NCBI GenBank assembly: GCA_964527555.1
Contig: CAZGOG010000002.1
Location: 41,698-105,697, forward strand
Direction: 5' to 3'
Length of the DNA: 64,000 nucleotides
Origin: an uncultured Planctomycetia bacterium
Lineage (GTDB): Bacteria > Omnitrophota > Gorgyraeia > Tantalellales > Tantalellaceae
This document shows, one piece after another, positions 1 to 64,000 of the stretch. The notes below the pieces were generated by a model. That model worked only from the letters and a program-made list of their open reading frames with translations, had not been told where the DNA came from and did no database searches. The position numbers were made by a program, and so were the translations under genes. The first letter of the stretch is position 1; each line of letters begins with the position of its first letter.

Positions 1-200
1 CAATATCTCGATAAAGGCTCTTTCTCTCATGCGCTGTGTGAGTTTCTTGGAGTCATCTATCCTCTCGTTAAAAGAGGCGTCGCGTATGACAACGGCAGCG
101 GCGACCACGGGTCCGGCCAAGGGGCCCCTGCCGGCTTCGTCGATCCCGGCTATACGTTTAAACCCCGCCCACTCTGCCTTCCTCTCGTAAAAAAAAGTGT
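1..200 (-). CDS. rnhB: Ribonuclease HII (N-terminal part; gene continues beyond window start)
   Basis: Minus-strand translation of ~1..160 gives ...[54 protein letters not shown], the canonical RNase HII N-terminal catalytic motif ([10 protein letters not shown]). Position downstream of rplS matches common trmD-rplS-rnhB synteny. Start codon is uncertain: there is no in-frame ATG, a possible TTG near 234 would overlap the rplS 3' end. Not in the ORF track because it runs off the window. Confidence 0.6.
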
Positions 201-208
201 CAATACTA

Positions 209-571
209 TTACTCTGACTCTTTTCTCTGGACAACTTTCTCCCTGACTTTAGTGGCTTTTTTGCCTTTTTTGCCCCTTAAGTAATACAGTTTTGCGCGCC
301 TGACTTTACCTTTTTTCCTCACCACGATCTTATCGATAAGCGGTGAATGCATCGGGAAAACACGTTCTACTCCTTCGCCGTAAGAAATGCGTCTTACCGT
401 AAAAGACTGCCGGAGCCCTCCGCCTTTCTTGCCTATAACGATACCGCTGAACAGCTGAACGCGCAGCTTGTTTTCTTCTTTGACCTTGAAATAAACATCG
501 ACATTGTCGCCTATGGCGAAGGCCGGCAACTCTCTCTTGTGTTTATTTTCAAGGGTCTCTATCTTGTTCAT
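209..571 (-). CDS. rplS: 50S ribosomal protein L19
   Basis: ORF 209..613 trimmed to the internal Met ([13 protein letters not shown]...), which aligns with the L19 N-terminus. A strong SD (aaaaaggaggagagta) lies immediately upstream of that ATG. The L19 core [16 protein letters not shown] is present. Confidence 0.9.
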
Positions 572-599
572 TACTCTCCTCCTTTTTATCTGTATACGG

Positions 600-1298
600 C
601 TAATTTTCCACAAGTTTCTTTTTTATTAGATCAGGTCTCCTCTTCATGGTTCTTGAGAGCGCTTGACGTTTCTTCCATTCGTCGATTTTTTTAGGGTCCC
701 CGCTTAAAAGCACCTCGGGCACACGCATCTTCTTATACTCTGCCGGACGCGTATACTGAGGGTATTCCAAAGTGCCCCTTTCAAAAGATTCATCGAGAAG
801 GCACCCTTCGTCCCCCAAGACGCCAGGGATGAGTCTGATAATCGCGTCGCATAGGACCATCGCTGGCACTTCACCGCATGTCAGTACATAGTCCCCGATA
901 GAGATTTCCATGTCCACCAAAGAGCGTATCCTCTCGTCAAACCCTTCGTAATGCCCGCATATCAGAATTATATGTTCAAGCGAAGAAAGCATCTTTGCGG
1001 TCCTCTGCGTGAACTTGCCGCCCTGCGGGGTAATAAGCACCACCACCGGCTCTATACCGCGGGCCGCTTTTTTCTTAAGGTCCCTAAGCGCTTTATCCAC
1101 CGGCTCGACCTTCATGATCATGCCCGGTCCGCCGCCGTAAGGTTTATCGTCAACCGTCCGGTGCCGGTCACTCGTCCACTCGCGGAGATTATGCATATGG
1201 ATTTCGGCCAGGCGCTTTTCCTGCGCGATCCTCACCATGGACTCCTTGAAGACGCCCGTAAACATCCCCGGGAAAAGTGTCAGAATATCTATACGCAT
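600..1298 (-). CDS. trmD: tRNA (guanine37-N1)-methyltransferase
   Basis: 232 aa. [13 protein letters not shown]... is the SPOUT TrmD N-terminus. Lies in the conserved rpsP-(rimM)-trmD-rplS arrangement. Confidence 0.9.
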
Positions 1299-1334
1299 CG
1301 ATCCACCTGGTTTTTTAAGTGCTACTTAAATTAT

Positions 1335-1574
1335 TTATATCTCAAGCCTCTTGAGAATACTTTTTACCGTGCTAGAGGGTTTTGCCCCGTTTTTTATCCA
1401 ATATTCGACACGTTCCCTGTCGAGAGTGACTTCATTCTTGTCCTTTTTCGGGTCATAAAGTCCCAGCTCTTCTAAAGCCTTCCCATCCCGTTTTTTCGAT
1501 TTCGTCATGGCGACAATACGGTAAAAAGGGTTTTTCTTGGTGCCGAACATCTTCAGTCTAAGAACAACTGCCAT
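1335..1574 (-). CDS. rpsP: 30S ribosomal protein S16
   Basis: 79 aa. MAVVLRLKMFGTKKNPFYRIV matches the S16 N-terminus. SD aggagg precedes the ATG. Confidence 0.9.
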   Translation of the reverse strand: MAVVLRLKMFGTKKNPFYRIVAMTKSKKRDGKALEELGLYDPKKDKNEVTLDRERVEYWIKNGAKPSSTVKSILKRLEI

Positions 1575-1615
1575 TGGTCCTCCTTTTCGAGGCGCGTTAT
1601 TTAAACGCGCGCCTT

Positions 1616-2881
1616 TTATTCTTTCACTCTTTTGACTTTCGCGCCTACCGCTGAAAGCTTCCGTTCGATATGCTCATAACCCCTGTCGAGGTGATAAATC
1701 CTTGAGATTTCTGTGCGGCCCTCCGCCACCAGTCCCGCCAGGACCAACGCGGCAGAAGCCCTCAGATCCGAAGCCATAACCGGTGCCCCGCTGAGGCGTT
1801 TAACGCCCCTTATGATCGCGGTGGAACCTTCCAGTATGATATCCGCGCCCATCCTGTTAAGCTCGCTTATGTGGATGAATCTTTCCGGATATATCTTCTC
1901 AGTAATAACACTTATGCCGCTGCAAAGGGTAAAAAGACTCATCATCTGCGCCTGAAGATCCGTCGGGAAGCCCGGATACGTCAGGGTCGTGACATCCGTG
2001 GGCAGGATCTTGCCGGTCTTTCTGTATACTTCGACCCCTCCGGGGCGTTCCTCGACCATGCCGCCGGAATCCTCCAGCTTATCAATAAGCGCAAGATTAT
2101 GCGCCAGATCCGCATTCTCGAGGAAGAGCCTGCTTCCCGTCAAGACGGCCGCTATCATGTAAGTACCCGATTCGATCCTGTCGGGGATGACCGTGTGGCG
2201 AGCCCCCTCAAGGCGCTTAACACCGCGCACTCTGAGTGTAGGAGTGCCGGCGCCCTCTATGTCCGCCCCCATCTTACGCAAGAAGTTCACCAGGTCCGTG
2301 ATCTCCGGTTCACACGCGGCATCTTCTATCACGCTCTGGCCTTCGGCCAGGACCGCTGCCATAAGCGTATTGGCCGTGGCAAGCACGCTTGAGCCGAAAT
2401 GCCCGCCCAGGTATATCCGCGCGCCTTTTAGTTTTTTGGCGCTGGCGACTATATATCCCTCTTCAATGCGTATATCCGCACCCAGTGCACGCAGACCCTT
2501 AAGATGCAGGTCAATGGGCCTGGGCCCTATTACGCATCCTCCCGGAAAAGAGACCTTGGCCTCTTTATACCTTGCAAGAAGCGGCCCCAGAACCGCTATA
2601 GAAGCGCGCATGGTGCTCACCAGCTCATATGCGGCGGTAACGTTCTTGACCTCACCCGGAGATATCCTTACTCCGCTGTTTTCTTTTTTTATGCCGCGGC
2701 CGAACTCCCCGAGGAGTTTTATCATGGTGGAAACGTCTTTTAGGTCCGGCACGTTTGAGATACTGCACTCCTCATCGGTAAGCAGGGTCGCCGCCAGGAT
2801 CGGCAGGCAAGCGTTTTTCGCCCCGCTTATGCGTACGGTACCGGTAAGTTTCCTCCCGCCCTCAATGATAAGCTTATCCAT
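1616..2881 (-). CDS. murA: UDP-N-acetylglucosamine 1-carboxyvinyltransferase
   Basis: 421 aa. MDKLIIEGGRKLTGTVRISGAKNACLPILAATLL is the MurA/EPT-family N-terminus, and length is appropriate. Confidence 0.9.
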   Translation of the reverse strand: MDKLIIEGGRKLTGTVRISGAKNACLPILAATLLTDEECSISNVPDLKDVSTMIKLLGEFGRGIKKENSGVRISPGEVKNVTAAYELVSTMRASIAVLGPLLARYKEAKVSFPGGCVIGPRPIDLHLKGLRALGADIRIEEGYIVASAKKLKGARIYLGGHFGSSVLATANTLMAAVLAEGQSVIEDAACEPEITDLVNFLRKMGADIEGAGTPTLRVRGVKRLEGARHTVIPDRIESGTYMIAAVLTGSRLFLENADLAHNLALIDKLEDSGGMVEERPGGVEVYRKTGKILPTDVTTLTYPGFPTDLQAQMMSLFTLCSGISVITEKIYPERFIHISELNRMGADIILEGSTAIIRGVKRLSGAPVMASDLRASAALVLAGLVAEGRTEISRIYHLDRGYEHIERKLSAVGAKVKRVKE

Positions 2882-3551
2882 TCTTCCACCCCGTAATGAC
2901 GCGTTCGTATCCCGCCTGGTCCCTGAAACCGGCGATATTCTTAAAACCGTTGTCGTAAAAACCTTTTTTCACCTTCTCCGCCTGGTCGTATCCTATCTCG
3001 AGGGCAAGGAATCCCCCCGTCTTAAGGAACAGCGGGCTTTCCCGCAGGAGAATATCAAGATAATCCATGCCTTCTTCCCCGGCATAAAGAGCTATTTTGG
3101 GCTCCGCTTTGACCCAGGCGTCAAGGCCATCGTAATCCTTGTCTGAGACGTAGGGCGGGTTCGAGACGACACAGTCAAAAGAGTTTTCCCGTTTTCCTCT
3201 AAACGCCGAAAACATGTCCGAGACCACAAGTTCAACGTTTCCGACGCAATCAAAACGTTTTAAATTCTCCCCAGCCACGCTCAAAGCTTCATCTGAGACG
3301 TCCGAAGCGATTATACGGCATCTTTTCAAAAGTTTCGTAAGACCCAGCGGGATGATCCCGCTTCCGGTGCCCACATCAATTATGAAAGGCTCGCTAAAGG
3401 CCGCTTTCCGGCACAGTTCTGACGCGGCAGTTACCAAAAGTTCCGTCTCGGGGCGCGGTATGAGCACCCTCTCATCCACCGCAACTTCCATGTCCATGAA
3501 AGAAGCCTTACCCTCTTCATACTGTACCGGCACTTTGTCGGAATAGTCCAT
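2874..3551 (-). CDS. prmC: Release factor glutamine N5-methyltransferase (PrmC/HemK), N-terminally short form
   Basis: 225 aa. Contains VLIPRPETE, the DVGTGSGIIPL SAM motif and the NPPY catalytic motif. Sits directly downstream of prfA as in the conserved prfA-prmC operon. Only ~28 aa precede the VLIPRPETE block. Confidence 0.85.
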   Translation of the reverse strand: MDYSDKVPVQYEEGKASFMDMEVAVDERVLIPRPETELLVTAASELCRKAAFSEPFIIDVGTGSGIIPLGLTKLLKRCRIIASDVSDEALSVAGENLKRFDCVGNVELVVSDMFSAFRGKRENSFDCVVSNPPYVSDKDYDGLDAWVKAEPKIALYAGEEGMDYLDILLRESPLFLKTGGFLALEIGYDQAEKVKKGFYDNGFKNIAGFRDQAGYERVITGWKNG

Positions 3552-3561
3552 AAAAGTTTTT

Positions 3562-4644
3562 TTAGCTCGCCCCTATCTTCAGTTTTCTATCCTCTTCTTC
3601 AAGAGCTTCTATTATCCTGTCAAGCTCTCCGCACTCAAGGATATTCGAAAGATCATGTATCGTCAGGTTGATACGGTGATCGGTTATCCGGTTCTCCGGA
3701 AAATTATAAGTCCTTATCTTCTCGGACCTGTCCCCGCTGCCGACCTGCTTTTTCCTGGCGCTGGAGATCGCTTTTCTTTGTTCTTCCTGCTTCTTCTCAA
3801 GTATGCGCGCTTTAAGCACCCGCATCGCCTTGGCTTTATTCTTGTGCTGGCTTCTTTCGTCCTGGCAGCTTACTACAACGCCGGTAGGCATATGAGTTAT
3901 GCGCACAGCCGAATCCGTAACGTTCACATGCTGCCCGCCGGCTCCGCTCGCACGGTAAACGTCTATCTTGAGGTCCTGCGGGTTTATCTCGACTTCCACG
4001 TCTTCCGCTTCCGGCAGGACCGCGACGGTAGCGGCTGAAGTGTGCACTCTTCCGCTTGCCTCGGTCTCGGGTACACGCTGCACCCTGTGAGTACCCATCT
4101 CGAATCTCAGGAACTTGAAGACCCGCTCGCCTTCCACGGAAAAAATGATCTCTTTTATGCCGCCGCGTTCCGTTTCGCTCAAACTCATTATCGAACTTTT
4201 CCAGCCCTTTTTATCGATATATTTCGCGTACATCCTATAGAGATCACCGGCAAAAAGCGCCGCTTCCACGCCGCCGGTACCGGCCCTTATCTCCATGATG
4301 ACGTTACGGCTGTATTCTGCCTCATCGCAAGAAAAAAGCATGTCCTCAAGTTCCTTTTTTTTCGCATCTATCGCCTCAAGGACGCTGTCGAGCTCTTTCT
4401 CAGCCAAGAGGGCATATTCGCTTGTCTTTTCTTCCTCCGCGATCATCTTATCCAGCTCTTCTTTTTCTTTTAGAAGAGCAAGATACTTGTCGTACTTTGC
4501 GACGATCTCTTTCAGCTCGGCGTATTCTTTGGCCTTCTCTTTGTACTTCTGGCGGTTGGATAAGAGTTCCGGCGAAGAAAGCTCCTTCTCCAGGATCATG
4601 TATTCTTCTTTCTTCTTCTTAAGTCCCTCAAACATTTTTTCCAT
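3562..4644 (-). CDS. prfA: Peptide chain release factor 1
   Basis: 360 aa. GGQHVN motif with SAVRITHMPTGVVV. Class-I release factor, RF1 by synteny with prmC. Confidence 0.9.
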   Translation of the reverse strand: MEKMFEGLKKKKEEYMILEKELSSPELLSNRQKYKEKAKEYAELKEIVAKYDKYLALLKEKEELDKMIAEEEKTSEYALLAEKELDSVLEAIDAKKKELEDMLFSCDEAEYSRNVIMEIRAGTGGVEAALFAGDLYRMYAKYIDKKGWKSSIMSLSETERGGIKEIIFSVEGERVFKFLRFEMGTHRVQRVPETEASGRVHTSAATVAVLPEAEDVEVEINPQDLKIDVYRASGAGGQHVNVTDSAVRITHMPTGVVVSCQDERSQHKNKAKAMRVLKARILEKKQEEQRKAISSARKKQVGSGDRSEKIRTYNFPENRITDHRINLTIHDLSNILECGELDRIIEALEEEDRKLKIGAS

Positions 4645-4792
4645 AGCGCACTGATAAAATAAAGCATTATAAGCGAATAGTCGTTAGCCCATAGTACCTG
4701 GCTCATTCCCCAGCCAAGCGCTATAACTAACGACTAATATATTCCGCGAAAGTTTATTTTTCCTTCCAAATCACTTGCAACGATTTTTCTCT

Positions 4793-5104
4793 TTAAGTTT
4801 CACTGGGCTCTTCGGGCGTTTTCTCTTCCGGAGTCTTGGAGACTTCTTCCCGGGCTTTTGGAGACTCTTCCTTCCGGCTGGCAGCTTTTTTCCCTTTTTC
4901 CTTCTCGGCCTTTTCATACCGTTTCTGGAAGCGTTCCACCCTGCCCGCAGAGTCAACTAGCTTTTGCTTGCCGGTATAAAAAGGATGGCATTTTGAGCAT
5001 ATTTCAACATGTATGTTCTCTTTTGTTGAACGCGTATGCACAGTATTGCCGCATGCACAGACAATGGTAGTTTCCTTATATTCAGGATGTATACCTTTCT
5101 TCAC
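4793..5104 (-). CDS. rpmE: 50S ribosomal protein L31 (Zn-ribbon type) with K/E-rich C-terminal tail
   Basis: 103 aa. [27 protein letters not shown]...[13 protein letters not shown] is L31 with CxC...CxxC. About 35 extra lysine/glutamate-rich residues at the C-terminus. GTG start with SD aagggggttagaaGTG. Confidence 0.85.
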
Positions 5105-5274
5105 TTCTAACCCCCTTTATAAATATATTATTCTTATACAGTTATAAACAAGAGTAAATATTTTACTAAAATTTCAATAAATATCAAGTATTAATTATGA
5201 CCCGAAGGAATATCGCGTCTTTTAGGGGAAAATCCCCGACTCATACGTACTCGGTAAGGCTTTACAGAAAAAAA

Positions 5275-6555
5275 CTAGCTTTTACCCATATTCTGAAGGA
5301 ATTCCTTGTTCGTCTTGGATTTACCCAGACGGTCCAGAAGCAGTTGCATCGCTTCCACAGAATCAAGATCGCTTAGAGCCTTGCGCATAAGCCATATTTT
5401 CTTGAGTTCGTCTTCTTCGACAAGCAGCTCTTCTTTTCGCGTATTCGAGCGCTTTATGTCTATCGCCGGATAGATCCTGCGCTGGAAAAGGTTCCTGTCA
5501 AGCTGGATCTCCATGTTGCCGGTACCCTTGAACTCTTCGAATATGACCTCGTCCATGCGGCTGCCGGTATCGACCAAAGCGGTGGCGATTATCGTGAGGC
5601 TCCCCCCCTCCTCCACGTTACGCGCTGAACCGAAGAAACGTTTGGGCTTATGAAGGGCGTTTGCGTCCACTCCGCCGGAAAGTATCTTGCCCGAATGCGG
5701 CACGACGGTATTATACGCACGCGCCAGGCGCGTTATCGAATCAAGCAGTATGACAACGTCGTATTTGTGTTCCACAAGCCGTTTTGCTTTTTTAAGCACC
5801 ATCTCGGCGACCTGGGTATGCCGCTGCGCCTGTTCATCAAAAGTCGAAGCCACCACTTCCGCCTTTACCGAACGCTGCATGTCGGTAACCTCTTCCGGGC
5901 GCTCATCGATAAGCAGTATTATGAGCTTGACCTCGGGATAGTTTGTCGTGATGCTGTTGGCGAACTTCTGAAGGAAGACCGTCTTGCCGCTATAGGGAGG
6001 CGCGACTATCATCCCCCTTTGCCCTTTACCCACGGGTGTAAGAAGATCCATCACGCGCATGGATATCTCCTTGGGGTCCGTCTCCAGGGCAAAACGTTCG
6101 TCAGGGTACAGCGGCGTCAGGTTCTCGAAAAGTATCTTGTTCTTCGTGACCTCCGGGTTCTCAAAGTTCACAGCCTCTACCTTTAAAAGGGCAAAATAGC
6201 GTTCACCCTCTTTCGGGGGACGGATCTGGCCGCTAACCGTATCACCCGTCTTAAGATTAAACCGGCGTATCTGCGAGGGTGAGACGTAGATGTCGTCCGG
6301 GCACGGCAGGTAACTGTAATCGGGACTTCTTAAAAACCCGAATCCGTCCTCCAGCACCTCGAGCACACCTTCCCCGTATGCCAGGCCGTCTTTCTCGATC
6401 TTCGCCTGCAGGATCTTAAAAATAAGATCGTGCTTCTTCATGCCGCTCATACCGTTGATCTTAAGCGTCTTGGCAAGCTCCGTAAGCTCGGCGATCTTCA
6501 TGTTCTTCAGTTTTACGATGTCTAGCTCTTTCTCTCTTTTTGCACGTTTTTCCAT
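5275..6555 (-). CDS. rho: Transcription termination factor Rho
   Basis: 426 aa. N-terminal [16 protein letters not shown] (Rho_N), RNA-binding cold-shock-like domain, RecA-type ATPase with Walker A (APPYSGKT). The start may be the internal Met at ~6501 rather than 6555 (the latter overlaps coaE by 34 nt). Confidence 0.9.
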
Positions 6556-7121
6556 ATCTCTTCGACTCCTTTTTTTATTTTTTCTAGACCACTATCGTTA
6601 TCTATGACATAATCGGCGAATTTTGCTTTCTCGCTAAGAGGCAGCTGCTCTTCTATAATACGCTTAGCCTCCTCGCTTGAGATCCCCCGATTCTTTGCCC
6701 TTTTTATCTGAGTGCCCGCAGAACTTCTCACGACAACCACGATGTCCACATAATCATGCAAGTTCGTTTCAACCAGCAGCGGCGCATCGATGACAACCAC
6801 GGGACTATTCGACCCGGCGGTTTCTTCCTTGATCCGGCGGATGATCTCAGGATGCATTATGCCGGAAAGCTTCTTTAGTTTTTCTTTGTCTGAGAAAACC
6901 TTCCCGGCAAGTTTCTTTCTGTCTATTTTGCTTCCGGTGAGGATCTCCCTGCCGAATAGATCCAGGACTTTTGCGATTATCCGCTCATCTTCCTCCAAAA
7001 GCTTATGAGCGATGCCGTCAGCGTCTATCTTAAAAGCGCCTTTGGATGCGAACATATCGCTTGCGGTAGTCTTGCCCGTGGCCAGGGCCCCCGTTACTCC
7101 GATGATTATTTTTTTCTTCAT
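6522..7121 (-). CDS. coaE: Dephospho-CoA kinase
   Basis: 199 aa. [20 protein letters not shown]-loop at the N-terminus, typical CoaE size. Confidence 0.85.
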
Positions 7122-7132
7122 ACCAGGTCTCC

Positions 7133-9769
7133 CTACAGCGCCACTTCTTCCAGGTCCAGCCAGTTCCTGCCCGCCTCAACATCCACTTTAAGAGGGACCT
7201 TAAGCTCGATAACGCCTTCCATGAGTCTTTTCACTTTTTCGCTGGCTTCTTCCAGCATCTCTAGAGGCAGCTTAAAGACAAGCTCATCGTGCACCTGTAT
7301 GATCGTTTTCACTCCGGAAGCCTTAAACTCCTTATCGCAAGCTATCATCGCAAGTTTTATGAGATCCGCCGCCGAACCCTGCACGGGCGTGTTGACCGCG
7401 ACTCTTTCGGCAAAACCTTTTACGTGTTCGTTTGAGGCGTTTATCTCAGGGATATACCTTCTCCTTTTTAATAGCGTCGTGACAAAACCTTTTTTCCTGG
7501 CGGAAGCGATCGTCTTCGTTATAAAAGACTTCACCCCGCTGTATCGTTTGAAATAAGCGTCGATGAAGCCTTGCGCTTCTTCGGCGCTTATGCCTAAGTC
7601 TTTTGCCAGGCCGAAAGCGCTCATGCCGTAAGCTATCCCGAAATTAACCGTCTTGGCCACCGAACGCATCTTATCGGTCACTTCCGCAAGCTTACAGCCG
7701 TATATCTCACTCGCGGTTGAGCGGTGCACATCCTCTCCTTTTTTAAAAGCCGATATCAAACGCTTGTCATCCGCCAGGTGCGCCAGAATCCTGAGCTCCA
7801 CCTGGGAATAGTCCGCCGCAAGAAGCACCATGCCTTTCCCGCCGGGTATAAACGCGCGCCTGACCTCTTTGCCCAGTTTCGTTTTTATGGGGATATTCTG
7901 CAGGTTCGGCTCGCTCGAGGAAAGCCTGCCCGTTGCGGTGACCGCCTGGTTGAAATGGGCATGCAGCGTGTGAGTGCCCTCATCCACCAGGTTCAGTATC
8001 GAATCATAATAAGTGCTTTTAAGTTTGCTTATCTCGCGGTACTCCAGAAGCACCGCGGGCAGTTCATGCACTTCCGTCAGCCGGCGGAGAACCGACTCAT
8101 CGGTCGAGGCGCCCGTCTTTGTCTTTTTCGTCACGGCAAGGCCCAGTTTCTCATACAGAATGACCTGGAGCTGCTTGGGTGAATTTATATTGAATTCTTC
8201 TCCGGCAAGTTTATATATCCGTGAGGATATTTCCTCCAGCTCTTTCTCCATGGCTTTGGAGCGCGTCTCGAGGTACTTGATGTCGATGCCCACGCCTTCA
8301 GCCTCCATATCGGCAAGGATACCGGCAAGCGGCATCTCGACGTCCCTGAAAAGAGGTTTGAGATGCTTCTCGTCAAGCTGCGGCTCTAACACGTTATACA
8401 GTCTCTCTATTATATCGCTTCTTTCACACGCATGAAGGGCTTCTTTGACGCCTGAGAAGTCCATCTCGGCCTGGCCGCTCGCGCCCCAGCCGACTGCCCC
8501 GGTATCCTCCGAAAGGCTGTATCCAAGCTGACGCATCGCTATCGATTCCAGGTCGTATTTCCCGCGCGAGGGATCGATAAGGTAATCGGCTATCATCACG
8601 TCGAACGAGACGCCTTTAATATCGATACCGCGCTTGCGTAAAGCGAGTATATCGTTTTTTATGTCATGCCCCCTCTTCTGGAGGGTATCATCTTCAAGAA
8701 CGCCTTTAATTATAGGCAGGAGTTCTTTGTTCATCGGGATAAAGTAAGCTAACCTCTCATCGCAGGAAAACGCAATCCCGTTTATGTCGGAGTCCGCGAA
8801 AGAGACGCTCATCGAAACCTTCTTACCCCTCGACATCTCTTTTACGGCTTCTTCTACTTCTTTGGGTTTCTTTTTTACGGCGTATTTAGTCTCCTCCCTC
8901 TCTATAGTAGAGATCTCCTTTAAAAGCTTCTGGAACTCGAATTCCTTAAAGAGTTCCTTCAGGCGGTCCGTATCGGCTTCGCCTAAATGCGCCTCATCGA
9001 TATCCATATCCACATCCACTTCCATGTCCAGCTGTGCGAGCTGGCGGCTGAGCTCTGCCATCTCTTTGCCTTCGATGAGTTTTTTCTTTGTCGCTTCTGA
9101 AGCGATTCTATCGACATTCTCATAAACACCCTTAAGCGAACCGTACTCTTGGATAAGTTTGGCAGCGGTGACCTTGCCGATACCTTTCACCCCGGGTATA
9201 TTATCGGTCGTATCCCCTATAAGAGCCATAAGGTCTACCATCTTAGAGGGAGAGACCCCGTACTTCTCCTCGACGCTTTTCGCGTCATACAGTTTATCAC
9301 CCATCGGGTGCGGCGAAAGAACCTTGGTCTTTTCATCCACGAGCTGCAGGGCGTCTTTATCCCCGGTGACTATCGTCACCAGAAAACCCTTCTTCTTAGC
9401 CTCTTTGGTCAAAGTCGCGATAATATCATCCGCTTCATACCCCTCTTTCTCGCATACGGGGATCCTGTACGCTTCGACCAGCTCTTTGATCCTGGGGATC
9501 TGGCTGATAAGGTCGTCCGGCATCACCGGACGGTGCACCTTGTACTCTTTATACTTTTTATGCCTGACTGTCGGCCCTTTCACGTCAAAAGCTACGGCCA
9601 GCATGTCGGGTTGATATTCCCGGATAAGCTTACGCAATATGTTTAAAAAACCGTATATCGCATTGGTGGGCATGCCCTTGGAGGTACTCAGCTCGCGTAT
9701 AGCGTAGTACGCCCGATAGCAAAGCGAATGTCCGTCTACAAGGTAAATATTTTTACTTTTCTTGCTCAT
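7133..9769 (-). CDS. polA: DNA polymerase I (5'-3' exonuclease + 3'-5' exonuclease + polymerase domains)
   Basis: 878 aa. N-terminal 5'-nuclease (YLVDGHSLCYRAYYA), a central 3'-5' exo-like region, and family-A polymerase motifs (DYSQVELRILAHL, VHDELVF). Confidence 0.95.
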   Translation of the reverse strand: MSKKSKNIYLVDGHSLCYRAYYAIRELSTSKGMPTNAIYGFLNILRKLIREYQPDMLAVAFDVKGPTVRHKKYKEYKVHRPVMPDDLISQIPRIKELVEAYRIPVCEKEGYEADDIIATLTKEAKKKGFLVTIVTGDKDALQLVDEKTKVLSPHPMGDKLYDAKSVEEKYGVSPSKMVDLMALIGDTTDNIPGVKGIGKVTAAKLIQEYGSLKGVYENVDRIASEATKKKLIEGKEMAELSRQLAQLDMEVDVDMDIDEAHLGEADTDRLKELFKEFEFQKLLKEISTIEREETKYAVKKKPKEVEEAVKEMSRGKKVSMSVSFADSDINGIAFSCDERLAYFIPMNKELLPIIKGVLEDDTLQKRGHDIKNDILALRKRGIDIKGVSFDVMIADYLIDPSRGKYDLESIAMRQLGYSLSEDTGAVGWGASGQAEMDFSGVKEALHACERSDIIERLYNVLEPQLDEKHLKPLFRDVEMPLAGILADMEAEGVGIDIKYLETRSKAMEKELEEISSRIYKLAGEEFNINSPKQLQVILYEKLGLAVTKKTKTGASTDESVLRRLTEVHELPAVLLEYREISKLKSTYYDSILNLVDEGTHTLHAHFNQAVTATGRLSSSEPNLQNIPIKTKLGKEVRRAFIPGGKGMVLLAADYSQVELRILAHLADDKRLISAFKKGEDVHRSTASEIYGCKLAEVTDKMRSVAKTVNFGIAYGMSAFGLAKDLGISAEEAQGFIDAYFKRYSGVKSFITKTIASARKKGFVTTLLKRRRYIPEINASNEHVKGFAERVAVNTPVQGSAADLIKLAMIACDKEFKASGVKTIIQVHDELVFKLPLEMLEEASEKVKRLMEGVIELKVPLKVDVEAGRNWLDLEEVAL

Positions 9770-10034
9770 GCGTTAATCGGAATAATAAATGGCCGGCCTT
9801 TTCGAGTAGCTTTAAAGGGAATGGGAATATGCATTTCTTTCTATGGCTATAAAATAAACATACAATCCGAGTATACTTTTGCGTTTTGTGTAAGGAAATA
9901 CTTTTGGCGAGTTTTATAATCCTCTTTATTATAATATTTTCTAATATTATGTCAAGCAAACTTTAAAGAAATAACACGAAACTCCATGGCCCCTTAAAAG
10001 CAGCTCTAAAAAGGCCCCTAAAAGAGGCGCATGA

Positions 10035-10400
10035 TTAGAAACGAAAAATCACAATCAAAAGCAGCGCAATAAGCACCGCTGAAACCACATAGAAATCACT
10101 GAAGTAGAAAAAATCGGCAATCTTGTCGATGAAGGTGTCCCTCGACCTCTTCGTGTCCATCACTTCAAGCCGCTCTTTGGGGCGCTTAGGCGTCTGGACG
10201 ACAGGCGCTTTATCCTTGCTGCTGATACGGGAATCTATTTCTGAGCGTATGGCGTCGATCTGATCCCGCCTGAAACGCAAAAGCTCTCCGCCGAGCTTGT
10301 ACGCTACGATCACTTTCCTCTCGACAAGGTCGATTATTTTCTCTTCACTGATCCCTAAATAGTCGGACAGCTCCTGTAAAGTAAGCAGCTTCTCGGGCAT
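10035..10400 (-). CDS. Excisionase-family (HTH_17-like) DNA-binding protein with C-terminal transmembrane anchor
   Basis: 121 aa. N-terminal LTLQELSDYLGISEEKIIDLVERKVIVAYKLGGELLRFRRDQIDAI resembles excisionase/MerR-superfamily HTH. C-terminal FYFSDFYVVSAVLIALLLIVIF is a hydrophobic helix. Family assignment from motif memory only. Confidence 0.55.
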   Translation of the reverse strand: MPEKLLTLQELSDYLGISEEKIIDLVERKVIVAYKLGGELLRFRRDQIDAIRSEIDSRISSKDKAPVVQTPKRPKERLEVMDTKRSRDTFIDKIADFFYFSDFYVVSAVLIALLLIVIFRF

Positions 10401-10401
10401 A

Positions 10402-10962
10402 TTACGCCTTTACTTTGCCGTCCGCCACCCACTGGTCCACCTTGGACCTTTCAAACATCCATTCGCCGCCGTTCCTGGTGCCCGGAAGCATGCCGTTATT
10501 GACCCACTCGTTTACCTTGTGTGATTCGACTTCCAGGTATTCAGCAAGCTGATTTGCCGTCATCCAGTCACCCCTGGATGCGGAACCCGCGGATGGGTTC
10601 ATACCCTTCATGCGCAGCTGCCCGTTTATAAAAGCACCTTCCGATATGGAAATCCTGGGCGTTTCGACATCACCGTTAAGTTTTGCGCTTGCATCCAGCT
10701 TCAAAGTTTTGGTGGCCTTTATGTTGCCGTTTACAACGCCTGCGATCGAGATGGTCTCGCCGGTTATATCCGCTTTTATGTCGGCTTTCTCCCCGATCAT
10801 GAGAACACCCTTGGCATCCAGCTTACCCTCGAATCTGCCGCTTATCCTCAAGTTTACAGGATCATCGAAACGCAAGGTACCCTGCATGGTGGCGTTTACG
10901 TCCAGCACCTTCTCTTCTGGCTTACTCTGTACTACTACTTCTTCAGGTTTCCGTTTTCTCAT
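10402..10962 (-). CDS. Bactofilin (DUF583 polymer-forming domain) fused to C-terminal excisionase-type HTH
   Basis: 186 aa. Residues ~25-125 (LRISGRFEGKLDAKGVLMIGEKADIKADITGETISIAGVVNGNIKA...ETPRISISEGAFINGQLRM) match the bactofilin beta-helical repeat pattern. C-terminal WMTANQLAEYLEVESHKVNEWVNNGMLPGTRNGGEWMFERSKVDQWV resembles the HTH of the downstream gene 10035..10400. Confidence 0.6.
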   Translation of the reverse strand: MRKRKPEEVVVQSKPEEKVLDVNATMQGTLRFDDPVNLRISGRFEGKLDAKGVLMIGEKADIKADITGETISIAGVVNGNIKATKTLKLDASAKLNGDVETPRISISEGAFINGQLRMKGMNPSAGSASRGDWMTANQLAEYLEVESHKVNEWVNNGMLPGTRNGGEWMFERSKVDQWVADGKVKA

Positions 10963-11005
10963 CGCGCCCTCCTTTTTCTCTTAAAAAGTTCATTTGTCTT
11001 TTCTA

Positions 11006-11665
11006 TCATCCCCATTTTACGCGTTCTACTCCCGCTAAAGACGAAATCTCAGAAACGATGTCTTTTTCATAAATACGCGGGACTAAAAGATCGAAAGCAA
11101 AATCTTCCTTAGTCCTGGTATCGTCCTTCTCGGACGAGACCCTTTTTATCCTGCCACCGCAAGACTCAATGGCATTCTTTATATCATCGGCGCTAGTACC
11201 CATATTGACGCTCATCCTGATGAGGAGTTTCTTGCCGCGCCGTTTGAGCGCCATCCGCTCTTCCAGCCGCGAAAGAATAAGGACTACAAGCACTACACCG
11301 GTGGCAATCCCGGCCGCTTCATACATACCGGCGCCCACAGCCAGCCCGATCGCGGAGACCGCCCATATACTCGCGGCGGTCGTCAGGCCCCTGACAGAGG
11401 CACCATACCTTATTATAGCACCTGCTCCCAAAAATCCAATACCTGTTACGACCCCGGCGGCTATCCTCGAAGGGTCGGCTTCACCTATATCCCCGTAACT
11501 GGCGGCGATCAGTATAGAAGTTATCATAAAAAGAGTCGACCCCACACAGACCAGTATATGAGTCCTGAGCCCCGCGGCGCAGCCGTGTATCTCGCGTTCC
11601 ATACCGATAATCGCGCTTAGAACCGCCGATATCACCAGTCTCAGAAAAATGATCGCACTTGGCAT
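11006..11665 (-). CDS. mgtC: MgtC/SapB-family membrane protein
   Basis: 219 aa. N-terminal multi-TM region with GMEREIHGCAAGLRTHILVCVGSTLFM (MgtC signature) plus a C-terminal ACT-like soluble domain. Confidence 0.8.
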   Translation of the reverse strand: MPSAIIFLRLVISAVLSAIIGMEREIHGCAAGLRTHILVCVGSTLFMITSILIAASYGDIGEADPSRIAAGVVTGIGFLGAGAIIRYGASVRGLTTAASIWAVSAIGLAVGAGMYEAAGIATGVVLVVLILSRLEERMALKRRGKKLLIRMSVNMGTSADDIKNAIESCGGRIKRVSSEKDDTRTKEDFAFDLLVPRIYEKDIVSEISSLAGVERVKWG

Positions 11666-11694
11666 ACCCTTCCTCCTTCTTTAACTTGCCCTTT

Positions 11695-12705
11695 CTAGAA
11701 CGAGCCTGCTTTAGCGTTTAAAAAAAGATCTGACTCCTCTCCGCCGGTGAAAAGTTTTTCGCCCAGTATCGCGATCATCGCCGCGTTATCAGTGCAGTAT
11801 TCTTTTTTGGGAAGATAAAGCTCTATACCTTCGCGTTTTTTAAGCGCCAGGAGTCTCGCTCTGAGAGCTCCGTTACTCGTGACTCCGCCTCCCACAGCAA
11901 GCCTTTTAACCTTCGCAAAACGCATGGCTCTTAAGATCTTCTCCTCGATCACGTCTATGACAGCCTGCTGGAAAGAAAAAGAGATCCTGTCCTTCTCTCT
12001 TTCGGTCTTTTCCGAATCCTTCCAGTAATACATGACAGCAGTCTTAAGCCCGCTGAAACTGAAATCAAGGTCCGTTTCATCCTTAAGAAGGGCCCTCGGG
12101 AAATCTATAACGCCTTCTCCGGTAAACCTGGAAGCCCTTTCCTCCACGATAGGCCCGCCCGGGTATCCCAGATCAAGCATCTTGGCTACTTTATCAAAAG
12201 CCTCGCCCACCGCGTCGTCTTTCGTCCTACCTATAATATCAAATTTTTTCAAAGAATGGCAGATATATATGCTGGTGTGCCCGCCGGAGACCACCACACC
12301 CACAAAAGGGAATTTCCCCTTCAACTCACCGAGAGCCTCTCCTCCAAGAAAACAGGATAGAATATGACCGTAGAGGTGGTTCACGCCGATTATGGGCACC
12401 CGCCTTGCAAAACTGATCGCCTTGGCAAAAGCTATGCCTACAAGGAGGGATCCAGGCAGGCCCGGACCCTCGGTAACCGCCACCAGGTTAATATCTTCCG
12501 TGCATACCTTCGCGTCCTTCAAAGCTTTTTCCATGACTGAAAAAATATATTCGGCATGGAACCGCGAGGCTATTTCGGGGACAACTCCGCCGTAGTCCGA
12601 ATGAAGATGAACGCTTGAAGATACTTCGCTGGAAAGCACCCTGCCGTCTTCCACCACGGCTACCGCTGTCTCGTCACAGGAAGTCTCAATACCAAGAGTT
12701 TTCAT
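11695..12705 (-). CDS. tsaD: tRNA N6-adenosine threonylcarbamoyltransferase
   Basis: 336 aa. MKTLGIETSCDETAVAVV and GVVPEIASRFH, metal-binding HxxH region. Kae1/YgjD family. Confidence 0.9.
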   Translation of the reverse strand: MKTLGIETSCDETAVAVVEDGRVLSSEVSSSVHLHSDYGGVVPEIASRFHAEYIFSVMEKALKDAKVCTEDINLVAVTEGPGLPGSLLVGIAFAKAISFARRVPIIGVNHLYGHILSCFLGGEALGELKGKFPFVGVVVSGGHTSIYICHSLKKFDIIGRTKDDAVGEAFDKVAKMLDLGYPGGPIVEERASRFTGEGVIDFPRALLKDETDLDFSFSGLKTAVMYYWKDSEKTEREKDRISFSFQQAVIDVIEEKILRAMRFAKVKRLAVGGGVTSNGALRARLLALKKREGIELYLPKKEYCTDNAAMIAILGEKLFTGGEESDLFLNAKAGSF

Positions 12706-12718
12706 CTTTTTTAATCTT

Positions 12719-13573
12719 CTACTCTCTGTAATTTATTATTTCAGATAAACTGGCAAAATATATACCGCGCTCCTTCATGCCGGGGACGACTTCTTTAAGG
12801 ATACTGATCGTCAAGCTGCGGTCATGACCGATCCCGAGGGCTTTGCCCTTGACTGAAGCAATTCTTTCCAGCTCCTTAAGCTGCCCTTTTATATATTCTC
12901 CGTCGCTTCTATTATCGATAAATATATCCCGTCTGACATAGGGCACCTCCAGCTCTCGGGCGATATCCTCGCACACCGACTCTTCCGTCGTAAAAGAATC
13001 CAGGAAAAACGCATCTCTTTCCTTAAGGTCCTCCAGGACAAGTTCCATGAGATGCGCATCTTTAGTCGCTTTTGAACCCATATGGTTAGACACCCCTATA
13101 GCCGCCGGCACTGAGCGAAAATCATTGGCGATGATGTCCTTAACAAGCCCCTCATCCATTGCACAGCTGATAGTATCCTCTTCCAGGTACGGGGTCTCCC
13201 CTTCCGGCTCCATGGGTAGATGCAAAATGACTTCTGTACCGTTTTCTCTAGCGAAAGAGCATACCGCCCCGGCATAAGGCGTGTTCGGAAGCACCGCGAC
13301 CGTTATGCTTGCGTCTACCTCTTTGAGCGCATCCAGGTTTTTCTTGGAATATCCGAAATCATCCAGCACGATGACAACCGTGGACCTCGCACGAGACTCT
13401 TCAGGCAAGCTTTCCTCGGGCACTTCGGGATGCGAAAGAGGCGCACTCAGCGGAACTTCCTTTTCTGTGACAATCTTTCCCGCTTCTCTGGAGCGGAAGT
13501 TAATCAGCAAGACAACGCCCGCCGCCAGGACAAGCGCTATTACTAGTGCAAATCGGCGACTCACTATTCCCAC
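12719..13573 (-). CDS. Divergent polysaccharide deacetylase (YibQ family)
   Basis: 284 aa. Signal/TM N-terminus followed by VVIVLDDFGYS...HLPMEPEG...SNHMGSKAT, characteristic of the YibQ/DUF610 family. Confidence 0.75.
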   Translation of the reverse strand: MGIVSRRFALVIALVLAAGVVLLINFRSREAGKIVTEKEVPLSAPLSHPEVPEESLPEESRARSTVVIVLDDFGYSKKNLDALKEVDASITVAVLPNTPYAGAVCSFARENGTEVILHLPMEPEGETPYLEEDTISCAMDEGLVKDIIANDFRSVPAAIGVSNHMGSKATKDAHLMELVLEDLKERDAFFLDSFTTEESVCEDIARELEVPYVRRDIFIDNRSDGEYIKGQLKELERIASVKGKALGIGHDRSLTISILKEVVPGMKERGIYFASLSEIINYRE

Positions 13574-13594
13574 TTTCTAAAGCCAGACAACATC

Positions 13595-14923
13595 TTAGTC
13601 CGATTTTTTCTGCTGGACGGTCGCCCCTTCGGCCGAATCAGAGGCTCTATATTCCTCAAAAACCCTTATCCCCTTAAGGATACTTACTGCCGCCTGTATC
13701 TGGTTGTCGTACTCTTTGGCTTTCTCTTCGCTCTTCTCTTTTTTGGGCTTTTCGACCTTCGCGAAAATGCCGGTTTTCTTTTCTTCCTTCTCTTCCTTCT
13801 CTTCTTTCACTTCGGGCTCGTTTGCTTTGACCCTTTTCACGCATACGTCCGGATCGACACCTTTATCCATTATATTCTTACCCGAAGGAGTAAAATAAGC
13901 CGCGGTCGTAAGACGTAAGGCTGATTTGTCTTCAAGCGGGATCACTGTCTGTACGGAAGCTTTGCCGAACGTGGTCACCCCCAGCATTAAAGCGCGCCTG
14001 TTGTCTTTCAGCGCACCCGCCAGAATCTCCGCGGCACTGGCGGAACCCTTGTTGACTAAGACGACAATATCCATATCGTCGAAATCGGGTTCCTTCTTTG
14101 ATTTAAAATCTATCCTCTTCTTGGGGTCGCGCCCTTCCGTATAGACTATCATGTCGCCCTGCTTGAGGAAAAGATCCGCCACTTCCACGCCGGCGTCAAG
14201 AAGCCCCCCGGGATTGTTGCGGATATCTATAATAAGACTTTTTGCCCCTTCCTTGCGGAGTTTCTTTATGGTTTCTCTTAAGTCTTTCGCGGTTCTTTCC
14301 TGGAACTCGATAAGTCTGACGTAACCTATATCCTCTTCGATGACTTCCGCGTCCTTAATGCTTTTAACCTTGATAATGGCGCGCGTTATCTTAAAATCCA
14401 GCATCTCTTCGGTCTCTTCGCGGACAACGGTTATAGTAACAGCCGTACCCGCCTCGCCTCGGAGTTTCCCGACTGCCTCGTCCAGCGTCATATCCCGTGT
14501 GACTTCATCGTCTATTTTTACGATCCTGTCGCCCGCTTCCACCCCCGCCTCATATGCGGGCGTGTCTTCCATCGGCGCAATAACGGTAAGCACTCCGTCG
14601 CGCATGCCTACCTCTATACCGAGTCCGCCAAACTCGCCTTTCGTCTCTTCCGTGATCTCCTTGAAGCTTTCAGGATCCAGAAACTGGCTATAACCGTCGA
14701 GTGTCTTCATCATCCCTTTTATAGCGCCGTACACCAGGTCCTTGACCTTTACCGGTTTCACGTAATCGGTGCTTATAAGGGTTATGGAATCGGCGAGAAG
14801 CTGCACCTGTCTGAAGAGTTCCTTGCCATTGTCGATGATGTCGCCTTCCTCCGCGCGGCTTATAAAGACAGAGAAAACCATAACTGACGCCAGTATCACT
14901 CCAACAAAAAATTTAACTTTCAT
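13595..14923 (-). CDS. ctpA: Carboxyl-terminal processing protease (S41 family, PDZ domain)
   Basis: 442 aa. Signal peptide, PDZ (GGLGIEVGMRDGVLTVIAPMEDTPAYEAGVEAGDRIVKIDD), S41 catalytic region (LIIDIRNNPGGLL ... GSASAAEILAGAL), and a K/E-rich C-terminal tail. Confidence 0.85.
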   Translation of the reverse strand: MKVKFFVGVILASVMVFSVFISRAEEGDIIDNGKELFRQVQLLADSITLISTDYVKPVKVKDLVYGAIKGMMKTLDGYSQFLDPESFKEITEETKGEFGGLGIEVGMRDGVLTVIAPMEDTPAYEAGVEAGDRIVKIDDEVTRDMTLDEAVGKLRGEAGTAVTITVVREETEEMLDFKITRAIIKVKSIKDAEVIEEDIGYVRLIEFQERTAKDLRETIKKLRKEGAKSLIIDIRNNPGGLLDAGVEVADLFLKQGDMIVYTEGRDPKKRIDFKSKKEPDFDDMDIVVLVNKGSASAAEILAGALKDNRRALMLGVTTFGKASVQTVIPLEDKSALRLTTAAYFTPSGKNIMDKGVDPDVCVKRVKANEPEVKEEKEEKEEKKTGIFAKVEKPKKEKSEEKAKEYDNQIQAAVSILKGIRVFEEYRASDSAEGATVQQKKSD

Positions 14924-14953
14924 AAAATTATCTCCCCCTGTATTTTTATCCTC

Positions 14954-16393
14954 TTATGCTTCAAGTCTTTTTCTGAGCATCTCTCCGGCAAGTTTCGGGT
15001 TTGCTTTGCCTTTGGTCTTCTTCATCACCTGCCCCACAAGAAAAGCCAGAGCGTTAGCCTTACCGCCTCTAAAATCATTCGCACCCTTTTCGTTCTCTTT
15101 GATCACTTCATCGACTGCGCTATTAAGCGCTCCTTCGTCGGAGACCTGCTCAAGAGCCTTTTCCCTGACGATCACACCGGGAGCCTTGCCGGTCTCGATG
15201 GAGGCGGTCAGCACCTCTTTGCCCGAAAGCCCGCTTATAACACCGCTATCGACCATCTTTATCAGCTCCGCCAGGTCATGCGCGCTGATGCCGAGCGCCT
15301 TTACGCCGGCACTGCGTTCCTTGATATGCCGCATTATCTCGCCCTTTATCCAGTTGCATACGACCTGGGGTTTATTAAAATGCCCTAAGGTCTCCTCGTA
15401 AAAATCCGCTATATCCCTCTCGGAAACAAGCGCCTCTACGTCTTTCGCGGATAACTTGTACGTTTCACTGAAGCGCTTCTGCTTCTTTTGCGGGCCTTCC
15501 GGCATGCTTGCGCGCACTTCTTCCACTAAAGAGGCGCTTACCTCGAAAGGGACGAGATCCGGCTCCGGAAAATACCGGTAATCCTGGGCTTCTTCTTTCC
15601 TCCTCATCGAAAGCGTAACCATCTTCTTTTCGTCCCAGAGACGCGTCTCCTGGATTATTTCTTCGCCGCTATCAAGCGCCTCCCGCTGGCGCTCCTGTTC
15701 AAAGCCAAGAGCGTCCCTCACAGCTTTAAAGGAGTTCAGGTTCTTTATCTCCACTTTGCTGCCGAACTTTTTCTCGCCCTTTTTCCTGAGCGAGATATTG
15801 GCATCGCATCTTAAACTGCCTTCCTCCATATTGCAATCCGATACGTCCAGGTACTTTATTATCTGCTTTATCGTGGTTAGATATGTATACGCCTCTTCCG
15901 GAGTGCGTAAGTCCGGTTCCGAGACGATCTCAAGCAGCGGCGTGCCCGTACGGTTCAGGTCCACATAACTAAACGGCGCTCTCTCGTCATGAATAAGCTT
16001 GCCCGCATCCTCCTCCATATGCGCGCGCGTAATCCCTATGTCTTTCAACCCGCCATCTTCAGCGGTTATCGTAACTTTGCCGTTATACGCGAGCGGCATG
16101 TCGTACTGGCTTATCTGATAGTTCTTGGGCAGGTCCGGATAATAATAGTTTTTCCGGTCGAATTTGACCGTTTTCTGGATGTCACAATCGAGCGCGATCG
16201 CGACTTTTATCGCGTACTCGAAAGCTTTCCTGTTAAGAACGGGAAGCACCCCCGGCAGGCCCAGGCACACGGGGCAAACCTCTGTATTAGGCTCCGCGCC
16301 GAAGATGAGGCTGCATCCGCAAAAAGCCTTAGTCTTTGTCGAAAGCTGCAGGTGCACTTCAAGTCCTATTACTGTCTCGTATTTTCCGTTCAT
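14954..16393 (-). CDS. gatB: Asp-tRNA(Asn)/Glu-tRNA(Gln) amidotransferase subunit B
   Basis: 479 aa. YETVIGLEVHLQLSTKTKAFCGC N-terminus plus C-terminal GatB/YqeY domain. Sits in a gatC-gatA-gatB operon. Confidence 0.95.
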   Translation of the reverse strand: MNGKYETVIGLEVHLQLSTKTKAFCGCSLIFGAEPNTEVCPVCLGLPGVLPVLNRKAFEYAIKVAIALDCDIQKTVKFDRKNYYYPDLPKNYQISQYDMPLAYNGKVTITAEDGGLKDIGITRAHMEEDAGKLIHDERAPFSYVDLNRTGTPLLEIVSEPDLRTPEEAYTYLTTIKQIIKYLDVSDCNMEEGSLRCDANISLRKKGEKKFGSKVEIKNLNSFKAVRDALGFEQERQREALDSGEEIIQETRLWDEKKMVTLSMRRKEEAQDYRYFPEPDLVPFEVSASLVEEVRASMPEGPQKKQKRFSETYKLSAKDVEALVSERDIADFYEETLGHFNKPQVVCNWIKGEIMRHIKERSAGVKALGISAHDLAELIKMVDSGVISGLSGKEVLTASIETGKAPGVIVREKALEQVSDEGALNSAVDEVIKENEKGANDFRGGKANALAFLVGQVMKKTKGKANPKLAGEMLRKRLEA

Positions 16394-16398
16394 CTCAT

Positions 16399-17859
16399 CT
16401 AACCGCTTTTCTTCTGGCCCGAAAACATCTTATGATGGTCGGTTGCCCTTTCAAAGGCATGTGCCGCTTTTATAAGTGTCTCTTCATTAAAGGGTGAAGC
16501 CATAAGCTGCAGGCCCACCGGAAGATCGTTCTCGCCCATACCGCAGGGTATGGAGACAGCGGGAAGCCCCGCAAGGTTTGCCGGTATGGTAAAAATGTCT
16601 GAAAGGTACATCTTAAGCGGATCGTCCGTCCTCTCTCCGATCTTAAAAGCAGTCGTCGGCGAGGTAGGCGTCAGTATACAGTCGCAGGATTTAAACGCTT
16701 CACGGAAATCATCCGAGATCTTGGTGCGGACTTTCTGCGCCTTGAGGTAATACTCTTCATAATAGCCGCTGCTTAAAGAATACGTCCCCAGAAGTATCCT
16801 TCTTTTAGCCTCCTCTCCGAAACCCTCGTTCCTCGTGGCGATATACATCTCTATGAGACTGACGGCTTTACCGGACCTGTAGCCGTAATGCACGCCGTCA
16901 TACCGTGCGAGATTGGAACTGGCTTCGGCTGGAGCTATGATGTAATAACAGCTTACCGCGTATTTTGTATGCGGAAGGGATATACGGGTCGTCCTGGCGC
17001 CGAGCTTTTTAAAAACGTCAATAGCCCCGTCAATGCGGCTTTTCACGCCCGCATCTATACCCGGAGGAAAATACTCGCTTGGTATACCGATCGTAAGACC
17101 CTTTATATCCTTGTTGAGGCTCTCCGTATAGCGTGGAACGCTTCTGTTAACGGAGGTTGAATCTTTTTCGTCATAGCCGGATATGACTTCAAGGATAGAC
17201 GCGCAGTCAGAGACGTTGCGTGTTATCGGCCCTATCTGGTCGAGACTGGAAGCAAACGCGATCAAACCATAACGTGAGACGCGGCCGTAAGTGGGCTTAA
17301 GCCCTACAACGCCGCACATGGAAGCGGGCTGCCTGATCGAGCCTCCCGTGTCAGATCCCAGTGCCGCCACCACCTCACCCGCCGCAACAGCCGCCGCCGA
17401 ACCGCCGCTGGAGCCGCCCGGGATGCGCCCGGTATCCCACGGGTTGTGTGTAGGCCCGTAATAAGAAGTCTCACAGGAAGAGCCGAAAGCAAACTCGTCC
17501 ATATTGGCCCCGCCGATTATAAGCGCCTTTTCCTTTTCCAGTTTTTCGATAACTGTCGCGTTGTACGGCGGACGAAAGCCCTCAAGCACATGCGAAGCGC
17601 ACGTGGTAAGCTCCCCTTTTATGCAGATATTGTTCTTGATAGCTATGGGGACGCCCCGGAGTAAACCCCGGCGGCCGGCTTTATCGAGATTTTGCGCCCG
17701 CTTTATAACGTTTTTGGAGTCAAGACAGGCAAAAGCCTTGATTTTCTTGTCGATAACGGCGATCCTGTCCGTTAAAGCGCGCGCAGTATCAGCCAGCGGC
17801 TCTTTGCGTTCTTCCAGCCATCTTTTAAAATCGCTTATGCTTGAAGATATATCTTCCAT
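16399..17859 (-). CDS. gatA: Glutamyl-tRNA(Gln) amidotransferase subunit A
   Basis: 486 aa. Amidase signature [15 protein letters not shown]. Adjacent to gatC and gatB. Confidence 0.95.
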
Positions 17860-17860
17860 A

Positions 17861-18178
17861 TCAGGCGTCTTCTATTATCTTGGGGACTTTAAAGAAACCG
17901 TCTTTCCTTGCAGGCGCATTGCTCAGGGCTTCTTCCGTCGGAAGAGGCTCTGCCGGTTCGTCTTCACGGAATACGTTTTTCATGGACGTAAGAACATGTG
18001 TAGTCGGAAGGGTGCCTTCGGTGTCGACTTCGCCCAGCTGCGCTATATACTCCAGGATCTGCGAAAGCTGCCCCCTGAACTTCACAAGGTCTTCTTCCTT
18101 GAGGCTCAGGCGCGCAAGTCTTGCAACGTACCTGACGAGATCCTCTGTGATCGCTGTTTTTTTGTCGGCGTGCTCCAT
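17861..18178 (-). CDS. gatC: Glutamyl-tRNA(Gln) amidotransferase subunit C
   Basis: 105 aa. LARLSLKEEDL ... typical GatC, immediately upstream of gatA. Confidence 0.85.
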   Translation of the reverse strand: MEHADKKTAITEDLVRYVARLARLSLKEEDLVKFRGQLSQILEYIAQLGEVDTEGTLPTTHVLTSMKNVFREDEPAEPLPTEEALSNAPARKDGFFKVPKIIEDA

Positions 18179-18234
18179 ATTGCCATTACCCTAACATAAT
18201 AATAAATGAAAGTCAATATTACATATATGCTAAA

Positions 18235-19092
18235 TCATGCTTTTCGCCCCGCGAAACGCTCACCTGCCGCATCAGAAACCCTGGCGTAATCCTCCAGAGA
18301 AAGTGATTCCGCGCGGCTTGCCGGATCGATACCGCAGCTCTCGAACAATCTTATCCAGTCGTCTCTTGTCATCGAGGCGAAATCTCCCTGCGAAAGGGGG
18401 TTGACGGCTTTTTTCCTTCTTTGGGAAAAAGCCTTGCGCACGATCCTGAACATGAGAGCCTCATCCGTGACTTTTACGCTTGGCTCACTCAGCACCTTAA
18501 GCTCAACTAGATGCGAGTCTACCCGGGGTCTGGGATAAAAGGAGTTCTTCTTGATCCTAAAGAGTTTTTTCACCTCCATATAAAACTGGACAAAGCAGCT
18601 TATGGACCCGTAAACGCGGCTGCCGCTGGAAGAAGCTATCCGTTCGGCAAGTTCCTCCTGTATCACCAGATAAACCGCATCGATACATTTCCTCTGGCGG
18701 ATCATCTTCTCGATCACGGGAGTTGATATGTAGTACGGGATGTTCCCGAAAACCGTCAAAGCCCCGCTATCTTTCGCCAGAGCGCATATATCGACATCCA
18801 GGATGCTCGCTTCGATAAGCGTTATATCCTTCTCTCTAAAGCGTTCAGCCATTATCCCGCATATTCGCCTGTCCTTCTCAACCGCAAAGAGCTTCCCGCA
18901 CATGGCGGCAAGCTCGAACGACATGACGCCGAAACCCGCTCCTATCTCGAGGACTCTCTTTGAAGAGTCGACGCAAAGCGCCTTTAAGATATTGTCTCTT
19001 ACGTTTTTATCGATCAGAAAGTTCTGGCCCAGTTTCTTGTTGGGACGGAAATCTTCCTCTCGCCATAACGCTTTAAGTTCTTTTAAGTCCAT
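18235..19092 (-). CDS. rsmA: 16S rRNA (adenine1518/1519-N6)-dimethyltransferase
   Basis: ORF 18235..19122 trimmed to the internal Met (MDLKELKALW...). The first 10 codons of the long ORF lie inside repeat copy A. KKLGQNFLID and EIGAGFGVMS motifs (KsgA/RsmA). Confidence 0.85.
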   Translation of the reverse strand: MDLKELKALWREEDFRPNKKLGQNFLIDKNVRDNILKALCVDSSKRVLEIGAGFGVMSFELAAMCGKLFAVEKDRRICGIMAERFREKDITLIEASILDVDICALAKDSGALTVFGNIPYYISTPVIEKMIRQRKCIDAVYLVIQEELAERIASSSGSRVYGSISCFVQFYMEVKKLFRIKKNSFYPRPRVDSHLVELKVLSEPSVKVTDEALMFRIVRKAFSQRRKKAVNPLSQGDFASMTRDDWIRLFESCGIDPASRAESLSLEDYARVSDAAGERFAGRKA

Positions 19093-19110
19093 GTTTAGAT
19101 TGTCTTTAAC

Positions 19111-19233
19111 GTGAAGCTCCATGGGCTAACGCCCATGGCATCCACAGTTTCAGTCTTTCCGTCAAGCGGAATCCTGCACCGAAGGCCATTCATCCACGCC
19201 CTTACGGGCGTGGCCTTCCGGTGCATGGGCAAA
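19111..19233 (+). repeat. 123-bp structured interspersed repeat, copy A (orientation gtgaagctcc...catgggcaaa)
   Basis: Read directly. Near-identical to 43978..44100 and to the reverse complement of 39128..39250 and 53179..53301. Contains hairpin ccatgggc-taac-gcccatgg and a nested hairpin tgcaccgaaggcc[attcatcc acgccc-ttac-gggcgtgg]ggccttccggtgca. Confidence 0.9.
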
Positions 19234-20238
19234 AAGAGCCCGTGCGGCAAGTTTGATGGCCTGCTTCATAGAACCGGCCCTTGCGATACCCTTGCCGGCT
19301 ATATCAAAAGCAGTGCCGTGATCTGGTGAGGTCCTCACATGCCCCAGTCCCAGTGTCATATTGACACCGGTATCAAAATCCACCATCTTAAAAGGCGCAA
19401 GACACTGGTCATGGTACATGGAAACAACGATATCGATTTTTTTCTCTCTCGCTTTATGAAAGATCACATCCGCCGATATGGGGCCCTGGATATTTTTATA
19501 GACAGCTTTAGCCTTCTCGACCGCCGGCAGTATCATATCGATTTCCTCGGTGCCTATCTTCCCCCCTTCGCCGCAATGCGGATTTAAGGCAGAGACGCCT
19601 ATTACCGCATCCTCCTTGCCGCATATGATCTTGCGGTTTTCAACAACCTGTTTAAGAGTCTCCACGATAAGATCCACACTCAGACTGGAGGCGACTGCCT
19701 TTAAGGGAATGTGGCGCGTTACCGGAGCGACGCATAAAGTCTCTCCGGCAAGGACCATGGTAACGTGCGCAGCGGAATACGCTTCCTGGAGATACTCGGT
19801 ATGCCCTATAAAGCCCGGTTTGATCCTGGCCGTCCTCTCCTTGCTGAGGGGCGCGGTAACCAGTGCTGCGCCCGCCCCGCTTGAAGCCTGCATCAGAGTA
19901 ACGGCGCTGGCCAGCGCATCAAGCGCCTTACGGGCGCCCTCCTCGCTGGGAGTACCCGGAACGGTATTTTTTAAAGGAGTGGTGGGATCAATTATGTTTA
20001 CAGCTTCTTCATCTAAAAGGATCTTTCCGGAGGCGTTGTCATGATGCACCTTGATATTGCCCTCATACACACCGGCTGCGGCCCTTTCCATGACGCCGGA
20101 GTCCCCCACAATGACAAAAACGGCAAGCCCTTTGATTTCGGGGCTTGCCATCGCCTTCATGATCACTTCCGGGCCTATGCCGGAAGGATCTCCCATAGTT
20201 ATAAAAATCTGCGGTTTACTTGTAGGAGATATACGCAT
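19162..20238 (-). CDS. pdxA: 4-hydroxythreonine-4-phosphate dehydrogenase
   Basis: 358 aa. FITMGDPSGIGPEV N-terminus and PdxA family fold. The last ~23 codons and the stop are encoded by repeat copy A. Confidence 0.85.
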   Translation of the reverse strand: MRISPTSKPQIFITMGDPSGIGPEVIMKAMASPEIKGLAVFVIVGDSGVMERAAAGVYEGNIKVHHDNASGKILLDEEAVNIIDPTTPLKNTVPGTPSEEGARKALDALASAVTLMQASSGAGAALVTAPLSKERTARIKPGFIGHTEYLQEAYSAAHVTMVLAGETLCVAPVTRHIPLKAVASSLSVDLIVETLKQVVENRKIICGKEDAVIGVSALNPHCGEGGKIGTEEIDMILPAVEKAKAVYKNIQGPISADVIFHKAREKKIDIVVSMYHDQCLAPFKMVDFDTGVNMTLGLGHVRTSPDHGTAFDIAGKGIARAGSMKQAIKLAARALFAHAPEGHARKGVDEWPSVQDSA

Positions 20239-21181
20239 TCTTTCGTTTTTCTTCGATCCACTTGTAAAGGTTCTCCGAGAACTTACGCATATATATCTGT
20301 TCCTTCAGAAAATCGCTGACCTCTTCATATTTCAAGGGACGCTCCTTTTGGATCTCTTCCACCAAAAATATATGATAGCCTATAGGCGTCTCGACTACAC
20401 CCGAAAGCCCGCCCTCTTTCAGCGAAAAGACAGCTTCGTCTATCTCCGGGAGCATGTTCCCGGCTATTATGTACCCCATATCCCCCCCGTCACTGGCATA
20501 GGGACCTTCGGAACGCTCGATCGCCAGGGAAGCGAAATCTTTGCCGCTATTAAGCTCCTTAAGCACTTCGTCTATCTTTTTGCGGCTGTCATCTTCCGAG
20601 CCCGTTCTCTTGCGTATCATGATCCCGCGGACCCTCACCCTTTCGGGGGCCAAAAGCTTGTCCTTGTTTTTCTCATAAAGATCCCGCGTCTCGCCCGGAG
20701 AAATGACGATCTTTGACGCGACTTCTTTCTCGACTAGTTTCTGAGCCAGGGCCTGTTCGCGAAGTTCACGTTCAAACTCCGTCAAGTTAGTGCCTTTTGC
20801 GCTCAACGACTGCAGGAACTCATCTTCACTGGCATAATATGACTTTATCTTATCCATGTCGCTCTGGAATTTTTTCTCGTCTATCTGCACTTTCGCCTGC
20901 TTCGCAAGACTCACCACAAGTTTAGAGCTTACCATCTGCTCAAGCAGGCCTTTTTTGACCGTCTCTAGCTTCTCTTTTAAGTCCTCGCCCTCGAAGCTGG
21001 CCTCGTACTCCTTTTTAATGGGTATATAGAGCCTGTCGAATTCACGCTGCGTTACGACCTCATCGTTGACCACAACAAGCACCTTGTCTACAACAGCCGC
21101 ATGAGAATTTATGCTTGATAAAGCGAGAGACACGCCTATCATCGCAAAAAATAAAACCTTCAGTCTCCTTACACAGTTCAT
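20216..21181 (-). CDS. surA: SurA-like periplasmic chaperone / parvulin-type peptidyl-prolyl isomerase
   Basis: 321 aa. Signal peptide, SurA N-domain (DKVLVVVNDEVVTQREFDR), one parvulin domain (RVRGIMIRK...GDMGYI...PIGYHIFLVEE). Immediately upstream of pdxA-ksgA as in E. coli surA-pdxA-ksgA. Confidence 0.8.
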   Translation of the reverse strand: MNCVRRLKVLFFAMIGVSLALSSINSHAAVVDKVLVVVNDEVVTQREFDRLYIPIKKEYEASFEGEDLKEKLETVKKGLLEQMVSSKLVVSLAKQAKVQIDEKKFQSDMDKIKSYYASEDEFLQSLSAKGTNLTEFERELREQALAQKLVEKEVASKIVISPGETRDLYEKNKDKLLAPERVRVRGIMIRKRTGSEDDSRKKIDEVLKELNSGKDFASLAIERSEGPYASDGGDMGYIIAGNMLPEIDEAVFSLKEGGLSGVVETPIGYHIFLVEEIQKERPLKYEEVSDFLKEQIYMRKFSENLYKWIEEKRKNAYISYK

Positions 21182-21193
21182 AATATATCCCCC

Positions 21194-22090
21194 TTAAACT
21201 TCTTCTTCCGTTTCATCCTTTTCCGTTTCAACCGGCTTCTCTTCTTCCTTGACGGATAGCGCCTCTTCGTTTATCTCGATAACAGTCTCTTTGCGAAGCC
21301 TGGTGAGTAGATCGTTGAAAAGCTGGCGCCTCTTTATGGCCCTTAGCTGCGATTTTATGTTTTCGTCCACCTCGTCTATCGGCCTTAACTGCGGCTGCCG
21401 CCGGTCAGTAAGTTTTATTATATGATACCCGAGTTTCGTCTTTACGACTCCGCTGATCTGGTCTATTTCAAGAGCCGAACAGGCGTTCTCGAATTCCGGC
21501 ATGAGCTGCCCTTTGGGAAAATACCCGATGTCCCCGGCTCTCTGGGCGGTGGGGTCTACTGATTTCGCTCTTGCCATATCCTCGAAACTCGCGCCTGCCT
21601 GGATCTCTTTAAGCACTTCATCGGCATTATCCTGTGACAAGAGGAGTATATGCGAGACCCTCATGATCTCGGGGGTCATGTATTTATCTTTGTTGCTTTC
21701 GTAAAACTCCACGATATCATCGTCGGTTATGACAACGGCATCATCCACCTCGCCCTTCAGAAACCTTGCGATGAGGATCTTTTTGCGGGCCTGTTCTATA
21801 ACCTCCTGGACTTCTTTCTCCTTATCGATATTTTTGCGGAGAGCCTCCTGGTAAAGGAGCGTGTCGTTTATGAGTTCCTGCAGGAACTCATCTTTCCTGT
21901 TCTTGACGATGTCCTGGTACTTTCCCGGGAGTTTTTCGATCATCCTGTTGAAATCCCGTATGGTGATCTTCACCTCTCCCACCGAAGCTATGACATCTTC
22001 CTTCTTCGGCGTTTTGGAACAGCCGAAAAGGCCCATCACCAGGAAAACCGCTAATAGAACGAAAATGGTGCTATTTTTGTTTTTTCTCAT
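21194..22090 (-). CDS. PpiC/parvulin-type peptidyl-prolyl isomerase lipoprotein (PrsA/SurA-like)
   Basis: 298 aa. Lipoprotein signal (LFGCSK), parvulin domain (MRVSHILL...GDIGYFPKGQLMPEFE...KLGYHIIKL). Second SurA-like paralog in tandem. Confidence 0.75.
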   Translation of the reverse strand: MRKNKNSTIFVLLAVFLVMGLFGCSKTPKKEDVIASVGEVKITIRDFNRMIEKLPGKYQDIVKNRKDEFLQELINDTLLYQEALRKNIDKEKEVQEVIEQARKKILIARFLKGEVDDAVVITDDDIVEFYESNKDKYMTPEIMRVSHILLLSQDNADEVLKEIQAGASFEDMARAKSVDPTAQRAGDIGYFPKGQLMPEFENACSALEIDQISGVVKTKLGYHIIKLTDRRQPQLRPIDEVDENIKSQLRAIKRRQLFNDLLTRLRKETVIEINEEALSVKEEEKPVETEKDETEEEV

Positions 22091-22150
22091 GATTATTCCG
22101 CTTTCTTATGTGCTAAATCATTAATATAATAGCAAAATAGCACTTCCTCT

Positions 22151-24055
22151 TCAAGAGTTTTCACTTCCCCTTAGTTTATCGATCTCCAGTTTAAGCAGAC
22201 GGCAATAGAGGTCAAAGCCTACCTGGTCTATGAACCCGCTCTGCTGGAAACCCAATATATTACCGGCACCCCTCATCTCAAGGTCCCTCATGGCGATCTT
22301 GAATCCCGAACCCAGCTCCTGGTATTTCTTTATCGCGCTTAAACGCTGCTGCACTTCATGGGTAAGGCTTGAGAAGTCCCGTACCACCAGATACGCGTAA
22401 GCCTTACGGTCAAACCTGCCGATCCTGCCCCTCAGCTGATAGAGATCCGCCAAACCGAACCGGTCCGCATCATTTATGATCATGGTGTTGGCGTTCGGGA
22501 TGTCTATCCCGGATTCGATGATCGTGGTGCATACCAGTACGTCCACTTCCGCCCTGATAAATTTAAGCATTGTCTTCTCGAGTGTCTTCGAACTCATCTG
22601 CCCGTGCGCCACCAGAAGACGCGCACTTGGCGCGAGCTTCTTGACTTTGGAGGCGATCCTTTCTATGGTCTCAACCCTGTTATGGACATAATACACCTGG
22701 CCGCCCCTGGCCAGTTCTTTCTCTATGGCGCCGGAGATCTCTTTTTCGTCATACTCCATAACTCTGGTATCGACAGGCATCCTTTCCAGGGGAGGAGTCT
22801 CGATCACCGATATATCCTTCCCCCCCATAAGCGCAAGGTACAGTGTCCTGGGTATGGGAGTGGCCGTGAGCGTGAGTATATCGACGTTCACGCGCATCCT
22901 TTTAAGCTTATCCTTGTGTTTTACGCCGAACCTCTGCTCTTCATCGATAATTAAGAGGCCCATATCCTTAAACTTCACGTCGCTGGAAAGCAGGCGATGC
23001 GTGCCGATAACTATATCGACTTTCCCCTCCTCCAGGTCCCTGAGTATCGTGTTCTGCTCTTTCTGCGTACGGAACCGGTTAAGCATCTGGATGTTTATGG
23101 GAAAATCCCTGAGGCGTCTGGTAAAGGTGTTGGTGTGCTGCTCCGCAAGGATCGTCGTCGGAACGAGTATGGCCACCTGTTTATTGTCGATGACCGCCTT
23201 GAACGCAGCGCGCAAGGCGACTTCAGTCTTGCCGTAGCCCACATCGCCCGAGAGAAGCCGGTCCATGGGGCGCGGCCTTTCCATGTCGCACTTAACGTCC
23301 TCCGTCGCTTTCAGCTGGTCGGGTGTCTCCTTATAGGGAAACGCCTCCTCGACCTCTTTCTGCCAGTCGCTATCCTTGGAGAAAACAAAACCGGGCGCGC
23401 TTTCCCTCTTCGCCTGCAGACTCAATAGATCCCGTGCCACCAGCGCGGCCCCCCTGGTGGCGTTTTTCTTGGCCGCTTCCCATCCCTTGCCTTTAAGGCT
23501 GCTTAAGCCGGGTAGCTTCCGGTGAAACGAGATGTACCTTTGCAGTTTGTGGAGGTCGCCGCTTTCAACATAAAGCTTATCCCCGCCTTTATATTCAAGA
23601 ACAAAATAATCCCCGAAGCTCCCTCCCCGGCGCATCCTCTGCATGCCGAGGTACTTGCCTATGCCGTAATCAAGGTGCACTACAAAGTCGCCCGGCTCTA
23701 TATCGACGAAGGAGTCTATCGGCTGCTCGCCCAACTCCACCCGGCCTGCGCGTTTTGACACCTTCGTGCGTCTTAATATGCCGAGCGGCAGTATTATGAC
23801 TCCTCTATGACTGGTGATCGTCTTGAAGGAAACTAGGTCTATGCTCTTTATCGACCGCACCACGCTTCCGGAGATATCTATACGGACCGGATACTCGAAA
23901 GTCACGGGATAGATTATAAGAGTCTCGCCCACCAGGGTATAATCCCCGCACGCTGAGATCCTACGGCACCGCGAATAGCCGTACCGCTCCAGCGTTTTAA
24001 GCGTCTCCTCCGCACTGGCTTTCTCGCCTGTATATAATTTGAGGGAATCAAACAT
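22151..24055 (-). CDS. mfd: Truncated transcription-repair coupling factor homologue (Mfd RID + translocase domains only)
   Basis: 634 aa. RNAP-interacting domain (DFVVHLDYGIGKYLGMQRM), SF2 helicase motifs (LLSGDVGYGKTEVALRAA, DEEQRFG, TLTATPIPRTL, TRG-like). Lacks the ~450-aa N-terminal UvrB-homology module and the C-terminal D7. Only 34 nt separate it from argS. Confidence 0.8.
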   Translation of the reverse strand: MFDSLKLYTGEKASAEETLKTLERYGYSRCRRISACGDYTLVGETLIIYPVTFEYPVRIDISGSVVRSIKSIDLVSFKTITSHRGVIILPLGILRRTKVSKRAGRVELGEQPIDSFVDIEPGDFVVHLDYGIGKYLGMQRMRRGGSFGDYFVLEYKGGDKLYVESGDLHKLQRYISFHRKLPGLSSLKGKGWEAAKKNATRGAALVARDLLSLQAKRESAPGFVFSKDSDWQKEVEEAFPYKETPDQLKATEDVKCDMERPRPMDRLLSGDVGYGKTEVALRAAFKAVIDNKQVAILVPTTILAEQHTNTFTRRLRDFPINIQMLNRFRTQKEQNTILRDLEEGKVDIVIGTHRLLSSDVKFKDMGLLIIDEEQRFGVKHKDKLKRMRVNVDILTLTATPIPRTLYLALMGGKDISVIETPPLERMPVDTRVMEYDEKEISGAIEKELARGGQVYYVHNRVETIERIASKVKKLAPSARLLVAHGQMSSKTLEKTMLKFIRAEVDVLVCTTIIESGIDIPNANTMIINDADRFGLADLYQLRGRIGRFDRKAYAYLVVRDFSSLTHEVQQRLSAIKKYQELGSGFKIAMRDLEMRGAGNILGFQQSGFIDQVGFDLYCRLLKLEIDKLRGSENS

Positions 24056-24088
24056 GGTCTATTCATCCGGAGAAAGAGCTCCGCCCTC

Positions 24089-25783
24089 TTACATCTTCTC
24101 AGGCAGAGTTATATTCAAAAGACCTAACCCGTTCGCCAGGACCGTACGAACGCATTCGACAAGAAATAGCCTCGCCTTTGTCAGCGCAATATCGTCCGAG
24201 ACTACCCTGCATTCGGTATAAAAAGAGTGAAAGAGGCGCGCCAGATCGTTGAGATAGACTATCAGCCTGTTAGGCTCAAGCGCGTCTGCGCTTGCCTTCA
24301 CCGCAAAAGGAAACTCCCCGAGTTTACGCATAAGGGTTCTTTCCTCTTTTGTTTTCAAGAGGTCCAGCCGTTTCTTCCGAAAAAGGAGCTTAAGCGCCTT
24401 TTTGCGGCTGAACTTCTTTATGCTGCAGATCCTTGCATGAGCGTACTGGATGTAATAGACGGGGTTGTCCGTAGATTCTTTCTTGGCAAGATCTATGTCA
24501 AAATCCAGGTGGCTGTCAAGCCTTCTGGAAAGGAAAAAGAACCGTGTGACATCCTTGCCTATTTCATCGATAAGTTCTCTTAAGCTTATAAATTCCCCCT
24601 TACGCGTGGACATGGAAAGGGACTCACCCCCTCGCATGAGGGTGACGAGCTGCACTATTAATATTTCAAGGCTTCCGGCATCGTGACCCAGCGCCTGGAC
24701 AGCGGCTTTCATCCTGCCGATATAACCGTGATGGTCCGGGCCCAGGAGGTCTATGAGTTTCCAGTGATGACGGCGGTACTTGTCAAGATGATAAGCTATA
24801 TCGGGCGCCAGGTACGTATAAGAGCCGTCACTTTTTCTGACGACCCTGTCTTTATCGTCACCGAAACGGGTGGAAGCAAACCATTTTGCCCCGCCGTCTT
24901 CATAGATATAGCCGCCTTTATCGAGCACTCCAAGAGCCTGCTCCACTTCTTTGCGCCCCTCTATATCCGCCTGGCTGGTCCAGGTATCAAATTTGACTCC
25001 GAAATCATCCAGGTCTTTCGTTATGAGATGCATCATGTATTTGACAGCATAATCCCGGAAAAAGTTCCCTTCTTTTTCTGGTTTTTCAAGAAGCGCGCTG
25101 CCCCTCTTCTCTTTTATCTCTCTTGCGATATCGGTAATATACTCGCCCATGTACCCGTCCGGCGGCATCTCCTCTTCTCGCCCGCAGAGATTACGGTACC
25201 GCACCTCGACGGACTTACCGAGAAGCATGATCTGGCGGCCCACATCATTAAGGTAATACTCACAGGTGACTTTATAGCCGTCAAAACGCAGTATACGCGC
25301 CAGGGCGTCGCCTATGGCGGCCTGGCGGCCATGCGCGATAGTAAGGGGTCCCGTGGGGTTGGCGCTTACGAATTCGAGGTTTATGTGCCTTGAGCGGCCG
25401 TCATCTGACCGGCCGAAATCGTCCTTTTCTTCTTCGATAGCTAAAAGAAGCTTCTTGTAATACTCGTCGGAAAACCGGAAATTTATGAACCCGCCTTTAA
25501 CCTCTATATCGCCTATCAAAGCGGATAGATGACTCTTCTCGAGCTCCTCCCGAAGGATAGCTGTGATCCTGGAGGCAACTTCAGCCGGGGCTTTGCGCAC
25601 CAGCGAGGCCAGACGCATCGCCACATTACTGGTCAGATCCCCGTGTTTGGCATCACGGGTAAGCTCCAGAAACACCCCTATATCTTCCGGGAAAGGCGCA
25701 TCGGGCAGGTTTTCGCAGAAATACTTTTTTGAGGATTTTAAGAGGGCTTCCGTTATTTTTTTTGAGACGTCTTTTCCAAGCAT
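24089..25783 (-). CDS. argS: Arginine--tRNA ligase
   Basis: 564 aa. N-terminal Arg_tRNA_synt_N, HIGH-like HGDLTSNVAM region, DALR anticodon-binding domain at the C-terminus. Confidence 0.9.
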   Translation of the reverse strand: MLGKDVSKKITEALLKSSKKYFCENLPDAPFPEDIGVFLELTRDAKHGDLTSNVAMRLASLVRKAPAEVASRITAILREELEKSHLSALIGDIEVKGGFINFRFSDEYYKKLLLAIEEEKDDFGRSDDGRSRHINLEFVSANPTGPLTIAHGRQAAIGDALARILRFDGYKVTCEYYLNDVGRQIMLLGKSVEVRYRNLCGREEEMPPDGYMGEYITDIAREIKEKRGSALLEKPEKEGNFFRDYAVKYMMHLITKDLDDFGVKFDTWTSQADIEGRKEVEQALGVLDKGGYIYEDGGAKWFASTRFGDDKDRVVRKSDGSYTYLAPDIAYHLDKYRRHHWKLIDLLGPDHHGYIGRMKAAVQALGHDAGSLEILIVQLVTLMRGGESLSMSTRKGEFISLRELIDEIGKDVTRFFFLSRRLDSHLDFDIDLAKKESTDNPVYYIQYAHARICSIKKFSRKKALKLLFRKKRLDLLKTKEERTLMRKLGEFPFAVKASADALEPNRLIVYLNDLARLFHSFYTECRVVSDDIALTKARLFLVECVRTVLANGLGLLNITLPEKM

Positions 25784-26136
25784 TTATCGTCAAACCGTTC
25801 TACAGGAACATCCGACCAGAGCCGTTCCAGTCCGTAAAAATCCCTGATCTCTTTATTAAAAACATGGACTACGACATCGTCGTAGTCCAAAAGAACCCAA
25901 TACGGGTTTCGTCTTCCCTCCACATGCAGGGGAAGAATATGCGTTTTTGACAGTTTTTCCTGAATTGCTCTGGAAATGGCACCTATCCTGCGGGAAGAAC
26001 TTGCTGAGACCAGGACAAACCAGTCAAAGATGCTGGAGAGGCCGCGCATATCCATAAGGATTATATCCTCTCCTTTTTTCTCAGCCGCAAGATGTGCTAT
26101 TAATCTCGCTTTATCCAGCGCTGTTATCTTTTTCAC
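25753..26136 (-). CDS. rsfS: Ribosomal silencing factor RsfS (Iojap)
   Basis: 127 aa. IILMDMRGLSSIFDWFVLVSASS ... DYDDVVVHVF, the RsfS/Iojap signature. Same operon as nadD. Confidence 0.85.
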   Translation of the reverse strand: MKKITALDKARLIAHLAAEKKGEDIILMDMRGLSSIFDWFVLVSASSSRRIGAISRAIQEKLSKTHILPLHVEGRRNPYWVLLDYDDVVVHVFNKEIRDFYGLERLWSDVPVERFDDKCLEKTSQKK

Positions 26137-26217
26137 CGATAATCGTGTTGAAAGTTAAAGTGTTCCTTTGATATCAAAATAAACGTTTTTTAAAAACACG
26201 TCTGCTGAAGATGCGCA

Positions 26218-26361
26218 CTATTTGCCGAGGATCCTGTACATGCCTGTACCGCAATCCGGGCATTTGCCTTTCACAGCTTTTCTGCCGTTCTTCATAGTGA
26301 CTTCTTTGGCGTCTTTCATCTCTTTCTTAGCCTTACATTTTACGCAGTAACCCTGTGCCAT
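26218..26361 (-). CDS. Small C4 zinc-ribbon protein (47 aa; DUF5679-like)
   Basis: Not in the ORF track (<60 aa). Minus-strand ATG at 26361, stop at 26218. Translation MAQGYCVKCKAKKEMKDAKEVTMKNGRKAVKGKCPDCGTGMYRILGK (CxxC...CxxC). Strong SD aaggaggtg 6 nt upstream. I recall this pattern from memory as a conserved small-protein family; the name DUF5679 is uncertain. Confidence 0.7.
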   Translation of the reverse strand: MAQGYCVKCKAKKEMKDAKEVTMKNGRKAVKGKCPDCGTGMYRILGK

Positions 26362-26457
26362 GAGTAACACCTCCTTAGATTTTAACAAAAAAATTCAACG
26401 AACCAAGTTTATCATAATGAAGCTGATATTTCAAGCTCATATATATTATATTAATTA

Positions 26458-27033
26458 TCATTCCCTGTAAAGACCCTTTTTCCGTATATAGCTGACCACT
26501 TTATCCGGGACAAGATAATCTATGGGCTGGCGGTTATGTATACGTTCCCTTATATTAGAAGAAGAGACCTCTATATTAGGTATAACTATCCTGTGTATGA
26601 GCCCCTCATACGCGCTTTCCTCACCCCACCCGGGACGGGTCGCAACGACAAAAGTGGAAAGTTTAAGGATCTCATCGGGATCCTTCCACATGGAAAGGCT
26701 TTCCGCCGAGTCGGCGCCGCTGAGAAAGAAAAGTTCCGCTCCCTCATTATACTTTTCCTTAAAATACTTTATCGTGTTGACCGAGTATGACTTAACTTCG
26801 GAATCCACCTCATATGTCGAGACCTCAAACCTGTCGTCGCCTTCCAGGGCGAGCCGGACCATGTTGACCCTGTCCGCGACGGTGGCATCGCCCTCTATTT
26901 GTTTATGCGGGGGCATATACGCCGGGATAAAATACACCTTATCCAGAGCTAAATGGTGCCAGCATTCCTGCGCCAGTACCATGTGCCCCAGATGTATAGG
27001 ATTAAATGTACCGCCAAGCAGGCCTATCCTCAT
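26458..27033 (-). CDS. nadD: Nicotinate-nucleotide adenylyltransferase
   Basis: 191 aa. GLLGGTFNPIHLGH (HxGH nucleotidyltransferase motif). Conserved obg-proB-proA-nadD-rsfS order. Confidence 0.9.
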   Translation of the reverse strand: MRIGLLGGTFNPIHLGHMVLAQECWHHLALDKVYFIPAYMPPHKQIEGDATVADRVNMVRLALEGDDRFEVSTYEVDSEVKSYSVNTIKYFKEKYNEGAELFFLSGADSAESLSMWKDPDEILKLSTFVVATRPGWGEESAYEGLIHRIVIPNIEVSSSNIRERIHNRQPIDYLVPDKVVSYIRKKGLYRE

Positions 27034-27061
27034 ATATCCCCTCTCTTATCCTTATATCCGG

Positions 27062-28321
27062 TCAGGTCCTTATTTGACCGGCGCCATGAACGATATACTT
27101 GTATGTGCAAAGCTCTTCCAACCCCATGGGTCCGCGAGCATGGAGTTTGTCTGTGGAGATGCCGATCTCGGCGCCTTTACCGAATTCGCCGCCATCGGTG
27201 AACCTGGTCGAAGCGTTGACGTACACGGCAGCGGAATCCACGTGCTTGGTGAACTCTTTTGCGCTAGAAGCGTTTTCTGTCACAATCGCATCGGAATGGT
27301 TTGACCCGAACTTTGTTATATGGCTGATCGCCTCCTGCAGGGAGTCAACGACCCTGATATTAAGCACAAGGTCGAGCCATTCCGTGGCAAAATCTTCTTC
27401 TGTGGCTTCCTGGACGCCATCACCGAGAATATGGCGGCTTTCGGAGCAGCCCTTAAGCTGCACTCCCGCTTCTTTGAGCCTTTCGGCAATACGCGGCAGA
27501 AACTCCCTGGCTATCTTTTCATGCACGAGCATGGTCTCCATGGCGTTGCATACACCGGGTCTCTGAACCTTTGCGTTATACGAGATCTCTTCCGCCATCG
27601 CAAGATCAGCATCCGCGTCGACGTATACGTGACAGATGCCTTTGTAATGCTTGATCACCGGTACCTGGCTTTTTTCGACGACCTCACGGATCAATGACTC
27701 TCCCCCGCGCGGCATAATGAGATCGATACCGCCTGTTGATTTAAGCATCTCCTCCACCAGCTGGCGGCTGGTGTCTTCTATGAGGATGAACGCGCCTTCA
27801 TCTAAACGGCATTTTGCCGAGGCTTCTTTCAACGCCGCATAAATGGCTTTATTCGAGTTTATCGCCTCACTCCCGCCGCGCAGTATCACGGAGTTGCCTG
27901 ACTTAAGGCAAAGCGCGACACAATCGGCTGTTACGTTGGGACGCGCCTCATAGATTATGCCGATGACGCCTATAGGAACGCGCACCTTCTCGATGATAAG
28001 ACCGTTGGGCCTCTCTCTCTTCTCGAGGACTTCACCTACGGGGTCCTGGAGTTTGGAGACGTCCCGCATCATCTTGCACATGCCGTCTATTCTTTTATCA
28101 TCCATCTTCAGCCTGTCGAGAAAGGCCTTGTTCCTGCCCTTCTCCTCGGCGTTCTTTAAATCTATGGCGTTGGCTTTCTTTATGCCGGCTCTTGACCTGT
28201 CCAGGCTTTCAGCCATGGCGAGAAGTACCTTGTTCTTATCCTTGGTCTTCATGACAGCCAGACTCGCCGCGCCCCTCTTCGCTTTCGAGGTGATATCTTT
28301 CATTATGGTTTTACTGTCCAT
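27062..28321 (-). CDS. proA: Gamma-glutamyl phosphate reductase
   Basis: 419 aa. Aldehyde dehydrogenase fold with catalytic Cys region (NAS TRFTDGGEFG), adjacent to proB. Confidence 0.9.
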   Translation of the reverse strand: MDSKTIMKDITSKAKRGAASLAVMKTKDKNKVLLAMAESLDRSRAGIKKANAIDLKNAEEKGRNKAFLDRLKMDDKRIDGMCKMMRDVSKLQDPVGEVLEKRERPNGLIIEKVRVPIGVIGIIYEARPNVTADCVALCLKSGNSVILRGGSEAINSNKAIYAALKEASAKCRLDEGAFILIEDTSRQLVEEMLKSTGGIDLIMPRGGESLIREVVEKSQVPVIKHYKGICHVYVDADADLAMAEEISYNAKVQRPGVCNAMETMLVHEKIAREFLPRIAERLKEAGVQLKGCSESRHILGDGVQEATEEDFATEWLDLVLNIRVVDSLQEAISHITKFGSNHSDAIVTENASSAKEFTKHVDSAAVYVNASTRFTDGGEFGKGAEIGISTDKLHARGPMGLEELCTYKYIVHGAGQIRT

Positions 28322-28361
28322 ATTTCTTTACCTTTTTTAAAAAAGTCGTTTTCTTCCTCTA

Positions 28362-29465
28362 CTAAAGGACCACGAGGTTGTCCCTGTGTACCACCTCATC
28401 GTAATCCTTATAGCCGAGTATGCTTTCTATCTGCTCGGACTTATGCCCCTTGATTTTCTCTATTTCCTCGGATGAATAATTCGAAAGCCCCCTTGCTATA
28501 ACTTCCCCGTCATCGCTTACGATATCCACCACGTCACCGTCAGTGAACCTGCCTGATATATCGATAATACCGCTGGGTAAGAGACTTTTATTCTTGGCGA
28601 TGAGCGCTTTCTCCGCCCCTTCGTCTATCCTGATCGATCCCTTGGACTTGAGGCTGAAAGCTATCCACCTCTTGCGGGCCTTCATGGTGACTTCTGAAGC
28701 TTTGAAGCGCGTACCTACTTCTTTGCCGTCGGCAATATCGGTGATTACGCTCTCTTTTCTGCCGTAGGCGATAACGCATTCTATCCCGCTTGACGCGGCG
28801 TTCTTCGCGGCCTCAAGTTTAGTTATCATGCCCCCGGTGCTTTCATCGCATCCTTTGCCCCGGCAAAGCCCTTTCAGTTTCCCTATATCTTTTGCTATAT
28901 CTTCGACTCTGCTGATTAATCCGCCTTCTCGCCCGAGGAGCCCTTCCACATCGGTAAGGATTATCAAGATGTCGGAATCGGCAAGGTCAGCCACCAGGCT
29001 TGAAAGGCGATCGTTATCCCCGCACTTTATCTCCTCCGTCGAAACCGAATCGTTCTCATTGATGATAGGGACCGCGCCGAGTTTTACGAGTTCATTAAGT
29101 GTATATCTTATGTTAAGGAACCTCCTGCGGTCATTAAAGTCTTCCTGGGTAAGCAGTATCTGGCCGGCGACATAACTTCTCTTGTTGAAATATTCGTTAT
29201 AAACGTCCATGAGGTGGTTCTGGCCGACGCTTGCTGCGGCCTGAAGCTCTGCAAGAGACCTCTCTCTTTTATTCAGCTTAAGTAACCCCAGTCCCGCGCC
29301 TATAGCGCCTGAAGAGACCACGATCACCTCGAAGTGCTTGTCTTTTAGATCGGATATCTGATCCGCCAGGCTCTTGATAACCGCCTCATCGAGTCTGTTA
29401 TTCTCGCCGGTAACGACTTTAGTGCCGACCTTAATCGTTATTCTCTTCAGGTGCTTCTTTGACAT
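28362..29465 (-). CDS. proB: Glutamate 5-kinase (with PUA domain)
   Basis: 367 aa. Amino-acid kinase fold (ITIKVGTKVVT, VVSSGAIGAG), C-terminal PUA. Confidence 0.9.
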   Translation of the reverse strand: MSKKHLKRITIKVGTKVVTGENNRLDEAVIKSLADQISDLKDKHFEVIVVSSGAIGAGLGLLKLNKRERSLAELQAAASVGQNHLMDVYNEYFNKRSYVAGQILLTQEDFNDRRRFLNIRYTLNELVKLGAVPIINENDSVSTEEIKCGDNDRLSSLVADLADSDILIILTDVEGLLGREGGLISRVEDIAKDIGKLKGLCRGKGCDESTGGMITKLEAAKNAASSGIECVIAYGRKESVITDIADGKEVGTRFKASEVTMKARKRWIAFSLKSKGSIRIDEGAEKALIAKNKSLLPSGIIDISGRFTDGDVVDIVSDDGEVIARGLSNYSSEEIEKIKGHKSEQIESILGYKDYDEVVHRDNLVVL

Positions 29466-30420
29466 CTTTTATCTTCCTGTATATTGCCCCGACCAGTTCC
29501 CTCACGCCTTCCCCGGTAAGAGCGGAGATCGCCCACACCTTTTCTTTTTGCCCGGCGGAAAACTTCTCAAGGTTCTCCTTCGCCCCGGGCATATCCATCT
29601 TGTTCGCGACTATTATACGCGGTTTATTATACACGTCTTCACTATAGGCATAAAGTTCTTTTTCTAATCTTGCATAATTTTCATCTGGATGAGTCCCATC
29701 CACCGGCACCATATCCACAATATGCACCAGAACGCTGGTTCTTTCGATGTGACGCAGAAACCTGTCCCCGAGTCCCTTCCCCGCATGCGCGCCTTCGATG
29801 AGGCCCGGCATATCCGCGGCCACAAAGGTATTCTCATGGAAACTCACCACCCCCAGCTGGGGCGTGCGTGTCGTAAAAGGGTACGCAGCTACCCGCGAAT
29901 GACATTTTGATATGCGTGAGATAAGCGTTGATTTACCGGCATTGGGCAGGCCTATTATCCCGGCGTCAGCGACCAGCTTAAGTTCCAGGATAAGAGTTTT
30001 CGCTTCACCGGGGGCGCCCGGCTCGGCCTCTCTCTTCTTGGCGCTGCCTATGCCGCCCGCTCCGCCCCTGGCTACAATAACCCTCTCGCCTATAGCGTCA
30101 AGATCCCTTACAACCATGTCCGTCCCGGCGTCTATTACGATAGTGCCCACGGGGACCTTTATAACACAGTCCTTCCCGCGCCTGCCGAACTTCTTGTTCG
30201 AACCGCCGCACACGCCTGCGCCGCCGGAATGATGTTGTTTGTATTTTAGATCAAGAAGAGTATGCAGGTTGGGGCTGCTTTCGATGATTACGTCGCCGCC
30301 GGCTCCGCCGTCACCGCCGTCAGGGATGCCCTTTCGGTGAAAGATATCCTTGAATAAACTCTGGCAACCGTCCCCTCCCTTGCCGCCGGAGACGTAGATC
30401 TTTGCATGGTCAATAAGCAT
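29431..30420 (-). CDS. obg: GTPase Obg
   Basis: 329 aa. Obg fold glycine-rich N-domain (KIYVSGGKGGDGCQS...GGDGGAGGDV), G-domain motifs (GLPNAGKST, DMPGLIEGA, NKMD). Confidence 0.9.
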   Translation of the reverse strand: MLIDHAKIYVSGGKGGDGCQSLFKDIFHRKGIPDGGDGGAGGDVIIESSPNLHTLLDLKYKQHHSGGAGVCGGSNKKFGRRGKDCVIKVPVGTIVIDAGTDMVVRDLDAIGERVIVARGGAGGIGSAKKREAEPGAPGEAKTLILELKLVADAGIIGLPNAGKSTLISRISKCHSRVAAYPFTTRTPQLGVVSFHENTFVAADMPGLIEGAHAGKGLGDRFLRHIERTSVLVHIVDMVPVDGTHPDENYARLEKELYAYSEDVYNKPRIIVANKMDMPGAKENLEKFSAGQKEKVWAISALTGEGVRELVGAIYRKIKDVKEAPEENND

Positions 30421-30421
30421 C

Positions 30422-30664
30422 TCATTCGGGGATTATACTTACAACCCGGCTCGCAGAAAACGAAACAACACCCGTGCGCCTGGCAAAAAGAGTGTCATCG
30501 CTGCCCCTGCCCACGTTCATACCGGGCTTATAGCGGGTGCCCCTCTGTCTGATGATTATACTGCCGGCGCTTACGCACTCGCCGCCGGATATTTTAACAC
30601 CGAGTCTTTGAGAATTCGAATCGCGTCCGTTGCGCGAAGAACCTTGTCCTTTTTTATGTGCCAT
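30422..30664 (-). CDS. rpmA: 50S ribosomal protein L27
   Basis: 80 aa. [24 protein letters not shown] is the L27 N-terminus. Confidence 0.9.
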
Positions 30665-30718
30665 GACTGGTAACTCCTTTTCTTCTCCAGGCCCTGATCT
30701 CGGGGCCGATTATTTTAT

Positions 30719-31093
30719 TTATGCTTTCTTGGGTTTGGTTTCCGCCTTCTTGGCTTTCTCTTCAGCGGGTTTAACCCCTTCCGCAAAATGTATCTCTTTC
30801 ACCTTAAGATCCGTCAGGTCCTGCCTGTGGCCTTTTTTCGACTGTGAGCTTTTCCTGTCCCTGTATTTAAACGCGATCACTTTTTTCCCTCTTTTGTCCC
30901 CCACGATCGCACATTCGACAAAAGCGTCTTTCACGTAAGGCTCTCCCACAAAATAAGAAGCGCCTTTCCTGCCGAAGAGGACCTTATCCACCTTAAGCGT
31001 CTTAGCTTTCTGCCCGGCTATGCGGTTAACTGAAAAAATAGTACCTTTCTCAACCAGTACCTGCGTGCCTTTAAGTTCGATTACCGCGTACAT
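30719..31093 (-). CDS. rplU: 50S ribosomal protein L21 (with short K/A/E-rich C-terminal tail)
   Basis: 124 aa. MYAVIELKGTQVLVEKG is the L21 N-terminus. rplU-rpmA-obg operon. Confidence 0.9.
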   Translation of the reverse strand: MYAVIELKGTQVLVEKGTIFSVNRIAGQKAKTLKVDKVLFGRKGASYFVGEPYVKDAFVECAIVGDKRGKKVIAFKYRDRKSSQSKKGHRQDLTDLKVKEIHFAEGVKPAEEKAKKAETKPKKA

Positions 31094-31208
31094 GTTTTCT
31101 CCTAATAGTTTATAACTTGTTTAAAAACAATAGCTTATATGACAAATAAACAAAATTCTTTAAAAAAGAGTAGAATAATAGTACCAGATAGGACCTTGAT
31201 TGTCAAGA

Positions 31209-32360
31209 CTAATTAGGTTTGGGTGGGTTCCAGCTTATGATATCGACATCTTGTTGAAGCCCCGGCGCATAAATCTCAGGATCTTTATATGCATATTTAA
31301 CGACAGTCGTCACATTCCAGAAGGTTATATCCCTTTCAGCTATCATACATCCCTCTATATCAATAGTAGCTCCCGCTGTCCCGGTAGTAAGGTCCCTCCT
31401 GGCATGCACGATAGCTCCTTCTGTTGTGAGATTGCCGTGAACCGTAATATCACCGTTCGTCCCTTTTGCATAAATGATGTTTATAATGCCGCTTTTTATG
31501 GTCTGTATCAGGCTTCCACTTATTTTAATATCGTCTGCGATAAGAGAGCCGTTAAGCACACATGTGCCGCTTATAGTGACGTTACCGTCTACGTAAGCAT
31601 ACCCGCTGGAAGGTGAAATGCTTCCGGTAAAAGTCTGGTTACTGCTGTAGTAGTCACCGGCATCAATCGCTTTTTGTTTCCACTCGGCCAAATCCCCCTG
31701 AGTGATCCAATCAACACCCACAAGGGGAAGAAACGGCGCGCCTTCTGTAACTGTGGCGGCGTCATTATTCACGCCATTGATCCATATGAAAGCATCTGCA
31801 CTATCGGATTGGTTGTGTTTTGAGCCTTCCAGCACCACACCAACAGCCGCGACTTCTCCGTTTACGCGGACGATTCCGTTATTCAAGGACTTGAGCTCTA
31901 CGTCGCTGTTAGAGTGTATGTCCCCTGTCACCTCTACCAATGAAGCGCTGCCCGTGGCACGAAGTTTAAGGCTGTTGTATGCCGTATACATCTTGTTTAA
32001 CGGTGAGTCTACAGCACCGCTGATCTCAGCCGTTACCGTCCTTGAAACCGGCCCCACAGTCCCCACTGAAGTCAAAAGGATCCTCGAACCCACCTGAGAG
32101 TACGTCACGACGTAGCCACCCGTATCCATAGTCTCTGAAACGACGGTGCTTCCGCTTAAACCGTTGGCCCTGATCTCAGCCAGCGCGTGGTTTATCCCCG
32201 CTTCAGCCATGTTCCTTGCCTGCTCCATGGTCTTTGCCCGGCCTATTAGCTCCATGTCCTGTTTTATGATATCGACGAAAAATATCGTAGTTATGGACAT
32301 TAAGAGCACGAAACCCAGTACCACGATAAGCACCATGCCTTTTTTGTTCCCGATATTCAT
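31209..32360 (-). CDS. PilX-like type IV pilus assembly/minor-pilin-associated protein with beta-helix-like C-terminal region
   Basis: ORF 31209..32381 trimmed to MNIGNKKGMVLIVVLGFVLLMS. N-terminus matches the PilX_N pattern (G-[MV]-x-L-[IV]-x-x-L hydrophobic helix then MEQARNMAEAGINHALAEI). C-terminal half has repeated G/N/T-rich beta-strand segments (DITVHGNLTTEGAIVHARRDLTTGTAGATIDIEG). Confidence 0.65.
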   Translation of the reverse strand: MNIGNKKGMVLIVVLGFVLLMSITTIFFVDIIKQDMELIGRAKTMEQARNMAEAGINHALAEIRANGLSGSTVVSETMDTGGYVVTYSQVGSRILLTSVGTVGPVSRTVTAEISGAVDSPLNKMYTAYNSLKLRATGSASLVEVTGDIHSNSDVELKSLNNGIVRVNGEVAAVGVVLEGSKHNQSDSADAFIWINGVNNDAATVTEGAPFLPLVGVDWITQGDLAEWKQKAIDAGDYYSSNQTFTGSISPSSGYAYVDGNVTISGTCVLNGSLIADDIKISGSLIQTIKSGIINIIYAKGTNGDITVHGNLTTEGAIVHARRDLTTGTAGATIDIEGCMIAERDITFWNVTTVVKYAYKDPEIYAPGLQQDVDIISWNPPKPN

Positions 32361-32393
32361 CCGGCTAATCTCGCTTTTCATATCACACCGCCT

Positions 32394-34679
32394 CTATTTG
32401 CCCGTATTCCTGGGCTCGACCTCGATCGTATTCTCTTTATGGAGTAACCTGCCGTGAAAATCCATACTGACGCCGATACCGATCGTCAAAGCTTTAATAA
32501 GATCCTCGCCGTCGATTGTGACTCTCACCTGTCCGTAATCGTCCTTCTTGGCGATGTCGCCCGTGATCTGGCATACTGTTTCATCGCCGGGCCAGTTTAC
32601 TTCAACATCGTCTATCCAGAGTGAAGTATACCCCGCAATGTAGGGCTCGCCTGCACTAGCCGGGAACTCATACACATTCATCATAGTTACCTGGCTATTA
32701 ATATAATTCTCATAGCTCAAGGTCGAAGAATCAACCCTCCAGTAAAGGGTAGTAGCCAGTTCCCCCTTGAACTGAAAATACCGGCCTGAACCTATTCCCA
32801 GGCTGCTGGGATTCGTAGTGCTGCCGGTTATAGAGTCCCAGTCTGTCGCCCCTGTCATGAATCTGTCACTGGAAGAACGCGCCTTCATGCGCACTTCGGT
32901 GCCCGAAGGACTGTCTTCAGACCACTTTATCTGGTTATACGAGGGGCTTGCTAACGCCGTATCGTATATCTGAGATTCCACGCTGCCTGATTTCTGGGCA
33001 ACGTCAACTTCTGTAACGGCATAGATCATGTTTGTGGTGCCGTCATAAAGAGACCATACCGGCGTCCCCGAAGCGGACGGAAGATCTCCCGTCGTCAGGT
33101 AATATGAATGATCCATGGTCGCACCGCCCTCCCAGTACCTGACATCGTCATCACCCGGATTAAAGGACCATCCTGAAGGCCAGATTAAAAACGGATCATC
33201 CAGCTGCGGCACATAGAATGTTATAAGGTAATCCGCCTCGTCCCCCGCTGAATCCTCCAAAGCCAGCGGGAAGCAGACCCATTCGCTCCAGACTTGACCG
33301 CCGCTGGGGATATAGGCATAAGTCACGGTATCGGTGGAATCGCCGTCACCATCCATATCATAAGCGTCCTGGAAATAAAGCCTCTGGTGACGGTGATAGT
33401 CTTCTACAGGTAACCCCGACGTAGACTGGTTCGCAAGGCCGACATACTCATCTGCGCTTTTATCTCTTCTTGTTATATACGCAGCCTCTATTTTAAAGGG
33501 ATTATCCTCGGGCGCGGTAAACTTGCACCTTAAAAGATAGCCCCTCACGGGATCTGCCGTGGTCGTGCCGGAATTGTCTATCTTATCATGGTGTAAAACC
33601 GTACGGATTGTTATGGGATAAGCCGGAAGGTTCCCGTCATCGCCGTCTATCTCAGTATCCTCGGTCTCAGATGCGGCTGACCAGACTATATCCTCGTCTC
33701 CACCCACGCGGTCCGAGGGAAGTTCCAGCTTCATACGCATCTCTTCCCCATAAATAAAAACGTTATCCGGGCTTGCGCCCGAAAAAGCGGAATCTCTCAC
33801 AAGATCGTAAGAGTCGGTAAACTCGAGATAGTCGCCTGCGCCCGCAGCGTCATATTCCAGGAAATTACTGTTTCTCCATTCGTTGTCATAAACTCTGGTA
33901 ATACCGGCGCCGCTTGAATCTATCGAACCAGCCGGGGCAAAAGAGGAGTTGTAATACTCCGCTTCCCGGTAACTGCCCGAAGGCATTATCCTGATATTGT
34001 CTATGCCGAAAGCGTAACCGGTCGAATCGGGATTGAGGTCCTCGGCAGTAAAGCGTATGTCATGACTTCCAGCGTCAAGCGTTGTGTACCCGAAGACGAC
34101 GTTACTCACTTTAACGGGATCGCTGCTTTCATCATAAAAATCCACCAAACCGGCCAGCTGTGAGATCTCAAGATAATCCAGGTTTTCCCTTATGAGATCC
34201 GAATATATGTCGGCGGTGATGTCGCCGGAAAGAACACTTTCAAGCTGAGCGTACCTTTCATCCTCGGTAAGCGTACTGTCCCATGAATCGATAACGCTTC
34301 TTCTGAGATGCTTTTTACCGTCTTCCTCGACTATGTGGTATATGATGGTCTTATCCCAAGCGATCTTGCCATCGGTAATAGTTAAAAAACCGTTAGTATC
34401 AACATCGGCTGACGGCAGGCTCATCGCGGTATATGTGACTTCGCCTTCCGGATAAAACGTCATATAAGTGGCGCTTGAAAGACGCACTTCGTTCCTTATC
34501 GTCTCAAGAGCTTTTAAAAGGTCTATCCTGAGAAGCGTGTTACTCCTTTCCCCCGTCCATACTTTCTGGGCAAACGTCCACGTCGAGATCATAGCCGCCA
34601 CCACCAGAACAGCTATAATTATCATGATCAGCACTTCCGTTAAGGTAAACCCTCTTTTATCCCGGAGCATCCTTCTCAT
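32394..34679 (-). CDS. Giant (761 aa) prepilin-type protein: class III signal peptide + large acidic extracellular domain
   Basis: N-terminus MRRMLRDKRG|FTLTEVLIMIIIAVLVVAAMIS is a canonical prepilin peptidase motif (G/FTLxE plus hydrophobic helix). The remainder (~730 aa) is D/E/S/T/Y-rich with no motif I recognise. Sits between the PilX-like and PilV-like genes. Confidence 0.75.
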   Translation of the reverse strand: MRRMLRDKRGFTLTEVLIMIIIAVLVVAAMISTWTFAQKVWTGERSNTLLRIDLLKALETIRNEVRLSSATYMTFYPEGEVTYTAMSLPSADVDTNGFLTITDGKIAWDKTIIYHIVEEDGKKHLRRSVIDSWDSTLTEDERYAQLESVLSGDITADIYSDLIRENLDYLEISQLAGLVDFYDESSDPVKVSNVVFGYTTLDAGSHDIRFTAEDLNPDSTGYAFGIDNIRIMPSGSYREAEYYNSSFAPAGSIDSSGAGITRVYDNEWRNSNFLEYDAAGAGDYLEFTDSYDLVRDSAFSGASPDNVFIYGEEMRMKLELPSDRVGGDEDIVWSAASETEDTEIDGDDGNLPAYPITIRTVLHHDKIDNSGTTTADPVRGYLLRCKFTAPEDNPFKIEAAYITRRDKSADEYVGLANQSTSGLPVEDYHRHQRLYFQDAYDMDGDGDSTDTVTYAYIPSGGQVWSEWVCFPLALEDSAGDEADYLITFYVPQLDDPFLIWPSGWSFNPGDDDVRYWEGGATMDHSYYLTTGDLPSASGTPVWSLYDGTTNMIYAVTEVDVAQKSGSVESQIYDTALASPSYNQIKWSEDSPSGTEVRMKARSSSDRFMTGATDWDSITGSTTNPSSLGIGSGRYFQFKGELATTLYWRVDSSTLSYENYINSQVTMMNVYEFPASAGEPYIAGYTSLWIDDVEVNWPGDETVCQITGDIAKKDDYGQVRVTIDGEDLIKALTIGIGVSMDFHGRLLHKENTIEVEPRNTGK

Positions 34680-34704
34680 AATCGCCTCTTATTTTTGTTG
34701 CGTT

Positions 34705-35118
34705 TTATATATCGGCAAACACCGTCTCCATGGTAATAGGATGACCCGCCGGGGAAGCTTCGTCGGCCCTGTCGACACTCACTTTAACCGTTACGAGATC
34801 GGAAAAACCGTTAAAATTTTGTGTAACCGCAGTCGTGCGGAAAAAATCCACCTCTCCATCGCCGTCTATATCTATGGGGACATCGATCTCAGGGGCTGTG
34901 TAAGGTATATTGGCAAAATCAAATTTTTTAAGTGTGTCTATACGTGCCTGGGCCAGGATAGAAGCGGTATAGATCTCATCTGAGCGGCTGATAAGGATCG
35001 CTCCCTGCGTAATCGCGGTAAGCACAGCTATCGCAATAAGCGCCACTATCATGATGGATATGATCACTTCTACAAGCGTCATCCCCCGGGAATCTTTAAA
35101 CAAATTCCTCATAATCAC
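34705..35118 (-). CDS. Minor (pseudo)pilin, PilV/GspI-like
   Basis: 137 aa. MIMRNLFKDSRG|MTLVEVIISIMIVALIAIAVL prepilin motif, small globular domain. Confidence 0.75.
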   Translation of the reverse strand: MIMRNLFKDSRGMTLVEVIISIMIVALIAIAVLTAITQGAILISRSDEIYTASILAQARIDTLKKFDFANIPYTAPEIDVPIDIDGDGEVDFFRTTAVTQNFNGFSDLVTVKVSVDRADEASPAGHPITMETVFADI

Positions 35119-35241
35119 CTGTTCTTTCCTGAAAACCGGCTATAAAACTAACTGTATACCCCTATTTAAAGTATACCTTACTATAATTCAATAACCAGCT
35201 TTTTGATATATTCAAAAAAAAGAAGTCAGTTCAACCGATTT

Positions 35242-36804
35242 TTAACGCTCCTCTACCACAATATCCTCAATATGGAGCGTATGATCCTCTTTAAGGTCTA
35301 TCTTGCACCTGTATTTGCGCTGTATATCGCTTAACATCACGGCCTGATCCGAAACTAAAGCCTCGTTAATATCGGGGTGTACCGTCACGCTTACATGTTT
35401 TATCCTCTTCTCGCTTTTTACAAGCGCGTTATCTATTTGCCGGACCACTTCGATCGCTATAGTCTCAACGCTTTTAATCATGCCTTTACCTCCGCAATAA
35501 GGGCATTCTATATGCGAGGAGCTTTCCAGGCTCTTACGCATCCTTTGCCTGGTCATCTCCACTATCCCGAACTGGGATATCGCCCTCAGGCTTATGCGCG
35601 CCTTATCATCGCGGAGCTTCTCCTGGAGGAGGTTAAAGATGTTCTCGCGGTGGTTCTTATCCTCCATATCGATAAAGTCTATGATGATGATGCCGCCTAT
35701 ATCTCTCAGCATGAGCTGCTTCGGTATTTCTTCCGCTGCCTCCATATTCGTCTTATACGCGGTCTCCTCCAGGCTTCTTCTCCCGACGAAGCTGCCCGTA
35801 TTGACATCGATTACCACGACGCCTTCGGTCTGCTCGATAACAAGATACCCGCCGCTTTTGAGCGAGACTTTCCTTTCAAAGATCTCATCTACCTTCTTGT
35901 CAAGATTGTATTTCTGAAAAAGAGGCATGCGCCCGGTGTACAGTTTCACTTTCTTCCGGAGTGACGGCATGAAGGCCTTGAGGAACTTGATGATCCTGGC
36001 ATACTCCTCCTTCGAGTCGACGATGAGGCTTGAGACGTCTTCGGTGAAAATGTCCCTTATCATGCGAAGGACTATCCCGTATTCCTCATATACGCAAACG
36101 GGAGGCGCCTGTCTTTCGGCTCTTGCTTTCACCCTCGCCCATAGGTTCATCAGGTACCTGATCTCGGAACGGAACTCCTCCTCACTCCTGCCGGCTGCTA
36201 CAGTCCTTACGATGCAGCCCACCTCGTCACGGAACCCCAATTTATCCAAAATGTCGCGTATCCTCTTGCGTTCCGCCGGGTCAAGTATGCGCCGGGATAT
36301 GCCTATTGTCTTGTCATAGGGGGTTATCACCAGATACCTTCCCGGAAGGCTTATATACGTGGTAAGACGCGGCCCCTTGGTGCCGATCGCTTCTTTCACG
36401 ACCTGTACCATGAGCTCTTCGCCCTTCTTTAAAATGTTCTGTATTTTCGCGGGGCCGAATTTTTTCCTGGGTTTTATAGCCGGCTCGTCCTCGTCCGCCA
36501 GGATCTCTTTGAGTATGGAACTTTTGTCCAAAACGTCGCTCACGTGGAGAAACCCGTTTTTCTCAAGTCCTACATCCACGAAGGCCGCTTCTATCCCCGG
36601 GAGGATGGAACTTACCCGCCCCTTGTAGATGCTGCCGGCATACTGCCCACGGCCCTTTCGTGCCATGAAAAAATCCACCATATTGCCGCCCTCAAGGATC
36701 GCGGCACGCTTCTCAATGGGGCCGACATTGATCAGTATCTGTTTTTCGGTCTTCACTTCGGCTTTATGTCTATGTCTTTTTGCCATCATAAAATGTCCTT
36801 TCAC
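35242..36804 (-). CDS. rng: Ribonuclease G/E family endoribonuclease
   Basis: 520 aa. S1 domain (ILINVGPIEKRAAILEGG...GSIYKGRVSSILPGIEAAFVDVG), RNase E/G catalytic core (DFIDMED), Zn-link CPYCGGKG. Confidence 0.9.
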   Translation of the reverse strand: MKGHFMMAKRHRHKAEVKTEKQILINVGPIEKRAAILEGGNMVDFFMARKGRGQYAGSIYKGRVSSILPGIEAAFVDVGLEKNGFLHVSDVLDKSSILKEILADEDEPAIKPRKKFGPAKIQNILKKGEELMVQVVKEAIGTKGPRLTTYISLPGRYLVITPYDKTIGISRRILDPAERKRIRDILDKLGFRDEVGCIVRTVAAGRSEEEFRSEIRYLMNLWARVKARAERQAPPVCVYEEYGIVLRMIRDIFTEDVSSLIVDSKEEYARIIKFLKAFMPSLRKKVKLYTGRMPLFQKYNLDKKVDEIFERKVSLKSGGYLVIEQTEGVVVIDVNTGSFVGRRSLEETAYKTNMEAAEEIPKQLMLRDIGGIIIIDFIDMEDKNHRENIFNLLQEKLRDDKARISLRAISQFGIVEMTRQRMRKSLESSSHIECPYCGGKGMIKSVETIAIEVVRQIDNALVKSEKRIKHVSVTVHPDINEALVSDQAVMLSDIQRKYRCKIDLKEDHTLHIEDIVVEER

Positions 36805-36817
36805 ATTTATATTTGTA

Positions 36818-37117
36818 TCACTTGGCTTCTCTGACTTCCAGGATCCTTACGCCTTCCGGAAGTTCCCGGTTGAGAGCCTCTTTAATCTCAAGGTGAGGCC
36901 GCTCAGTAAGCCAGAAACTCATCTCTTCCCTGTCGCTCTGGCAGCCAAGCTTGAGAGCCTTCGGCATACTTATCTTTACGTGTGGTGAAAAGCCTTCCGT
37001 CAAAACAAAGGCCAGTCCCGTACGGCGGATGGCCCTGCGAATAAGAGTCATGAGGTCCAGATGCGAAATATAGACCATATCACCCTTCTTCTCAAAGACA
37101 GCATCGTATCTTATCAT
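36818..37117 (-). CDS. DUF2344/TIGR03936-like protein (radical-SAM-linked, rng-associated)
   Basis: ORF 36818..37198 trimmed to MIRYDAVFEKKGDMVYISHLDLMTLIRRAIRRTGLAFVLTEGFSPHVKISMPKAL... The YISHLDL...R..R...P...S.GF.P..KIS pattern and position immediately upstream of rng match the radical SAM (TIGR03960) - DUF2344 - rng module, recalled from memory. Confidence 0.55.
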   Translation of the reverse strand: MIRYDAVFEKKGDMVYISHLDLMTLIRRAIRRTGLAFVLTEGFSPHVKISMPKALKLGCQSDREEMSFWLTERPHLEIKEALNRELPEGVRILEVREAK

Positions 37118-37402
37118 GATCTTATACCGGCTTTCCCTCACATCAAAGCTAAAGAGACAGGCATAAAAGAAAACTACTATTCTCTCGGCAGCCTGCAAAG
37201 TAATAAAGCTTAGCGTCTTCTGTGAACGCTTCTTTCTAGGGGGAGGGGTGATTGAAAAAATATAAAGCCTATTAAGTCAAGACGTCTCGCGAAACACATG
37301 CTAACTATAAAAACCTTTTATCATCTTCGCCTTTTGAAAAGCCAGTCTTGTCTTCTGCCCTCTACCCTCGTCTGCCGGCGATAAACTTCTGCCCCTTAAG
37401 CG

Positions 37403-39166
37403 CTACTTCTTCTTCCTGAAATCCAGCCAGGGCGCGTATTCCCTCTTGGGCTGCACCGCTTCGGTGTTTCCTACAGGAACTTCTACCTGTTTCTGGGTGG
37501 TTTTCAGCTTCCCCGTCATAAGCACGGGGGCTGTTTCGGTTTCCTCGGCGCTTTCTTTCTGCGTTATGTATTTATCAAAGTGCGGCTGGGTCTCGGAATC
37601 AGCGATGGAATCCATGGCGTCTTTCACCAGGTGCACCGTGACGAAAAATACGATCTCAGTTCTTCGGATTTCTTCGGATTCGTATTTGAAAAGACTTCCC
37701 AGAACCGGTATGCCACCCAAAAGGTCGCCCAGTATCGGGAGTTTATTATCCTCTGTCACCAGCTCTTTCCGTATAAGCCCCCCCAGGAAAATCGTGTCTC
37801 CGTCTCTCACCCTTATGATCGTGTTAGCCTCCCTGGAATTAAACGTAAGGGCCACTGTTCCCTGCTGGGCCGCTCCGGCAAGCGTGAGCACGCTAAAGCC
37901 TTCGTTATTAGAGACTTCCGGCAGGAGATTGACGGAGATGTCCCCTTCTTCGTTGACATGGGGGATCACCACGAGCTTCACGCCGACTTCCCTGGCATCC
38001 TCTATATCTTCAAATTGAACGGTAACGGTCGTGGAGGTATCTGTACTCTGCAGCGCCTCCTGCAGCATTATTTTCTGGATTACCTTTATAGTGGCTCTTT
38101 GATTATTCAATGTCGTTATACGGGGACTTGAAAGTATCTCGGAATCGCCCCTCTGGTCTATAAGCGCCAGAGTCGCGGTAAAGGTACTAAAGTCCAGGTA
38201 ACCATACGTGAACAGATCCGTGCCGGCGAGAGCCTGGGCAACCGCGGGGATACCTGTATCCGTAATCCAGGGAAAAGTTGGAGCAAATCCTCTTCCTCCT
38301 GTCGAAGGATAATACTTCTCATCCGGCGCACCGTTTAAAAACGGCAAGGTCCCGTCGTTTTTAAAGGGAAAGGTGATCGGCTTTTTAGCCCCGGCAGCCG
38401 TTATTACCGCGTTCCAATCCACGCCGAAACGTTCGTCCTCGTTTAAGAGGATCTCGACAACTTTCGCATCAAGTATGATCTGGGGGGTCTTCTTGTCGAT
38501 CTTGCTTATCATCGTTTTGATGTCGCTTATGCGCGCGGGTATCGCCGTTATCACTATGGAATTAACGCTTGAGATATATGTGGCTTTTTCGCCCTGCCTG
38601 GGGTTAAGGATTGAGTTGATCGCCGTCATCAGCTGGTTGATGCTTTCTTCCTTCTGCTCTACAAGCACCTCTTCATTGCCTTCTTCCGTTTTGGTCAGCT
38701 CAATATCACGTATGAGGTGATTTAAGGGTATGACCTCTGTCACGGGCTCTTCCGCGTGAAGCTGTCCTTTGGGTATGACCCTTATGATGTCGCCCTCGCG
38801 TGAATAGACGTATCCGTAGTTTCTTGTCACGATGTCAAGTGCCACTTCCCAGGGTTTGTTCCTTAGACGCATGGTGACCAGGCCCTCGACTCCGGGAGAC
38901 GGGATTATATCGACCCCGCTTACCTCGGAAAGGTAATGAAGGACTGTCTTTATATCCACATCCTTGAAATTGACAGTCACGTTCCCGGCTTCGGCCAAAG
39001 GCTGGCCTATATCCTCTTTGACCGGGGATGTTTGGGCAGCACCCGCAGGTGAAACATTCACCTGGGCATATGAATCCACTATTAGCAGCGAATTCATAAA
39101 TAAAATCGCAACAACTGGCGCAAGAACTTTTACCCATGCACCAGAAGGCCACGCCCGTAAGGGCAT
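37403..39166 (-). CDS. pilQ: Type IV pilus secretin PilQ
   Basis: Secretin N-domains (VTVNFKDVDIKTVLHYLSEVSGVDII) and a C-terminal secretin domain (GDTIFLGGLIRKELVTEDNKLPILGDLLGGIPVLGSLFKYESEEIRRTEIVFFVTVHLV). The long ORF starts at 39271 inside repeat copy B. The plausible start is an ATG at 39166 (MPLRAWPSGAWVKVLAPVVAILF... signal-like), also inside the repeat. Start uncertain. Confidence 0.85.
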   Translation of the reverse strand: MPLRAWPSGAWVKVLAPVVAILFMNSLLIVDSYAQVNVSPAGAAQTSPVKEDIGQPLAEAGNVTVNFKDVDIKTVLHYLSEVSGVDIIPSPGVEGLVTMRLRNKPWEVALDIVTRNYGYVYSREGDIIRVIPKGQLHAEEPVTEVIPLNHLIRDIELTKTEEGNEEVLVEQKEESINQLMTAINSILNPRQGEKATYISSVNSIVITAIPARISDIKTMISKIDKKTPQIILDAKVVEILLNEDERFGVDWNAVITAAGAKKPITFPFKNDGTLPFLNGAPDEKYYPSTGGRGFAPTFPWITDTGIPAVAQALAGTDLFTYGYLDFSTFTATLALIDQRGDSEILSSPRITTLNNQRATIKVIQKIMLQEALQSTDTSTTVTVQFEDIEDAREVGVKLVVIPHVNEEGDISVNLLPEVSNNEGFSVLTLAGAAQQGTVALTFNSREANTIIRVRDGDTIFLGGLIRKELVTEDNKLPILGDLLGGIPVLGSLFKYESEEIRRTEIVFFVTVHLVKDAMDSIADSETQPHFDKYITQKESAEETETAPVLMTGKLKTTQKQVEVPVGNTEAVQPKREYAPWLDFRKKK

Positions 39167-39250
39167 GGATGAATGGCCTTCGGTGCAGGATTCCGCTTGA
39201 CGGAACCCTGAAACTGTGGATGCCATGGGCGTTAGCCCATGGAGCTTCAC
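39128..39250 (-). repeat. 123-bp structured interspersed repeat, copy B (reverse-complement orientation)
   Basis: The reverse complement of 39128..39250 aligns end-to-end with copy A, with only a few transitions and a 1-nt indel. Lies between pilP and pilQ and overlaps the pilQ 5' end. Confidence 0.9.
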
Positions 39251-39310
39251 TATTCGACTAAATTTTTTCATGTTCCCCCCCCATTACGAATTTAAAAACC
39301 GTACTTCTTT

Positions 39311-39691
39311 CTATTCCTCATAAAGTTTTATTTCATGCTCGTCTTCATCTATTTTTATTTTCACAACATTGGCATCTATCGACTCGACTGTAAGTACGCC
39401 GATACTGTCGCCTTCGGTCATAAACTCGCCGTTAATGATGGCGCTCCTTTTTCCGGCGGGATCGATAACAATCCCCTGAAGCACGACATCGTCTACGGTA
39501 AGCACTCCCCTGGCACCGCCCCGCGTTCCATCCTGCGGGACGCCGATTAAAGGCACGAAGGGGTCCCTGCGTCCAAGCGATTTATATTCGAATGCAGAAG
39601 CCTCATCCGGCAGCAAGCCCGCAATAGCCATAACGAGACTCACCGCCAGCAGAAACGTATATGCTCCGCTATTTCTTTTCATCATCTCCAA
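39311..39691 (-). CDS. pilP: Type IV pilus assembly protein PilP (pilotin-like lipoprotein)
   Basis: 126 aa. Signal peptide, RRDPFVPL motif, short beta domain. Follows pilO in a pilMNOPQ operon. Confidence 0.75.
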   Translation of the reverse strand: MEMMKRNSGAYTFLLAVSLVMAIAGLLPDEASAFEYKSLGRRDPFVPLIGVPQDGTRGGARGVLTVDDVVLQGIVIDPAGKRSAIINGEFMTEGDSIGVLTVESIDANVVKIKIDEDEHEIKLYEE

Positions 39692-40280
39692 CCGCCACGT
39701 AGGCTTTTAAGACTATTTTCACGTTATGAGACCTGGGATATTTGCTGTCGTATTGCACCGAGAGGTCCTGGATCTCAACGAACCTTTCCCCCTGCTCGAG
39801 TTTGTTGATAAAATAACCCAGCTGATGATATCCGCTCTTCGCGGTTATAACTATAGGCATTTCGCGAAAATACCTGGCGGTCTCCTCGTCTAACCCCTTG
39901 GTGGAAAACTCCTGGGGGGTGACGCTTAGTATCTTCACGTTCGATTCCTTGGCCATGGCAGCCAGACCTTCCAAAAATTTGGGTATTTCTTTTTCGACTG
40001 GAAGCTGTTTGGCATACCGGGTCTGTTCTTCCCGTAGAACGTTTAATCTCTCTGTCATCTCATCCAGACGTTTTTCCCGGCTTTCAACAAGATTTATCCT
40101 GTCTTTAAGATCCTTGACCATCCTGGAAACCTCAGAAAGACTGTTAAACGTCGGCAGGATGAGAAATGTAAGGTAAAGCACCACGATGATAACCGCGCCG
40201 CCCACAGTGACATACAGTTTCTTCTGCTCGTCCTCGAAAAACTCTTTTATCTTGTCTTGCTGCGTATTAAAATCGATCAT
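39669..40280 (-). CDS. pilO: Type IV pilus assembly protein PilO
   Basis: 203 aa. Single N-terminal TM, coiled coil, C-terminal PilO-type domain. Operon position between pilN and pilP. Confidence 0.75.
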   Translation of the reverse strand: MIDFNTQQDKIKEFFEDEQKKLYVTVGGAVIIVVLYLTFLILPTFNSLSEVSRMVKDLKDRINLVESREKRLDEMTERLNVLREEQTRYAKQLPVEKEIPKFLEGLAAMAKESNVKILSVTPQEFSTKGLDEETARYFREMPIVITAKSGYHQLGYFINKLEQGERFVEIQDLSVQYDSKYPRSHNVKIVLKAYVAVGDDEKK

Positions 40281-40945
40281 TTCTTCAGAAGGTCCTCTCC
40301 GATTTTCTCGTCGCTTTTAAACCCTATAGGCCCGAAACGGCAGTTAAGGTTGAACATCATCACTTCTTCCTCGCTGATCTTAAGGTTCCGCATGTTTTTA
40401 AGTTCGATCTCCTCGAAATAGCTGGAGAACTCCATGTTCTTTTTGAGACTGTTGATAAACCTGGCGACTGTAGCCGTCGCTTCTTCGCTCTTGCCAAGAG
40501 CATACCCGTTAAGATTAAGCCAGACAGGGAGATCGCTTATCACTATCTTTTTGTCTTTCTCATCCCGGAAACTCAGCTCAAAGTTTGAGAGCCAAATGTT
40601 CGGTATTATCGACTGGTTGAGACCGCTGAGGAGCATGGACCAGTCCAGATCGGGTTTGGCGATCTTTTTTACCGCGGCTATCCTTCTTTCAAGGTTGTTT
40701 ATTTCTCTGGCAAGGCGTTCCGTTCTTTCACGCTGCGGTTTCATCTGGTTCCATTTCTCTTCCAGCACCCCGTACTCTTTCCTGTTACTGCCGACCACCA
40801 GCAGCATAAGAACATGCACGGCGATCAGGACTGCTATTACGCCTAAAGCCGCCGGTAACGCCGGCAGTGTCGGCAGCTTGGGCATCTGTATCTGCCTTCT
40901 CTTCTTTCTCCTCAGATCCTTGGGCAGCAAATTAAGCTCTATCAT
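40277..40945 (-). CDS. pilN: Type IV pilus assembly protein PilN
   Basis: ORF 40277..40984 trimmed to MIELNLLPKDLRRKK... (conserved PilN INLLP N-terminus). Single TM, coiled coil. Confidence 0.8.
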   Translation of the reverse strand: MIELNLLPKDLRRKKRRQIQMPKLPTLPALPAALGVIAVLIAVHVLMLLVVGSNRKEYGVLEEKWNQMKPQRERTERLAREINNLERRIAAVKKIAKPDLDWSMLLSGLNQSIIPNIWLSNFELSFRDEKDKKIVISDLPVWLNLNGYALGKSEEATATVARFINSLKKNMEFSSYFEEIELKNMRNLKISEEEVMMFNLNCRFGPIGFKSDEKIGEDLLKK

Positions 40946-40961
40946 GATAAAATATTTTAGT

Positions 40962-41984
40962 TTACTTGATCCCTCTAAGCGCAAGTCCTATCCCGACAGC
41001 AAGCTGGCATGAAACCGGTTTTATCTTTTCGGCTGAAATGTTCTCGGATATCTTTAGACCTTTAAGCGGATCCCATTTCTTTACTTCAGTGGCGAGTCTT
41101 TCACCCAGGTGATCAAGCACCCCCTCCTGGCGGACCATCCCGCCGGAACAATAAATGTCGCTGATTCCCTTATTGTACCTGTTTTCAAAATATCCGAAAG
41201 ACAGTTGTACCTCCTTGATAAGATCATCAAGGATAGATGCGGCAGCCTGTTTTACAGCCTCTTTATTCCCGCCTTCATGGCCTAAAATGTACTCGTTTGC
41301 CTTTTCTATCGGAATAGACATATTCCGGCAGATGGCCTTGATGACATCCTTACCCCCAATCTGCACCTGCCTCATAAAGCAAGGCATCTCGCCGATCGAT
41401 ATCAATATATCGGTCTCGGAATGCCCGAGGTCCAAAAGGACATTACCCTTATCCTCGGCAAAAGTATTGGATTCAAGGAAGACATTGAACATCGCAAAAG
41501 AAGCGATATCCATTATGTTCACTATGATATCCATGCCCTCGAACATTTTTACCAGGTGTGCGATAGGCTCGCGTTTTGCGGCGGCCAAAAGGACCTTCAT
41601 GCGCCCCGCCTCTTCAGCATCGCCCAAAATAATAGAGTCGAGAACGACCTCTTTTATGCTGAAAGGAATGTACTTCTCAGCTTCAAAGGCAAGGGCGTTA
41701 GCCAGCTGTTCTTTGGTCATTTTGGGAAGGTCTATGAACCGCACGATCACGTCAGGCCCGGATATGGAGAGGTTGATTTCTTCCGGGTGAAAACCGATTT
41801 CTTTAAGGGCTTCTTCTATAAAACGCTGTGTTTCATAGCTTTTGGCATCGGGGGGGATATTTTTTATGCTAAAGGCAGAAAGCGTTTTACCATCAGAACT
41901 TTTCTCGAGGGAAACGGCCTTTATGGAATAACTTCCAATATCCAAGCCGACTGATTTTTCTGATGCACTTCCGATTTTTACCAT
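40962..41984 (-). CDS. pilM: Type IV pilus assembly protein PilM (actin-like ATPase fold)
   Basis: 340 aa. VGLDIGSYSIKAV (actin/FtsA-like phosphate-1 motif), PilM length, heads the pilMNOPQ operon. Confidence 0.85.
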   Translation of the reverse strand: MVKIGSASEKSVGLDIGSYSIKAVSLEKSSDGKTLSAFSIKNIPPDAKSYETQRFIEEALKEIGFHPEEINLSISGPDVIVRFIDLPKMTKEQLANALAFEAEKYIPFSIKEVVLDSIILGDAEEAGRMKVLLAAAKREPIAHLVKMFEGMDIIVNIMDIASFAMFNVFLESNTFAEDKGNVLLDLGHSETDILISIGEMPCFMRQVQIGGKDVIKAICRNMSIPIEKANEYILGHEGGNKEAVKQAAASILDDLIKEVQLSFGYFENRYNKGISDIYCSGGMVRQEGVLDHLGERLATEVKKWDPLKGLKISENISAEKIKPVSCQLAVGIGLALRGIK

Positions 41985-42107
41985 ATATTAAGAGTTAAAA
42001 AGTTAGAATTTATATAGAGATTATCTAATATATTTATCCAAAGACTATCATACCAACCTGCCATTGTCAAGCTGGAGGTATATATAATCTATACTCTAAG
42101 TAATCCT

Positions 42108-43976
42108 CTATGGTTTACTTTTCCCCTCCGATATGATCTTTCGCATAAGTTCGGCCGGTTTTTTAAAACCGGGGTCGCACATGATTGCTTTTTGAAGATA
42201 CATCTTTGCCTGTTTTTCTTCTCCCCCCGCGAGAAAAACCTCCCCAAGATTATAAAAAGCAAGCGGCCTCTCGGGATAAAGTTTTGCGGCTTCCAGATAA
42301 TAAGTCGCTGCCTCAGGCAGATACCCCATACGGCTATATGCGGTGCCAAGATTGATAAGGGCATTGTAATCGTACGGCTTGATCCTGTATGCTCTTTTAG
42401 ACACTTCGAGAGCTTTTTCATCTTCCCCGCTCTCCGAATAGATGGCACCAAGAATAAGAAGCGCTTCAGAGTGCCTGGGGCTCATCTCAAGCACTTTCTC
42501 CAAATAGTTTATTGCGGCTGTCTTATCACCCCGCTTAAGCTCCACCAAAGCCATCCCCACATATGCGTCAAAATTATCGGGGTCGATAGCAAGCACTGTT
42601 TTAAAATCGCGTTCAGCTTCATCCGCCGCTCCCGAAGCAAGCTGCCACCTTCCTCTTAAATAAAGCGCTGCCGCATCGCCGGGCCGGGTCTCTACATAAG
42701 AGTCCATCTCATCCAAAGCCTTCTGGTTTATTTTACCTTTTTTGGATGATACGGCTTTGTAGAACATGGCTGAATCATCTTCTTTTGAAAAAGAAAGTAC
42801 TCGGCCGCTTAAAGATTCGCTCGTCTGCCAGTATTTAGTCTGGGCTATCGTTATGCTCGCAAGGGTGGCAACGATAACAAGAACGCCTCCGGCAATAAGA
42901 TATTTTGACGGCTTTCCTCTTCTTTCATAAACTTCAGTAAGCGAAACTGACACAAAAAGAAATGCCCCGTAGCTGGGAAGGTAGAGCCAGTGTTCCGCGA
43001 ACACTTTGAGGCCAGCCGCCACAAAAAGAAAAGGAACAAGACTTATAAGAAAAAACCCCAATGAAAATACCAGGAGGCGTCTTGAGCCTTTCAGATAAAA
43101 AACGAGGAAGATGATTATGGCGAGAGACGCGATCACGAGGGGGTCCGCCTGTTGTAAAAAAGTGCCTGCCCTTCTCACATGAAGAGCCGCGGGAAAAATC
43201 ACCAGGAGAAAAAACTCTTTAACTATCTCGAAATATTTAGCTGATGCCTCCTCGAAACCAGCAAGCTTTATAACGGTGTGATACCTCCCCCCGAAAAAGA
43301 GGTAATGCGCCAGCGCATATACCCCGCAAAGAAGAAAAGCCGGCACCTGACTTGTCATCCTCTTTTCTCTGAGAACTAATATGCTCATCAAAAGAAGCAG
43401 AAACGGAAAAATAAGCGCCGTTTCCTTTGAAAGAAGCGCAAGCGCCAGAGAAAAAACGCTTGCGGCAAGAAAGATCGGTTTTTTTAATTCTACGTATCTC
43501 ACGTAAAAAATCATGTACAGAAATCCGAACAAAAAGAAAAGCAGGTCCGCCCTGCTGGAGATATATGCTACTACTCCGACATAGGCGGGGTGGATTATAA
43601 ATAAAAGAGAAGCAAGCAATGCCGGCGCCTTCTTGCGCGCAAGCTCCAGCGTCAAATAAAAAACTAATAGACCGTTAAAAAAATGTAGAAGGATACCTGT
43701 AATATGAAACCCCAACGGATTCATCCCCCACAGCCGGTAATCCAAAGCGTAAGTGAGCATCTGCACGGGCCGGTAATAGATAGAGTATATGAAACTGGAG
43801 TTTATTACATCCTGCTTGAATACCTGAAAGGACGCTAAAGACGCGCGAATCTGGGGGTTTTCAAGAACTATGAACTTATCGTCCCACACAAAACCGGCAC
43901 CAGTGACATTGCCGTACGAGACCGCTGTTGCGGTAAGAAGAAGTAACGCTATAAGAATATTTTTACGTGTCAGCAT
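42108..43976 (-). CDS. Multi-pass membrane protein with GT39/PMT-like (DUF1736/TMTC-like) N-terminal region and C-terminal TPR repeats
   Basis: ORF 42108..44099 trimmed to the ATG at 43976, immediately after repeat copy C. The longer TTG-initiated ORF would translate the repeat. N-terminal motif GFVWDDKFIVLENPQI plus ~11 TM helices, then 6-8 TPR units (AAALYLRGRWQLASGAADEAERDFKTVLAIDPDNFDAYVGMAL...). Confidence 0.7.
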   Translation of the reverse strand: MLTRKNILIALLLLTATAVSYGNVTGAGFVWDDKFIVLENPQIRASLASFQVFKQDVINSSFIYSIYYRPVQMLTYALDYRLWGMNPLGFHITGILLHFFNGLLVFYLTLELARKKAPALLASLLFIIHPAYVGVVAYISSRADLLFFLFGFLYMIFYVRYVELKKPIFLAASVFSLALALLSKETALIFPFLLLLMSILVLREKRMTSQVPAFLLCGVYALAHYLFFGGRYHTVIKLAGFEEASAKYFEIVKEFFLLVIFPAALHVRRAGTFLQQADPLVIASLAIIIFLVFYLKGSRRLLVFSLGFFLISLVPFLFVAAGLKVFAEHWLYLPSYGAFLFVSVSLTEVYERRGKPSKYLIAGGVLVIVATLASITIAQTKYWQTSESLSGRVLSFSKEDDSAMFYKAVSSKKGKINQKALDEMDSYVETRPGDAAALYLRGRWQLASGAADEAERDFKTVLAIDPDNFDAYVGMALVELKRGDKTAAINYLEKVLEMSPRHSEALLILGAIYSESGEDEKALEVSKRAYRIKPYDYNALINLGTAYSRMGYLPEAATYYLEAAKLYPERPLAFYNLGEVFLAGGEEKQAKMYLQKAIMCDPGFKKPAELMRKIISEGKSKP

Positions 43977-43977
43977 A

Positions 43978-44100
43978 GTGAAGCTCCATGGGCTAACGCC
44001 CATGGCATCCACAGTTTCAGTTTTTCCGTCAAGCGGAACCCTGTACCGAAGGCCATTCATCCACGCCCATAAGGGCGTGGCCTTCTGGTGTATGGGCAAA
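43978..44100 (+). repeat. 123-bp structured interspersed repeat, copy C
   Basis: Same orientation as copy A with ~10 substitutions, mostly C>T transitions that convert G-C pairs into G-U wobbles in the nested hairpins. Lies between pilA1 3' end and the TMTC-like gene start. Confidence 0.9.
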
Positions 44101-44156
44101 TACTATGTGCAAGAGCGGGGTTTATCAAAATACCATGTTCTGGACAGCTGGACCAA

Positions 44157-44495
44157 TCAGGGTAGTTTATGCCGGTCACCGTCTTCGTTCGGACACTTTA
44201 CGATTATACTGGGGGTGCCGATAATGTAATTGGCTCCGTCAGAGGGACAGGTAGGTGTTGACTTAATATAGTCCGGGACAAGGTCACTCATCGTGGGATT
44301 AGTGTCATTATCAATGTAAAAGATCGCTTTAGCGGCTTCTATCTGCCTTAGATTCGCGATGCATCCCCTGTTCTGAGCTTCCCTGCGGGCTCTGACTATG
44401 TTAGGAATGGCAATGGCCGCAAGCAGGCCTATTATCCCTATGATTATCATCATCTCGACAAGTGTAAAACCTTTTTTCCCCAATGTTTTCTCCAT
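44157..44495 (-). CDS. pilA: Type IV major pilin paralog 1
   Basis: ORF 44157..44531 trimmed to MEKTLGKKG|FTLVEMMIIIGIIGLLAAIAIPN (class III signal peptide, start choice uncertain). C-terminal D-region with two Cys pairs (CIANL...TCPSDG...CPNEDGDRHKLP). Confidence 0.8.
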   Translation of the reverse strand: MEKTLGKKGFTLVEMMIIIGIIGLLAAIAIPNIVRARREAQNRGCIANLRQIEAAKAIFYIDNDTNPTMSDLVPDYIKSTPTCPSDGANYIIGTPSIIVKCPNEDGDRHKLP

Positions 44496-44643
44496 TCGAT
44501 TTATCATAAAACCGTTTAAACGAAGACACATATTAAGAATAAGTTAACTTAAGTTTAGTATACCTTAATATGATAAAAAAGCAAATCAAGTACGAAATTT
44601 TGATAATAGCGGATTCGAAGAGTAAAAAGGTTAGAATAAAAAA

Positions 44644-44674
44644 GAAGAGGGCGATTTTTAAATCGCCCTCTTCT
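44644..44674 (-). terminator. Rho-independent terminator downstream of pilA2
   Basis: Minus-strand reading: GAAGAGGGCGAT-ttaaaa-ATCGCCCTCTTC hairpin (11-12 bp GC-rich stem) followed directly by CTTTTTTATT. Located 30 nt after the pilA2 stop. Confidence 0.75.
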
Positions 44675-44703
44675 CTAGATCTCACGCTTGCTGGAACGAA
44701 CCT

Positions 44704-45051
44704 TTACGGTAATTTGTGCTTATCACCGTCTTCGTTCGGGCATGTCGGAGGCGTATTAAGAGCATTGACATTGTAATCAGACCCGTCAGTAGGACAAGTC
44801 GGTGTCGATTTGATATAATCAGGCACCAGATCCCCTATGTCGGGAGTCCCCGTATTGCCATCCAAGGCCCATAACGTTTTAGCGCCGTCTATCTGCTTTA
44901 AGTTAGCGATACAGGCTTTGTTCTGGGCGGCTTCACGAGCCTTTATAAAGTTTGGTATGGCAATAGCAGCCAATAAACCTATAATTGCGACAACGATCAT
45001 GATCTCAACAAGTGTGAAACCTCCTTTACCCAAATATTTTCTCATCTTCAT
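44704..45051 (-). CDS. pilA: Type IV major pilin paralog 2
   Basis: ORF 44704..45099 trimmed to MKMRKYLGKGG|FTLVEIMIVVAIIGLLAAIAIPN. SD aaggaggtg 7 nt upstream of this ATG. C-terminus (DLVPDYIKSTPTCPTDG...CPNEDGDKHKLP) is nearly identical to paralog 1, a tandem duplicate. Confidence 0.85.
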   Translation of the reverse strand: MKMRKYLGKGGFTLVEIMIVVAIIGLLAAIAIPNFIKAREAAQNKACIANLKQIDGAKTLWALDGNTGTPDIGDLVPDYIKSTPTCPTDGSDYNVNALNTPPTCPNEDGDKHKLP

Positions 45052-45270
45052 ATCTCTCACCTCCTTCCTTTTACAGTCTCGAGGGCGGACTAATTGCACC
45101 GCTCTACTTTAAAGTATACCTTCATATCTTATCTAAAGCAACCTACCTCCAGAAAACTATGTTTCTAAATCTACATTCACCTAAAGTATGCATTCCGAGT
45201 ATTAATTTTGTATTAATTTAAAATTAATTTTGTGTTAAAAACCGCGCTTTTATGCCGCAATCCTAGCGGA

Positions 45271-46491
45271 TTAAAACTCGATTAACGTCCCCATCTTGAA
45301 TATGGGCAGAAACATAGAGATAACAATACCCCCTATGATCACACCCAGAAATACTATAACAAAAGGCTCGATTAAGCTGGTGAGGCTGTCAACTGTAGAA
45401 CTGACCTGGTCATCATAAAAATCCGCTATTTTAGAAAGCATCTTTTCCAGCTCGCCGCTTTTCTCGCCTACGGATATCATGCGGGTGACAAGCGGCGGGA
45501 ATATCCCGCTTTTCTCCATGGGGGTTGCGATGCTTTCCCCTTCCTTGACGCTCTCTTTTACCGCGTAAACCGATCTTTCGACGACCACATTACCGGCGGT
45601 TTTAGCGACGATCTCAAGCGCAGAAAGTATCGGAACACCGCTTCTGACAAGAGTGCTGAGCGTACGGCTAAACTTACTGATAGCGACTTTCTTGAACAGG
45701 GGGCCGAATACGGGCAGCTTCAGTTTCAGGCCGTCAAATGCCAGTCTCCCCTGCGCCGTGTTAATGTACCACTTAACACCGGAACCTACGCCGATAACTC
45801 CTATTGCGAGCAGCCAGAAAGAACTTCGCACTATGTCGCTTACGTTTATCAGAAACTGTGTAGGTCCCGGCAGTTCCGCGCCAAAACCGGAAAACATGTC
45901 TTTAAAAACGGGTATGACCCTCAGGATCAATACAAATGTTATTACCAGAGCCAGAAAAGAAACAACGGCGGGATACACCATCGCCGATCTTATCTTTCTT
46001 TGAAGGGAATGCGTCTTCTCCATATACGTGGCGACCCTTTCCAGAACCTCATCCAGCATACCGCTTGATTCGCCTGCTTTTACCATGTTCACAAAAAATT
46101 CAGAAAAAACAGAACTGTGTTTTGCCATGGCATCCGAAAGACTGGCCCCGGTATTGACAGAGTCACGTACGTCCAATATCACTTTCTTAAAACGGGCATG
46201 CGCTACCTGATCACCCATCGTATCAAGCGCATTGACGATGGTGATCCCCGCCCCTGTCATGGTCGCCATCTGTCTTACAAATATGACAAGTTCATCCATG
46301 GGCACTTTTCTTCTACTGGAAGACATTAAAGAAGAGATGATTGATTCCCTCTTTTTGAGCTCATCTATTCTTATCATGAGCATATCTCTGCTGCGGATTA
46401 CTTCGATGGCGGATTTCTTGTCAGGCGCTTCCAGATCACCCCTCATGGTACGCCCTTCCTTGTTCTTTGCTACATATGCGAATTTTGGCAT
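45271..46491 (-). CDS. pilC: Type IV pilus inner-membrane platform protein PilC (GspF family)
   Basis: 406 aa. Two GspF-type repeats (MATMTGAGITIVNALDTM ... LSTLVRSGVPILSALEI), 3 TM segments. Confidence 0.9.
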   Translation of the reverse strand: MPKFAYVAKNKEGRTMRGDLEAPDKKSAIEVIRSRDMLMIRIDELKKRESIISSLMSSSRRKVPMDELVIFVRQMATMTGAGITIVNALDTMGDQVAHARFKKVILDVRDSVNTGASLSDAMAKHSSVFSEFFVNMVKAGESSGMLDEVLERVATYMEKTHSLQRKIRSAMVYPAVVSFLALVITFVLILRVIPVFKDMFSGFGAELPGPTQFLINVSDIVRSSFWLLAIGVIGVGSGVKWYINTAQGRLAFDGLKLKLPVFGPLFKKVAISKFSRTLSTLVRSGVPILSALEIVAKTAGNVVVERSVYAVKESVKEGESIATPMEKSGIFPPLVTRMISVGEKSGELEKMLSKIADFYDDQVSSTVDSLTSLIEPFVIVFLGVIIGGIVISMFLPIFKMGTLIEF

Positions 46492-46541
46492 GACTGTCCT
46501 TCCATATTCATTTTAAAAGATCACTTACCACGCGCTTTCCA

Positions 46542-48254
46542 TCAAGTAACTCTCAAAACTTCCTCTAAAGTGGTCCATCCCTTGATAAACTTCATCATCG
46601 CATTATCACGCAAAGTCCTCGTGCCTTTTGTCCTCAAATACTCCCTTATCTCGCCTTCGGAAGCCTTTTTATCTATCATCTTTTTTATCCGGTCATCTAT
46701 AAGAAGCGTCTCGAGTGTCCCAAGCCTGCCGCTGTAACCCGTGCCGCTGCACCTCGGACACCCTCTTCCCTTATAGAACTTACCCACACCCCGGGCTTCG
46801 GGATACTTTTTATGCATTTCGTCTATCATCTTTGCCGGTATCTCCGCTTCGACCTTGCAATGCGGGCATATCCTTCTAAGAAGTCTCTGGGCACATGCCA
46901 TGATGAGACTCGCCCCGACAAGGAAGGGTTCAATACCCATATTCTCAAGACGCGTGATCGCCCCGACCGCATCGTTCGTATGCAGGGTGCTTAAGACCAT
47001 CTGCCCTGTAAGCGAAGCTTTGATGGCTATATCCGCGGTCTCAAAATCTCTTATCTCTCCCACCAGGATAACATCCGGGCTCTGGCGCAGTATCGCCCTC
47101 AAGCCGCTGGCGAAGTCCAGTCCTATTTCAGGCCGGGCTGCTATCTGGGTTATGCCGGCAACCTGGTACTCAACGGGATCCTCCACAGTGATTATGTTCC
47201 GCTCGGGAGTATTCATCTCGTTAAGCACCGAATAAAGCGTGGTGGATTTACCGCTGCCGGTGGGGCCTGTGACCAGTATTATCCCAAAGGGCCTCGAAAG
47301 CGCTTCCTTGAAATCAGCCAGAGGTTCCGGCAAAAACCCGAGAGACTCAAGCCCAAGAGAGAGACTCCCCTTGTCAAGCGCCCTCAAGACTATCTTATTG
47401 CCGAAACTTATGGGAAGCACGGAAACGCGGAAATCTATGTCTCTTTTCTCAAGTTTTATGCGGAACCTTCCGTCCTGCGGCACCCTCGTCTCCGTGATGT
47501 CAAGAGTAGACATTATTTTCAGACGCGCTATTATCGCGTTCTGGTTCTTCTTCGGCAGGTCGAAAACGCTGTGAAGCTGTCCGTCAATGCGATAGCGGAT
47601 CCTGAGCGATTTTTCCTGAGGTTCAATATGGATATCACTGGCTCTTTTCTTGATCGCCTCGCTTATTATAAGATCGACCATCTTGACAATGGGCGCCGCC
47701 GTACTTTCTCTGGTTATCTCCCTTACGTCAAGGCCTTCCTCCCTTTTAACAACTTCTACGTCAGATCCGCCTGCCTCCTCGTCCATGATGGTGGAGATGT
47801 CGACCTCTTCTTCAACCTCATAAAAGGCGCGCAGGACCTCCTGAAGCTCCTTACGGGTGGCCAGAGTCAGTTCCACGTCACAGCCCGTTACGGTCTTGAC
47901 ATCGTCTATCGCATAAACGTCAGTAGGGTCAGAGACAATAAGCGTCATATCCTTGCCGATCTTGGACAGTGGCACTACAGAATGACGCCGGGCCACTTTC
48001 TCCGGCACCAGGCTCATCGTATCATCATCCAATACAACTCTTGAAATATCTATAGGGGGGATATTTAATTCACCGCTTAACGTTATTAAAAGATCGTGGT
48101 CTGAGACGGCTCCGCTTTCGGAAAGCGCTTTTATTATGTCGCTTCTGTTTTTCCTCTTGAGCTCGTTATCGAGCTTGTTCCGCGTCTCTTCGTCTATCAG
48201 CCCATTGTCCCGCAAGGCTTTCAGTATCCTGTCTTTTATTAGAAGTTGTGTCAT
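46542..48254 (-). CDS. pilB: Type IV pilus extension ATPase PilB (GspE family) with N-terminal MshEN/T2SSE_N domain
   Basis: 570 aa. Walker A GPTGSGKSTTLY, Asp box, His box, tetracysteine CPHCK...CPRCSGTGYSGR. N-terminal GSPII_E_N-type domain. Confidence 0.85.
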   Translation of the reverse strand: MTQLLIKDRILKALRDNGLIDEETRNKLDNELKRKNRSDIIKALSESGAVSDHDLLITLSGELNIPPIDISRVVLDDDTMSLVPEKVARRHSVVPLSKIGKDMTLIVSDPTDVYAIDDVKTVTGCDVELTLATRKELQEVLRAFYEVEEEVDISTIMDEEAGGSDVEVVKREEGLDVREITRESTAAPIVKMVDLIISEAIKKRASDIHIEPQEKSLRIRYRIDGQLHSVFDLPKKNQNAIIARLKIMSTLDITETRVPQDGRFRIKLEKRDIDFRVSVLPISFGNKIVLRALDKGSLSLGLESLGFLPEPLADFKEALSRPFGIILVTGPTGSGKSTTLYSVLNEMNTPERNIITVEDPVEYQVAGITQIAARPEIGLDFASGLRAILRQSPDVILVGEIRDFETADIAIKASLTGQMVLSTLHTNDAVGAITRLENMGIEPFLVGASLIMACAQRLLRRICPHCKVEAEIPAKMIDEMHKKYPEARGVGKFYKGRGCPRCSGTGYSGRLGTLETLLIDDRIKKMIDKKASEGEIREYLRTKGTRTLRDNAMMKFIKGWTTLEEVLRVT

Positions 48255-48261
48255 CTTACAA

Positions 48262-49998
48262 TCATCCTGTCTCTTTGTCTCCGAGAGTTATGCGCAAGAC
48301 ATCCTCAAGAGAAGCAACACCGTCGATCACGTTTTCTATGCCGTTTTCCCTCAGTGTAGTCATCCCGTCACACCTGGCGGCTTTTTCTATATCAGCCGCA
48401 TCGGCTTCTTTAAATATAAGATCCTTTATCGCGGGGGTCAGTATAAGACATTCTATGATACCGAGTCTGCCCTGATATCCGGAATTTGCGCATCTTTTGC
48501 ATCCCTTAGGACGATAGATCTTCATGGGAGATGAGTCCCTGTCAAGAAGGCCGTATTTCTCGGCAACCTCTTTCGGCGGAAAATACTCTTCCTTGCATTC
48601 GGGACATAACTTTCTCAGAAGTCTCTGCGCCGCTATAAGTTCCACGGAAGCCGCAATAAGGAAAGGTTCTACTCCCATATTTATCATCCTCACGATCGCC
48701 CCGCTTGCGGTATTGGTATGGAGAGTGCTTAAGACAAGGTGCCCGGTAAGCGCGGACTTGATCGCGACGTCCAAGGTATCGAAATCCCTTATCTCACCCA
48801 CCATGATAACATCCGGGTCCTGTCTTAAAATCGAACGCAGAGACCCCGCAAAAGTAAGCCCTATATCCTCTTTTATTGAAACCTGGTTAATACCTTTAAG
48901 CTCGTATTCTACGGGGTCTTCCACGGTGATCAGGTTCTTTTTCGGATCGTCCACATGCTTAAGTATGGAATACAAGGTCGTGGTCTTCCCGCAGCCGGTA
49001 GGCCCGCAGACAAGGATCATTCCGTGAGGCCTTTCGCTGGCGGTGCGTATCTTCTCTTTATCCTTTTCTTTGAAACCCAAAACATCCAGGTCTATCTTGG
49101 CATACTGCCGATCGAGTATTCTAAGGGCGGCTTTCTCGCCGTAGCTTGAGGGTACTATGGAGACCCTGAAGTCTATCTTTCTGCCTTCGACTTTTATCCT
49201 GAACCTGCCGTCCTGGGGCAGGCGCCTTTCAGCGATATCAAGGTTAGACATGACTTTAATGCGCGATATTATCGGCTGGTGGAACTTCTTGCTGGGCGCG
49301 TATCGTTCAAATAACGTGCCGTCTATACGGTAACGCACTCTGGACTTGTTCTCCATCGGCTCTATCAAAACATCGCTGGAACGCTCCTTGACGGCCTTGC
49401 TTAATATCGTGTTGGTAAGCTTGACCACAGGCGCTTCTTCCGTTATCTTAAGTAGATCTATCGAGGAGAGATCCTCTTCCTCGCCGGAGACCATCTGCAT
49501 CTGAGAGCTTTCTATGTCGTCCACTATGGCGCTTATCTCTTCGTCCGCCGACTTTTCGTAATACTGCCGGAGAGCATCTTTCATCTCATCTTCAGCGGCA
49601 ATAACGGGGCTGACATTGAGCTTGGTCATGATCTTGATGTCATCGAGCACGAATATGTTCAGAGGATCGACCATGGCAACCGTAAGCTGCTTGCCTATAC
49701 GCGAAATCGGCAGTATCCCTTCCTCAAGCGCGGTCTTCTTGGGTATAAGCGCGAGCACCTCATCCTCGATTTTAAGACTGGAAAGCTTAACCGGAGGGAA
49801 TCCCAGTTCTTCACTCAAGGCCGTTAAAAGGTCATCCCTTGACAGCGCATGCATTTCGACCAGCGTATCGCCTATATTGCCCCCTTTTTTCGTACAGGCT
49901 TCCTCCGCCTTTTTAAGGTCCTCTTTGGTGATAAGTCCCTTCTTAAGGAGAAGGTCACAAATCTTTTTAGTAAGTGAAAGCGGCATCTTTACCAGCAC
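48262..49998 (-). CDS. Second PilB/GspE-family secretion ATPase paralog with N-terminal MshEN-like domain
   Basis: 578 aa. Walker A GPTGCGKTTTLY, CPECK...CKRCANSGYQGR, N-terminal T2SSE_N-like domain. In tandem with pilB. Confidence 0.8.
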   Translation of the reverse strand: MLVKMPLSLTKKICDLLLKKGLITKEDLKKAEEACTKKGGNIGDTLVEMHALSRDDLLTALSEELGFPPVKLSSLKIEDEVLALIPKKTALEEGILPISRIGKQLTVAMVDPLNIFVLDDIKIMTKLNVSPVIAAEDEMKDALRQYYEKSADEEISAIVDDIESSQMQMVSGEEEDLSSIDLLKITEEAPVVKLTNTILSKAVKERSSDVLIEPMENKSRVRYRIDGTLFERYAPSKKFHQPIISRIKVMSNLDIAERRLPQDGRFRIKVEGRKIDFRVSIVPSSYGEKAALRILDRQYAKIDLDVLGFKEKDKEKIRTASERPHGMILVCGPTGCGKTTTLYSILKHVDDPKKNLITVEDPVEYELKGINQVSIKEDIGLTFAGSLRSILRQDPDVIMVGEIRDFDTLDVAIKSALTGHLVLSTLHTNTASGAIVRMINMGVEPFLIAASVELIAAQRLLRKLCPECKEEYFPPKEVAEKYGLLDRDSSPMKIYRPKGCKRCANSGYQGRLGIIECLILTPAIKDLIFKEADAADIEKAARCDGMTTLRENGIENVIDGVASLEDVLRITLGDKETG

Positions 49999-50001
49999 CC
50001 C

Positions 50002-50460
50002 TTAATTTATTTCTTTGGATTGTTTGTAGAGCCTGTTCAAAGCTTCCGATATAGACGTAACGGTACTTATGAAGACCTGGACCTTTCTTTTTGTGAGCAT
50101 CGCAAGATCCTCGATAGCTTTTTCGTTAAGCGGGTTCGACATCGCAACCGTAAGGATGTTTCCCATACAATCGATGGGGACTATACTGTACTGTCTGGCG
50201 ACGTTCTCCGGCACGATATCGGCCATCTCTTTTTTAAGTTCGTAATTTTCCAGAGGAAGATAAGGAAACCCGTACTGAACGGTAAGCGCCTGAACTATAT
50301 CCCGCTCGTTCGCATACCCCAGTTTAACCAGTATCTCGCCCAAAAGCCCCCCCTCGCTTCTCTGGAAGTCAAGCGCTCTCTGAAGCTGGTCCGTGGAAAT
50401 GACCTCGTTACGCACCAGTATCTCTCCTAATTTTTCTCCTACACGTTTTTCAGGCGTCAC
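50002..50460 (-). CDS. Standalone MshEN (T2SSE_N) domain protein, putative c-di-GMP receptor
   Basis: 152 aa. Two copies of the MshEN c-di-GMP-binding motif, KLGEILVRNEVISTDQLQRALDFQ and LLGEILVKLGYANERDIVQALTVQ, followed by the second half of a GSPII_E_N fold (IVPENVARQYSIVPI...LTVAMSNPL). No ATPase domain. Confidence 0.7.
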   Translation of the reverse strand: MTPEKRVGEKLGEILVRNEVISTDQLQRALDFQRSEGGLLGEILVKLGYANERDIVQALTVQYGFPYLPLENYELKKEMADIVPENVARQYSIVPIDCMGNILTVAMSNPLNEKAIEDLAMLTKRKVQVFISTVTSISEALNRLYKQSKEIN

Positions 50461-50502
50461 TTTTCTCTCCTAACCATATGTGTTAACGTTGATAAAAACA
50501 GT

Positions 50503-51564
50503 TTATCCGATCACTTTAATCAGTTCCTCCACGTCGGATGACCTTGCAAGAGCGTTCTCTTTTGTTATCAGGCTTTTGGCATAAAGCTCAGCCAGAGCCT
50601 GGTTCATCGTCTTCATGCCCACCTTCTGGGACGTCTGGATAATGGAATATACCTGGTGCTCTTTACTGTCACGTATCATGCTTCTAACGGCAGTGTTGGT
50701 CACCAGGACCTCAGTTGCCAGGACCATGCCCGGCTTATCTTTGCGGGGCAATAGCTGCTGCGAGAGGATACCGAGCAGCACAAACGCAAGCTGTGCCCTG
50801 ACCTGCCTTTGCTGATGTGATGGAAAGACGTCTACCATACGGTTTATCGACTGGGTGGCATCTGAAGTGTGCAGGGTCCCCAGCACAAGGTGTCCGGTGT
50901 CGGCAATGATAAGCGCCTCCTGTATGGTCTCCAGGTCCCGCATCTCTCCCACCAGTATAACATCCGGGTCCTGCCGGAGCACAAACCTGAGTGCATTCCT
51001 GAAAGAGTAGGTATCTTCGAGTATCTGCCTCTGATCGATAACGGCCTTTTTGTTCTTATGGACAAATTCGATCGGGTCTTCAACCGTCACGATATGACAG
51101 TTACGTTTGGAGTTGATCTCATCCACCATAGCCGCAAGGGTCGTCGTCTTGCCGCTGCCGGTAGCTCCGGTAACAAGGATAAGCCCCTTCTGATAAGTGC
51201 AGAATCTTTTTACCACCGCTTCGGGCAGGCCGCATTCGGCGATACTCATGATCTCGACAGGGATCAGCCTTATGGCGCAACCGACGCTGCCCCTCTGGAT
51301 GAAGGCATTACCCCTGTACCTGCCCACCTTCTCTATGGACAAGGAAAAATCAAGTTCCTTTTCCCTTTCAAACTTTTTTATCTGCTCTGCGTTTATGAGG
51401 CTGTACACAAAGTCTTTAGTCTGGTCCGGGGAACAAATCTTTTCATCCACCTCTACCAGCTCATTGTGGATGCGGTAATGCATGGGACTGTTGGCGCTGA
51501 TATGAAGATCCGATGCCTTCTTCCCGGGCATGGCCTCGAGTATCTTTCTGATATTATCCTTCAT
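50503..51564 (-). CDS. pilT: Twitching motility ATPase PilT
   Basis: 353 aa. Walker A GATGSGKTTTLAAM, PilT-specific AIRLIP and GMxTxxxxLxxL-type C-terminus, no N-terminal GSPII_E_N domain. Confidence 0.9.
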   Translation of the reverse strand: MKDNIRKILEAMPGKKASDLHISANSPMHYRIHNELVEVDEKICSPDQTKDFVYSLINAEQIKKFEREKELDFSLSIEKVGRYRGNAFIQRGSVGCAIRLIPVEIMSIAECGLPEAVVKRFCTYQKGLILVTGATGSGKTTTLAAMVDEINSKRNCHIVTVEDPIEFVHKNKKAVIDQRQILEDTYSFRNALRFVLRQDPDVILVGEMRDLETIQEALIIADTGHLVLGTLHTSDATQSINRMVDVFPSHQQRQVRAQLAFVLLGILSQQLLPRKDKPGMVLATEVLVTNTAVRSMIRDSKEHQVYSIIQTSQKVGMKTMNQALAELYAKSLITKENALARSSDVEELIKVIG

Positions 51565-51591
51565 CTTTTCCCCTTCGCTTAAAGATCTTTT

Positions 51592-53007
51592 TTACTCGCC
51601 TACTACTTTGTTCTTCCCCGCGGCTTTGGCTTTTTCCACATACTCACGGGCTCTGGCCATGATCTCTTTCGCGTTTACCCCGTCAATGGGATTTTCACTT
51701 ACGCCTATACTGACTGTGATCCTGTCGCCTGCCTCGCCGGAAAGCTGCATCTCTTCCACTCTCCTGCGTATCTCCTCCGCCATTTCAAGGCTTTCCCTTT
51801 TATTCTTCTCCGGTGAAAGTATCCCGAATTCAGCCTCTTCAGCTCTTGCGACCTTGCCGACTGGAGGAACGGCTCCGCTTAAGAGCGAACCCAATTTTTT
51901 AAGGACCTCTTCGCTCTTCGCCTTACCGTGACTTTTGGAGTACTGGTCAAAATCATCCACCTCTACCACCATCAGCGAACAGGGCCGCTGATAATAAACG
52001 GCCCTGTTGATCTCGTCTTCCAGGCGGTCTTCAAGATAACTGAGTGAATAAAGCCCGGTAACGGGGTCAACAACGTCTATGCTTTCCACTCTCCTGAAGG
52101 CCTGGGCGCTCTGATAGCCGAGGACTACTTCCTTCTCGAAGGCCCTTAAGGAGTCTATCTCCTCTTCATCGAACTCAAAATCTTTAGTGAAACTGCCGAG
52201 GAGGATGACCCCCACTATATCGGAAGCTACCTTCATGGGGAAAAGAAGGACATTCATATCATCCCCGAGGCTTTCTTTCATTTCTTTCTGCCAGAATTTA
52301 GCGGGCGGGCGCGAATCGATGAAAAGGTTATCGTGCTTAAGAAAATGTTTTTCCAGAGAAGGCATCTCTACCACCAGACTCGGAATATCAATATCCCTGC
52401 CGGAATCGTTATAGAAAGACTCCTGCGAGTATTTCCCGCCGGGCCCTTTTGTCAGGATAATGCAGAATCCCCCGTAAAGCTCGTTTGCCAATTTTTCCGA
52501 AGCGAAATCAGCGATTTCCTCAAAAGTCGCGCCGGAGGAGATCATATCGCCCAGTTTCATGAGGTTTGTAAGCGTGAGGACTTTTCTGTGGATACTGACG
52601 TTTAAAGCCGCGGTTTTTTTGCTGTATTCCTGCAGCTGCCCGATATAACCGCGGATCCTGCCCGTCATGGTGTTGACGGCGCTGGCTATATCTCCCAGCT
52701 CGCCCTCCTCCTGTGTCGGCACTCTGGCATCGTACTGGCCGCTGGCTATGACCTTCGTCTCAAAAGCAAGTTCTATGACGGGGCCTATCAGCTGCTTCGC
52801 GAGCAAAAATCCCGTCCAGGCAACCCACAGGGTAAATAGAATAATGGCGGTTACCTGAACCATGCTATCCGGAGAAACCGGAAAGATATATTGCGTGACA
52901 ACATACGCCATTATGAGAAGAGGGACGATCGACATGAGGGAAAAAGCTATTAAAAGTTTATATTGCAGTCCTTTTCTGCCGACAGACAGGCCCTTAAACG
53001 CTTTCAT
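51592..53007 (-). CDS. Membrane sensor protein with HAMP, GAF-like and degenerate GGDEF (EEAEF) domains
   Basis: 471 aa. Two N-terminal TM helices, HAMP (IASAVNTMTGRIRGYIGQLQ), central GAF-like region, C-terminal GGDEF fold (DPVTGLYS...VDDFDQYS...ITVSIGVS) in which the GG[DE]EF site reads ARAEEAEF. Upstream substrate-binding residues (N, D, GH, GD positions) are also substituted. Confidence 0.75.
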   Translation of the reverse strand: MKAFKGLSVGRKGLQYKLLIAFSLMSIVPLLIMAYVVTQYIFPVSPDSMVQVTAIILFTLWVAWTGFLLAKQLIGPVIELAFETKVIASGQYDARVPTQEEGELGDIASAVNTMTGRIRGYIGQLQEYSKKTAALNVSIHRKVLTLTNLMKLGDMISSGATFEEIADFASEKLANELYGGFCIILTKGPGGKYSQESFYNDSGRDIDIPSLVVEMPSLEKHFLKHDNLFIDSRPPAKFWQKEMKESLGDDMNVLLFPMKVASDIVGVILLGSFTKDFEFDEEEIDSLRAFEKEVVLGYQSAQAFRRVESIDVVDPVTGLYSLSYLEDRLEDEINRAVYYQRPCSLMVVEVDDFDQYSKSHGKAKSEEVLKKLGSLLSGAVPPVGKVARAEEAEFGILSPEKNKRESLEMAEEIRRRVEEMQLSGEAGDRITVSIGVSENPIDGVNAKEIMARAREYVEKAKAAGKNKVVGE

Positions 53008-53055
53008 GAGACACCTCCACGTATAAAATCTTATTTATAAGCGAATAACCTTCTT

Positions 53056-53075
53056 AGTGTAATTAATATTACACT
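53056..53075. promoter_or_regulatory. Palindromic candidate operator AGTGTAAT-taat-ATTACACT upstream of the degenerate-GGDEF gene
   Basis: Perfect 8-bp inverted repeat with a 4-bp spacer, ~50 bp upstream of the start at 53007, in an AT-rich promoter-like region. Confidence 0.4.
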
Positions 53076-53178
53076 ATGGATTTTTGAAAGTCAAAAAACG
53101 CTCTTTAAATTATACGAAATCCAGAAGATCAGAAAAATAAAGGGAAAACGTGAAGGACGCGAAAGACAACTAGCGGAA

Positions 53179-53301
53179 TTTACCCATGCACCAGAAGGCC
53201 GCGCCCGTAAGGGTGCGGATGAATGACCTTCGGTGCAGGATTCCGCTTGACGGAAAGACTGAAACTGTGGATGCCATGGGCGTTAGCCCATGGAGCTTCA
53301 C
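53179..53301 (-). repeat. 123-bp structured interspersed repeat, copy D (reverse-complement orientation)
   Basis: The reverse complement aligns with copy A over its full length. The inner stem carries a compensatory A-T to G-C change. Lies 10 nt downstream of the radical-SAM gene stop and upstream of the GGDEF gene. Confidence 0.9.
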
Positions 53302-53310
53302 CTGACGCAC

Positions 53311-55056
53311 TTATTCTTTAAGACCGCTTTTTATAAATTCTTCTTTAAGGCTGGATTTATCAAGTGCGATTTTTATATGGTCCCACGGCAGGACTTCATC
53401 CAATGAAAACGCGCGTGACGCATAATCGTAGATGTCTAGACCGTTTTCTTTAAAAGCTTCCTGCCATATGGAAAAGTTGAAAAAATCCCTCCATCCGTCC
53501 ATCTTGGCGCCTTTCTGCCATGCCGTTAAGATGACGTTTGCCAGGCGCCTGTCCCCTCTTGAGAGAGACGCTTCCACCAGGGATTGCTCCAGATCGTGGA
53601 ACTCGACCCGCACTTTCCTGGAAGACCCTTTAATGAGTTCGCTCCTTATTCCGGCAAGAGTCTCTATACTTTTCATGCCCGTCCACTGGAGCGGCGTGTG
53701 CGGTTTCGGAATAAAGGAATTTACGCTTACTTTTATCTCGGCGCCGCCTTTTGAGGTTTTTTTTCTTATATCGGAAAGCCTGCGGGCCAGTTTTATTATA
53801 TTCTGGGCCTCGTCACCGGATTCCCTGGGAAAACCTACCATGAAATATAATTTTAGCCGCCGCCACCCGTGCTGAAACGCCACAGAAGCGGATCGGCAAA
53901 GCACTTCAAGGTCTATGTTCTTTGCAAGCGCTTCTCTCATCACCTCGCTTGCGGCCTCCGGAGCAAAAGTAAGAGACGTCTTGCGTATAGCGGAGATCAT
54001 CTCGGGAAGATCATAAAAAGCTTCATCCACCCTCAGTGACGGCACGGATATGGCGACGCCTTTATCTTTAAAATCCTCGGTAAGAGACTTGACCACTTCC
54101 GGTAACTTCGGGTAATTCACGCTTGATAGAGACAAAAGTGCCAGGCGTTCATACCCGGTATATTTGTAAGTTTCGCGCGATATCCTTCTTATCTCGTGGG
54201 GCGTCCTGAGGCGCAAGGGCCCGTTAACGGCGCTCGCCTGGCAGAAACGGCAACGGTTGGGACACCCCCGCATGATCTCTATCGCCATCCTGTCATGCAC
54301 GATTCTAATGAAGGGCACTATCTGTTTGGCGGGATAATACGCCTGTCCAAGGTTTTTAACTACTGCCTTCTCGACTTTTTCCGGGACATCCTCTTCCAGC
54401 GGAGCTGTCCCCAAAAATCTCCCTTCGGAATAACGGGCTTTGTAAAGGGACGGGACGTACACCCCATCGAGCTTGGAAAGAGCTTTAAGCAGTTCTCTTC
54501 TTTTTTTGGTCTTGCTCCCGGCTTTTCTATACTCGTCGACGAAACGGGGAAGCGCTTCTTCCCCGTCACCGATTATGAAAGCGTCGATGAACTTACTCAT
54601 AGGCTCGGGATTGTACGCGGCTGTCCCTCCCGCTATAACCAAAGGTTCTTCATCCTTTCTCTTCTCCGACTCTACAGTCACTCCGCCCAGTTTAAGCATG
54701 CTCAAGACATTCGTATATGTAAGCTCATACGAAAGAGAAAAACCGATAATATCAAACCCGTTTATCGCCCTTCTTGTCTCCAGACTGAAGAGTTTGATGC
54801 CGCTTGAAGTAAGCTCTTGTTCCATATCATCCCACGGCATAAAAACCCTTTCGCACGCGATATCGTCGCTCTCGTTCAAAAGATGATACAGGATGCGCAG
54901 TCCCAGATAGCTCATGCCGACTTCATATGTATCCGGGTATGCCAGGACTACCGAAGTCCTGTCTTTACGGGGACTCTTACGTATGCTGTTAGTCTCCCCG
55001 CCTATATACCGGCCCGGTTTCTGGACTTTTTTGATTATGTCGCTGAATTTATCCAT
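53311..55056 (-). CDS. Radical SAM protein of the rng-associated family (TIGR03960-like; B12-binding-like N-domain + radical SAM core)
   Basis: 581 aa. CxxxCxxC motif in MRGCPNRCRFCQAS. N-terminal VVLAYPDTYEVGMSYLGLRILY region typical of this family. Family name recalled from memory. Confidence 0.7.
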   Translation of the reverse strand: MDKFSDIIKKVQKPGRYIGGETNSIRKSPRKDRTSVVLAYPDTYEVGMSYLGLRILYHLLNESDDIACERVFMPWDDMEQELTSSGIKLFSLETRRAINGFDIIGFSLSYELTYTNVLSMLKLGGVTVESEKRKDEEPLVIAGGTAAYNPEPMSKFIDAFIIGDGEEALPRFVDEYRKAGSKTKKRRELLKALSKLDGVYVPSLYKARYSEGRFLGTAPLEEDVPEKVEKAVVKNLGQAYYPAKQIVPFIRIVHDRMAIEIMRGCPNRCRFCQASAVNGPLRLRTPHEIRRISRETYKYTGYERLALLSLSSVNYPKLPEVVKSLTEDFKDKGVAISVPSLRVDEAFYDLPEMISAIRKTSLTFAPEAASEVMREALAKNIDLEVLCRSASVAFQHGWRRLKLYFMVGFPRESGDEAQNIIKLARRLSDIRKKTSKGGAEIKVSVNSFIPKPHTPLQWTGMKSIETLAGIRSELIKGSSRKVRVEFHDLEQSLVEASLSRGDRRLANVILTAWQKGAKMDGWRDFFNFSIWQEAFKENGLDIYDYASRAFSLDEVLPWDHIKIALDKSSLKEEFIKSGLKE

Positions 55057-55067
55057 GTTTTTTTGCT

Positions 55068-56192
55068 TTATCTATTTACCCTGCGGCTGATACTGAGAAG
55101 AAAACCCACGCTGATCAGAGAGGCTATGGTATTGGACCCGCCGTAACTTATAGCCGGCAGGGGCAGACCCACAACCGGCATAAGCCCGATCGTCATCGAG
55201 ATGTTGACAAAAACCTGGAAGGCGATGAGCGTCACTACGCCGCTGGCTATGGCCTTGCCGTAAATATCCTCGGCGCTAGATATTATCCTTATGCCGCGCG
55301 CTATGACGAGCGCGTATAACCCTATCAGGATCAATGCGCCGATAAAACCCCATTCTTCCCCGATAACCGAAAATATGAAATCCGTATGCCTCTCGGGAAG
55401 GAATTCCAGGTAGCTTTGAGTGCCGCTCAGCCAGCCTTTGCCGAAAATACCGCCGGAACCTATCGCTATCTTCGACTGGATTATCGTATAGCCGGCTCCC
55501 AGCGGGTCTAAATCGGGATTGAGAAAAACCATGAGGCGCGTCTTCTGGTAATCTTTCAAAAAGCTCCATAATATCGGAAGGCTAAGGAACCCCAGAGCTA
55601 TAGTCGAGAGGATATACCTGGCGCTTTCCCCGCATATAAAAAGCATGACCAAAAGTATCGGCAAGATCACCAGAGCCGTCCCCAGATCCGGCTGAAGGAA
55701 TATGAGTAGTACCGCCGGCATGACAAGGATAACCGCACCGATATAATTTTTAAGCGTCCCTATCCTCTCTCTTCTTTCCCCGAGAAAAGCCGCCAGCGCC
55801 AGGATCACCGTGATCTTCACGAACTCCGAAGGCTGCACGGAAAAAGGCCCCAGGTCTATCCAGCGGCGCGCACCGTACCTCTCACCTCCGAAAAGAAGCA
55901 GAAAAACAAGCGCTGCCAGGTTAAGGGCATACGCCAGATAAGCAAAATCCAGCATCTTCAGGTAATCCGCTCTGGATGTCATAAAAAGAAAGACAAGTCC
56001 CACCAAAACCCACATGCTCTGTTTTACCACCAGCGCGCTTGGAATGTTTTCTCCGTCCGCCCTATCCCACGTGGCCGAGTATACAAACACTATCCCGAGT
56101 AAAGCGATTAAAACAGCTCCGAGAAGCAGAACCCTGTCCATCCGCCCTCTTGCGGTTATTATCCTGTTAGTTCTAAACAAGTTATTAACCAT
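55068..56192 (-). CDS. rodA: SEDS-family peptidoglycan glycosyltransferase RodA
   Basis: 374 aa, 10-TM FtsW/RodA/SpoVE family. Adjacent to mrdA and mreBCD, hence RodA rather than FtsW. Confidence 0.85.
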   Translation of the reverse strand: MVNNLFRTNRIITARGRMDRVLLLGAVLIALLGIVFVYSATWDRADGENIPSALVVKQSMWVLVGLVFLFMTSRADYLKMLDFAYLAYALNLAALVFLLLFGGERYGARRWIDLGPFSVQPSEFVKITVILALAAFLGERRERIGTLKNYIGAVILVMPAVLLIFLQPDLGTALVILPILLVMLFICGESARYILSTIALGFLSLPILWSFLKDYQKTRLMVFLNPDLDPLGAGYTIIQSKIAIGSGGIFGKGWLSGTQSYLEFLPERHTDFIFSVIGEEWGFIGALILIGLYALVIARGIRIISSAEDIYGKAIASGVVTLIAFQVFVNISMTIGLMPVVGLPLPAISYGGSNTIASLISVGFLLSISRRVNR

Positions 56193-57909
56193 CTAAAAGC
56201 CCCATCTCTTTTGCTTTTTTGAAAACCTTGCTTGCTGTCTCGGCCGCGTAGTATCCGCCTTTACCGCCGTACTCGTCAAAAACTAAAACCGTTATTTTCG
56301 CGTCTTCATACGGGGCAAACCCCGCAAACCACCCGTGAGTCTTGTTCTTTGAGGTCTGGGCGGTCCCCGTCTTGCCGGCAACCGTGACATTACCCAGCTT
56401 CGCTTTCATCCCCGTTCCCCTGGGATCGTTTACGACCTTATTAAGACCCTCCCTTACGGCTTCGAGAGAATCATCAGATATCGCAAGATCCGTTTTCTCA
56501 ACCGTCTCCACGGGTATGTCCCCCACCCTGCTTACAAGATATGGTTTAACCAGGTACCCGCCGTTAGCAAAAACGGACATCATCCTGGCTATCTGGATGG
56601 GAGAGCATAAAAGGTACCCCTGCCCGATGGAATAATTTATCGTGTCACCCTGGTACCAGCTTTCATTAAAACGTTTTTTCTTCCAGGAGGGCGTCGGCAG
56701 CACCCCCGCATTTTCACCCGGAAGGTCTATCCCCGTAAGCGAACCAAGACCGAATTTCCCGGCGGATCTGGAGAGGCGTTCCACCCCGAGGAGCCGTCCC
56801 AAGTTAAAGAAATATACGTTGCATGAGTTCTTTATCCCGTCCTCAAGCGCCTGGAGGCCATGGCCGTCTTTCCTCCAGCAGTTGAATACTATGCGTCCCA
56901 AGGCAAAATAACCCGGACAGTTGAAAGAGGTCGCCTCAGTTATCACTCCCGTCTCAAGCGCGGCTGTTGCGGTTACAACTTTAAAAACCGAACCGGGAGG
57001 ATAAACTCCGGATATGGCCCTGTTAAGCAAAGGATAATTTTTGTCTTTTAAGAGGCTTGCCACTTCGCTCGCATTTGAGGAATCTATAAAGACAGACGGG
57101 TCGTAGGAAGGCGCGTTAGCCATGACAAGCACCGCTCCGGTATTCGGGTCCATGACTATGATAGATCCGCGTTTTTCCTTAAGAAGCCCGTCGCAAAATT
57201 CCTGAAGCTCGATGTCTATGGTGAGATATACGTCCCTGCCGCTACCGGGCTCCTTGAAACCCAAAGTCGAGACTTCACGCCCGAAGTGGTCGACCTCGAC
57301 CTGTTTACCTCCATGCGTGCCTCTAAGATAATCATCATAGTACTTCTCGATCCCGTCTCTTCCTACCATATCGTTTATTCTGTAACCGTAATGCTTAAGT
57401 TTGTCGAATTCCGAACGGTTTATAAAGCCCAGATATCCCAGGACATTCGACGCCGTCATCCCGCGCGTATACTCGCGTTTAGCGGATACCTCCAAAAGAA
57501 GCCCCGGATAATCCATCGCTATCTCTTCCAGGGGTATGGCCTTCTCTATGCCTATATCCCGGGCGACGCACGTAAGCGAATACGGCTGCTTCCTGCTTTT
57601 CATTACGTTCTCGCGAACAGTCTCTTTAGGAAGAGCCAGAACAGAACTTAGAACATTTATCAAAGAATCGACGTCTTTGATCTTGTTGTACAAAACGCAG
57701 GCATTAAACGAAAGGATGTCTTTGACTAAAACCTCTCCGCGTCTGTCAAAAATACAGCCGCGGGGCGCCATTAGGGGGACTATCTTAAGGCGGTTCTCTT
57801 CCGAGAGAAGCCTGTACCTCTCATGCATGGTGATCTGGATATACCCCAGACCCGTCAGGAGCATGAGAAGCGCAATGATGAGCACAAGCGCGAAAATTTT
57901 TGTTCTCAT
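56185..57909 (-). CDS. mrdA: Penicillin-binding protein 2 (elongasome transpeptidase)
   Basis: 574 aa. N-terminal TM, PBP dimerisation domain, transpeptidase motifs (SVFK = SxxK, SCN, KTGTA). mreBCD-mrdA-rodA synteny. Confidence 0.9.
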   Translation of the reverse strand: MRTKIFALVLIIALLMLLTGLGYIQITMHERYRLLSEENRLKIVPLMAPRGCIFDRRGEVLVKDILSFNACVLYNKIKDVDSLINVLSSVLALPKETVRENVMKSRKQPYSLTCVARDIGIEKAIPLEEIAMDYPGLLLEVSAKREYTRGMTASNVLGYLGFINRSEFDKLKHYGYRINDMVGRDGIEKYYDDYLRGTHGGKQVEVDHFGREVSTLGFKEPGSGRDVYLTIDIELQEFCDGLLKEKRGSIIVMDPNTGAVLVMANAPSYDPSVFIDSSNASEVASLLKDKNYPLLNRAISGVYPPGSVFKVVTATAALETGVITEATSFNCPGYFALGRIVFNCWRKDGHGLQALEDGIKNSCNVYFFNLGRLLGVERLSRSAGKFGLGSLTGIDLPGENAGVLPTPSWKKKRFNESWYQGDTINYSIGQGYLLCSPIQIARMMSVFANGGYLVKPYLVSRVGDIPVETVEKTDLAISDDSLEAVREGLNKVVNDPRGTGMKAKLGNVTVAGKTGTAQTSKNKTHGWFAGFAPYEDAKITVLVFDEYGGKGGYYAAETASKVFKKAKEMGLLDG

Positions 57910-57918
57910 GAGATTTTT

Positions 57919-58395
57919 CTATTCTTCTAAACGCAATAATCCCTTGACGGCAGCGTATGCAAACGGACAGATAAAAATAGTCGCGGCCATATGTCTCCAG
58001 TTAGCCGACACGGCAGAGGAAAAAGCTATATTGCTGTCGCCCGTAACGTTCAGATAAAACGTATGAGACCCCAACACTACAGCGAACGCGATCGTCGTAA
58101 TAAAAATCTGCGCGGCGGGATTCTGGCGGTAGAACATCTTGGCCAGCATCGAAGAGAGGGCTGAGACCGCCGGGAAAAGCAGAATATCTACGCCAAGCGT
58201 GCCGAGTGAAAAACATCCTCTTAAGAAACCCGCCACAAACGAGAAAACGATGCTTTCGCCTACCCTGCGGAAGATGCTCACGAAAACAACCATAAGCAGT
58301 ACGAGGTCGGGAAACCAGCTGAGCCGCATCATCAGGACAACCTGGGCTGCGACACCTAAGACTAAAAGGATATATAGAAAAAGACGTGTTTTCAT
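57919..58395 (-). CDS. mreD: Rod shape-determining protein MreD
   Basis: 158 aa polytopic membrane protein immediately downstream of mreC. Confidence 0.75.
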   Translation of the reverse strand: MKTRLFLYILLVLGVAAQVVLMMRLSWFPDLVLLMVVFVSIFRRVGESIVFSFVAGFLRGCFSLGTLGVDILLFPAVSALSSMLAKMFYRQNPAAQIFITTIAFAVVLGSHTFYLNVTGDSNIAFSSAVSANWRHMAATIFICPFAYAAVKGLLRLEE

Positions 58396-58458
58396 GCTGC
58401 AAAAAACCGTTTACATTTCAATCCAGTCCGTATCATTACCGGAGGCGCGGAATCCGAT

Positions 58459-59235
58459 CTATTTAATGCACAAAACTTCTTCCTGATCAAGAGAATTTGC
58501 GGAGGGTTTAATCAGCGCGCTTTTATAAAGTCCCGTTTTGCTTTTTTCGACGGCAACGATCCTTCCCACAGTTATCCCCTTCGGGAATACCCGGCTGTAG
58601 CTGGAGGTGACGACAACCGCGCCTTCTTTCACCTCGGCATCTATCGGTATATAAAGCATCCTGGCCATACCCCTGGAAGATCCCACCACGACACCGTTCG
58701 TCCGCATATCCTCAAGGGCTGCCCCGGTTTTGAAGCTGGGGTGAGTGAGAAGCATCACGCTGCTGGTCCTGTCGCCAGTGTCAACTACTTTACCAAGAAG
58801 ACCTTCCGCGGAACATACCGCGGAACCCTTCTCCACGCCGTCCAGGCTGCCCTTGTCTATCACAAACGACCCTACCCAGTCATTGGGGTCCCTGGCGATA
58901 ATCTCGGCGGAGATCGTTTCAAAACCTATTCTTTTTTTGAATTTCAGAAGTTCGCGGAGCCGTTCGTTCTCCTTCTTTATGTACATAAGCTGATCGCGTT
59001 CCAGAGAAAGCTCCGCTACCTTCTCGATCAAGGCTTTGTTCTGGCTGGCGAGCTCACTCTTGGAACGGATAGGCTGAGAAAGCTGCCGGAACCATTCCAC
59101 AGGAAAAGAAAGCACTTTAATAGAAATGTTTTTAGCGCTTTGGGAGACGGACGGGATGAAAATAAAAAGGGACACTAATGCAAGGAAGCATATGAGAAGT
59201 ATCCAGTATCTTTTTTTGGTGAAGAGTTTAAGCAC
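58459..59235 (-). CDS. mreC: Rod shape-determining protein MreC
   Basis: 258 aa. N-terminal TM, coiled coil, beta-rich periplasmic domain. Between mreB and mreD. Confidence 0.85.
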   Translation of the reverse strand: MLKLFTKKRYWILLICFLALVSLFIFIPSVSQSAKNISIKVLSFPVEWFRQLSQPIRSKSELASQNKALIEKVAELSLERDQLMYIKKENERLRELLKFKKRIGFETISAEIIARDPNDWVGSFVIDKGSLDGVEKGSAVCSAEGLLGKVVDTGDRTSSVMLLTHPSFKTGAALEDMRTNGVVVGSSRGMARMLYIPIDAEVKEGAVVVTSSYSRVFPKGITVGRIVAVEKSKTGLYKSALIKPSANSLDQEEVLCIK

Positions 59236-59251
59236 ATCAAACAGCTAACGC

Positions 59252-60313
59252 TTATTTCTGAAGTCTGGGCGCTACAGTCAGCCTCTTAAGGTATTTCAGC
59301 TCGCTTAATACCTTCCCCGTTCCCAGCGCCACAGCCGTTAAGGGATCATCCGCAAGATGAACAGGCAGGCCCGTCTCCTCGGAGACAAGTTTATCTAACC
59401 CTCTAAGAAGAGATCCGCCGCCGGCAAGTATAAGCCCTTTTTCTATGAGATCCGCGGAGAGCTCCGGAGGCGTCCTCTCCAGCGTTATCCTTACAGCTTC
59501 GATTATCTGGGCAATTGGCTCAGACAGAGCTTCACGGACTTCTTCGCTGGTTATGGTGATCATTTTGGGCAGTCCCGCGACAAGATCCCGGCCGCGCACT
59601 TCCATGGTGATCTCTTCCTCCATGGGATAACCGGACCCTATTCTTATCTTGATCTCCTCGGCGGTTCTTTCCCCTATCATAAGATTATATGTCCTTTTAA
59701 GGTAATTTATTATCGCCTCGTCCATCTCATCGCCGCCTATACGGATAGATTTTGAAAAAACGACGCCTGCTAAGGATATTACCGCCATCTCCGTGGTCCC
59801 GCCTCCTATATCTATCACCATGTTGCCCGAGGGTTCCTGTATGGGCAGGCCCACCCCGATGGAAGCTGCAACGGGTTCTTCCAGCATGTACACTTCTCTG
59901 GCTCCCGCATGAAGAGCGGAATCTTTAACGGCGCGTTTCTCGACTTCCGTGATACCCGAAGGAATGGCTATGACAACCCGCGGGCGGACCAGCCTGCGGG
60001 AATTGTGGACTTTCTTTATGAAGTACCTCAGCATACTTTCAGTTATATCGAAATCGGCGATGACACCGTCCCTCATGGGTCTGATGGCCACGATATTGCC
60101 GGGAGTCCTGCCGAGCATGCGTTTAGCTTCTTCTCCGACAGCCAATACGTTCGAAGTGCCGGCTTCGATCGCTACGACCGACGGCTCGCAAAGTACAATA
60201 CCCTCATTTTTTAAATATACAAGTGTGGAGGCAGTACCGAGGTCTATTCCCATATCGCTGGAGAATAAACCGAGGAAGTTATCGAAATATCTTGATAGTT
60301 TGTCGAATATCAT
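59252..60313 (-). CDS. mreB: Rod shape-determining protein MreB (actin homologue)
   Basis: 353 aa. [12 protein letters not shown] phosphate-1 motif, IDIGGGTTE phosphate-2 motif. The first ~14 codons may be upstream of the true start. Confidence 0.95.
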
Positions 60314-60485
60314 TTTTAGAGTGCGATTCCTTTTAGGTTAATAATATTATATAAACATTATAAAGAACACCCGACTTATTAAAACGTTAAGATAGTAACA
60401 AATAATAATATCTTTGTCAATTTCTTTTTATGTTTTTATTGCAGGGGTATTTATAATTTTGAGTACGTACTAAAAACCTTAAAGA

Positions 60486-61781
60486 TTACCCGGTTGTCTT
60501 CTCGAGGTCCTCTAAAAAGTGCGGATACGAAGTGTCCGCGCAGGATGTATCCCTGATAACGCAGGGTTTCCTGAAAGCCAAGGCTGCTATAGCCATGCTC
60601 ATGGCAATGCGGTGATCCCCGAAACTATCCAGATCCTCATTCTTTATGCTCTTCGCGCCTCCCTGTATCAAGAGGGCGCCCCTCTCTTCTTTAGCGTCCA
60701 GGCCCATACGCGAAAAGTTGTCCAAGACGCTCCTCACCCTGTCAGTCTCCTTCACCTTCAGTTCCTTTATTCCGCTAATCACGGTAACGCCCTCGGCCAT
60801 GCTGGAGGCGACCGCCAGGATGGGGATCTCGTCTATTAATAAGGGCACCTCTTCTTCGCCGATAGTGGCAGCTTTTAGCTTTGAATATTTTACTTCCACA
60901 TCACCCGCAGGCTCGAGACCATCACGCTTATCGAGTATTACAATAGAGCCGCCCATCCTCTTAAGAACATCGATAATACCGGTTCTGGTAGGATTTAACC
61001 CGACATTGCGCACAACAAGATGAGAGCCTTCGGTGATAAGCGCCCCTACAATAAAGAAAGCAGCGCTCGATATATCAGAGGGTATCTCTATATCCCTCGG
61101 GATAAGCCTGCATCCTCCCTCTATCCGGGTCAGGAGCCCTTTTCTTTCGATCGGTGCGCCAAAATATTCCAGCATCCGTTCGGTGTGATCTCTTGACTGA
61201 AAAGGTTCGGTAAGGGAAGTGGTGCCCGATGCATAGAGTCCCGCCGCAAGAACGCATGACTTCACCTGAGCGCTTGCGACAGGAGAGATATAATCTATCG
61301 GGGAAAGGGGGCTCTTCCTTCCCTTTATCTCTAAAGGAGCGTGACCCGCCTCTATTCCCAGCGACTTTATCTCTGCTCCCATACGTAAAAGCGGCTCGAT
61401 TATCCTTCCCATCGGGCGGCGTGAAAGAGATTCATCCCCGGTCAAAACGCTGGTAAAACTCTGCCCTGAAAGTATCCCCGCTATTATACGCATGGTCGTG
61501 CCGGAATTTCCCAGATAAAGCTCGCCTTCGGGGCTCTTAAGGCCCTTTAGTCCCTTGCCATGCACCGTGACCGCATCGGTTGAAGCCGTTATCTCTACGC
61601 CCATGGCACGAAAAGCCTCCAGAGTCCTCATACAGTCCTCACCAAAAAGAAAATTGCGTATAGTGCACTTTCCGTTTGCTATCGAACTGAACATTATGGC
61701 TCTATGCGAAATACTTTTATCGGCGGGTACGGTAAGCTCTCCCTTTAAAGTGCCTTTGATTTTTTTTATGTTCCAGTCCAT
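60486..61781 (-). CDS. aroA: 3-phosphoshikimate 1-carboxyvinyltransferase (EPSP synthase)
   Basis: 431 aa. LTVPADKSISHRAIMFSSIANG N-terminus and EPT-family fold. Confidence 0.9.
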   Translation of the reverse strand: MDWNIKKIKGTLKGELTVPADKSISHRAIMFSSIANGKCTIRNFLFGEDCMRTLEAFRAMGVEITASTDAVTVHGKGLKGLKSPEGELYLGNSGTTMRIIAGILSGQSFTSVLTGDESLSRRPMGRIIEPLLRMGAEIKSLGIEAGHAPLEIKGRKSPLSPIDYISPVASAQVKSCVLAAGLYASGTTSLTEPFQSRDHTERMLEYFGAPIERKGLLTRIEGGCRLIPRDIEIPSDISSAAFFIVGALITEGSHLVVRNVGLNPTRTGIIDVLKRMGGSIVILDKRDGLEPAGDVEVKYSKLKAATIGEEEVPLLIDEIPILAVASSMAEGVTVISGIKELKVKETDRVRSVLDNFSRMGLDAKEERGALLIQGGAKSIKNEDLDSFGDHRIAMSMAIAALAFRKPCVIRDTSCADTSYPHFLEDLEKTTG

Positions 61782-61809
61782 CTCTTCCGGCTCCTTGAAT
61801 TATCTTTGA

Positions 61810-62721
61810 CTACGCTTTATCGATCCCGGCAATAAACAGTTTGATGTCCTCTGGCACCGGTGCATGAAACTCCACATACCTGCCCGTATCGGGATGGGTG
61901 AAGCCCAGCATCTCCGCATGAAGCGCCTGTCGGTCTATTCCGCTATTTTCCCCGCCGTACTTGGCGTCTCCGAGGACGGGATGCCCCAGGTGTTTCATGT
62001 GCACACGTATCTGATGAGTCCTGCCCGTCTCCAGATCCAGTCTCACCAGTGTGGCATTTTTGAACCGGCGCACTACATGATAAATCGTACGCGCGCCCTT
62101 GCCTTCCGCATAGTTGATATCTATCTTTTTTCTGTCTACTACGTGTCTGGCCAAAGGCGCTTCGATGACCCCGTTATCCATCTGAAGACGCCCTTTTACC
62201 AGAGCTGTATAACTTTTTTTTACGGCCCGCTTCTGAAACTGTTTCGCAAGTGACCGGAGTGCACGCGCGCGCTTGGCGACTACCATGACGCCTGAAGTAT
62301 CCTTATCGAGGCGGTGAACGATACCGGGCCTGAGTTCATTATCCGTCTGGGGCAGTTTTCCGCAATGGTGAAGAAGCGCAGCTACCAAAGTTCCCTTCCT
62401 GTTCCCGGCAGCGGGATGGACGACCATACCGGCCGGTTTATTCACGACGATGAGCCATTCATCCTCATAAATTATATCTAACGGGATATCTTCCGGTTCG
62501 ATATCACTGGCCTCAGCCGGAAGCATTTTAATCACGACTTTATCGTCAGGCGAAGCGATATAACTGGCTTTGACTCTTCCGCCGTTGACAAGGACAAGCC
62601 CGCTATCTATCAGCATCTTTACGCAGGTACGCGAATATCCCTCTCCCAGCTTAAGCGCCAGGTATTTATCGATGCGCCCGGCGGCATCTTCCGCACTTAC
62701 TGTAAACTGTCGCTCCTCCAC
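61810..62721 (-). CDS. rluD: RluA-family 23S rRNA pseudouridine synthase (RluD-like, S4 domain)
   Basis: 303 aa. N-terminal S4 domain (GRIDKYLALKL...SRTCVKMLIDSGLVLVNG), catalytic HRLDKDTSGVMVVAK motif. Confidence 0.85.
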   Translation of the reverse strand: MEERQFTVSAEDAAGRIDKYLALKLGEGYSRTCVKMLIDSGLVLVNGGRVKASYIASPDDKVVIKMLPAEASDIEPEDIPLDIIYEDEWLIVVNKPAGMVVHPAAGNRKGTLVAALLHHCGKLPQTDNELRPGIVHRLDKDTSGVMVVAKRARALRSLAKQFQKRAVKKSYTALVKGRLQMDNGVIEAPLARHVVDRKKIDINYAEGKGARTIYHVVRRFKNATLVRLDLETGRTHQIRVHMKHLGHPVLGDAKYGGENSGIDRQALHAEMLGFTHPDTGRYVEFHAPVPEDIKLFIAGIDKA

Positions 62722-63470
62722 ATTTTCTCCGCTTTTCTGGAACGCACTTTCAATATAAAATACAGTACTGATGCTCCTGCGAACATGACCAGACTGATGA
62801 TCTGAGAAAGCTTCATGCCGAAAACAAACATGTAGATATCGCCCCTGGTAAAATCCATAAAAAACCTGAAGACGGAGTACAGGATCATGTAAGCGCAGAA
62901 AATATACCCGTCAAAAGGACGCTTCCCCCTCATCTCGATAAGAAGTACAAAAATGAGAAGAAGAATAAAGCTCGAATAGATCTGCGTCGGTATCCTCGTG
63001 ACAGGTTCATACGGGAACGTGACTAAAAGGCCGCTCTCAGCTACCCGTCCGTAACAGCAGCCGTTCAAGAAACACCCTATCCGGCCCAAAGACTGGGCTA
63101 AGGCTATGTACGGAGCCACAAGATCCGCGGCTTTTAAAAAAGGAATTTTTTTTGCGCGTGCCCATAAAATACCTGCGATCACCGCCATCACAAAAGCGCC
63201 CTGGTAAGCCAGTCCCCCCTCATAAAACATGAAAGCTCTAAGCGGGTATTCCAGATAATACCTGTAGTTGATGATCACGAATAAAAGCCTGCCGCCTACC
63301 AGGCCCCCTGCGAGTATCGCGATCATGCAGTCGAACATCTTCTCCGGAGCTATACCGAACTTTCTGGAGTCCTTAAGTATAAGTATAGTAGAAAGCAAAA
63401 AACCTATGGCCACAAAAAGACCATAGGAATAAATAGTGACCGGTCCCGCCTGAAAGATTATCCTGTGCAT
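62697..63470 (-). CDS. lgt: Prolipoprotein diacylglyceryl transferase
   Basis: 257 aa. YGLFVAIGFLL N-terminus and Lgt signature region (GRIGCFLNGCCYGR). Confidence 0.9.
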   Translation of the reverse strand: MHRIIFQAGPVTIYSYGLFVAIGFLLSTILILKDSRKFGIAPEKMFDCMIAILAGGLVGGRLLFVIINYRYYLEYPLRAFMFYEGGLAYQGAFVMAVIAGILWARAKKIPFLKAADLVAPYIALAQSLGRIGCFLNGCCYGRVAESGLLVTFPYEPVTRIPTQIYSSFILLLIFVLLIEMRGKRPFDGYIFCAYMILYSVFRFFMDFTRGDIYMFVFGMKLSQIISLVMFAGASVLYFILKVRSRKAEKMWRSDSLQ

Positions 63471-63476
63471 TATCTC

Positions 63477-63965
63477 TTATCCTACCCTTTTGACCCTGGC
63501 TGCCCTGAGTATGGCCCACGCCAGCATAAACGCACCTATCGTGATGAAACTGTCGGCAAGATTAAAAACAGGCCATATCCTAAAATCCAAAAAGTCCACC
63601 ACGTATCCCAAACGCACTCTGTCGATAAGATTGCCTAAAGTACCCCCCATTATGAAACAAAGCGCGACTTTCTCTACAGCGTTTAATATCCGGTCTTTCT
63701 GCAACAAAAAATAATTTATGACAGCTATTGCAAAGATAGAGACTATGATGAATAAATAGCTGTGGCGTCCGAGCATCCCGAAAGCGGCGCCGGTGTTATG
63801 TACAAGCGTTAGATGAAAGATGTCCCTGATTATCGGAATACTGGAACCCTGAAGAATATAATTCTGGATGCAGAGTTTCGATACTTGATCCAGAAACAAT
63901 ATGAAAGCTGCGATAAAATAACACAATGTTATCTGCCTGCGGATTTTTCCTCTTCCTCCTGGCAC
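63477..63965 (-). CDS. lspA: Lipoprotein signal peptidase II
   Basis: 162 aa. LDQVSK, NTGAAFGM, FNLADS motifs (LspA). The reading frame stays open upstream to the window edge (GTG start at 63965 is uncertain). Confidence 0.85.
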   Translation of the reverse strand: MPGGRGKIRRQITLCYFIAAFILFLDQVSKLCIQNYILQGSSIPIIRDIFHLTLVHNTGAAFGMLGRHSYLFIIVSIFAIAVINYFLLQKDRILNAVEKVALCFIMGGTLGNLIDRVRLGYVVDFLDFRIWPVFNLADSFITIGAFMLAWAILRAARVKRVG

Positions 63966-64000
63966 GGTATACAGCGCGTTGCCTGCGGCATAACCTTTAG

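Follow-up and report, generated by a model that had tools for sequence, protein, structure and literature searches.

A bactofilin fused to a MerR/Xis-type winged helix-turn-helix and its tail-anchored winged-helix partner, a candidate two-protein module of Omnitrophota

The window analysed (the whole stretch of DNA, 64,000 nucleotides) carries two adjacent genes, called here bacHTH and tmHTH, of which the first codes for a 186-aa fusion of a bactofilin with a MerR/Xis-type winged helix-turn-helix (wHTH) and the second for a 121-aa wHTH protein anchored in the membrane by its C-terminus. A joint function of the two proteins is very likely, since their genes lie one nucleotide apart here and adjacent in every related locus examined (80/80). 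They are tentatively regarded as a cytoskeletal module of two proteins that is conserved in Omnitrophota. The domains had been called correctly in the preliminary description, both the bactofilin with its excisionase/MerR-like HTH and the similar HTH followed by a C-terminal transmembrane (TM) helix (Pfam, TIGR01764, and Kyte-Doolittle hydropathy).

The pair lies in the following setting:

11695..12705: tsaD, confirmed by ORF and Pfam
11006..11665, minus strand: mgtC (PF02308, 8e-38), the upstream neighbour of bacHTH
10968..10972, minus strand: Shine-Dalgarno sequence GGAGG, 5 nt upstream of the bacHTH start codon ATG (sequence inspection)
10402..10962, minus strand: bacHTH, ORF with Pfam and NCBIfam matches, bactofilin-wHTH fusion; stop codon at 10402-10404
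10035..10400, minus strand: tmHTH, ORF, tail-anchored wHTH protein
7133..9769: polA, confirmed by ORF and Pfam

Both ORFs lie on the minus strand at the coordinates first given, between polA and mgtC/tsaD, and the 1-nt spacing first reported is correct, the junction reading TAA-T-ATG with a single nucleotide (10401) between the genes. The gap separating mgtC from bacHTH is 43 nt, and a promoter scan found no promoter-like site in it, so these two genes are probably included in one transcript. No other paralogues were found within the window.

The fusion protein is built of three parts:

10609..10908, minus strand: bactofilin β-helix, residues ~19-118 (PF04519, AF2 model, and Foldseek)
10567..10608, minus strand: flexible linker, residues 119-132, of ~14 residues (pLDDT ~49; entropy 2.75 bits)
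10420..10566, minus strand: C-terminal MerR/Xis-type wHTH, residues 133-181 (PF12728, AF2, and Foldseek)

The N-terminal part matches the bactofilin profile PF04519 (DUF583) over residues 19-116 (E 4.9e-25, 88.1 bits at a cut-off of 27.9, 96 of 98 profile positions), in line with what had been read from the letters, and phmmer relates the protein to BacA (2n3d; E 1.4e-4). The AF2 model, with a mean pLDDT of 84 and values >90 over residues 20-118, predicts a right-handed β-helix, which Foldseek superimposes on the Thermus bactofilin 6rib (TM 0.88, rmsd 1.6 Å) and on BacA 2n3d (TM 0.80). The best-conserved region of bacHTH comprises residues 18-56, with a top-residue frequency of 0.84 compared with 0.57 for the HTH, while the linker between the β-helix and the HTH varies both in length and in sequence (alignment A1). 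The F130R variant of BacA is polymerisation-deficient (PMC12448750); F130, the sole interface residue compared (its Thermus counterpart being F105), aligns with Ile112 inside the conserved motif G-A-[FV]-[IL]-N-G. The canonical bactofilin membrane-targeting peptide MFSKQAKS requires F2 and K4/K7 (PMC12448750). The sampled bacHTH proteins begin with MRKRK, MARRR, or MVKKK followed by acidic residues, without Phe2, and the two main clades are devoid of an MFSK-type peptide; no hydrophobic segment was found in the sampled orthologues either (maximum Kyte-Doolittle value of 1.67). A distant member, P0160, starts with MFKRKPK, resembling the targeting peptide.

[quoted passage not shown] Its model has the α1-α2-β1-β2-α3 topology (DSSP), and the closest solved fold is that of BldC bound to DNA (6ama/6amk; rmsd of 1.1-1.2 Å over 49 residues), RacA (5i44) and CbpM also being among the fold matches. 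The sequence nevertheless argues against a canonical mode of DNA binding. The position of the base-reading arginine (R30 in BldC, R19 in RacA), reported as completely conserved among RacA homologues (PMC4914108), is occupied by an acidic residue (Glu or Asp; Glu152 here) in 80 of the 81 fused HTHs; R48 of the BldC wing is deleted in all 81, the position of another wing residue, R50, holds D/E in 77/81, and the domain has a mean net charge of -2.6 with an acidic wing. RocS loses its DNA binding when one Asp is introduced into the wing (T41D; PMC11500499). That an acidic residue is so strictly maintained on the exposed surface of helix 2 implies that selection there favours something other than DNA. 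The position of RacA Lys15 is variable. K149, W153, and R/K163 are retained at sites where BldC and RacA contact the DNA backbone, and the BldC 'head' residues F21/V23/W31 are conserved in the fusion as L/V/W.

The partner protein comprises:

10227..10388, minus strand: cytoplasmic wHTH, residues 5-58 (PF12728), with the conserved wing G-G-E-x-L-R-F-R-K
10119..10226, minus strand: disordered net-basic linker, residues 59-94 (pLDDT 44-52; entropy 2.64 bits)
10041..10118, minus strand: juxtamembrane motif A-D-F-F-Y-F-[NS]-D-F-Y (residues 95-105) and a single TM helix (~103-120)

Its HTH, matching PF12728 at residues 5-50 (6e-9, 36.5 versus 27) and TIGR01764 (38.2 versus 28.8), is modelled with a winged-helix topology of α1-α2-β1-β2-α3 (AF2, DSSP) and finds Pukovnik Xis 4j2n, BldC, CbpM, and RacA among its fold matches. 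Judging by the profile-profile alignment of the two HTHs (hhalign 98%, 24% identity), they are paralogous or related. The base-reading position is variable in the partner (D/E in 41, S in 16, A in 4, and R in 4 of 80 sequences), an arginine being present there in the distant member L081 and, as read by eye from alignment A2, in one partner subclade, and the position of RacA Lys15 is K, E, or D. R42, at the wing position of BldC R48, is kept in 80/80 sequences, and R/K stands at the R50 position in 68/80. The linker has a mean net charge of +2.8. The C-terminus reaches a Kyte-Doolittle value of 2.68 (19-residue window from residue 103) and is modelled as one helix spanning residues 90-120; the TM segments of the orthologues score at least 1.71 in 79/79 cases (all >1.6), and 0-8 residues remain after the most hydrophobic 19-residue window. 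The juxtamembrane motif is the best-conserved segment of the partner, with D96, Y99, F100, D102, F103, and Y104 invariant in alignment A2. When this tail motif was looked for in other proteins, none had three of its 5-residue words in common.

Homologues of bacHTH number 419, the best 120 of which are 57-100% identical, and those of tmHTH 216; all of the latter whose source names mention an organism are assigned there to Omnitrophota or Omnitrophica. The phylum is Omnitrophota wherever a record names one, the remaining metagenome-assembled genomes being titled "uncultured Planctomycetia" or "uncultured bacterium". A survey of the fusion together with its TM-anchored partner, suggested at the outset, gave the two genes side by side in all 80 related loci examined, a recurrence that argues for pairing beyond chance. 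The genes are adjacent in the more distant L081 (31% identical) as well, and the TAA-T-ATG spacing of 1 nt occurs in 35 of 79 loci. Upstream of the pair the usual genes are mgtC, tsaD, and ctpA: mgtC immediately precedes bacHTH in 64/72 loci and in L081, and ctpA, coding for an S41 protease, was found upstream in 55/57. The downstream neighbours are variable, with polA here and genes for PDZ and HAMP proteins in L001. In L050 they code for proteins with AIRC and Ni_insertion domains, which we take to be LarB/LarC-like, and an AIRC gene is also present in L081.

A spacer of 265 bp (9770..10034) follows tmHTH. It is AT-rich, as had been described, the G+C content dipping to ~41% from ~50% around, and contains:

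9985..10033, minus strand: terminator-like stem-loop just past the tmHTH stop, holding both copies of a direct repeat
9928..9955, minus strand: sigma-70 consensus promoter TTGACA-16-TATAAT (12/12, promoter scan)

The AT-richness is explained by the hairpin (terminator scan match at 10028..10014; RNA fold of -22.1 kcal/mol, z -1.96) and by the promoter, which presumably drives polA and lies outside the module; elements resembling TTGAC...TATAAT were seen by eye after tmHTH where polA follows directly, e.g., in L008, L015, L038, and L041. The direct repeat exists, but only as two 11-nt copies (9988-9998 and 10013-10023, 91% identical), slightly offset from the ~9981..10013 first assigned to it. 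The 13-mer repeat pattern has one exact match, and at least one also occurs in 24 of 100 shuffles, which is not beyond chance. The sequence 3' of tmHTH is not conserved among relatives. The repeat was rejected as a protein-binding array, having two chance-level copies within a terminator-like stem of an unconserved spacer, and the vicinity of the locus yielded no candidate binding site in repeated form.

The explanation we favour, as a possibility rather than a probability, is that the bactofilin polymer is kept at the membrane by its tail-anchored partner, the two being coupled through their wHTHs. The polymer would form beneath the cytoplasmic membrane, and the partner is predicted to be a tail-anchored inner-membrane protein presenting its cytoplasmic wHTH on a basic disordered tether of ~35 residues. 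In the two main clades the N-terminus of bacHTH, MRKRK and then an acidic stretch, lacks the canonical membrane-targeting peptide, and the membrane anchor would therefore be supplied by the partner. The wHTHs would act mainly as protein-protein couplers, pairing with each other, perhaps head to tail in a BldC-like heterodimer, or contacting the polymer. Because conserved acidic residues stand in place of the RacA/BldC arginines, the fused wHTH would have ceased to recognise DNA; the partner retains a basic wing, through which the assembly could additionally touch the nucleoid. The HTH-HTH contact is purely conjectural, and a role of the scaffold in the envelope or in division is a guess. In 80 sequence pairs, the mutual information between the HTHs exceeds all within-clade shuffles at 220 of 1892 column pairs, with ~6 expected, a figure confounded by phylogeny; the top pairs join 'head' positions of the fusion (BldC R22/A32) with 'tail' positions of the partner (BldC S39/I40/L43). 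As phylogeny is not removed, this covariation is taken as a lead only.

[quoted passage not shown] Against the adaptor role, the fold family is overwhelmingly DNA-binding, the partner retains R42 and R/K at the R50 position, and a polymer arraying many weak sites, with the backbone-contact residues kept, might bind DNA all the same. Conservation is highest on turns 1-2 of the β-helix and in the juxtamembrane motif of the partner, not on the HTHs, so the contact may lie elsewhere than in the HTHs. Against anchoring by the partner alone are the N-terminus of P0160 and the basic N-termini elsewhere, which may give some membrane affinity.

The main rival explanation is a tether between membrane, polymer, and nucleoid, in which at least one wHTH binds DNA, the polymer provides multivalency, and the TM partner the anchor, all serving chromosome anchoring or segregation. 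We consider it somewhat unlikely. Both HTHs have their best fold and profile matches among architectural proteins in complex with DNA, RacA (5i41/5i44), BldC (6ama/6amk), Pukovnik Xis (4j2n), and pSK1 Par (8csh), and a wHTH combined with an oligomeriser and an anchor is the logic common to RacA, RocS, and Par (PMC11500499, PMC4914108). The wing and the linker of the partner are basic, K149, W153, and R/K163 are kept in the fused HTH, and a core role in the cell cycle is suggested by the retention of the pair beside housekeeping genes throughout the related loci. What speaks against the tether is the base-reading position, nearly always acidic in the fused HTHs and variable in the partner, the acidity of the fused HTH and its wing in the light of the RocS T41D variant, and the lack of a repeated candidate binding site near the locus. 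The preliminary description had proposed such a DNA-to-envelope tether; its logic is also that of RacA-DivIVA, RocS, and pSK1 Par, but DNA binding by the fused HTH had been assumed, and the residues argue against its canonical mode. It is less likely still that the bactofilin, through a built-in array of wHTHs, binds DNA directly and forms with the partner a nucleotide-independent apparatus for chromosome anchoring or segregation common to Omnitrophota. Such an apparatus would be a polymer-based counterpart of RacA-DivIVA or RocS, with the scaffold and the DNA binder in one polypeptide.

An improbable alternative is a switch of the BacR type, where the wHTHs would be transcription factors sequestered on the polymer or at the membrane and freed by envelope stress or by proteolysis, e.g., by CtpA, whereupon they would control the operon or further genes. 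The partner has the architecture of a membrane-tethered transcription factor, and ctpA is conserved upstream. However, the HTH is covalently fused to the polymer, and its release would need cleavage in a cytoplasmic linker, whereas CtpA-type proteases are generally extracytoplasmic. The precedent is BacR of B. subtilis, a MerR-like HTH protein encoded with bactofilins, which recruit it to the membrane and lower its DNA binding; upon vancomycin treatment BacR moves to the nucleoid (PMC13649987). Neither protein studied here has a DUF4004 (PF13171) match with E ≤1, their recognition helices carry acidic or variable residues, and the pair has no promoter/operator region of its own in the 43 nt between mgtC and bacHTH.

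A remnant of a mobile element or defence system, with the two HTH_17 proteins as excisionases (recombination directionality factors) or MAD1-like components of MADS, is very improbable and effectively refuted by the strict ctpA-tsaD-mgtC synteny across related loci: both proteins pass TIGR01764 'excise' and match NF047737 antiphage_MADS1 (E 4.4e-11 and 1.4e-8), but the latter scores of 42.8 and 34.8 bits are far under the 80-bit cut-off and reflect generic HTH_17 similarity, window positions 1-30000 contain no tRNA, a Pfam scan of the flanking genes (5275..25783) showed no integrase, there is no compositional break, and the HTHs are fused to a cytoskeletal domain and a TM anchor.

The initial remark that no characterised bactofilin-HTH fusion seems to be known agrees with full-text literature searches and curated family libraries, which yielded neither such a fusion nor such a pair. 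The portion of the literature on bactofilin and helix-turn-helix that was covered describes no fusion, and no paper combining Omnitrophota with bactofilin was found, the single match on Omnitrophica having no bearing on it. Bactofilins are widespread scaffolds whose attachment to membranes and clients is only now being resolved, and their fusions with folded domains seldom receive attention. Should the wHTHs be adaptors, the pair would anchor a bactofilin in a novel manner and add to the cases of a DNA-binding fold co-opted for cytoskeletal coupling; should they bind DNA, it would be the first bactofilin wired straight to the nucleoid. Either outcome would open a way into the cell biology of the uncultured phylum Omnitrophota, and the small size of both proteins (186 and 121 aa) should make heterologous expression easy.

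Among known systems, the canonical bactofilins (Caulobacter BacA, Thermus TtBac, and Myxococcus BacNOP) share with the fusion the Pfam domain, the predicted β-helix, and a hydrophobic residue at the position of BacA F130. They differ in having an MFSK-type N-terminal peptide, which the main clades here lack, and usually a disordered C-terminal tail in place of the folded wHTH. BacNOP are reported to reach DNA only indirectly, via PadC and ParB (PMC5703909), whereas here a fold of DNA-binding type is built into the bactofilin itself. BacR (YhbD, DUF4004) is likewise an HTH protein, with an N-terminal HTH motif predicted by its authors, and is genetically linked to the bactofilins BacE/BacF (PMC13649987); it is, however, a separate soluble protein of ~210 aa from Bacillota, while the HTHs described here are of the HTH_17 type, one fused to the bactofilin and the second anchored by a TM helix.

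The HTH of RodZ belongs to the XRE/Cro-type class, other than that of the partner, and its filament partner differs as well. Nevertheless, RodZ resembles the partner in its N-terminal cytoplasmic HTH, basic juxtamembrane region, and one TM helix (PMC13584716). RodZ continues into a periplasmic domain, whereas the partner ends shortly past its TM segment.

BldC and the small wHTHs of the Xis type provide the closest solved fold and an example of head-to-tail assembly (PMC5859096). BldC is a free protein of 68 aa with a strongly basic DNA face (~+5 over the domain, by our own count), in contrast to the fused HTH with its negative charge and without R30, R48, and R50. In RacA-DivIVA, RocS, and pSK1 Par, a wHTH of the same fold class is likewise combined, through a flexible linker, with an oligomeriser and an anchor. 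Their oligomeriser is a coiled coil, non-homologous to the bactofilin β-helix used here, and the conserved Lys15/Arg19 of RacA are replaced in the fusion by a variable residue and Glu. The domain order is also reversed, the HTH being C-terminal in the fusion. DivIVA anchors RacA and an amphipathic helix anchors RocS, while in the pair described here the corresponding element is the TM helix of the separate partner protein.

The bactofilin–winged-helix (wHTH) fusion gene bacHTH and its neighbour tmHTH, coding for the partner wHTH protein, lie exactly where the preliminary description placed them. The features considered here are as follows:

9955..9928 (-): TTGACA-16-TATAAT, a perfect 12/12 sigma-70 consensus, in the spacer downstream of tmHTH
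10035..10400 (-): tmHTH, coding for the partner, 121 aa
10086..10118: juxtamembrane motif A-D-F-F-Y-F-N-D-F-Y of the partner, residues 95-105
10402..10962 (-): bacHTH, coding for the fusion, 186 aa
10795..10911: β-helix turns 1-2 of the fusion, residues 18-56 (LDVNASMQGTLRFDDPVNLRINGKFEGTLDTKG)
11006..11665 (-): mgtC

A GGAGG sequence is found 5 nt upstream of the bacHTH ATG, and the bacHTH/tmHTH junction reads TAA-T-ATG, a spacing compatible with translational coupling. The domains ascribed to the two proteins are borne out by profile searches, with all matches above cut-offs: in the fusion, bactofilin PF04519 at residues 19-116 (E 4.9e-25, 88.1 bits vs. 27.9), HTH_17 PF12728 at residues 133-181 (38.4 bits vs. 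27) and TIGR01764 "excise" (37 vs. 28.8), and in the partner, HTH_17 at residues 5-50 (36.5 vs. 27) and TIGR01764 (38.2). The AF2 model of the fusion (pLDDT 84 overall) comprises a β-helix at residues 20-118 (pLDDT >90), a disordered linker at ca. 120-130 (block mean ca. 49), and an α-α-β-β-α winged helix at 133-181 (pLDDT ca. 86). The modelled β-helix superimposes on two bactofilin structures, 6rib from Thermus (TM 0.88, rmsd 1.6 Å) and 2n3d, BacA of Caulobacter (TM 0.80), and the modelled wHTH on BldC bound to DNA (6ama/6amk; rmsd 1.1-1.2 Å over 49 residues), with further fold matches to RacA–DNA (5i44), Pukovnik Xis (4j2n), NmlR, and CbpM. The partner model (pLDDT 68) consists of a wHTH at residues 5-58, with the same fold matches plus pSK1 Par, a disordered stretch at 62-89, and a single unbroken helix at 90-120. 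Profile and fold assign the fusion to the bactofilin family and both proteins to the HTH_17 family; their wHTHs are paralogues (hhalign 98%, 24% identity).

Homologues of the fusion number 419 in a set of 5.8 billion proteins; the best 120 of them are 57-100% identical and ca. 180-200 aa long, all but one contain both Pfam domains, and by organism name they come from Omnitrophota/Omnitrophica or from candidatus genera (Makaraimicrobium, Tantalella). The 216 partner homologues are all from Omnitrophota/Omnitrophica where an organism is named. When 1.84 billion cluster representatives were scanned exhaustively with HMMER, 12,126 bactofilin-level matches emerged, only 21 of them below 1e-30; by our own count ca. 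30 representatives match over both domains, those named being Omnitrophota or "PVC group". In a GTDB scan with one genome for each species, 92 loci were confirmed and 80 fetched; its peptide patterns are family-specific and it therefore measures breadth among relatives, not absence elsewhere. Where the locus records name a phylum it is Omnitrophota, the remainder being MAGs with "uncultured Planctomycetia" or "uncultured bacterium" as title. Many "uncultured Planctomycetia bacterium" MAGs (binchicken, SRP co-assemblies) carry the locus (e.g. L001, L003, L004, L009), with protein identity to the window of 60-72% for the closer clade as against 42-51% for the other, and with the synteny of the Omnitrophota-labelled MAGs; such titles look like placeholder taxonomy.

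The adjacency of the pair is near-invariant: tmHTH follows bacHTH in 80/80 loci, with 1-nt spacing in 35/79. Upstream, mgtC directly adjoins bacHTH in 64/72 loci, and tsaD (62/64) and ctpA (55/57) are also kept; polA lies downstream in 32/56, the downstream genes being otherwise variable. Among two-domain members, the most distant one found, P0160 (31% identity; locus L081, 882..1439), is followed by a 105-aa HTH_17 protein ending in DFFYFNSFYI and a TM helix, and even there the pair is preceded by the gene of an MgtC-family membrane protein.

In the window, the pair sits between polA and mgtC/tsaD as originally described, in an unremarkable housekeeping context, the Pfam scan giving the order rho, coaE, polA, tmHTH, bacHTH, mgtC, tsaD, a YibQ-like deacetylase gene, ctpA, gatB, gatA. 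The 43-nt gap between mgtC and bacHTH has no promoter-like site. A terminator-like stem (-22.1 kcal/mol, z -1.96) stands right behind the tmHTH stop, and the consensus promoter in the spacer presumably serves polA. This spacer is indeed 265 bp long and AT-rich; the direct repeat reported in it exists, merely as two 11-nt copies within the terminator-like stem, and does not exceed chance expectation, nor is the spacer sequence conserved in relatives. TTGAC...TATAAT-like elements occur at the same place in loci where polA directly follows (e.g. L008, L015, L038, L041). All sizeable ORFs with a checked family are on the - strand throughout the 64 kb and the GC skew is negative throughout 6-15 kb, which fits a long co-directional stretch of one replichore. 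The window also comprises an Mfd-like protein gene (22151..24055 (-); UvrB_inter, CarD_TRCF_RID, DEAD, and Helicase_C domains), whose product, at 634 aa, is on the short side for a transcription-repair coupling factor; two consecutive ORFs between obg/proB and RNase E/G (31209..32381 and 32394..34679 (-); 390 and 761 aa) that match nothing in Pfam at E up to 1e-5; a type IV pilus cluster (37403..51564 (-)) coding for a secretin, PilM, a TPR protein, PilC, two tandem PilB-like ATPases (570 and 578 aa), and a PilT-like ATPase, followed by a HAMP-GGDEF protein gene and then by the rodA-PBP2-mreB elongasome genes (55068..60313); and two EPSP_synthase family (MurA/AroA-type) genes (1616..2881 and 60486..61781 (-)).

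The C-terminal TM helix noticed earlier in the partner is evident (Kyte-Doolittle 2.68 in the 19-residue window from residue 103), and a hydrophobic segment is present in 79/79 orthologues, with the best 19-residue window 0-8 residues from the C-terminus, so the partner is predicted to be tail-anchored. The disordered linker before this segment has a mean net charge of +2.8; because it is net basic, the positive-inside rule places the partner wHTH in the cytoplasm, and by this rule both wHTHs are cytoplasmic. The fusion has no hydrophobic segment, and its sampled N-termini read MRKRK or MARRR followed by acidic residues. Canonical bactofilins are targeted to the membrane by the peptide MFSKQAKS, in which F2 and K4/K7 are indispensable, and their membrane binding and polymerisation are mutually dependent (PMC12448750); the main clades lack this peptide. 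P0160 begins with MFKRKPK, resembling the canonical MFSK... start, as opposed to MRKRK or MARRR of the main clades, and the peptide may have been lost once the TM partner took over anchoring. The polymerisation residue F130 of BacA aligns to Ile112 of the fusion, within the conserved G-A-[FV]-[IL]-N-G.

Conservation is strongest in β-helix turns 1-2 (top-residue frequency 0.84) and the juxtamembrane motif (0.76), not in either HTH (0.57 in the fusion, 0.63 in the partner). The conserved turns and the aromatic motif point to putative interaction surfaces. DNA-contact positions were mapped from the BldC–DNA and RacA–DNA structures (PMC5859096, PMC4914108).

DNA-contact positions in the fused and partner wHTHs
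Base-reading Arg (BldC R30 = RacA R19): fused, E 63, D 17, R 1 of 81; partner, D/E 41, S 16, A 4, R 4 of 80
Wing R48: fused, deleted 81/81; partner, R 80/80
Wing R50: fused, D/E 77/81; partner, R/K 68/80
BldC K33 position: fused, N/S/E/D; partner, D/E/N
Basic/aromatic residues kept: fused, K149 74/81, W153 80/81, R/K163 74/81; partner, wing Arg
Mean net charge of the wHTH: fused, -2.6; partner, +0.1

The DNA-reading positions of the fused wHTH are charge-inverted, and DNA binding by this domain is doubtful; the BldC domain has a charge of ca. +5 by our own count, and in RocS the phosphomimetic wing substitution T41D alone abolishes DNA binding (PMC11500499). Arg occupies the base-reading position of the fused HTH in a single orthologue (IVRWAE), that of locus L077 (JAFGGP010000035.1); its partner has an atypical wing, LRCKK, and this may be a lineage with different binding properties.

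We tentatively favour a mechanism in which the tail-anchored partner would keep the bactofilin polymer at the inner membrane and the wHTHs would act as coupling modules. Among the wHTH fold matches, CbpM, which binds CbpA (PDB 3ucs), is an adaptor precedent. Others are the HTH of RodZ, which binds MreB (PMC13584716), BacR, which binds BacE/F (PMC13649987), and CorR of a repurposed chromosomal ParMR system, by which CorM filaments are recruited to the membrane (bioRxiv 10.1101/2025.06.27.661541). The main alternative, possible if less probable, is the DNA tether to the envelope or a cytoskeletal filament first proposed for this pair, which would be analogous to RacA–DivIVA, RocS, and pSK1 Par, in which DNA is attached to the pole or to the membrane through a MerR-type wHTH combined with an anchor and an oligomeriser. 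The basic wing of the partner, the retained backbone-contact residues, and the avidity of a polymer speak for it, the altered base-reading positions of the fused wHTH against it. Coupling and tethering overlap, as binding to the fused wHTH and to DNA could be combined in the partner. A sequestration switch of the BacR type is unlikely. Window 1-30000 contains no tRNA, the flanking genes that were scanned include no integrase, and the composition shows no break; a mobile-element or defence origin is highly improbable.

As regards known systems, the fusion and its partner are not DUF4004/BacR members and represent neither RodZ nor MADS-MAD1. Nor are they RacA/RocS homologues, narrowly defined: Lys15/Arg19 are not matched, and the domain order and parts differ. 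The NCBI pipeline names are merely "polymer-forming cytoskeletal protein" or "helix-turn-helix domain-containing protein" and the JGI name "excisionase family DNA binding protein"; there is no curated equivalog, and no paper was found on a bactofilin–HTH fusion or on Omnitrophota bactofilins. The pair is a real, conserved, and apparently undescribed scaffold variant.

Follow-up and report, generated by a model that had tools for sequence, protein, structure and literature searches.

A repeat that occurs four times in a 64,000-nucleotide stretch of DNA from Candidatus Omnitrophota (the window) is very probably, at a probability of about 0.85, a 118-nt non-autonomous transposon of the IS200/IS605 family, a PATE that consists of little beyond fused left and right ends. 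Every testable structural property of IS200/IS605 ends is present in the element. The initial annotation had described a structured, interspersed, MITE- or REP-like mobile repeat inserted in both orientations, and this much is borne out.

Alignment of the four copies, which lie where they were first reported, shows 94–95% mutual identity and unrelated flanks. Similarity begins sharply at GTGAAG and stops at GGG(T/C)AAA, and in the orientation of the original annotation all four copies have the ends GTGAAGCTCC...CATGGGYAAA in common; all four agree throughout the first 43 nt, for which the chance expectation is 0 matches. A length of 123 bp had been given for every copy, which is correct for all except copy B, which is 122 nt. 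The mobile unit is nevertheless 118 nt, and the final five bases of the annotated unit, G[T/C]AAA (TTTAC or TTTGC on the opposite strand), are the target site. Inspection for a target duplication and a flank consensus in the annotated orientation yielded nothing except A-richness, and the element was therefore re-read on the other strand, referred to here as the top strand.

Read in this way, each copy has the same layout: the TTTAC target; 15 nt ending in AAGG (CCATGCACCAG-AAGG in the complement of the window consensus); the hairpin CCACGCCC-GTAA-GGGCGTGG; AT (continuing as GAAT in the consensus) ... GATG; the hairpin CCATGGGC-GTTA-GCCCATGG; and AG-CT-TCAC, with which the element ends. The left-end hairpin (HP2) and the right-end hairpin (HP1) both have 8-bp stems and 4-nt loops, and lie in direct orientation on the same strand. 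The features of the four copies are as follows.

19111..19228, top strand = minus: copy A, 118-nt element, with its right end (RE) at 19111 and left end (LE) at 19228, between pdxA and rsmA
19229..19233, minus strand: copy A target pentanucleotide TTTGC (C_L = TTGC), native pdxA sequence
19119..19138, minus strand: copy A right-end hairpin HP1, CCATGGGC-GTTA-GCCCATGG on the top strand, counterpart of IPR of IS608
19194..19213, minus strand: copy A left-end hairpin HP2, CCACGCCC-GTAA-GGGCGTGG on the top strand, counterpart of IPL of IS608
19111..19118, minus strand: copy A right-end tail AG-CT-TCAC, with AG as predicted triplet-forming bases and TCAC (19111-19114) as predicted right cleavage site C_R
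19139..19142, minus strand: copy A predicted right guide G_R, GATG, directly 5' of the HP1 foot on the top strand
19214..19217, minus strand: copy A predicted left guide G_L, AAGG, directly 5' of the HP2 foot on the top strand
19192-19193, minus strand: copy A dinucleotide AT that follows HP2 on the top strand
39134..39250, top strand = plus: copy B, 117 nt (1-nt-deletion subfamily), with HP2 at 39149-39168 and HP1 at 39223-39242
39129..39133, plus strand: copy B target TTTAC, which is GTAAA on the pilQ sense strand, within native codons Val8-Lys9
43978..44095, top strand = minus: copy C, 118 nt, with HP1 at 43986-44005 and HP2, its loop altered, at 44061-44080
44096..44100, minus strand: copy C target TTTGC
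53184..53301, top strand = plus: copy D, 118 nt, with HP2 at 53199-53218 and HP1 at 53274-53293
53199-53218, plus strand: copy D HP2 stem CCGCGCCC/GGGTGCGG, which holds a compensatory pair
53179..53183, plus strand: copy D target TTTAC

The RNA fold of the annotated strand has an energy of -61.6 kcal/mol (z = -7.0 against shuffled sequences), with z = -5.1 for the opposite strand; folded as DNA, the opposite strand gives -37.2 kcal/mol (z = -6.8 against shuffles). Both perfect 8-bp hairpins and the long outer stem of the initial annotation are present, although the outer stem and the inner hairpin have two G residues in common and so cannot both reach their full length. In ggccttcCggtgca the 'C' is bulged out, and the position is T in 31 of 32 copies. 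The middle (P2) hairpin (columns 41-67 of alignment A2; window positions 19151-19176 in copy A) exists as two perfect versions with differing stems, CAGTCTTTCCG/CGGAAAGACTG and CAGGGTTCCG/CGGAACCCTG, and the majority of copies in the 32-copy alignment are a mismatched hybrid of the two, a pattern that could have arisen by recombination between subfamilies. An inverted-repeat scan recovered internal hairpins only; the termini, GTGAAGCT and GCATGG, are unrelated, so that there are no terminal inverted repeats. At 118 nt the element is too short for a transposase and has no coding capacity. A small ORF (VKLHGLTPMAS...) noted previously is not conserved, and the related families described below open with ATAAAC, without even a start codon. 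No excised-circle or tandem junction (GGAGCTTCAC joined to CCATGCACC) is present among the loci examined.

Metagenome contigs were scanned with the 20-nt hairpin HP1, which returned 72 loci, and BLAST of the element against these gave 63 near-full-length matches and 32 distinct insertion sites with complete flanks; since the scan demanded the exact 20-mer, copy and site counts are biased lower bounds (at least 32 sites), and HP1 conservation is not to be judged from it. Mean column identity among the 32 distinct sites is 96%, and the family has thus been amplified to dozens of near-identical copies. The survey of copy number and distribution that the initial annotation had suggested gives a minimum of 32 separate insertion sites on metagenome contigs that belong to this same Candidatus Omnitrophota lineage; the proteins that flank the copies match proteins labelled Candidatus Omnitrophota in their sources, and the genomic region of the window recurs on several JGI and ENA metagenome contigs, one of them 379,746 bp long. 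An earlier genome scan with a 22-mer had returned 0 matches because its final two bases are lineage-specific. No match was obtained among plasmids using BLAST with the consensus, or among viral contigs using the HP1 scan, and we know of no report of this repeat family in the limited literature that we searched. At three sites (L036 6559-6740; L032 10961-11142 and 2606-2783) the element occurs as a 182-nt variant, lengthened internally by 59 nt that lie between ATTCAT and the left-end hairpin, and the short form could descend from this variant by deletion between CAT repeats. One of the 182-nt copies (L032, reverse strand) has a GGAAC flank in place of TTTAC.

Comparison of insertion sites with orthologous loci locates the boundaries of the element and its effects on genes. 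The proposal that the copies fill intergenic gaps holds for copy D, which is cleanly intergenic, begins 9 nt past the stop codon of a radical-SAM gene and lies upstream of a GGDEF gene; it does not hold for the other three, since copy B is inside the pilQ frame, copy A replaces the last pdxA codons, and the right end of copy C (GGAGCTTCAC) is 1 nt upstream of the ATG of a TPR gene in the pilus cluster. Copy C also puts a Shine-Dalgarno-like GGAG 7 nt upstream of the TPR-gene start codon, and its left-end hairpin loop (44061-44080) is ATAA instead of TTAC, which resembles a loop inversion.

At the site of copy A, pdxA homologs stop 1–8 residues past ...RA(I/L), whereas the pdxA frame in the window continues into the element, the LE side of which encodes the final 22 residues of the ORF. 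The pdxA-rsmA junction is empty in a relative, L097 (81% nucleotide identity), which carries TTTGC at the spot matching the copy A target; this was the only empty site recovered in a search across all loci examined. Removal of either 118 or 122 nt gives about equally good alignments to L097, and the pdxA site alone therefore cannot fix the boundary.

Copy B is inserted in frame after pilQ codon 7 and adds 39 residues to the signal-peptide region. Upstream are GGGGGGAAC, a strong ribosome-binding site, and an ATG, followed by 7 codons (MKKFSRI), the element, and then GTA AAA GTT CTT... (VKVLAPVVAILFM...; VKVLAPVV...), with a single open frame throughout. Among the relatives used for this comparison L103 reached pilQ, and L101, L102 and L104 stopped short or their contig ended. 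The pilQ ortholog of Ca. Makaraimicrobium starts MRKLDRSGKILAVFTAVIF... and aligns ungapped to MKKFSRI-VKVLAPVVAILF..., with M1, K3, R6, K9, L11 and A12 identical; the alignment of the ortholog MRKLDRSGKILAVF with MKKFSRIVKVLAPV is ungapped only when exactly 117 nt between CGAATA and GTAAAA are removed. It follows that GTAAA, which is TTTAC on the top strand, belongs to native pilQ, and hence that the mobile unit is 118 nt (117 nt in the copy B subfamily) and inserts without target duplication. All three PilQ strain variants in the protein collection have the insertion (3/3). The 1-nt indel of copy B had been taken to break the small ORF; that ORF is spurious, and the deletion has the further effect of making this a 117-nt insertion, such that pilQ remains in frame.

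Further changes were noted around these sites. In HP2 of copy B (39149-39168), a C-to-T change creates an in-frame pilQ ATG at 39166 (MPLRAWPSGAWVKVLAPVV...) and also a C-A mismatch in the top-strand left-end hairpin, which may be a step towards immobilisation and co-option. In L102, from a related Omnitrophota MAG, the contig stops within an ORF (MQYIGVDNHKKFSYLAIMDEKGKI; 17990-18085) just past a pilP-like gene, and pilQ is therefore absent from it; the ORF resembles the start of an IS110-family transposase.

The left-end flank is TTTAC at most of the 32 sites, TTTGC at two (copies A and C), and TTTAT, GTTAC and CTTAC at one site each, two of these three differing at the fifth base; T precedes TTAC at 30 of the 32 sites. 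A TTAC target outside the element is also found in IS608, where it serves as the left cleavage site, at a distance of 19 nt on the 5' side of the foot of the left hairpin. Directly 5' of that foot IS608 has the guide AAAG, AT is directly 3' of the left hairpin, and the right end is composed of the guide GAAT, a hairpin, AG, and then TCAA ending 10 nt from the foot. The window element follows this arrangement nearly position by position. In the IS608 code, c1:g2, c2:g1 and c4:g4 are paired, c3 (A-2) is without a guide partner and touches only T-4 of the cleavage site, and the two bases 3' of the hairpin make triplets with guide bases 1 and 2. Application of this rule to the window family gives Watson-Crick pairs at 3/3 positions at both ends, with TTAC/AAGG on the left and TCAC/GATG on the right. 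The only target position that varies among the window's four copies (TTAC or TTGC) is c3, which is unpaired in IS608.

The same code can be followed in related elements. The HP1 20-mer heads elements of the same architecture that are otherwise different, both in further metagenomes and in Gottesmanbacteria and Curtissbacteria genomes of GTDB, and eight related families are found in Omnitrophota, CPR bacteria and unassigned metagenome contigs. In the annotated orientation these have a shared plan: an 8-nt tail ((A/G)TGAAnCT or ATAAACTT), HP1, one or two variable hairpins, a stem enclosing TTCAT, HP2 with the loop TTAC, then TTTT(C/A), and a closing (A/G)TAAA. One of the related families occupies at least three distinct insertion sites. 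Across the eight families that have HP1 in common, all of the predicted guide/cleavage pairs (48/48) are Watson-Crick, with the seven families other than that of the window having the cleavage/guide sets TTAT/AAAA or AATA; TCAT/GATA; TCCT/GAAA; and TTAT/AAAA. Three compensatory switches are included, at c4:g4 of both ends and at right-end c2:g1. At both ends c4:g4 is C:G in the window family and T:A in the others; right-end c2:g1 is C:G in five families and T:A in three, and in the three T:A families HP1 is followed on its 3' side by AA and not AG, as the base triple predicts. The dinucleotide 3' of HP2 is AT in 8/8 families, the same as in IS608, and spacing is constant, with 15–17 nt on the left and a right tail of 8 nt. 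The HP2 stem has at least two Watson-Crick pair types at 7/8 positions across the eight families, with its loop and flanks fixed; a variable stem with constant single-stranded neighbours suggests that a protein recognises it.

The HP1 hairpin is also found in a variety of other contexts. A Binatia genome (L088, about 818-866) has a 49-nt truncated derivative in which the left-end spacer (TTTAT followed by CCGCCTTCGCGGAAGA) runs straight into the right-end hairpin. Three Planctomycetota genomes have the HP1 20-mer within 100 nt of a gene that matches Pfam Y1_Tnp and the NCBIfam 'IS200/IS605 family transposase', and the 20-nt hairpin, preceded by GTAG, is part of a multi-hairpin unit of about 180 nt (L085 5780-6760; L086 about 1676-2310; L093 about 1429-2003). 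In L085 this ~180-nt unit is directly repeated on both sides of the IS200-type Y1 gene, in a REP/BIME-like manner, with GTAG and then HP1 on the sense strand of the gene; in L086 and L093 the hairpin is ~80 nt downstream of the Y1 gene. Six contig ends of one Gammaproteobacteria MAG (L080, L084, L087, L089, L090 and L095) share a repeat that reads ...TATTTCAA after the top-strand hairpin, which would give TCAA, the IS608 sequence, as its right cleavage site; a full-length, multi-copy element probably caused the assembly to break here. A different repeat surrounds the hairpin in Bacteroidota (Williamwhitmania) and in related contigs from metagenomes (L079, L020, L040, L066, L029, L034, L048 and L062); it begins with GTGCACCG ~30 nt upstream of the hairpin and continues after it with CTAT and more small hairpins. 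In two Acidobacteriota genomes (L081 about 1698-1900, and L083, reverse strand, about 1060-1260) imperfect tandem heptamers (ATCGGAA-type) come after the hairpin, and the heptamer run lies on both arms of a larger palindrome.

The proposed model is that the element moves as single-stranded DNA (peel and paste) through a Y1 HUH transposase, TnpA, that acts in trans. This enzyme would bind the top strand at its two subterminal hairpins (HP2 on the left, HP1 on the right). The cut sites would be recognised not by the protein but through pairing with the tetranucleotide directly 5' of each foot, the flanking TTAC with AAGG and the element-end TCAC with GATG. Excision as a circle would be followed by reinsertion 3' of another TTTAC, with no target duplication. 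Searches using phmmer and a small profile identified no Y1 transposase ORF in the window or in 104 loci (about 880 kb) besides the three Planctomycetota genes; a homolog search with the Planctomycetota TnpA returned Pirellulales proteins only and not a partner enzyme, and no full-length parent element with these ends was seen in the sequence searched. As no Y1 gene is present in the available sequence, we infer the mobilising enzyme, and likewise the strand that would actually be used and any current activity of the family. The initial annotation had raised the possibility that the repeat is the terminal inverted repeat of a larger IS with its transposase elsewhere; a transposase would indeed be needed elsewhere, but the repeat corresponds to fused IS200/IS605-type ends and not to a terminal inverted repeat.

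Besides the absence of a Y1 ORF and of a parent element from the sequence searched, several observations count against this model. The hairpins are perfect, unlike the IS608 palindromes with their extrahelical base. In the window family the long outer stem engages the left guide AAGG, which would need to be freed first, and the variant types at paired positions, read on the proposed top strand, are slightly more often A-C mismatches (15 vs 9). The top strand is on the G-rich strand (lagging-strand template) at 21 of the 32 sites, which is the expected direction, albeit weak and not significant (p about 0.1). We note that every long gene-like ORF in the window (1-64000) is on the minus strand, and that plus-strand GC skew is negative throughout (-0.07 to -0.19), such that the minus strand is leading-strand-like in composition across the window.

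The initial annotation favored a structured non-coding or cis-acting RNA family that is selected for folding and stabilises, terminates or processes transcripts, and it took the strand running from GTGAAG to AAA to be the functional one. The very stable fold (z about -7), the two different perfect versions of the P2 hairpin and the location of the majority of copies in transcribed operons are all consistent with this, as is the A-T to G-C compensatory pair of copy D, which is present as described. Among the 32 copies, the variant pair types at paired positions comprise 15 G-U, 9 A-C and 9 other mismatches, together with 1 single-sided Watson-Crick change and 1 compensatory double change. The reported excess of transitions that preserve G-U pairing is thus weak, the 15 vs 9 asymmetry not being significant, and paired and unpaired columns vary at similar rates; the check for covariation yields the single compensatory pair. 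The orientation of copies relative to genes appears random (2:2 in the window, 11:15 overall), copy B is within the pilQ coding sequence, and there is no T-run after the hairpins, which are hence not terminator-like. The Rfam search suggested with the original description matched no known family, with 0 matches in the window at gathering thresholds and only chance-level matches at E up to 10 for the element and a CPR relative. The conserved single-stranded bases obey a DNA transposase code that reads on the opposite strand, and we consider selection on RNA structure to be unsupported and this explanation very unlikely. It is likewise improbable that the family is a stand-alone omega-RNA-like guide cassette or a trans-acting TnpB/Y1 platform, or that some of its copies have been co-opted by the host. 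A role beyond that of selfish DNA is raised by the span from Omnitrophota to CPR bacteria (with the truncated derivative in Binatia), the invariant right-end hairpin and the lack of a transposase in sight, and host co-option by the in-frame ATG and hairpin mismatch of copy B and the GGAG of copy C. In the guide RNAs of TnpB (omega RNA or reRNA), the structured region ends at the IS200/IS605 right end and a TTAC-type target is the adjacent motif, and the element is alike in having a structured right end and an adjacent TTAC-type target. It differs from them in having no tnpB nearby, no Rfam match and no sign of transcription, and in being shorter than known scaffolds, a comparison tested by Rfam searches only.

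Other classes of mobile repeat were also considered. A classical MITE moved by a DDE transposase, like the Correia, ERIC or RPE elements, would similarly be ~120 bp long, interspersed, highly structured, and present in or beside genes in both orientations. It is contradicted by the absence of terminal inverted repeats and of target-site duplications at the pilQ and pdxA sites, and by the asymmetry of the ends, whose subterminal hairpins lie on a single strand; there is next to no chance that this explanation is correct. If the family were a repeat of REP/REPIN type, kept up by a domesticated RAYT (REP-associated tyrosine transposase) present in single copy and not derived from a true IS, this would account for dozens of near-identical copies with no transposase nearby. 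This reading also draws on the Pirellulales genomes, where the HP1 20-mer flanks Y1 genes and is preceded by GTAG as in classical REPs, and where one source names some relatives of those Y1 genes RayT. These Pirellulales proteins nonetheless score as IS200/IS605 transposases and below the RAYT model cut-off. With two unlike hairpins arranged in direct orientation, and a left end distinct from its right end, the window family is neither a REP singlet nor an inverted doublet; its guides are GATG and AAGG and not GTAG, and it has a TTAC-type flanking target and the IS608 guide/cleavage code. We therefore regard a RAYT-maintained repeat as quite unlikely, and prefer a non-autonomous IS200/IS605 derivative.

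Assignment to the IS200/IS605 family accounts for a conspicuous repeat of an uncultured phylum with no need for a new RNA class, and indicates that very small, ends-only derivatives of this family have spread in Omnitrophota and CPR genomes. It also corrects two gene models, in that the pilQ signal peptide carries a 39-residue insertion and the pdxA frame runs into the element for its last 22 residues, and such repeats can more generally break assemblies and mislead ORF calling. The families provide a natural test of the IS608 mechanism, as guide/cleavage pairs and one base triple co-change across divergent families as crystal structures predict. If a partner TnpA or TnpB is found, the element would offer a compact single-strand transposition substrate of ~118 nt with readable targeting rules.

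Among known systems, REP/REPIN repeats resemble the family in their short GC-rich hairpins and many copies and are handled by Y1 HUH enzymes, and the identical hairpin sequence is part of the GTAG-REP-like unit beside Y1 genes in Pirellulales. REPs are, however, single palindromes or inverted doublets with a 5' GTAG, and are without distinct ends or a TTAC-type target. The element differs from IS608 in being only 118 nt in all, without tnpA or tnpB, and in its shorter spacings (15 vs 19 nt on the left, and a right tail of 8 vs 10 nt); its perfect 8-bp stems are without the extrahelical T of the IS608 palindromes, the long outer stem arises from pairing of its left spacer with bases on the 3' side of the hairpin, and a fifth target base (T) is nearly fixed. 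Features in common with IS608 are subterminal hairpins that lie on the same strand at the two ends; a TTAC target that flanks the element without belonging to it, and no target duplication; a greater distance between cleavage site and hairpin on the left than on the right; the dinucleotides AT and AG on the 3' side of the left and right hairpins, respectively; and guides 5' of the hairpin feet (TTAC/AAAG and TCAA/GAAT in IS608; TTAC/AAGG and TCAC/GATG here). PATEs, described in Haloquadratum walsbyi and other genomes, are defined by no inverted terminal repeats, near-terminal palindromes, no target duplication, a length too short for a transposase, a 4-5-bp targeting sequence, and a palindrome that is farther from the 5' end. 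The family described here is distinguished from these by its Candidatus Omnitrophota host (CPR bacteria have relatives of it, and Binatia a truncated derivative), by being without an identified parent IS605-type element, and by the one longer variant of 182 nt. It agrees with the published definition of PATEs in all features tested, and with more than 90% identity among its copies it corresponds to their 'homogeneous' type.

Follow-up and report, generated by a model that had tools for sequence, protein, structure and literature searches.

Hairpin-forming repeats that take over the ends of bacterial genes are a known kind of event, established for RU-1 in Erwinia and for the QMITEs in Coxiella. 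RU-1, an ERIC-like intergenic hairpin repeat of ~127 bp, is fused to the 3' end of ECA3499, an amidase gene of Erwinia carotovora (Delihas 2007, PMC2759123; review PMC2229807), where it lies beyond the conserved domain, leaves the normal stop codon unused, and adds ~35 repeat-encoded residues that are absent in orthologues (PMC2759123). [quoted passage not shown] 2018, PMC5896051). The element analyzed here has no sequence similarity to RU-1 and belongs to another family and another phylum; in its case, reconstruction of the pre-insertion site was possible with single-base precision, and downstream of the element the native stop codon still exists. It also differs from the QMITEs, which have terminal inverted repeats and direct repeats, in that it carries neither.

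The Rickettsia palindromic elements (RPEs) are reportedly hairpin repeats that are translated within conserved proteins, and they are said to enter genes internally, without disturbing the frame, and to be read through, whereas the element of this study lies at the extreme 3' end of a gene and brings its own stop codon. Non-autonomous elements derived from IS200/IS605 (PATE-type) and REP/BIME mosaics have subterminal hairpins, lack terminal inverted repeats (TIRs) and target-site duplications (TSDs), use a one-sided, short T-rich target, consist of mosaic modules, and are mobilized in trans. Our element resembles them in its hairpins, its lack of TIRs and TSDs, its T-rich flank, its mosaic modules, and presumably its mobilization in trans, and differs from them in that there is no cognate transposase in the available sequence, no defined 4-5-nt target, and no REP-type 5' GTAG. 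As judged from its sequence, it represents a new family, from an uncultured phylum, and has the defining features of neither classical MITEs nor REP/REPIN systems nor the Acido-Lenti-1 motif.

The locus is part of a contig stretch of 64,000 nucleotides (the window) from a Candidatus Omnitrophota genome, a housekeeping region in which all ~58 genes are on the minus strand and which contains, in this order, mfd, two surA-like genes, pdxA, ksgA/rsmA, gatC, gatA, and gatB, with the same order in relatives. The direct repeats D1, D3, and D10 of the window (46.8-51 kb) are paralogous T2SSE/PilB-PilT ATPase genes. In our view, a non-autonomous element was inserted into the last codon of pdxA, PdxA thereby gained a C-terminal tail, and the element would have been mobilized in trans by a Y1 enzyme; we assign a probability of about 0.85 to this reading as a whole. 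The features at the junction are as follows.

19162-20238, minus strand: pdxA open reading frame, which translates to 358 aa, ending with ...AIKLAARALFAHAPEGHARKGVDEWPSVQDSA and the stop codon.
19234-20238, minus strand: native part of pdxA, codons 1-335, ending with ...AIKLAARAL (from Pfam, PDB, orthologue alignment, and AlphaFold2).
19165-19233, minus strand: element-encoded PdxA tail, residues 336-358, FAHAPEGHARKGVDEWPSVQDSA (direct translation).
19162-19164, minus strand: TGA that now serves as the pdxA stop codon, in the loop of the small middle hairpin of the element (sequence and fold).
19111-19232, minus strand (the repeat including a T extends to 19233): copy A of the 122-nt multi-hairpin element, TTGCCCATG...GGAGCTTCAC, inside the last pdxA codon (from window copies and population contigs).
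19106-19110, minus strand: what is left of the ancestral pdxA terminus after its displacement, the second and third base of the Cys codon (GT) followed by the native TAA at 19108-19106 (excision matches the relative L001).
19120-19122, minus strand: element-internal ATG in frame with ksgA, within the hairpin 2 stem, at which public gene calls start (295 aa with the extra residues MELHVKDNLN; L002 4075).
18235-19092, minus strand: ksgA/rsmA, 16S rRNA dimethyltransferase (Pfam RrnaAD, E 1.5e-49).

The preliminary description of this DNA had claimed that the pdxA frame runs into a repeat that encodes the last ~23 residues, and had suggested locating the end of homology by alignment with orthologues and by comparison with a relative that lacks the repeat. 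Both approaches bear out the claim. Codon 336 starts at position 19233, and 23 residues together with the TGA (19164-19162) are therefore encoded by the repeat. The Pfam PdxA domain PF04166 covers residues 41-331 of 358 (profile positions 5-286 of 286; E 3.4e-87), alignments with PdxA and PdxA2 chains in the PDB run to residues 332-334, with only 2-5 further residues in the structures themselves, and homology thus ends at residues 331-335 according to Pfam, PDB, and the orthologues. The repeat-encoded tail was found in none of 119 PdxA orthologues, and the peptide strings PEGHA or DEWPS occur solely in the window PdxA among the 120 listed proteins. The last-helix motif SMxxAIxxAxRAx was recognizable in 116 orthologues, and the stretch behind this last conserved helix comprises -1 to 10 residues in them (median 3), as compared with 23 in the window PdxA, whose nearest homologues are all from Omnitrophota MAGs.

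The enzyme itself is apparently intact. Despite the insertion, the full-length PF04166 domain and its conserved residues are present, including all 65 columns that are invariant in an alignment of 46 orthologous sequences. AlphaFold2, used with this alignment, predicted the PdxA core with a pLDDT of 93-98 and the tail with ~45, and the last helix stops at the junction with the repeat-encoded part. According to this model, the tail is probably disordered, and we infer that tail and insertion are tolerated rather than useful. The predicted tryptic peptides of the tail are ALFAHAPEGHAR and GVDEWPSVQDSA.

The closest relative, P0002 (locus L001), has a PdxA of 75% identity and the same gene order as the window, and its pdxA-ksgA junction is uninterrupted, reading ...GCT GCA CGC GCT ATT TGC TAG aagtgaatctaaa ATG GAT CTT AAA. 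The corresponding window sequence is ...GCC GCA CGG GCT CTT T(TTGCCCATG...GGAGCTTCAC)GT TAA agacaatctaaac ATG GAC TTA AAA, with the element in brackets. When the 122 nt at 19111-19232 are cut out, the window reads ARALC-TAA-13 nt-ATG, where L001 has ARAIC-TAG-13 nt-ATG, and the two junctions align without any duplicated base; the reconstructed empty junction is ...CTTTGTTAA... / GGGCTCTTTGTTAAAGACAATC. Excision of 123 nt instead would remove the stop codon and fuse pdxA to ksgA. The base preceding TTACCC is G or C in 2 of the 27 distinct element copies and T in the others. As this base can differ from T, and as only the 122-nt excision restores an in-frame stop codon, we take the mobile unit to be 122 nt long (19111-19232) and T19233 to be the native first base of codon 336. 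By this comparison, the element entered pdxA between bases 1 and 2 of its terminal Cys codon (TGT), and PdxA has lost one native residue, the terminal Cys, and gained 23. The ancestral pdxA end is a sequence that we deduce from a nearest element-free relative that is only 75% identical.

The preliminary description had further stated that the repeat replaced both the native terminus and the native stop codon of pdxA. The insertion and the replacement of the terminus hold, the latter for the Cys alone; the native TAA was not deleted and lies, unused, 122 nt further downstream.

The spacers between pdxA and ksgA measure 8 nt in L056, 9 nt in L054, and 11 nt in L053, which indicates that the tight junction is ancestral; altogether, the junction comprises 8-13 nt in four of five relatives, and the element is absent from these four (L001, L053, L054, and L056). 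L055, a 65%-identical relative, has an AT-rich insert of 267 nt at its pdxA-ksgA junction (2524-2790), which is different from the window element and rich in imperfect CGAAAT/TTCGAA palindromes. This insert looks like the independent arrival of another small element at the same junction.

Independent JGI, ENA, and NCBI assemblies together contain 10 contigs that encode PdxA with the tail, and the P0001 protein cluster includes no empty-site allele, that is, no PdxA without the tail. Due to these 10 independent contigs and the lack of a tail-less allele on record, the junction can be regarded as real and apparently fixed in the population. The shared sequence alone would also fit a tail that is native to PdxA, with the other copies being dispersed pdxA 3' ends, or an assembly artefact. 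This explanation is effectively refuted by the orthologues without the tail, the 10 contigs, the match of the excised sequence to L001, and the occurrence of the repeat at ~35 other sites, and in addition the repeat extends 54 nt past the pdxA stop codon.

The element occurs in three further copies in the window and consists of three stem-loops, which are listed here together with the copies.

39130-39250, plus strand (repeat from 39129): copy B, flanked by two pilus genes to which it is antisense, a pilP-like ORF on one side and the secretin gene on the other.
43978-44099, minus strand (repeat to 44100): copy C, sense, ending 1 nt before the ATG at 43976 of a TPR membrane-protein gene.
53180-53301, plus strand (repeat from 53179): copy D, antisense, following the stop codon of a radical-SAM gene at a distance of 9 nt.
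19176-19224, minus strand: hairpin 1 of copy A, nested stem GCACCGGAAGGCC-ACGCCC-GTAA-GGGCGT-...-GGCCTTCGGTGC, inside the new coding tail (RNA fold).
19157-19171, minus strand: small middle hairpin of copy A, TTCCG-CTTGA-CGGAA (RNA fold).
19119-19138, minus strand: hairpin 2 of copy A, CCATGGGC-GTTA-GCCCATGG, identical in all window copies (RNA fold).

The four window copies are 91-96% identical, far beyond chance, and the identity breaks off sharply at both borders. In agreement with an earlier remark that the tail peptide recurs in a spurious plus-strand ORF across copy B, the ORF at 38964..39200, which overlaps the secretin gene on the opposite strand and is spurious, ends with ...FTHAPEGHARKGMDEWPSVQDSA. 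An exact-match scan with the 33-nt 3' end yielded 30 metagenome stretches, all of one JGI sample series, and in the population contigs the element was found at ~35 distinct sites with 27 distinct sequences, all near one master sequence. This near-identity to one master within one sample series indicates a recent amplification in one lineage. A search of 5.8 billion proteins, which missed P0001 itself, revealed at least five proteins that contain element-derived peptides, all from the same lineage, and the range of the element thus seems to be restricted; viral contigs that were scanned gave 0 matches. Of the 27 distinct sequences, 7 belong to a subfamily of 124 nt, CAGTCTTTCCGC; L033 has, at two places (2602-2783 and 10961-11142), a composite that is longer by ~60 nt located behind hairpin 1, and L042 contains a rearranged copy (2855-3032). 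Subfamily, composite, and rearrangement show that the family has a mosaic structure.

The borders of the unit were defined from 24 flanked copies. Hairpin 1 occupies positions ~9-57 of the unit, hairpin 2 stops 7 nt short of the 3' end, and these two hairpins are unrelated in sequence. No open frame of the unit is longer than 41 codons, and none of them matches a known family. Pfam detected no transposase among ~53 genes of the window, and ARAGORN found no tRNA or tmRNA. Many near-identical copies, an empty site, and the absence of an internal transposase are what is expected of a non-autonomous repeat. The length of 122 nt, the number of copies, their position between genes, and their AT/T-rich insertion sites would also suit a classical MITE that derives from a DDE transposon and has TIRs and a TSD. 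However, the termini TTACCCATG... and ...GGAGCTTCAC are not complementary and form no terminal inverted repeats, a target-site duplication was found neither at the 24 flanked sites nor in the comparison of pdxA with L001, which shows a clean gain of 122 nt, and we consider a MITE origin very improbable. Subterminal hairpins at both ends in combination with the lack of TIR and TSD are instead the hallmarks of the IS200/IS605 type. A T precedes the unit in 22 of the 24 sites, the -2 position is T in 14 and the -3 position in 10 of them, no clear 4-5-nt motif is recognizable, and the flanks are T-rich on both sides. Due to hairpin ends, absent TIR and TSD, and a one-sided T-rich target, transposition by a Y1/HUH enzyme via single-stranded DNA fits the element.

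The predicted RNA fold of the unit is very stable (~-60 kcal/mol), with z-scores of -5.1 for the sense and -7.0 for the antisense strand. A rival explanation is a selected functional RNA module that would act in operon junctions as an mRNA stabilizer, an attenuator, or a regulator of ksgA translation, with the pdxA tail being a side effect. Such a role would be in line with the stability of the fold on either strand, with the apparent fixation of the insertion, and with the position of the copies, which usually lie 6-45 nt after a stop codon or just before a start codon; the latter would, however, already result from the short intergenic spacers alone. The copies are found in both orientations relative to their neighboring genes (~14 sense, 6 antisense), in unrelated gene contexts, and most of the substitutions among them are singletons, which disrupt base pairs instead of compensating for one another. 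Scans of 18800-19500 revealed no promoter or terminator, and Rfam gave no match at gathering score in the whole window and nothing meaningful for the element at E<=10.

At the pdxA-ksgA junction, the reconstructed ancestral sequence and the L001 sequence are unstructured, and the element adds ~50 kcal/mol of structure, which would again suit an RNA module. In the mRNA context, the element is predicted to fold on its own with its hairpins kept and the ksgA initiation region unpaired, so that the ksgA start is not sequestered. Taken together, we regard a selected RNA module as improbable. As had been noted, the hairpins sit within the conserved surA-pdxA-ksgA order, and the repeat, which ends at 19111, is 18 nt away from the ksgA start. 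This start, ATG 19092 (MDLKELK), is conserved in five relatives, and the ATG at 19120-19122 inside the element, used in public gene calls, is probably not a real ksgA start. Between the stop codon of pdxA and the start codon of ksgA there are now 69 nt, in comparison to ~13 nt before the insertion, and any termination-reinitiation coupling of the two genes would likely be weakened by this change.

A hint at the mobilizing enzyme comes from hairpin 2. Its 20-mer, CCATGGGCGTTAGCCCATGG, has exact matches in 18 stretches, which belong to representative genomes of several phyla, where ~1 would be expected by chance; Omnitrophota are not among the representative genomes that contain it. In three Planctomycetota MAGs (L011, L012, and L019), the 20-mer lies 45-130 nt from a gene for a Y1 protein of 160-167 aa (Pfam Y1_Tnp PF01797, E ~1e-28). 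These enzymes pass the NCBIfam cut-off for IS200/IS605 (80 vs 55 bits) and remain below that for RAYT (30 vs 80 bits). The window element and the Planctomycetota units have nothing but hairpin 2 (20-22 nt) in common. As this hairpin is identical to the hairpins that flank the Planctomycetota Y1 genes, we infer mobilization by a Y1/HUH enzyme, which is a tentative assignment that we rate at somewhat less than an even chance. A tblastn search with the Planctomycetota Y1 proteins in the window and in L023-L052 (285 kb) returned no significant homologue.

Further loci with the 20-mer (L005, L007-L010, L013-L018, and L020-L022) belong to MAGs of Bacteroidota, Cloacimonadota, CPR (Gottesman-/Curtissbacteria), Acidobacteriota, and Binatia, to Amycolatopsis, and to one gammaproteobacterial MAG, in which it occurs seven times, at the ends of contigs. 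The 20-mer usually adjoins other short hairpins with C-GAA-G or GTAA loops, and in L022 the core of hairpin 1 is present as well, with GCCC/GGGC changed in a compensatory manner into GACC/GGTC.

The main alternative to an IS200/IS605-derived element is a REP/REPIN system mobilized by a RAYT, a REP-associated tyrosine transposase. The element is short, intergenic, and palindromic, GTAG stands in front of the hairpin in the Planctomycetota loci, and the hairpin pairs there, which flank a single Y1 gene as inverted doublets, are REPIN/RAYT-like. Hairpin 2 of the window is, however, preceded by GATG (GGATG-CCATGG... as opposed to GTAG-CCATGG... in Planctomycetota), and GTAG is thus missing. Moreover, its two main hairpins are unrelated and do not form an inverted REP doublet, and the Planctomycetota enzymes belong to the IS200/IS605 side according to the models mentioned above. 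We therefore consider a RAYT-driven system unlikely, although less so than the RNA module.

According to the comparisons above, a 122-nt non-autonomous element with three stem-loops, without TIR and TSD and with a T-rich 5' flank, was inserted after base 1 of the Cys codon. The pdxA reading frame now runs on in frame 1 of the element for 23 codons up to the element-internal TGA, and the enzyme keeps its conserved fold as a whole, with one residue less and a 23-residue, probably disordered tail added, while the native TAA remains unused downstream. A strong hairpin is now located between the pdxA stop and the ksgA start, with the ksgA initiation region predicted to be unpaired. Mobilization presumably occurred in trans via single-stranded DNA by an IS200/IS605-type Y1 (HUH) transposase that would be encoded elsewhere in the genome.

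The Planctomycetota loci connect the hairpin to a described RNA motif. Acido-Lenti-1 (RF01687) is a multi-copy, two-hairpin candidate sRNA with unassigned function that is sometimes found near group II introns (Weinberg et al. 2010, PMC2864571). Twelve matches of 41-56 bits to this Rfam family lie at L011 5600-6830, L012 1020-2280, and L019 1280-1990, some of them arranged in inverted doublets that flank the IS200/IS605-family Y1 gene, and among the hairpin loci compared, only these three contained matches above the gathering score. On the opposite strand, the Acido-Lenti-1 motif corresponds to GTAG plus a palindrome. Hairpin 2 of the window, read antisense (CCAUGGGC-UAAC-GCCCAUGG), fits the consensus of the first 8-bp stem-loop of Acido-Lenti-1, CCnnGnGC-UnAC-GCnCnnGG. 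The window element as a whole is nevertheless not a member of the family, as it gives no match to the model at the gathering cut-off (37 bits) or at E<=10, and its second hairpin is 22 nt instead of 12 nt away and has a 5-nt instead of a 3-nt loop.

Other genes are touched by the element in a comparable manner. In L035 (3505-3627, minus strand), an unrelated ORF of 1066 codons runs into a copy in the same frame as pdxA and ends with ...KRA-FTHAPEGHARKGADE (FTHAPEGHARKG... tail), and when the copy is excised, the protein would end with ...KRASDKKL at a stop codon 17 nt further on. In L027 (3072-3194, plus strand), an antisense copy lies inside the native TGA, and the terminal G-TGA of the element takes over with the addition of one Trp. 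The C-terminal part predicted for P0123, a small TPR protein, spans an antisense copy over its full length. On the basis of these sequences, the capture of gene ends by the element, in pdxA, L035, L027, and P0123, appears to be recurrent. Antisense copies at L047 5227-5349, L037 1013-1135, L046 2284-2407, and L049 8663-8786 end ORFs of >130 codons at the terminal G-TGA; excision restored no nearby stop codon in three of these cases, and L049 is at a contig end, so that these ORFs may be either truncated genes or spurious.

Two of the six frames of the element are open throughout, which explains the extended public gene calls for ksgA, the secretin, and the TPR protein by copy C. The secretin (PilQ-like) ORF is extended upstream through the antisense copy B (39130-39271, minus strand), and an in-frame ATG within this copy (MPLRAWPSGAWVKVLAPVV...) would yield a plausible secretin signal peptide; the element might thus supply the start of the secretin gene. 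At copy C (43976-44100, minus strand), the listed TPR ORF is lengthened by 41 codons via a fully open element frame. A GGAG of the element is located 7 nt upstream of the start codon of the TPR gene and could be its Shine-Dalgarno sequence.

For the annotation of uncultured phyla, these effects are of practical relevance, as the element lengthens PdxA, gives ksgA a false upstream start, extends the N-termini of the secretin and the TPR protein, and makes spurious small ORFs. The Acido-Lenti-1-type hairpins beside IS200-family transposases suggest that this orphan Rfam "sRNA" is a transposon end, and Acido-Lenti-1 may be a transposon-end or REP-like DNA element. In a broader view, which we put forward with more doubt than confidence, the 20-nt hairpin shared across phyla would represent one family of Y1-transposase substrates, Acido-Lenti-1 would not be an sRNA but would act at the level of DNA, as the end or the REP hairpin of a transposon of the IS200 kind, and the 122-nt element would be a lineage-specific, non-autonomous mosaic that has formed around this hairpin and repeatedly remodels gene termini. 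At pdxA, the reconstruction offers a view at the level of single bases of how a selfish hairpin element can rewrite the end of an essential-pathway enzyme and separate the tightly coupled pdxA and ksgA, destroying neither gene.

Follow-up and report, generated by a model that had tools for sequence, protein, structure and literature searches.

A naturally minimised Mfd that retains domain D2 and lacks D1a, D1b, D3 and D7 in an Omnitrophota lineage

Can a strongly shortened Mfd still hand a stalled transcription complex over to UvrA, or does it do no more than displace RNA polymerase (RNAP)? The question is raised by a gene at 22151..24055 on the minus strand of the window (the whole stretch of 64,000 nucleotides that was analysed, part of ENA contig k141_1090046). 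A first-pass annotation of the sequence had described its product as a 634-aa Mfd shortened at both ends, and the same open reading frame, with an ATG start and a TGA stop, was recovered here. That annotation had further proposed that the protein begins just before the RNAP-interacting domain (RID), that without a UvrA-recruitment module it could not pass a lesion on, and that it might act as a dedicated RNAP-release or termination factor or as one half of a two-component system.

In order to define the architecture of the protein, we used Pfam, phmmer searches against PDB chains and an alignment with E. coli Mfd. These agree on the domain order D2, disordered basic linker, D4 (the RID), relay helix, D5 and D6/TRG, with D1a, D1b, D3 and D7 absent; the coordinates that follow are all on the minus strand. 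Residues 5–90 (23786..24043) form a D2-like domain homologous to UvrB domain 2 and to Mfd D2 (Pfam UvrB_inter, E 5.9e-12), so that the protein does not, as had been thought, start just before the RID. The same domain is matched by the D2 crystal chain 4dfc_A and by a D2 profile HMM (residues 10–91, E 2.5e-13), and residues 4–90 align with E. coli Mfd 127–213, which we take to be D2, domain-map boundaries being approximate. The alignment to E. coli Mfd thus bears out the truncation but not the complete absence of the N-terminal domains. In place of D1b and D3, residues 94–117 (23705..23776) form a linker predicted to be disordered (AlphaFold2 pLDDT below 50), in which an LRRxKxKK-like stretch is conserved and whose net charge is positive in all sampled homologues.

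From the linker onwards the protein is collinear with its E. coli counterpart: residues 113–634 align with residues 471–993 of Mfd from strain MG1655 at 50% identity and without internal gaps. The RID spans residues 120–175 (23531..23698; Pfam CarD_TRCF_RID, PF02559, E 2.7e-15; also matched by chains 6yhz_A and 3mlq_E) and is followed by the relay helix at residues 190–219 (23399..23488), which aligns with E. coli 548–577 and is modelled by AlphaFold2 as a single long helix, 191–219. The first RecA-like translocase domain, D5 (residues 245–404, 22844..23323; Pfam DEAD, E 3.5e-25), carries the Walker A sequence GDVGYGKT and the motif II sequence DEEQ, and the second, D6 (residues 445–548, 22412..22723; Pfam Helicase_C, E 1.3e-24), carries the motif VI sequence QLRGRIGR. 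The TRG translocation motif and hook helices occupy residues 566–632 (22160..22360), and the last residue of the protein corresponds to E. coli residue 993, at the D6/D7 boundary, which presumably falls at about residues 990–1000. In line with the loss of D7 that had been suggested, the TRCF/D7 domain (PF03461) gave no Pfam match in the 634-aa protein.

Among 74 homologues, the Walker A segment G270–T277 including K276, the motif II residues D371–E373 and the motif VI residues Q540, R544 and R547 are all invariant. The same is true of R571, R595 and Q605, which by alignment correspond to E. coli R929, R953 and Q963, residues of the TRG motif. The short protein is therefore an Mfd with every catalytic and RNAP-binding motif intact, and the earlier view that the RNAP-interacting and translocase parts are kept stands. 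The AlphaFold2 model (mean pLDDT 76) is confident for the RID, the relay helix and the motor and scores 80–90 over D2, and its best matches in a structure search were Mfd crystal and cryo-EM structures.

Family models place the protein in the same way. It passes the mfd equivalog TIGR00580 (847 bits, cut-off 800) but fails the model for full-length E. coli-type Mfd, NF007966 (628 bits, cut-off 1329). The UvrB model NF003673 reaches 43 bits (cut-off 743) and its match is confined to the domain-2 segment, so the protein does not contain a full UvrB; of the UvrB-homology module D1a-D2-D1b, D2 alone is present. The supposed loss of the UvrA-recruitment module consequently holds for D1a and D1b but not for D2, the part that contacts UvrA. 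We conclude that this architecture is a new form of the well-known Mfd family.

The short form is not peculiar to one genome. We collected 251 distinct short homologues of 600–660 aa, nearly all labelled Omnitrophota, which share the N-terminus MFxSxK as well as their length. The exact 634-aa protein occurs on 7 contigs of up to 380 kb from four sources. The best 120 homologues (539–647 aa, 60–100% identity) lie on contigs of up to 746 kb, and all the named ones among them are Omnitrophota or Omnitrophica. With the divergent short form P0121 as query, a second search yielded a further 120 proteins of 615–653 aa, again with Omnitrophota names except for one labelled 'Elusimicrobia'. The P0121 locus itself holds addAB-like genes, rluA, clpB and a dnaK operon, a context that gives no functional clue. 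When 66 genome loci were compared, the gene order proA-nadD-rsfS-argS-mfd-ppiC-surA-pdxA-rsmA was found to be conserved in about 45 Omnitrophota loci, in which the stop-to-stop mfd frames measure 627–692 codons. Several of these syntenic loci carry the mistaken label 'uncultured Planctomycetia' at NCBI.

Long forms dominate elsewhere. When 1.84 billion cluster representatives (50% clustering) were searched exhaustively, only 2 of the best 150 were short forms, the other 148 being 975–1332 aa long. Neighbour-joining trees that included the 148 long-form representatives were restricted to the 510 columns of the motor core, independently of the domains in question, and all short forms fell into one exclusive clade, which suggests a single origin. 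The distribution of short Mfd forms, which the first-pass annotation had proposed to check, is thus that of one clade, and we conclude that a minimal Mfd is fixed across an Omnitrophota lineage. To call it phylum-wide may overstate its spread, because a long-form Mfd with D7 (P0181, HIE43247.1, 1112 aa) carries an Omnitrophica label; it lies on a 3.8-kb contig and is not sister to the short clade on the motor-core tree. No description of short Mfd forms or of Omnitrophota Mfd was found in the literature searched. In the databases the short forms are named simply 'transcription-repair coupling factor', an annotation that conceals that the repair-coupling half is unverified in this lineage.

Taken together, the motifs and their conservation make it probable that the gene supplies an Omnitrophota bacterium with a functional orthologue of Mfd, naturally minimised and fixed in its lineage, which would displace RNAP as a clamp-less enzyme. 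By inference from canonical Mfd, the RID would dock on the beta subunit of stalled RNAP and the D5/D6 motor would translocate on upstream duplex DNA, pushing the polymerase forward or off. Without D7 and the D1a/D1b/D3 scaffold there can be no autoinhibitory D2:D7 clamp, and by analogy with E. coli Mfd lacking D7 or the UvrB-homology module, and with Thermus Mfd, the short protein should be constitutively de-repressed. D2 would then be a docking domain on a flexible tether, exposed at all times.

A role as dedicated termination factor had also been proposed. A rho gene is encoded in the same window (5275..6555, minus strand; Pfam Rho_N, Rho_RNA_bind and ATP-synt_ab), so there is no need for Mfd to take the place of a general terminator. 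The idea that the short Mfd stands in for a missing Rho was rejected: besides the window, two published Omnitrophota genomes carry rho.

The fate of UvrA coupling turns on D2, the domain in physical contact with UvrA (PMC3025350, PMC7385628, PMC13453472). In E. coli, the triple alanine mutant R165A/R181A/F185A abolishes UvrA binding (PMC3025350), and R165 and R181 are also part of the D2:D7 clamp (PMC3025350, PMC13453472). We compared D2 in 147 diverse long forms and 251 short forms, using E. coli Mfd numbering. The window protein has V42 at R165, I47 at D170, R58 at R181, S62 at F185 and F77 at Q200, and H83 at position 206; of the three UvrA-binding residues it keeps only R181, as R58. In the long forms R165 is retained in 144, D170 in 145, R181 in all 147 and Q200 in 146, and position 185 is F or W in 116. 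In the short forms R181 is kept almost without exception (249 of 251), whereas position 185 is aromatic in 15 of 251, its substitutions including S, A and D, and Q is never found at position 200. Conversely, F176 and H206 are unconserved in long forms and have become fixed in 249 and 237 of the 251 short forms, in which an acidic residue at position 183 is also nearly invariant.

The short forms fall into two subgroups that differ by co-varying D2 residues. Subgroup A (131 sequences, the window protein included) has V, T or K at position 165, I or V at position 170 and the sequence TFEYP adjoining R181, whereas subgroup B (120 sequences) retains R165 and D170. F185 and Q200 are thus lost in the whole clade, and R165 and D170 additionally in subgroup A. 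The D2 fold positions conserved in long forms (G149, Y150, G160, G166, P173, P179, D196 and P213) are kept in the short forms, with Y150, G166, P179 and R181 invariant or nearly so. Mean pairwise identity of D2 among short forms is 0.53, in the same range as for the relay helix. This level of conservation indicates that D2 is under purifying selection in the short-form clade.

The most serious alternative is that the short Mfd releases RNAP but is no longer coupled to nucleotide excision repair, its D2 having been turned to a different partner or to a role within the protein itself, so that Omnitrophota would lack canonical Mfd-dependent transcription-coupled repair. We regard this as plausible, though not as the favoured reading. 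It draws on the replacement of R165, D170, F185 and Q200, the first by V, T or K and the third by S, A or D, at a surface where the E. coli triple mutant loses UvrA; on the new conserved patch made up of TFEYP and H206; on the absence of D1a and D1b; and on a weaker Pfam UvrB_inter score (46 bits in the window protein, about 85 bits in long forms). On the other hand, D2 has no known roles other than UvrA binding and the D7 clamp, and UvrA binding is the simplest explanation of why D2 is kept in 251 of 251 short forms despite the loss of D7. The near-invariance of R181 and of the acidic residue at 183 speaks against uncoupling, as does the retention of R165 and D170 in subgroup B.

Genome content also counts against it. 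The KO tables of Seymour et al. (PMC10066038) show a single entry apiece for uvrA, uvrB, uvrC, mfd and rho in two Omnitrophota genomes, each from a different order, which places uvrABC alongside mfd. What speaks against retained coupling is that, by tblastn and Pfam, none of uvrA, uvrB and uvrC was found within about 84 kb around the short mfd gene, nor in the 66 related loci with plus or minus 10 kb of contig flanks.

Weighing these points, we lean towards a D2 that still contacts UvrA through a re-shaped and probably weaker interface, because D2 is the sole accessory domain kept and UvrA docking is its only known role apart from the clamp. More speculatively, a weakened D2-UvrA interface might replace masking by D7 in avoiding UvrA sequestration. 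In subgroup A, where two of the three UvrA-contact residues defined in E. coli are replaced, weakened or lost coupling is possible. The architecture does not imply the earlier verdict that the protein 'could not hand off to UvrA', since the whole clade keeps D2 in a conserved form. A related and more tentative suggestion, drawn from residue patterns, is that the exposed D2, with its new conserved surface (TFEYP by R181, and H206; F185 and Q200 lost, and in subgroup A R165 and D170 as well), might bind another partner, or bind UvrA weakly and unmasked. If D2 has been rewired in this way, Omnitrophota would either do without canonical Mfd-UvrA transcription-coupled repair or carry it out with a minimal, D2-only adaptor.

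Alternatively, D1a/D1b/D3, D7 or all of these could come from genes elsewhere in the genome, as polypeptides of their own that join the short Mfd, the two-component arrangement of the first-pass annotation. Profile HMMs for D1a, D1b, D3 and D7, built from 247 long forms, recovered all long-form control loci and gave no match (E<=1) in six-frame ORFs of the window and of about 45 Omnitrophota loci; a D2 profile HMM matched the window protein and all of those Omnitrophota loci. Searches by tblastn for the missing domains in the window, the 66 related loci and 10 kb of contig on either side of them were likewise negative. Over the roughly 84 kb of this genome and the 10-kb flanks in related genomes that were covered, these results make separate subunits very improbable. 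A single locus, L057, appeared to be an intermediate with a short N-terminus and a D7, and was rejected as an assembly chimera: compared stepwise along its length, it matches the short form P0277 at 100% identity from residue 1 to about 385, and from about residue 390 on it matches the Dehalococcoidales long form P0275, again at 100%. None of the loci compared held a genuine short form with D7.

Nor can the missing domains come from the immediate surroundings. On the upstream side, argS (24089..25783, minus strand; TIGR00456, 450 bits) is separated from mfd by a spacer of 33 nt (24056..24088, minus strand, as read from the sequence). The spacer contains a TAG at 24059–24061, in the frame of the short mfd gene and two codons 5′ of its ATG. 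Downstream, a gene for a PpiC/PrsA-like lipoprotein (21194..22090, minus strand; NCBIfam peptidylprolyl isomerase matches) starts at 22090, 60 nt 3′ of mfd, and takes up the place that D7 would need. Both are conserved neighbours, and the in-frame TAG and the tight flanks on the two sides make extra domains from another frame impossible. The flanks therefore leave no room, as had been stated, although the gap to argS is 33 nt rather than 34. Scans for tRNAs and Rfam families across the whole window gave no matches.

The protein might also not be an Mfd at all, but an SF2 helicase of the RecG type or of another kind that happens to have RID- and D2-like domains. RecG (about 690 aa) is similar in size and shares the SF2 motor and the TRG motif, which is why RecG models reach 411 bits on the short protein. 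The best of them nevertheless falls short of its cut-off of 718, whereas the mfd equivalog passes. RecG has an N-terminal wedge domain and neither RID nor D2; the short Mfd is the reverse, with no Pfam match to the wedge domain, and its core clusters inside the Mfd trees, so that a non-Mfd identity is extremely improbable. Least likely of all, to the point of being negligible, is a frameshift, misassembly, pseudogene or short gene call hiding a full-length mfd with its N-terminal domains upstream, given an ORF bounded by in-frame stops, including the TAG before its ATG, and by packed neighbours, the identical protein on 7 contigs from four sources, the common length and MFxSxK start of the 251 homologues, and catalytic motifs that are all invariant. 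As far as the data reach, they essentially exclude a two-component arrangement, an artefact and a protein other than Mfd.

The reading that we favour, a minimised and clamp-less Mfd whose D2 probably still meets UvrA, bears on points that are under debate, namely the universality of D2:D7 autoinhibition and the contributions of D1, D3 and D7 (PMC13453472, PMC7385628). The short Mfd is of moderate interest: it is minimal by nature, and bears on autoinhibition and UvrA hand-off as currently discussed. A large natural clade that lacks all four accessory domains yet keeps D2 is a ready-made minimal Mfd, from which one can learn whether D2 is enough by itself for UvrA hand-off and how cells escape UvrA sequestration without masking. 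It also defines the parts that are truly core to RNAP displacement, and as a compact protein of 634 aa it may be easier to study structurally.

Compared with canonical Mfd/TRCF (E. coli, 1148 aa; PDB 2EYQ, 6X26), the short form shares, in collinear order, D2, the RID, the relay helix, the D5/D6 SF2 translocase and the TRG motif. It lacks D1a, D1b, D3 and D7, about 515 residues, which leaves no D2:D7 clamp possible, and its D2 surface differs at R165, D170, F185 and Q200. Its nearest engineered counterparts are two E. coli deletion mutants, both proficient in RNAP displacement and both de-repressed. Mfd lacking D7 is de-repressed and binds UvrA constitutively while retaining strand-specific repair (PMC3025350, Manelyte et al. 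2010); like the short Mfd, it has lost the autoinhibitory domain and kept D2. Mfd lacking the UvrB-homology module (delta-BHM), in which D1a, D2 and D1b are removed together, displaces RNAP faster and has no transcription-coupled repair (PMC3025350); D1a and D1b are missing as in the short Mfd, but so is D2. The natural short form in effect joins both deletions, drops D3 as well and keeps a diverged D2. Among natural proteins, wild-type Thermus Mfd is not autoinhibited (PMC13453472). The T. thermophilus protein (978 aa; PDB 6M6A) is reported to have an open clamp and to be de-repressed constitutively (PMC13453472), and is a precedent for autoinhibition being dispensable in some lineages; it still has the UvrB-homology module and D7, whereas the short Mfd of Omnitrophota is without D1a, D1b and D7.

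The Omnitrophota-type short mfd occurs in many 'binchicken' MAG records that bear the name 'uncultured Planctomycetia bacterium' (loci L002, L003, L005, L012, L016, L025, L027, L028, L031, L035, L036, L045, L056, L064 and L065). In most of these records the proA-nadD-rsfS-argS-mfd-ppiC-surA-pdxA-rsmA order is visible up to the contig limits; in L065 just argS-mfd can be seen, and in L045 just the downstream genes. These records seem to carry a wrong or outdated NCBI label.

The public contig of L057 (PLLL01000083.1, 'Dehalococcoidia bacterium fen_1078'; 10001-12389), a MAG sequence, is a chimera, with the join lying inside its mfd gene. The 5' half of this gene is of the Omnitrophota type, being 100% identical to the homologue P0277, and the upstream proA-nadD-rsfS-argS genes are likewise Omnitrophota-type. 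The 3' half matches P0275, a long Mfd of Dehalococcoidales, at 100% identity, and the junction is followed by a stretch of N. P0181 (HIE43247.1), a full-length Mfd of 1112 aa with D7, comes from a contig of 3.8 kb and is labeled Candidatus Omnitrophica; it represents either a basal lineage in which the long form was retained or a contig that was binned wrongly.

The window also encodes a complete Rho (Rho_N, Rho_RNA_bind and ATPase domains; 5275-6555, minus strand), about 16 kb from mfd and adjoined by coaE and polA. The 64-kb window (1-64000) has all its long ORFs on the minus strand and a negative GC skew over its whole length; neither tRNA genes nor Rfam families were found in this interval. 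Two adjacent minus-strand ORFs of 390 and 761 aa (31209-34679) had no match in Pfam or NCBIfam. A large type IV pilus cluster (37403-53007, minus strand) includes PilQ, PilO, PilM and a 663-aa membrane and TPR protein, as well as a tandem pair of pilin-like genes, at 44157-44531 and 44704-45099, sharing a C-terminal CPxDG...CPNEDGD[RK]HKLP motif. These are followed by PilC, a tandem pair of PilB paralogues, an ATPase resembling PilT and a HAMP-GGDEF protein. Between 42 and 46 kb, GC content falls to 0.44-0.45 and the AT skew changes sign.

The short-Mfd family itself comprises two subgroups (P0001-P0120 versus P0121 plus P0395-P0513) in which D2 residues co-vary. Relative to E. coli Mfd, R165 and D170 are both kept in 116 short proteins and both lost in 124, with only 11 mixed cases, and Q200 is replaced by G in one subgroup and by F or Y in the other.
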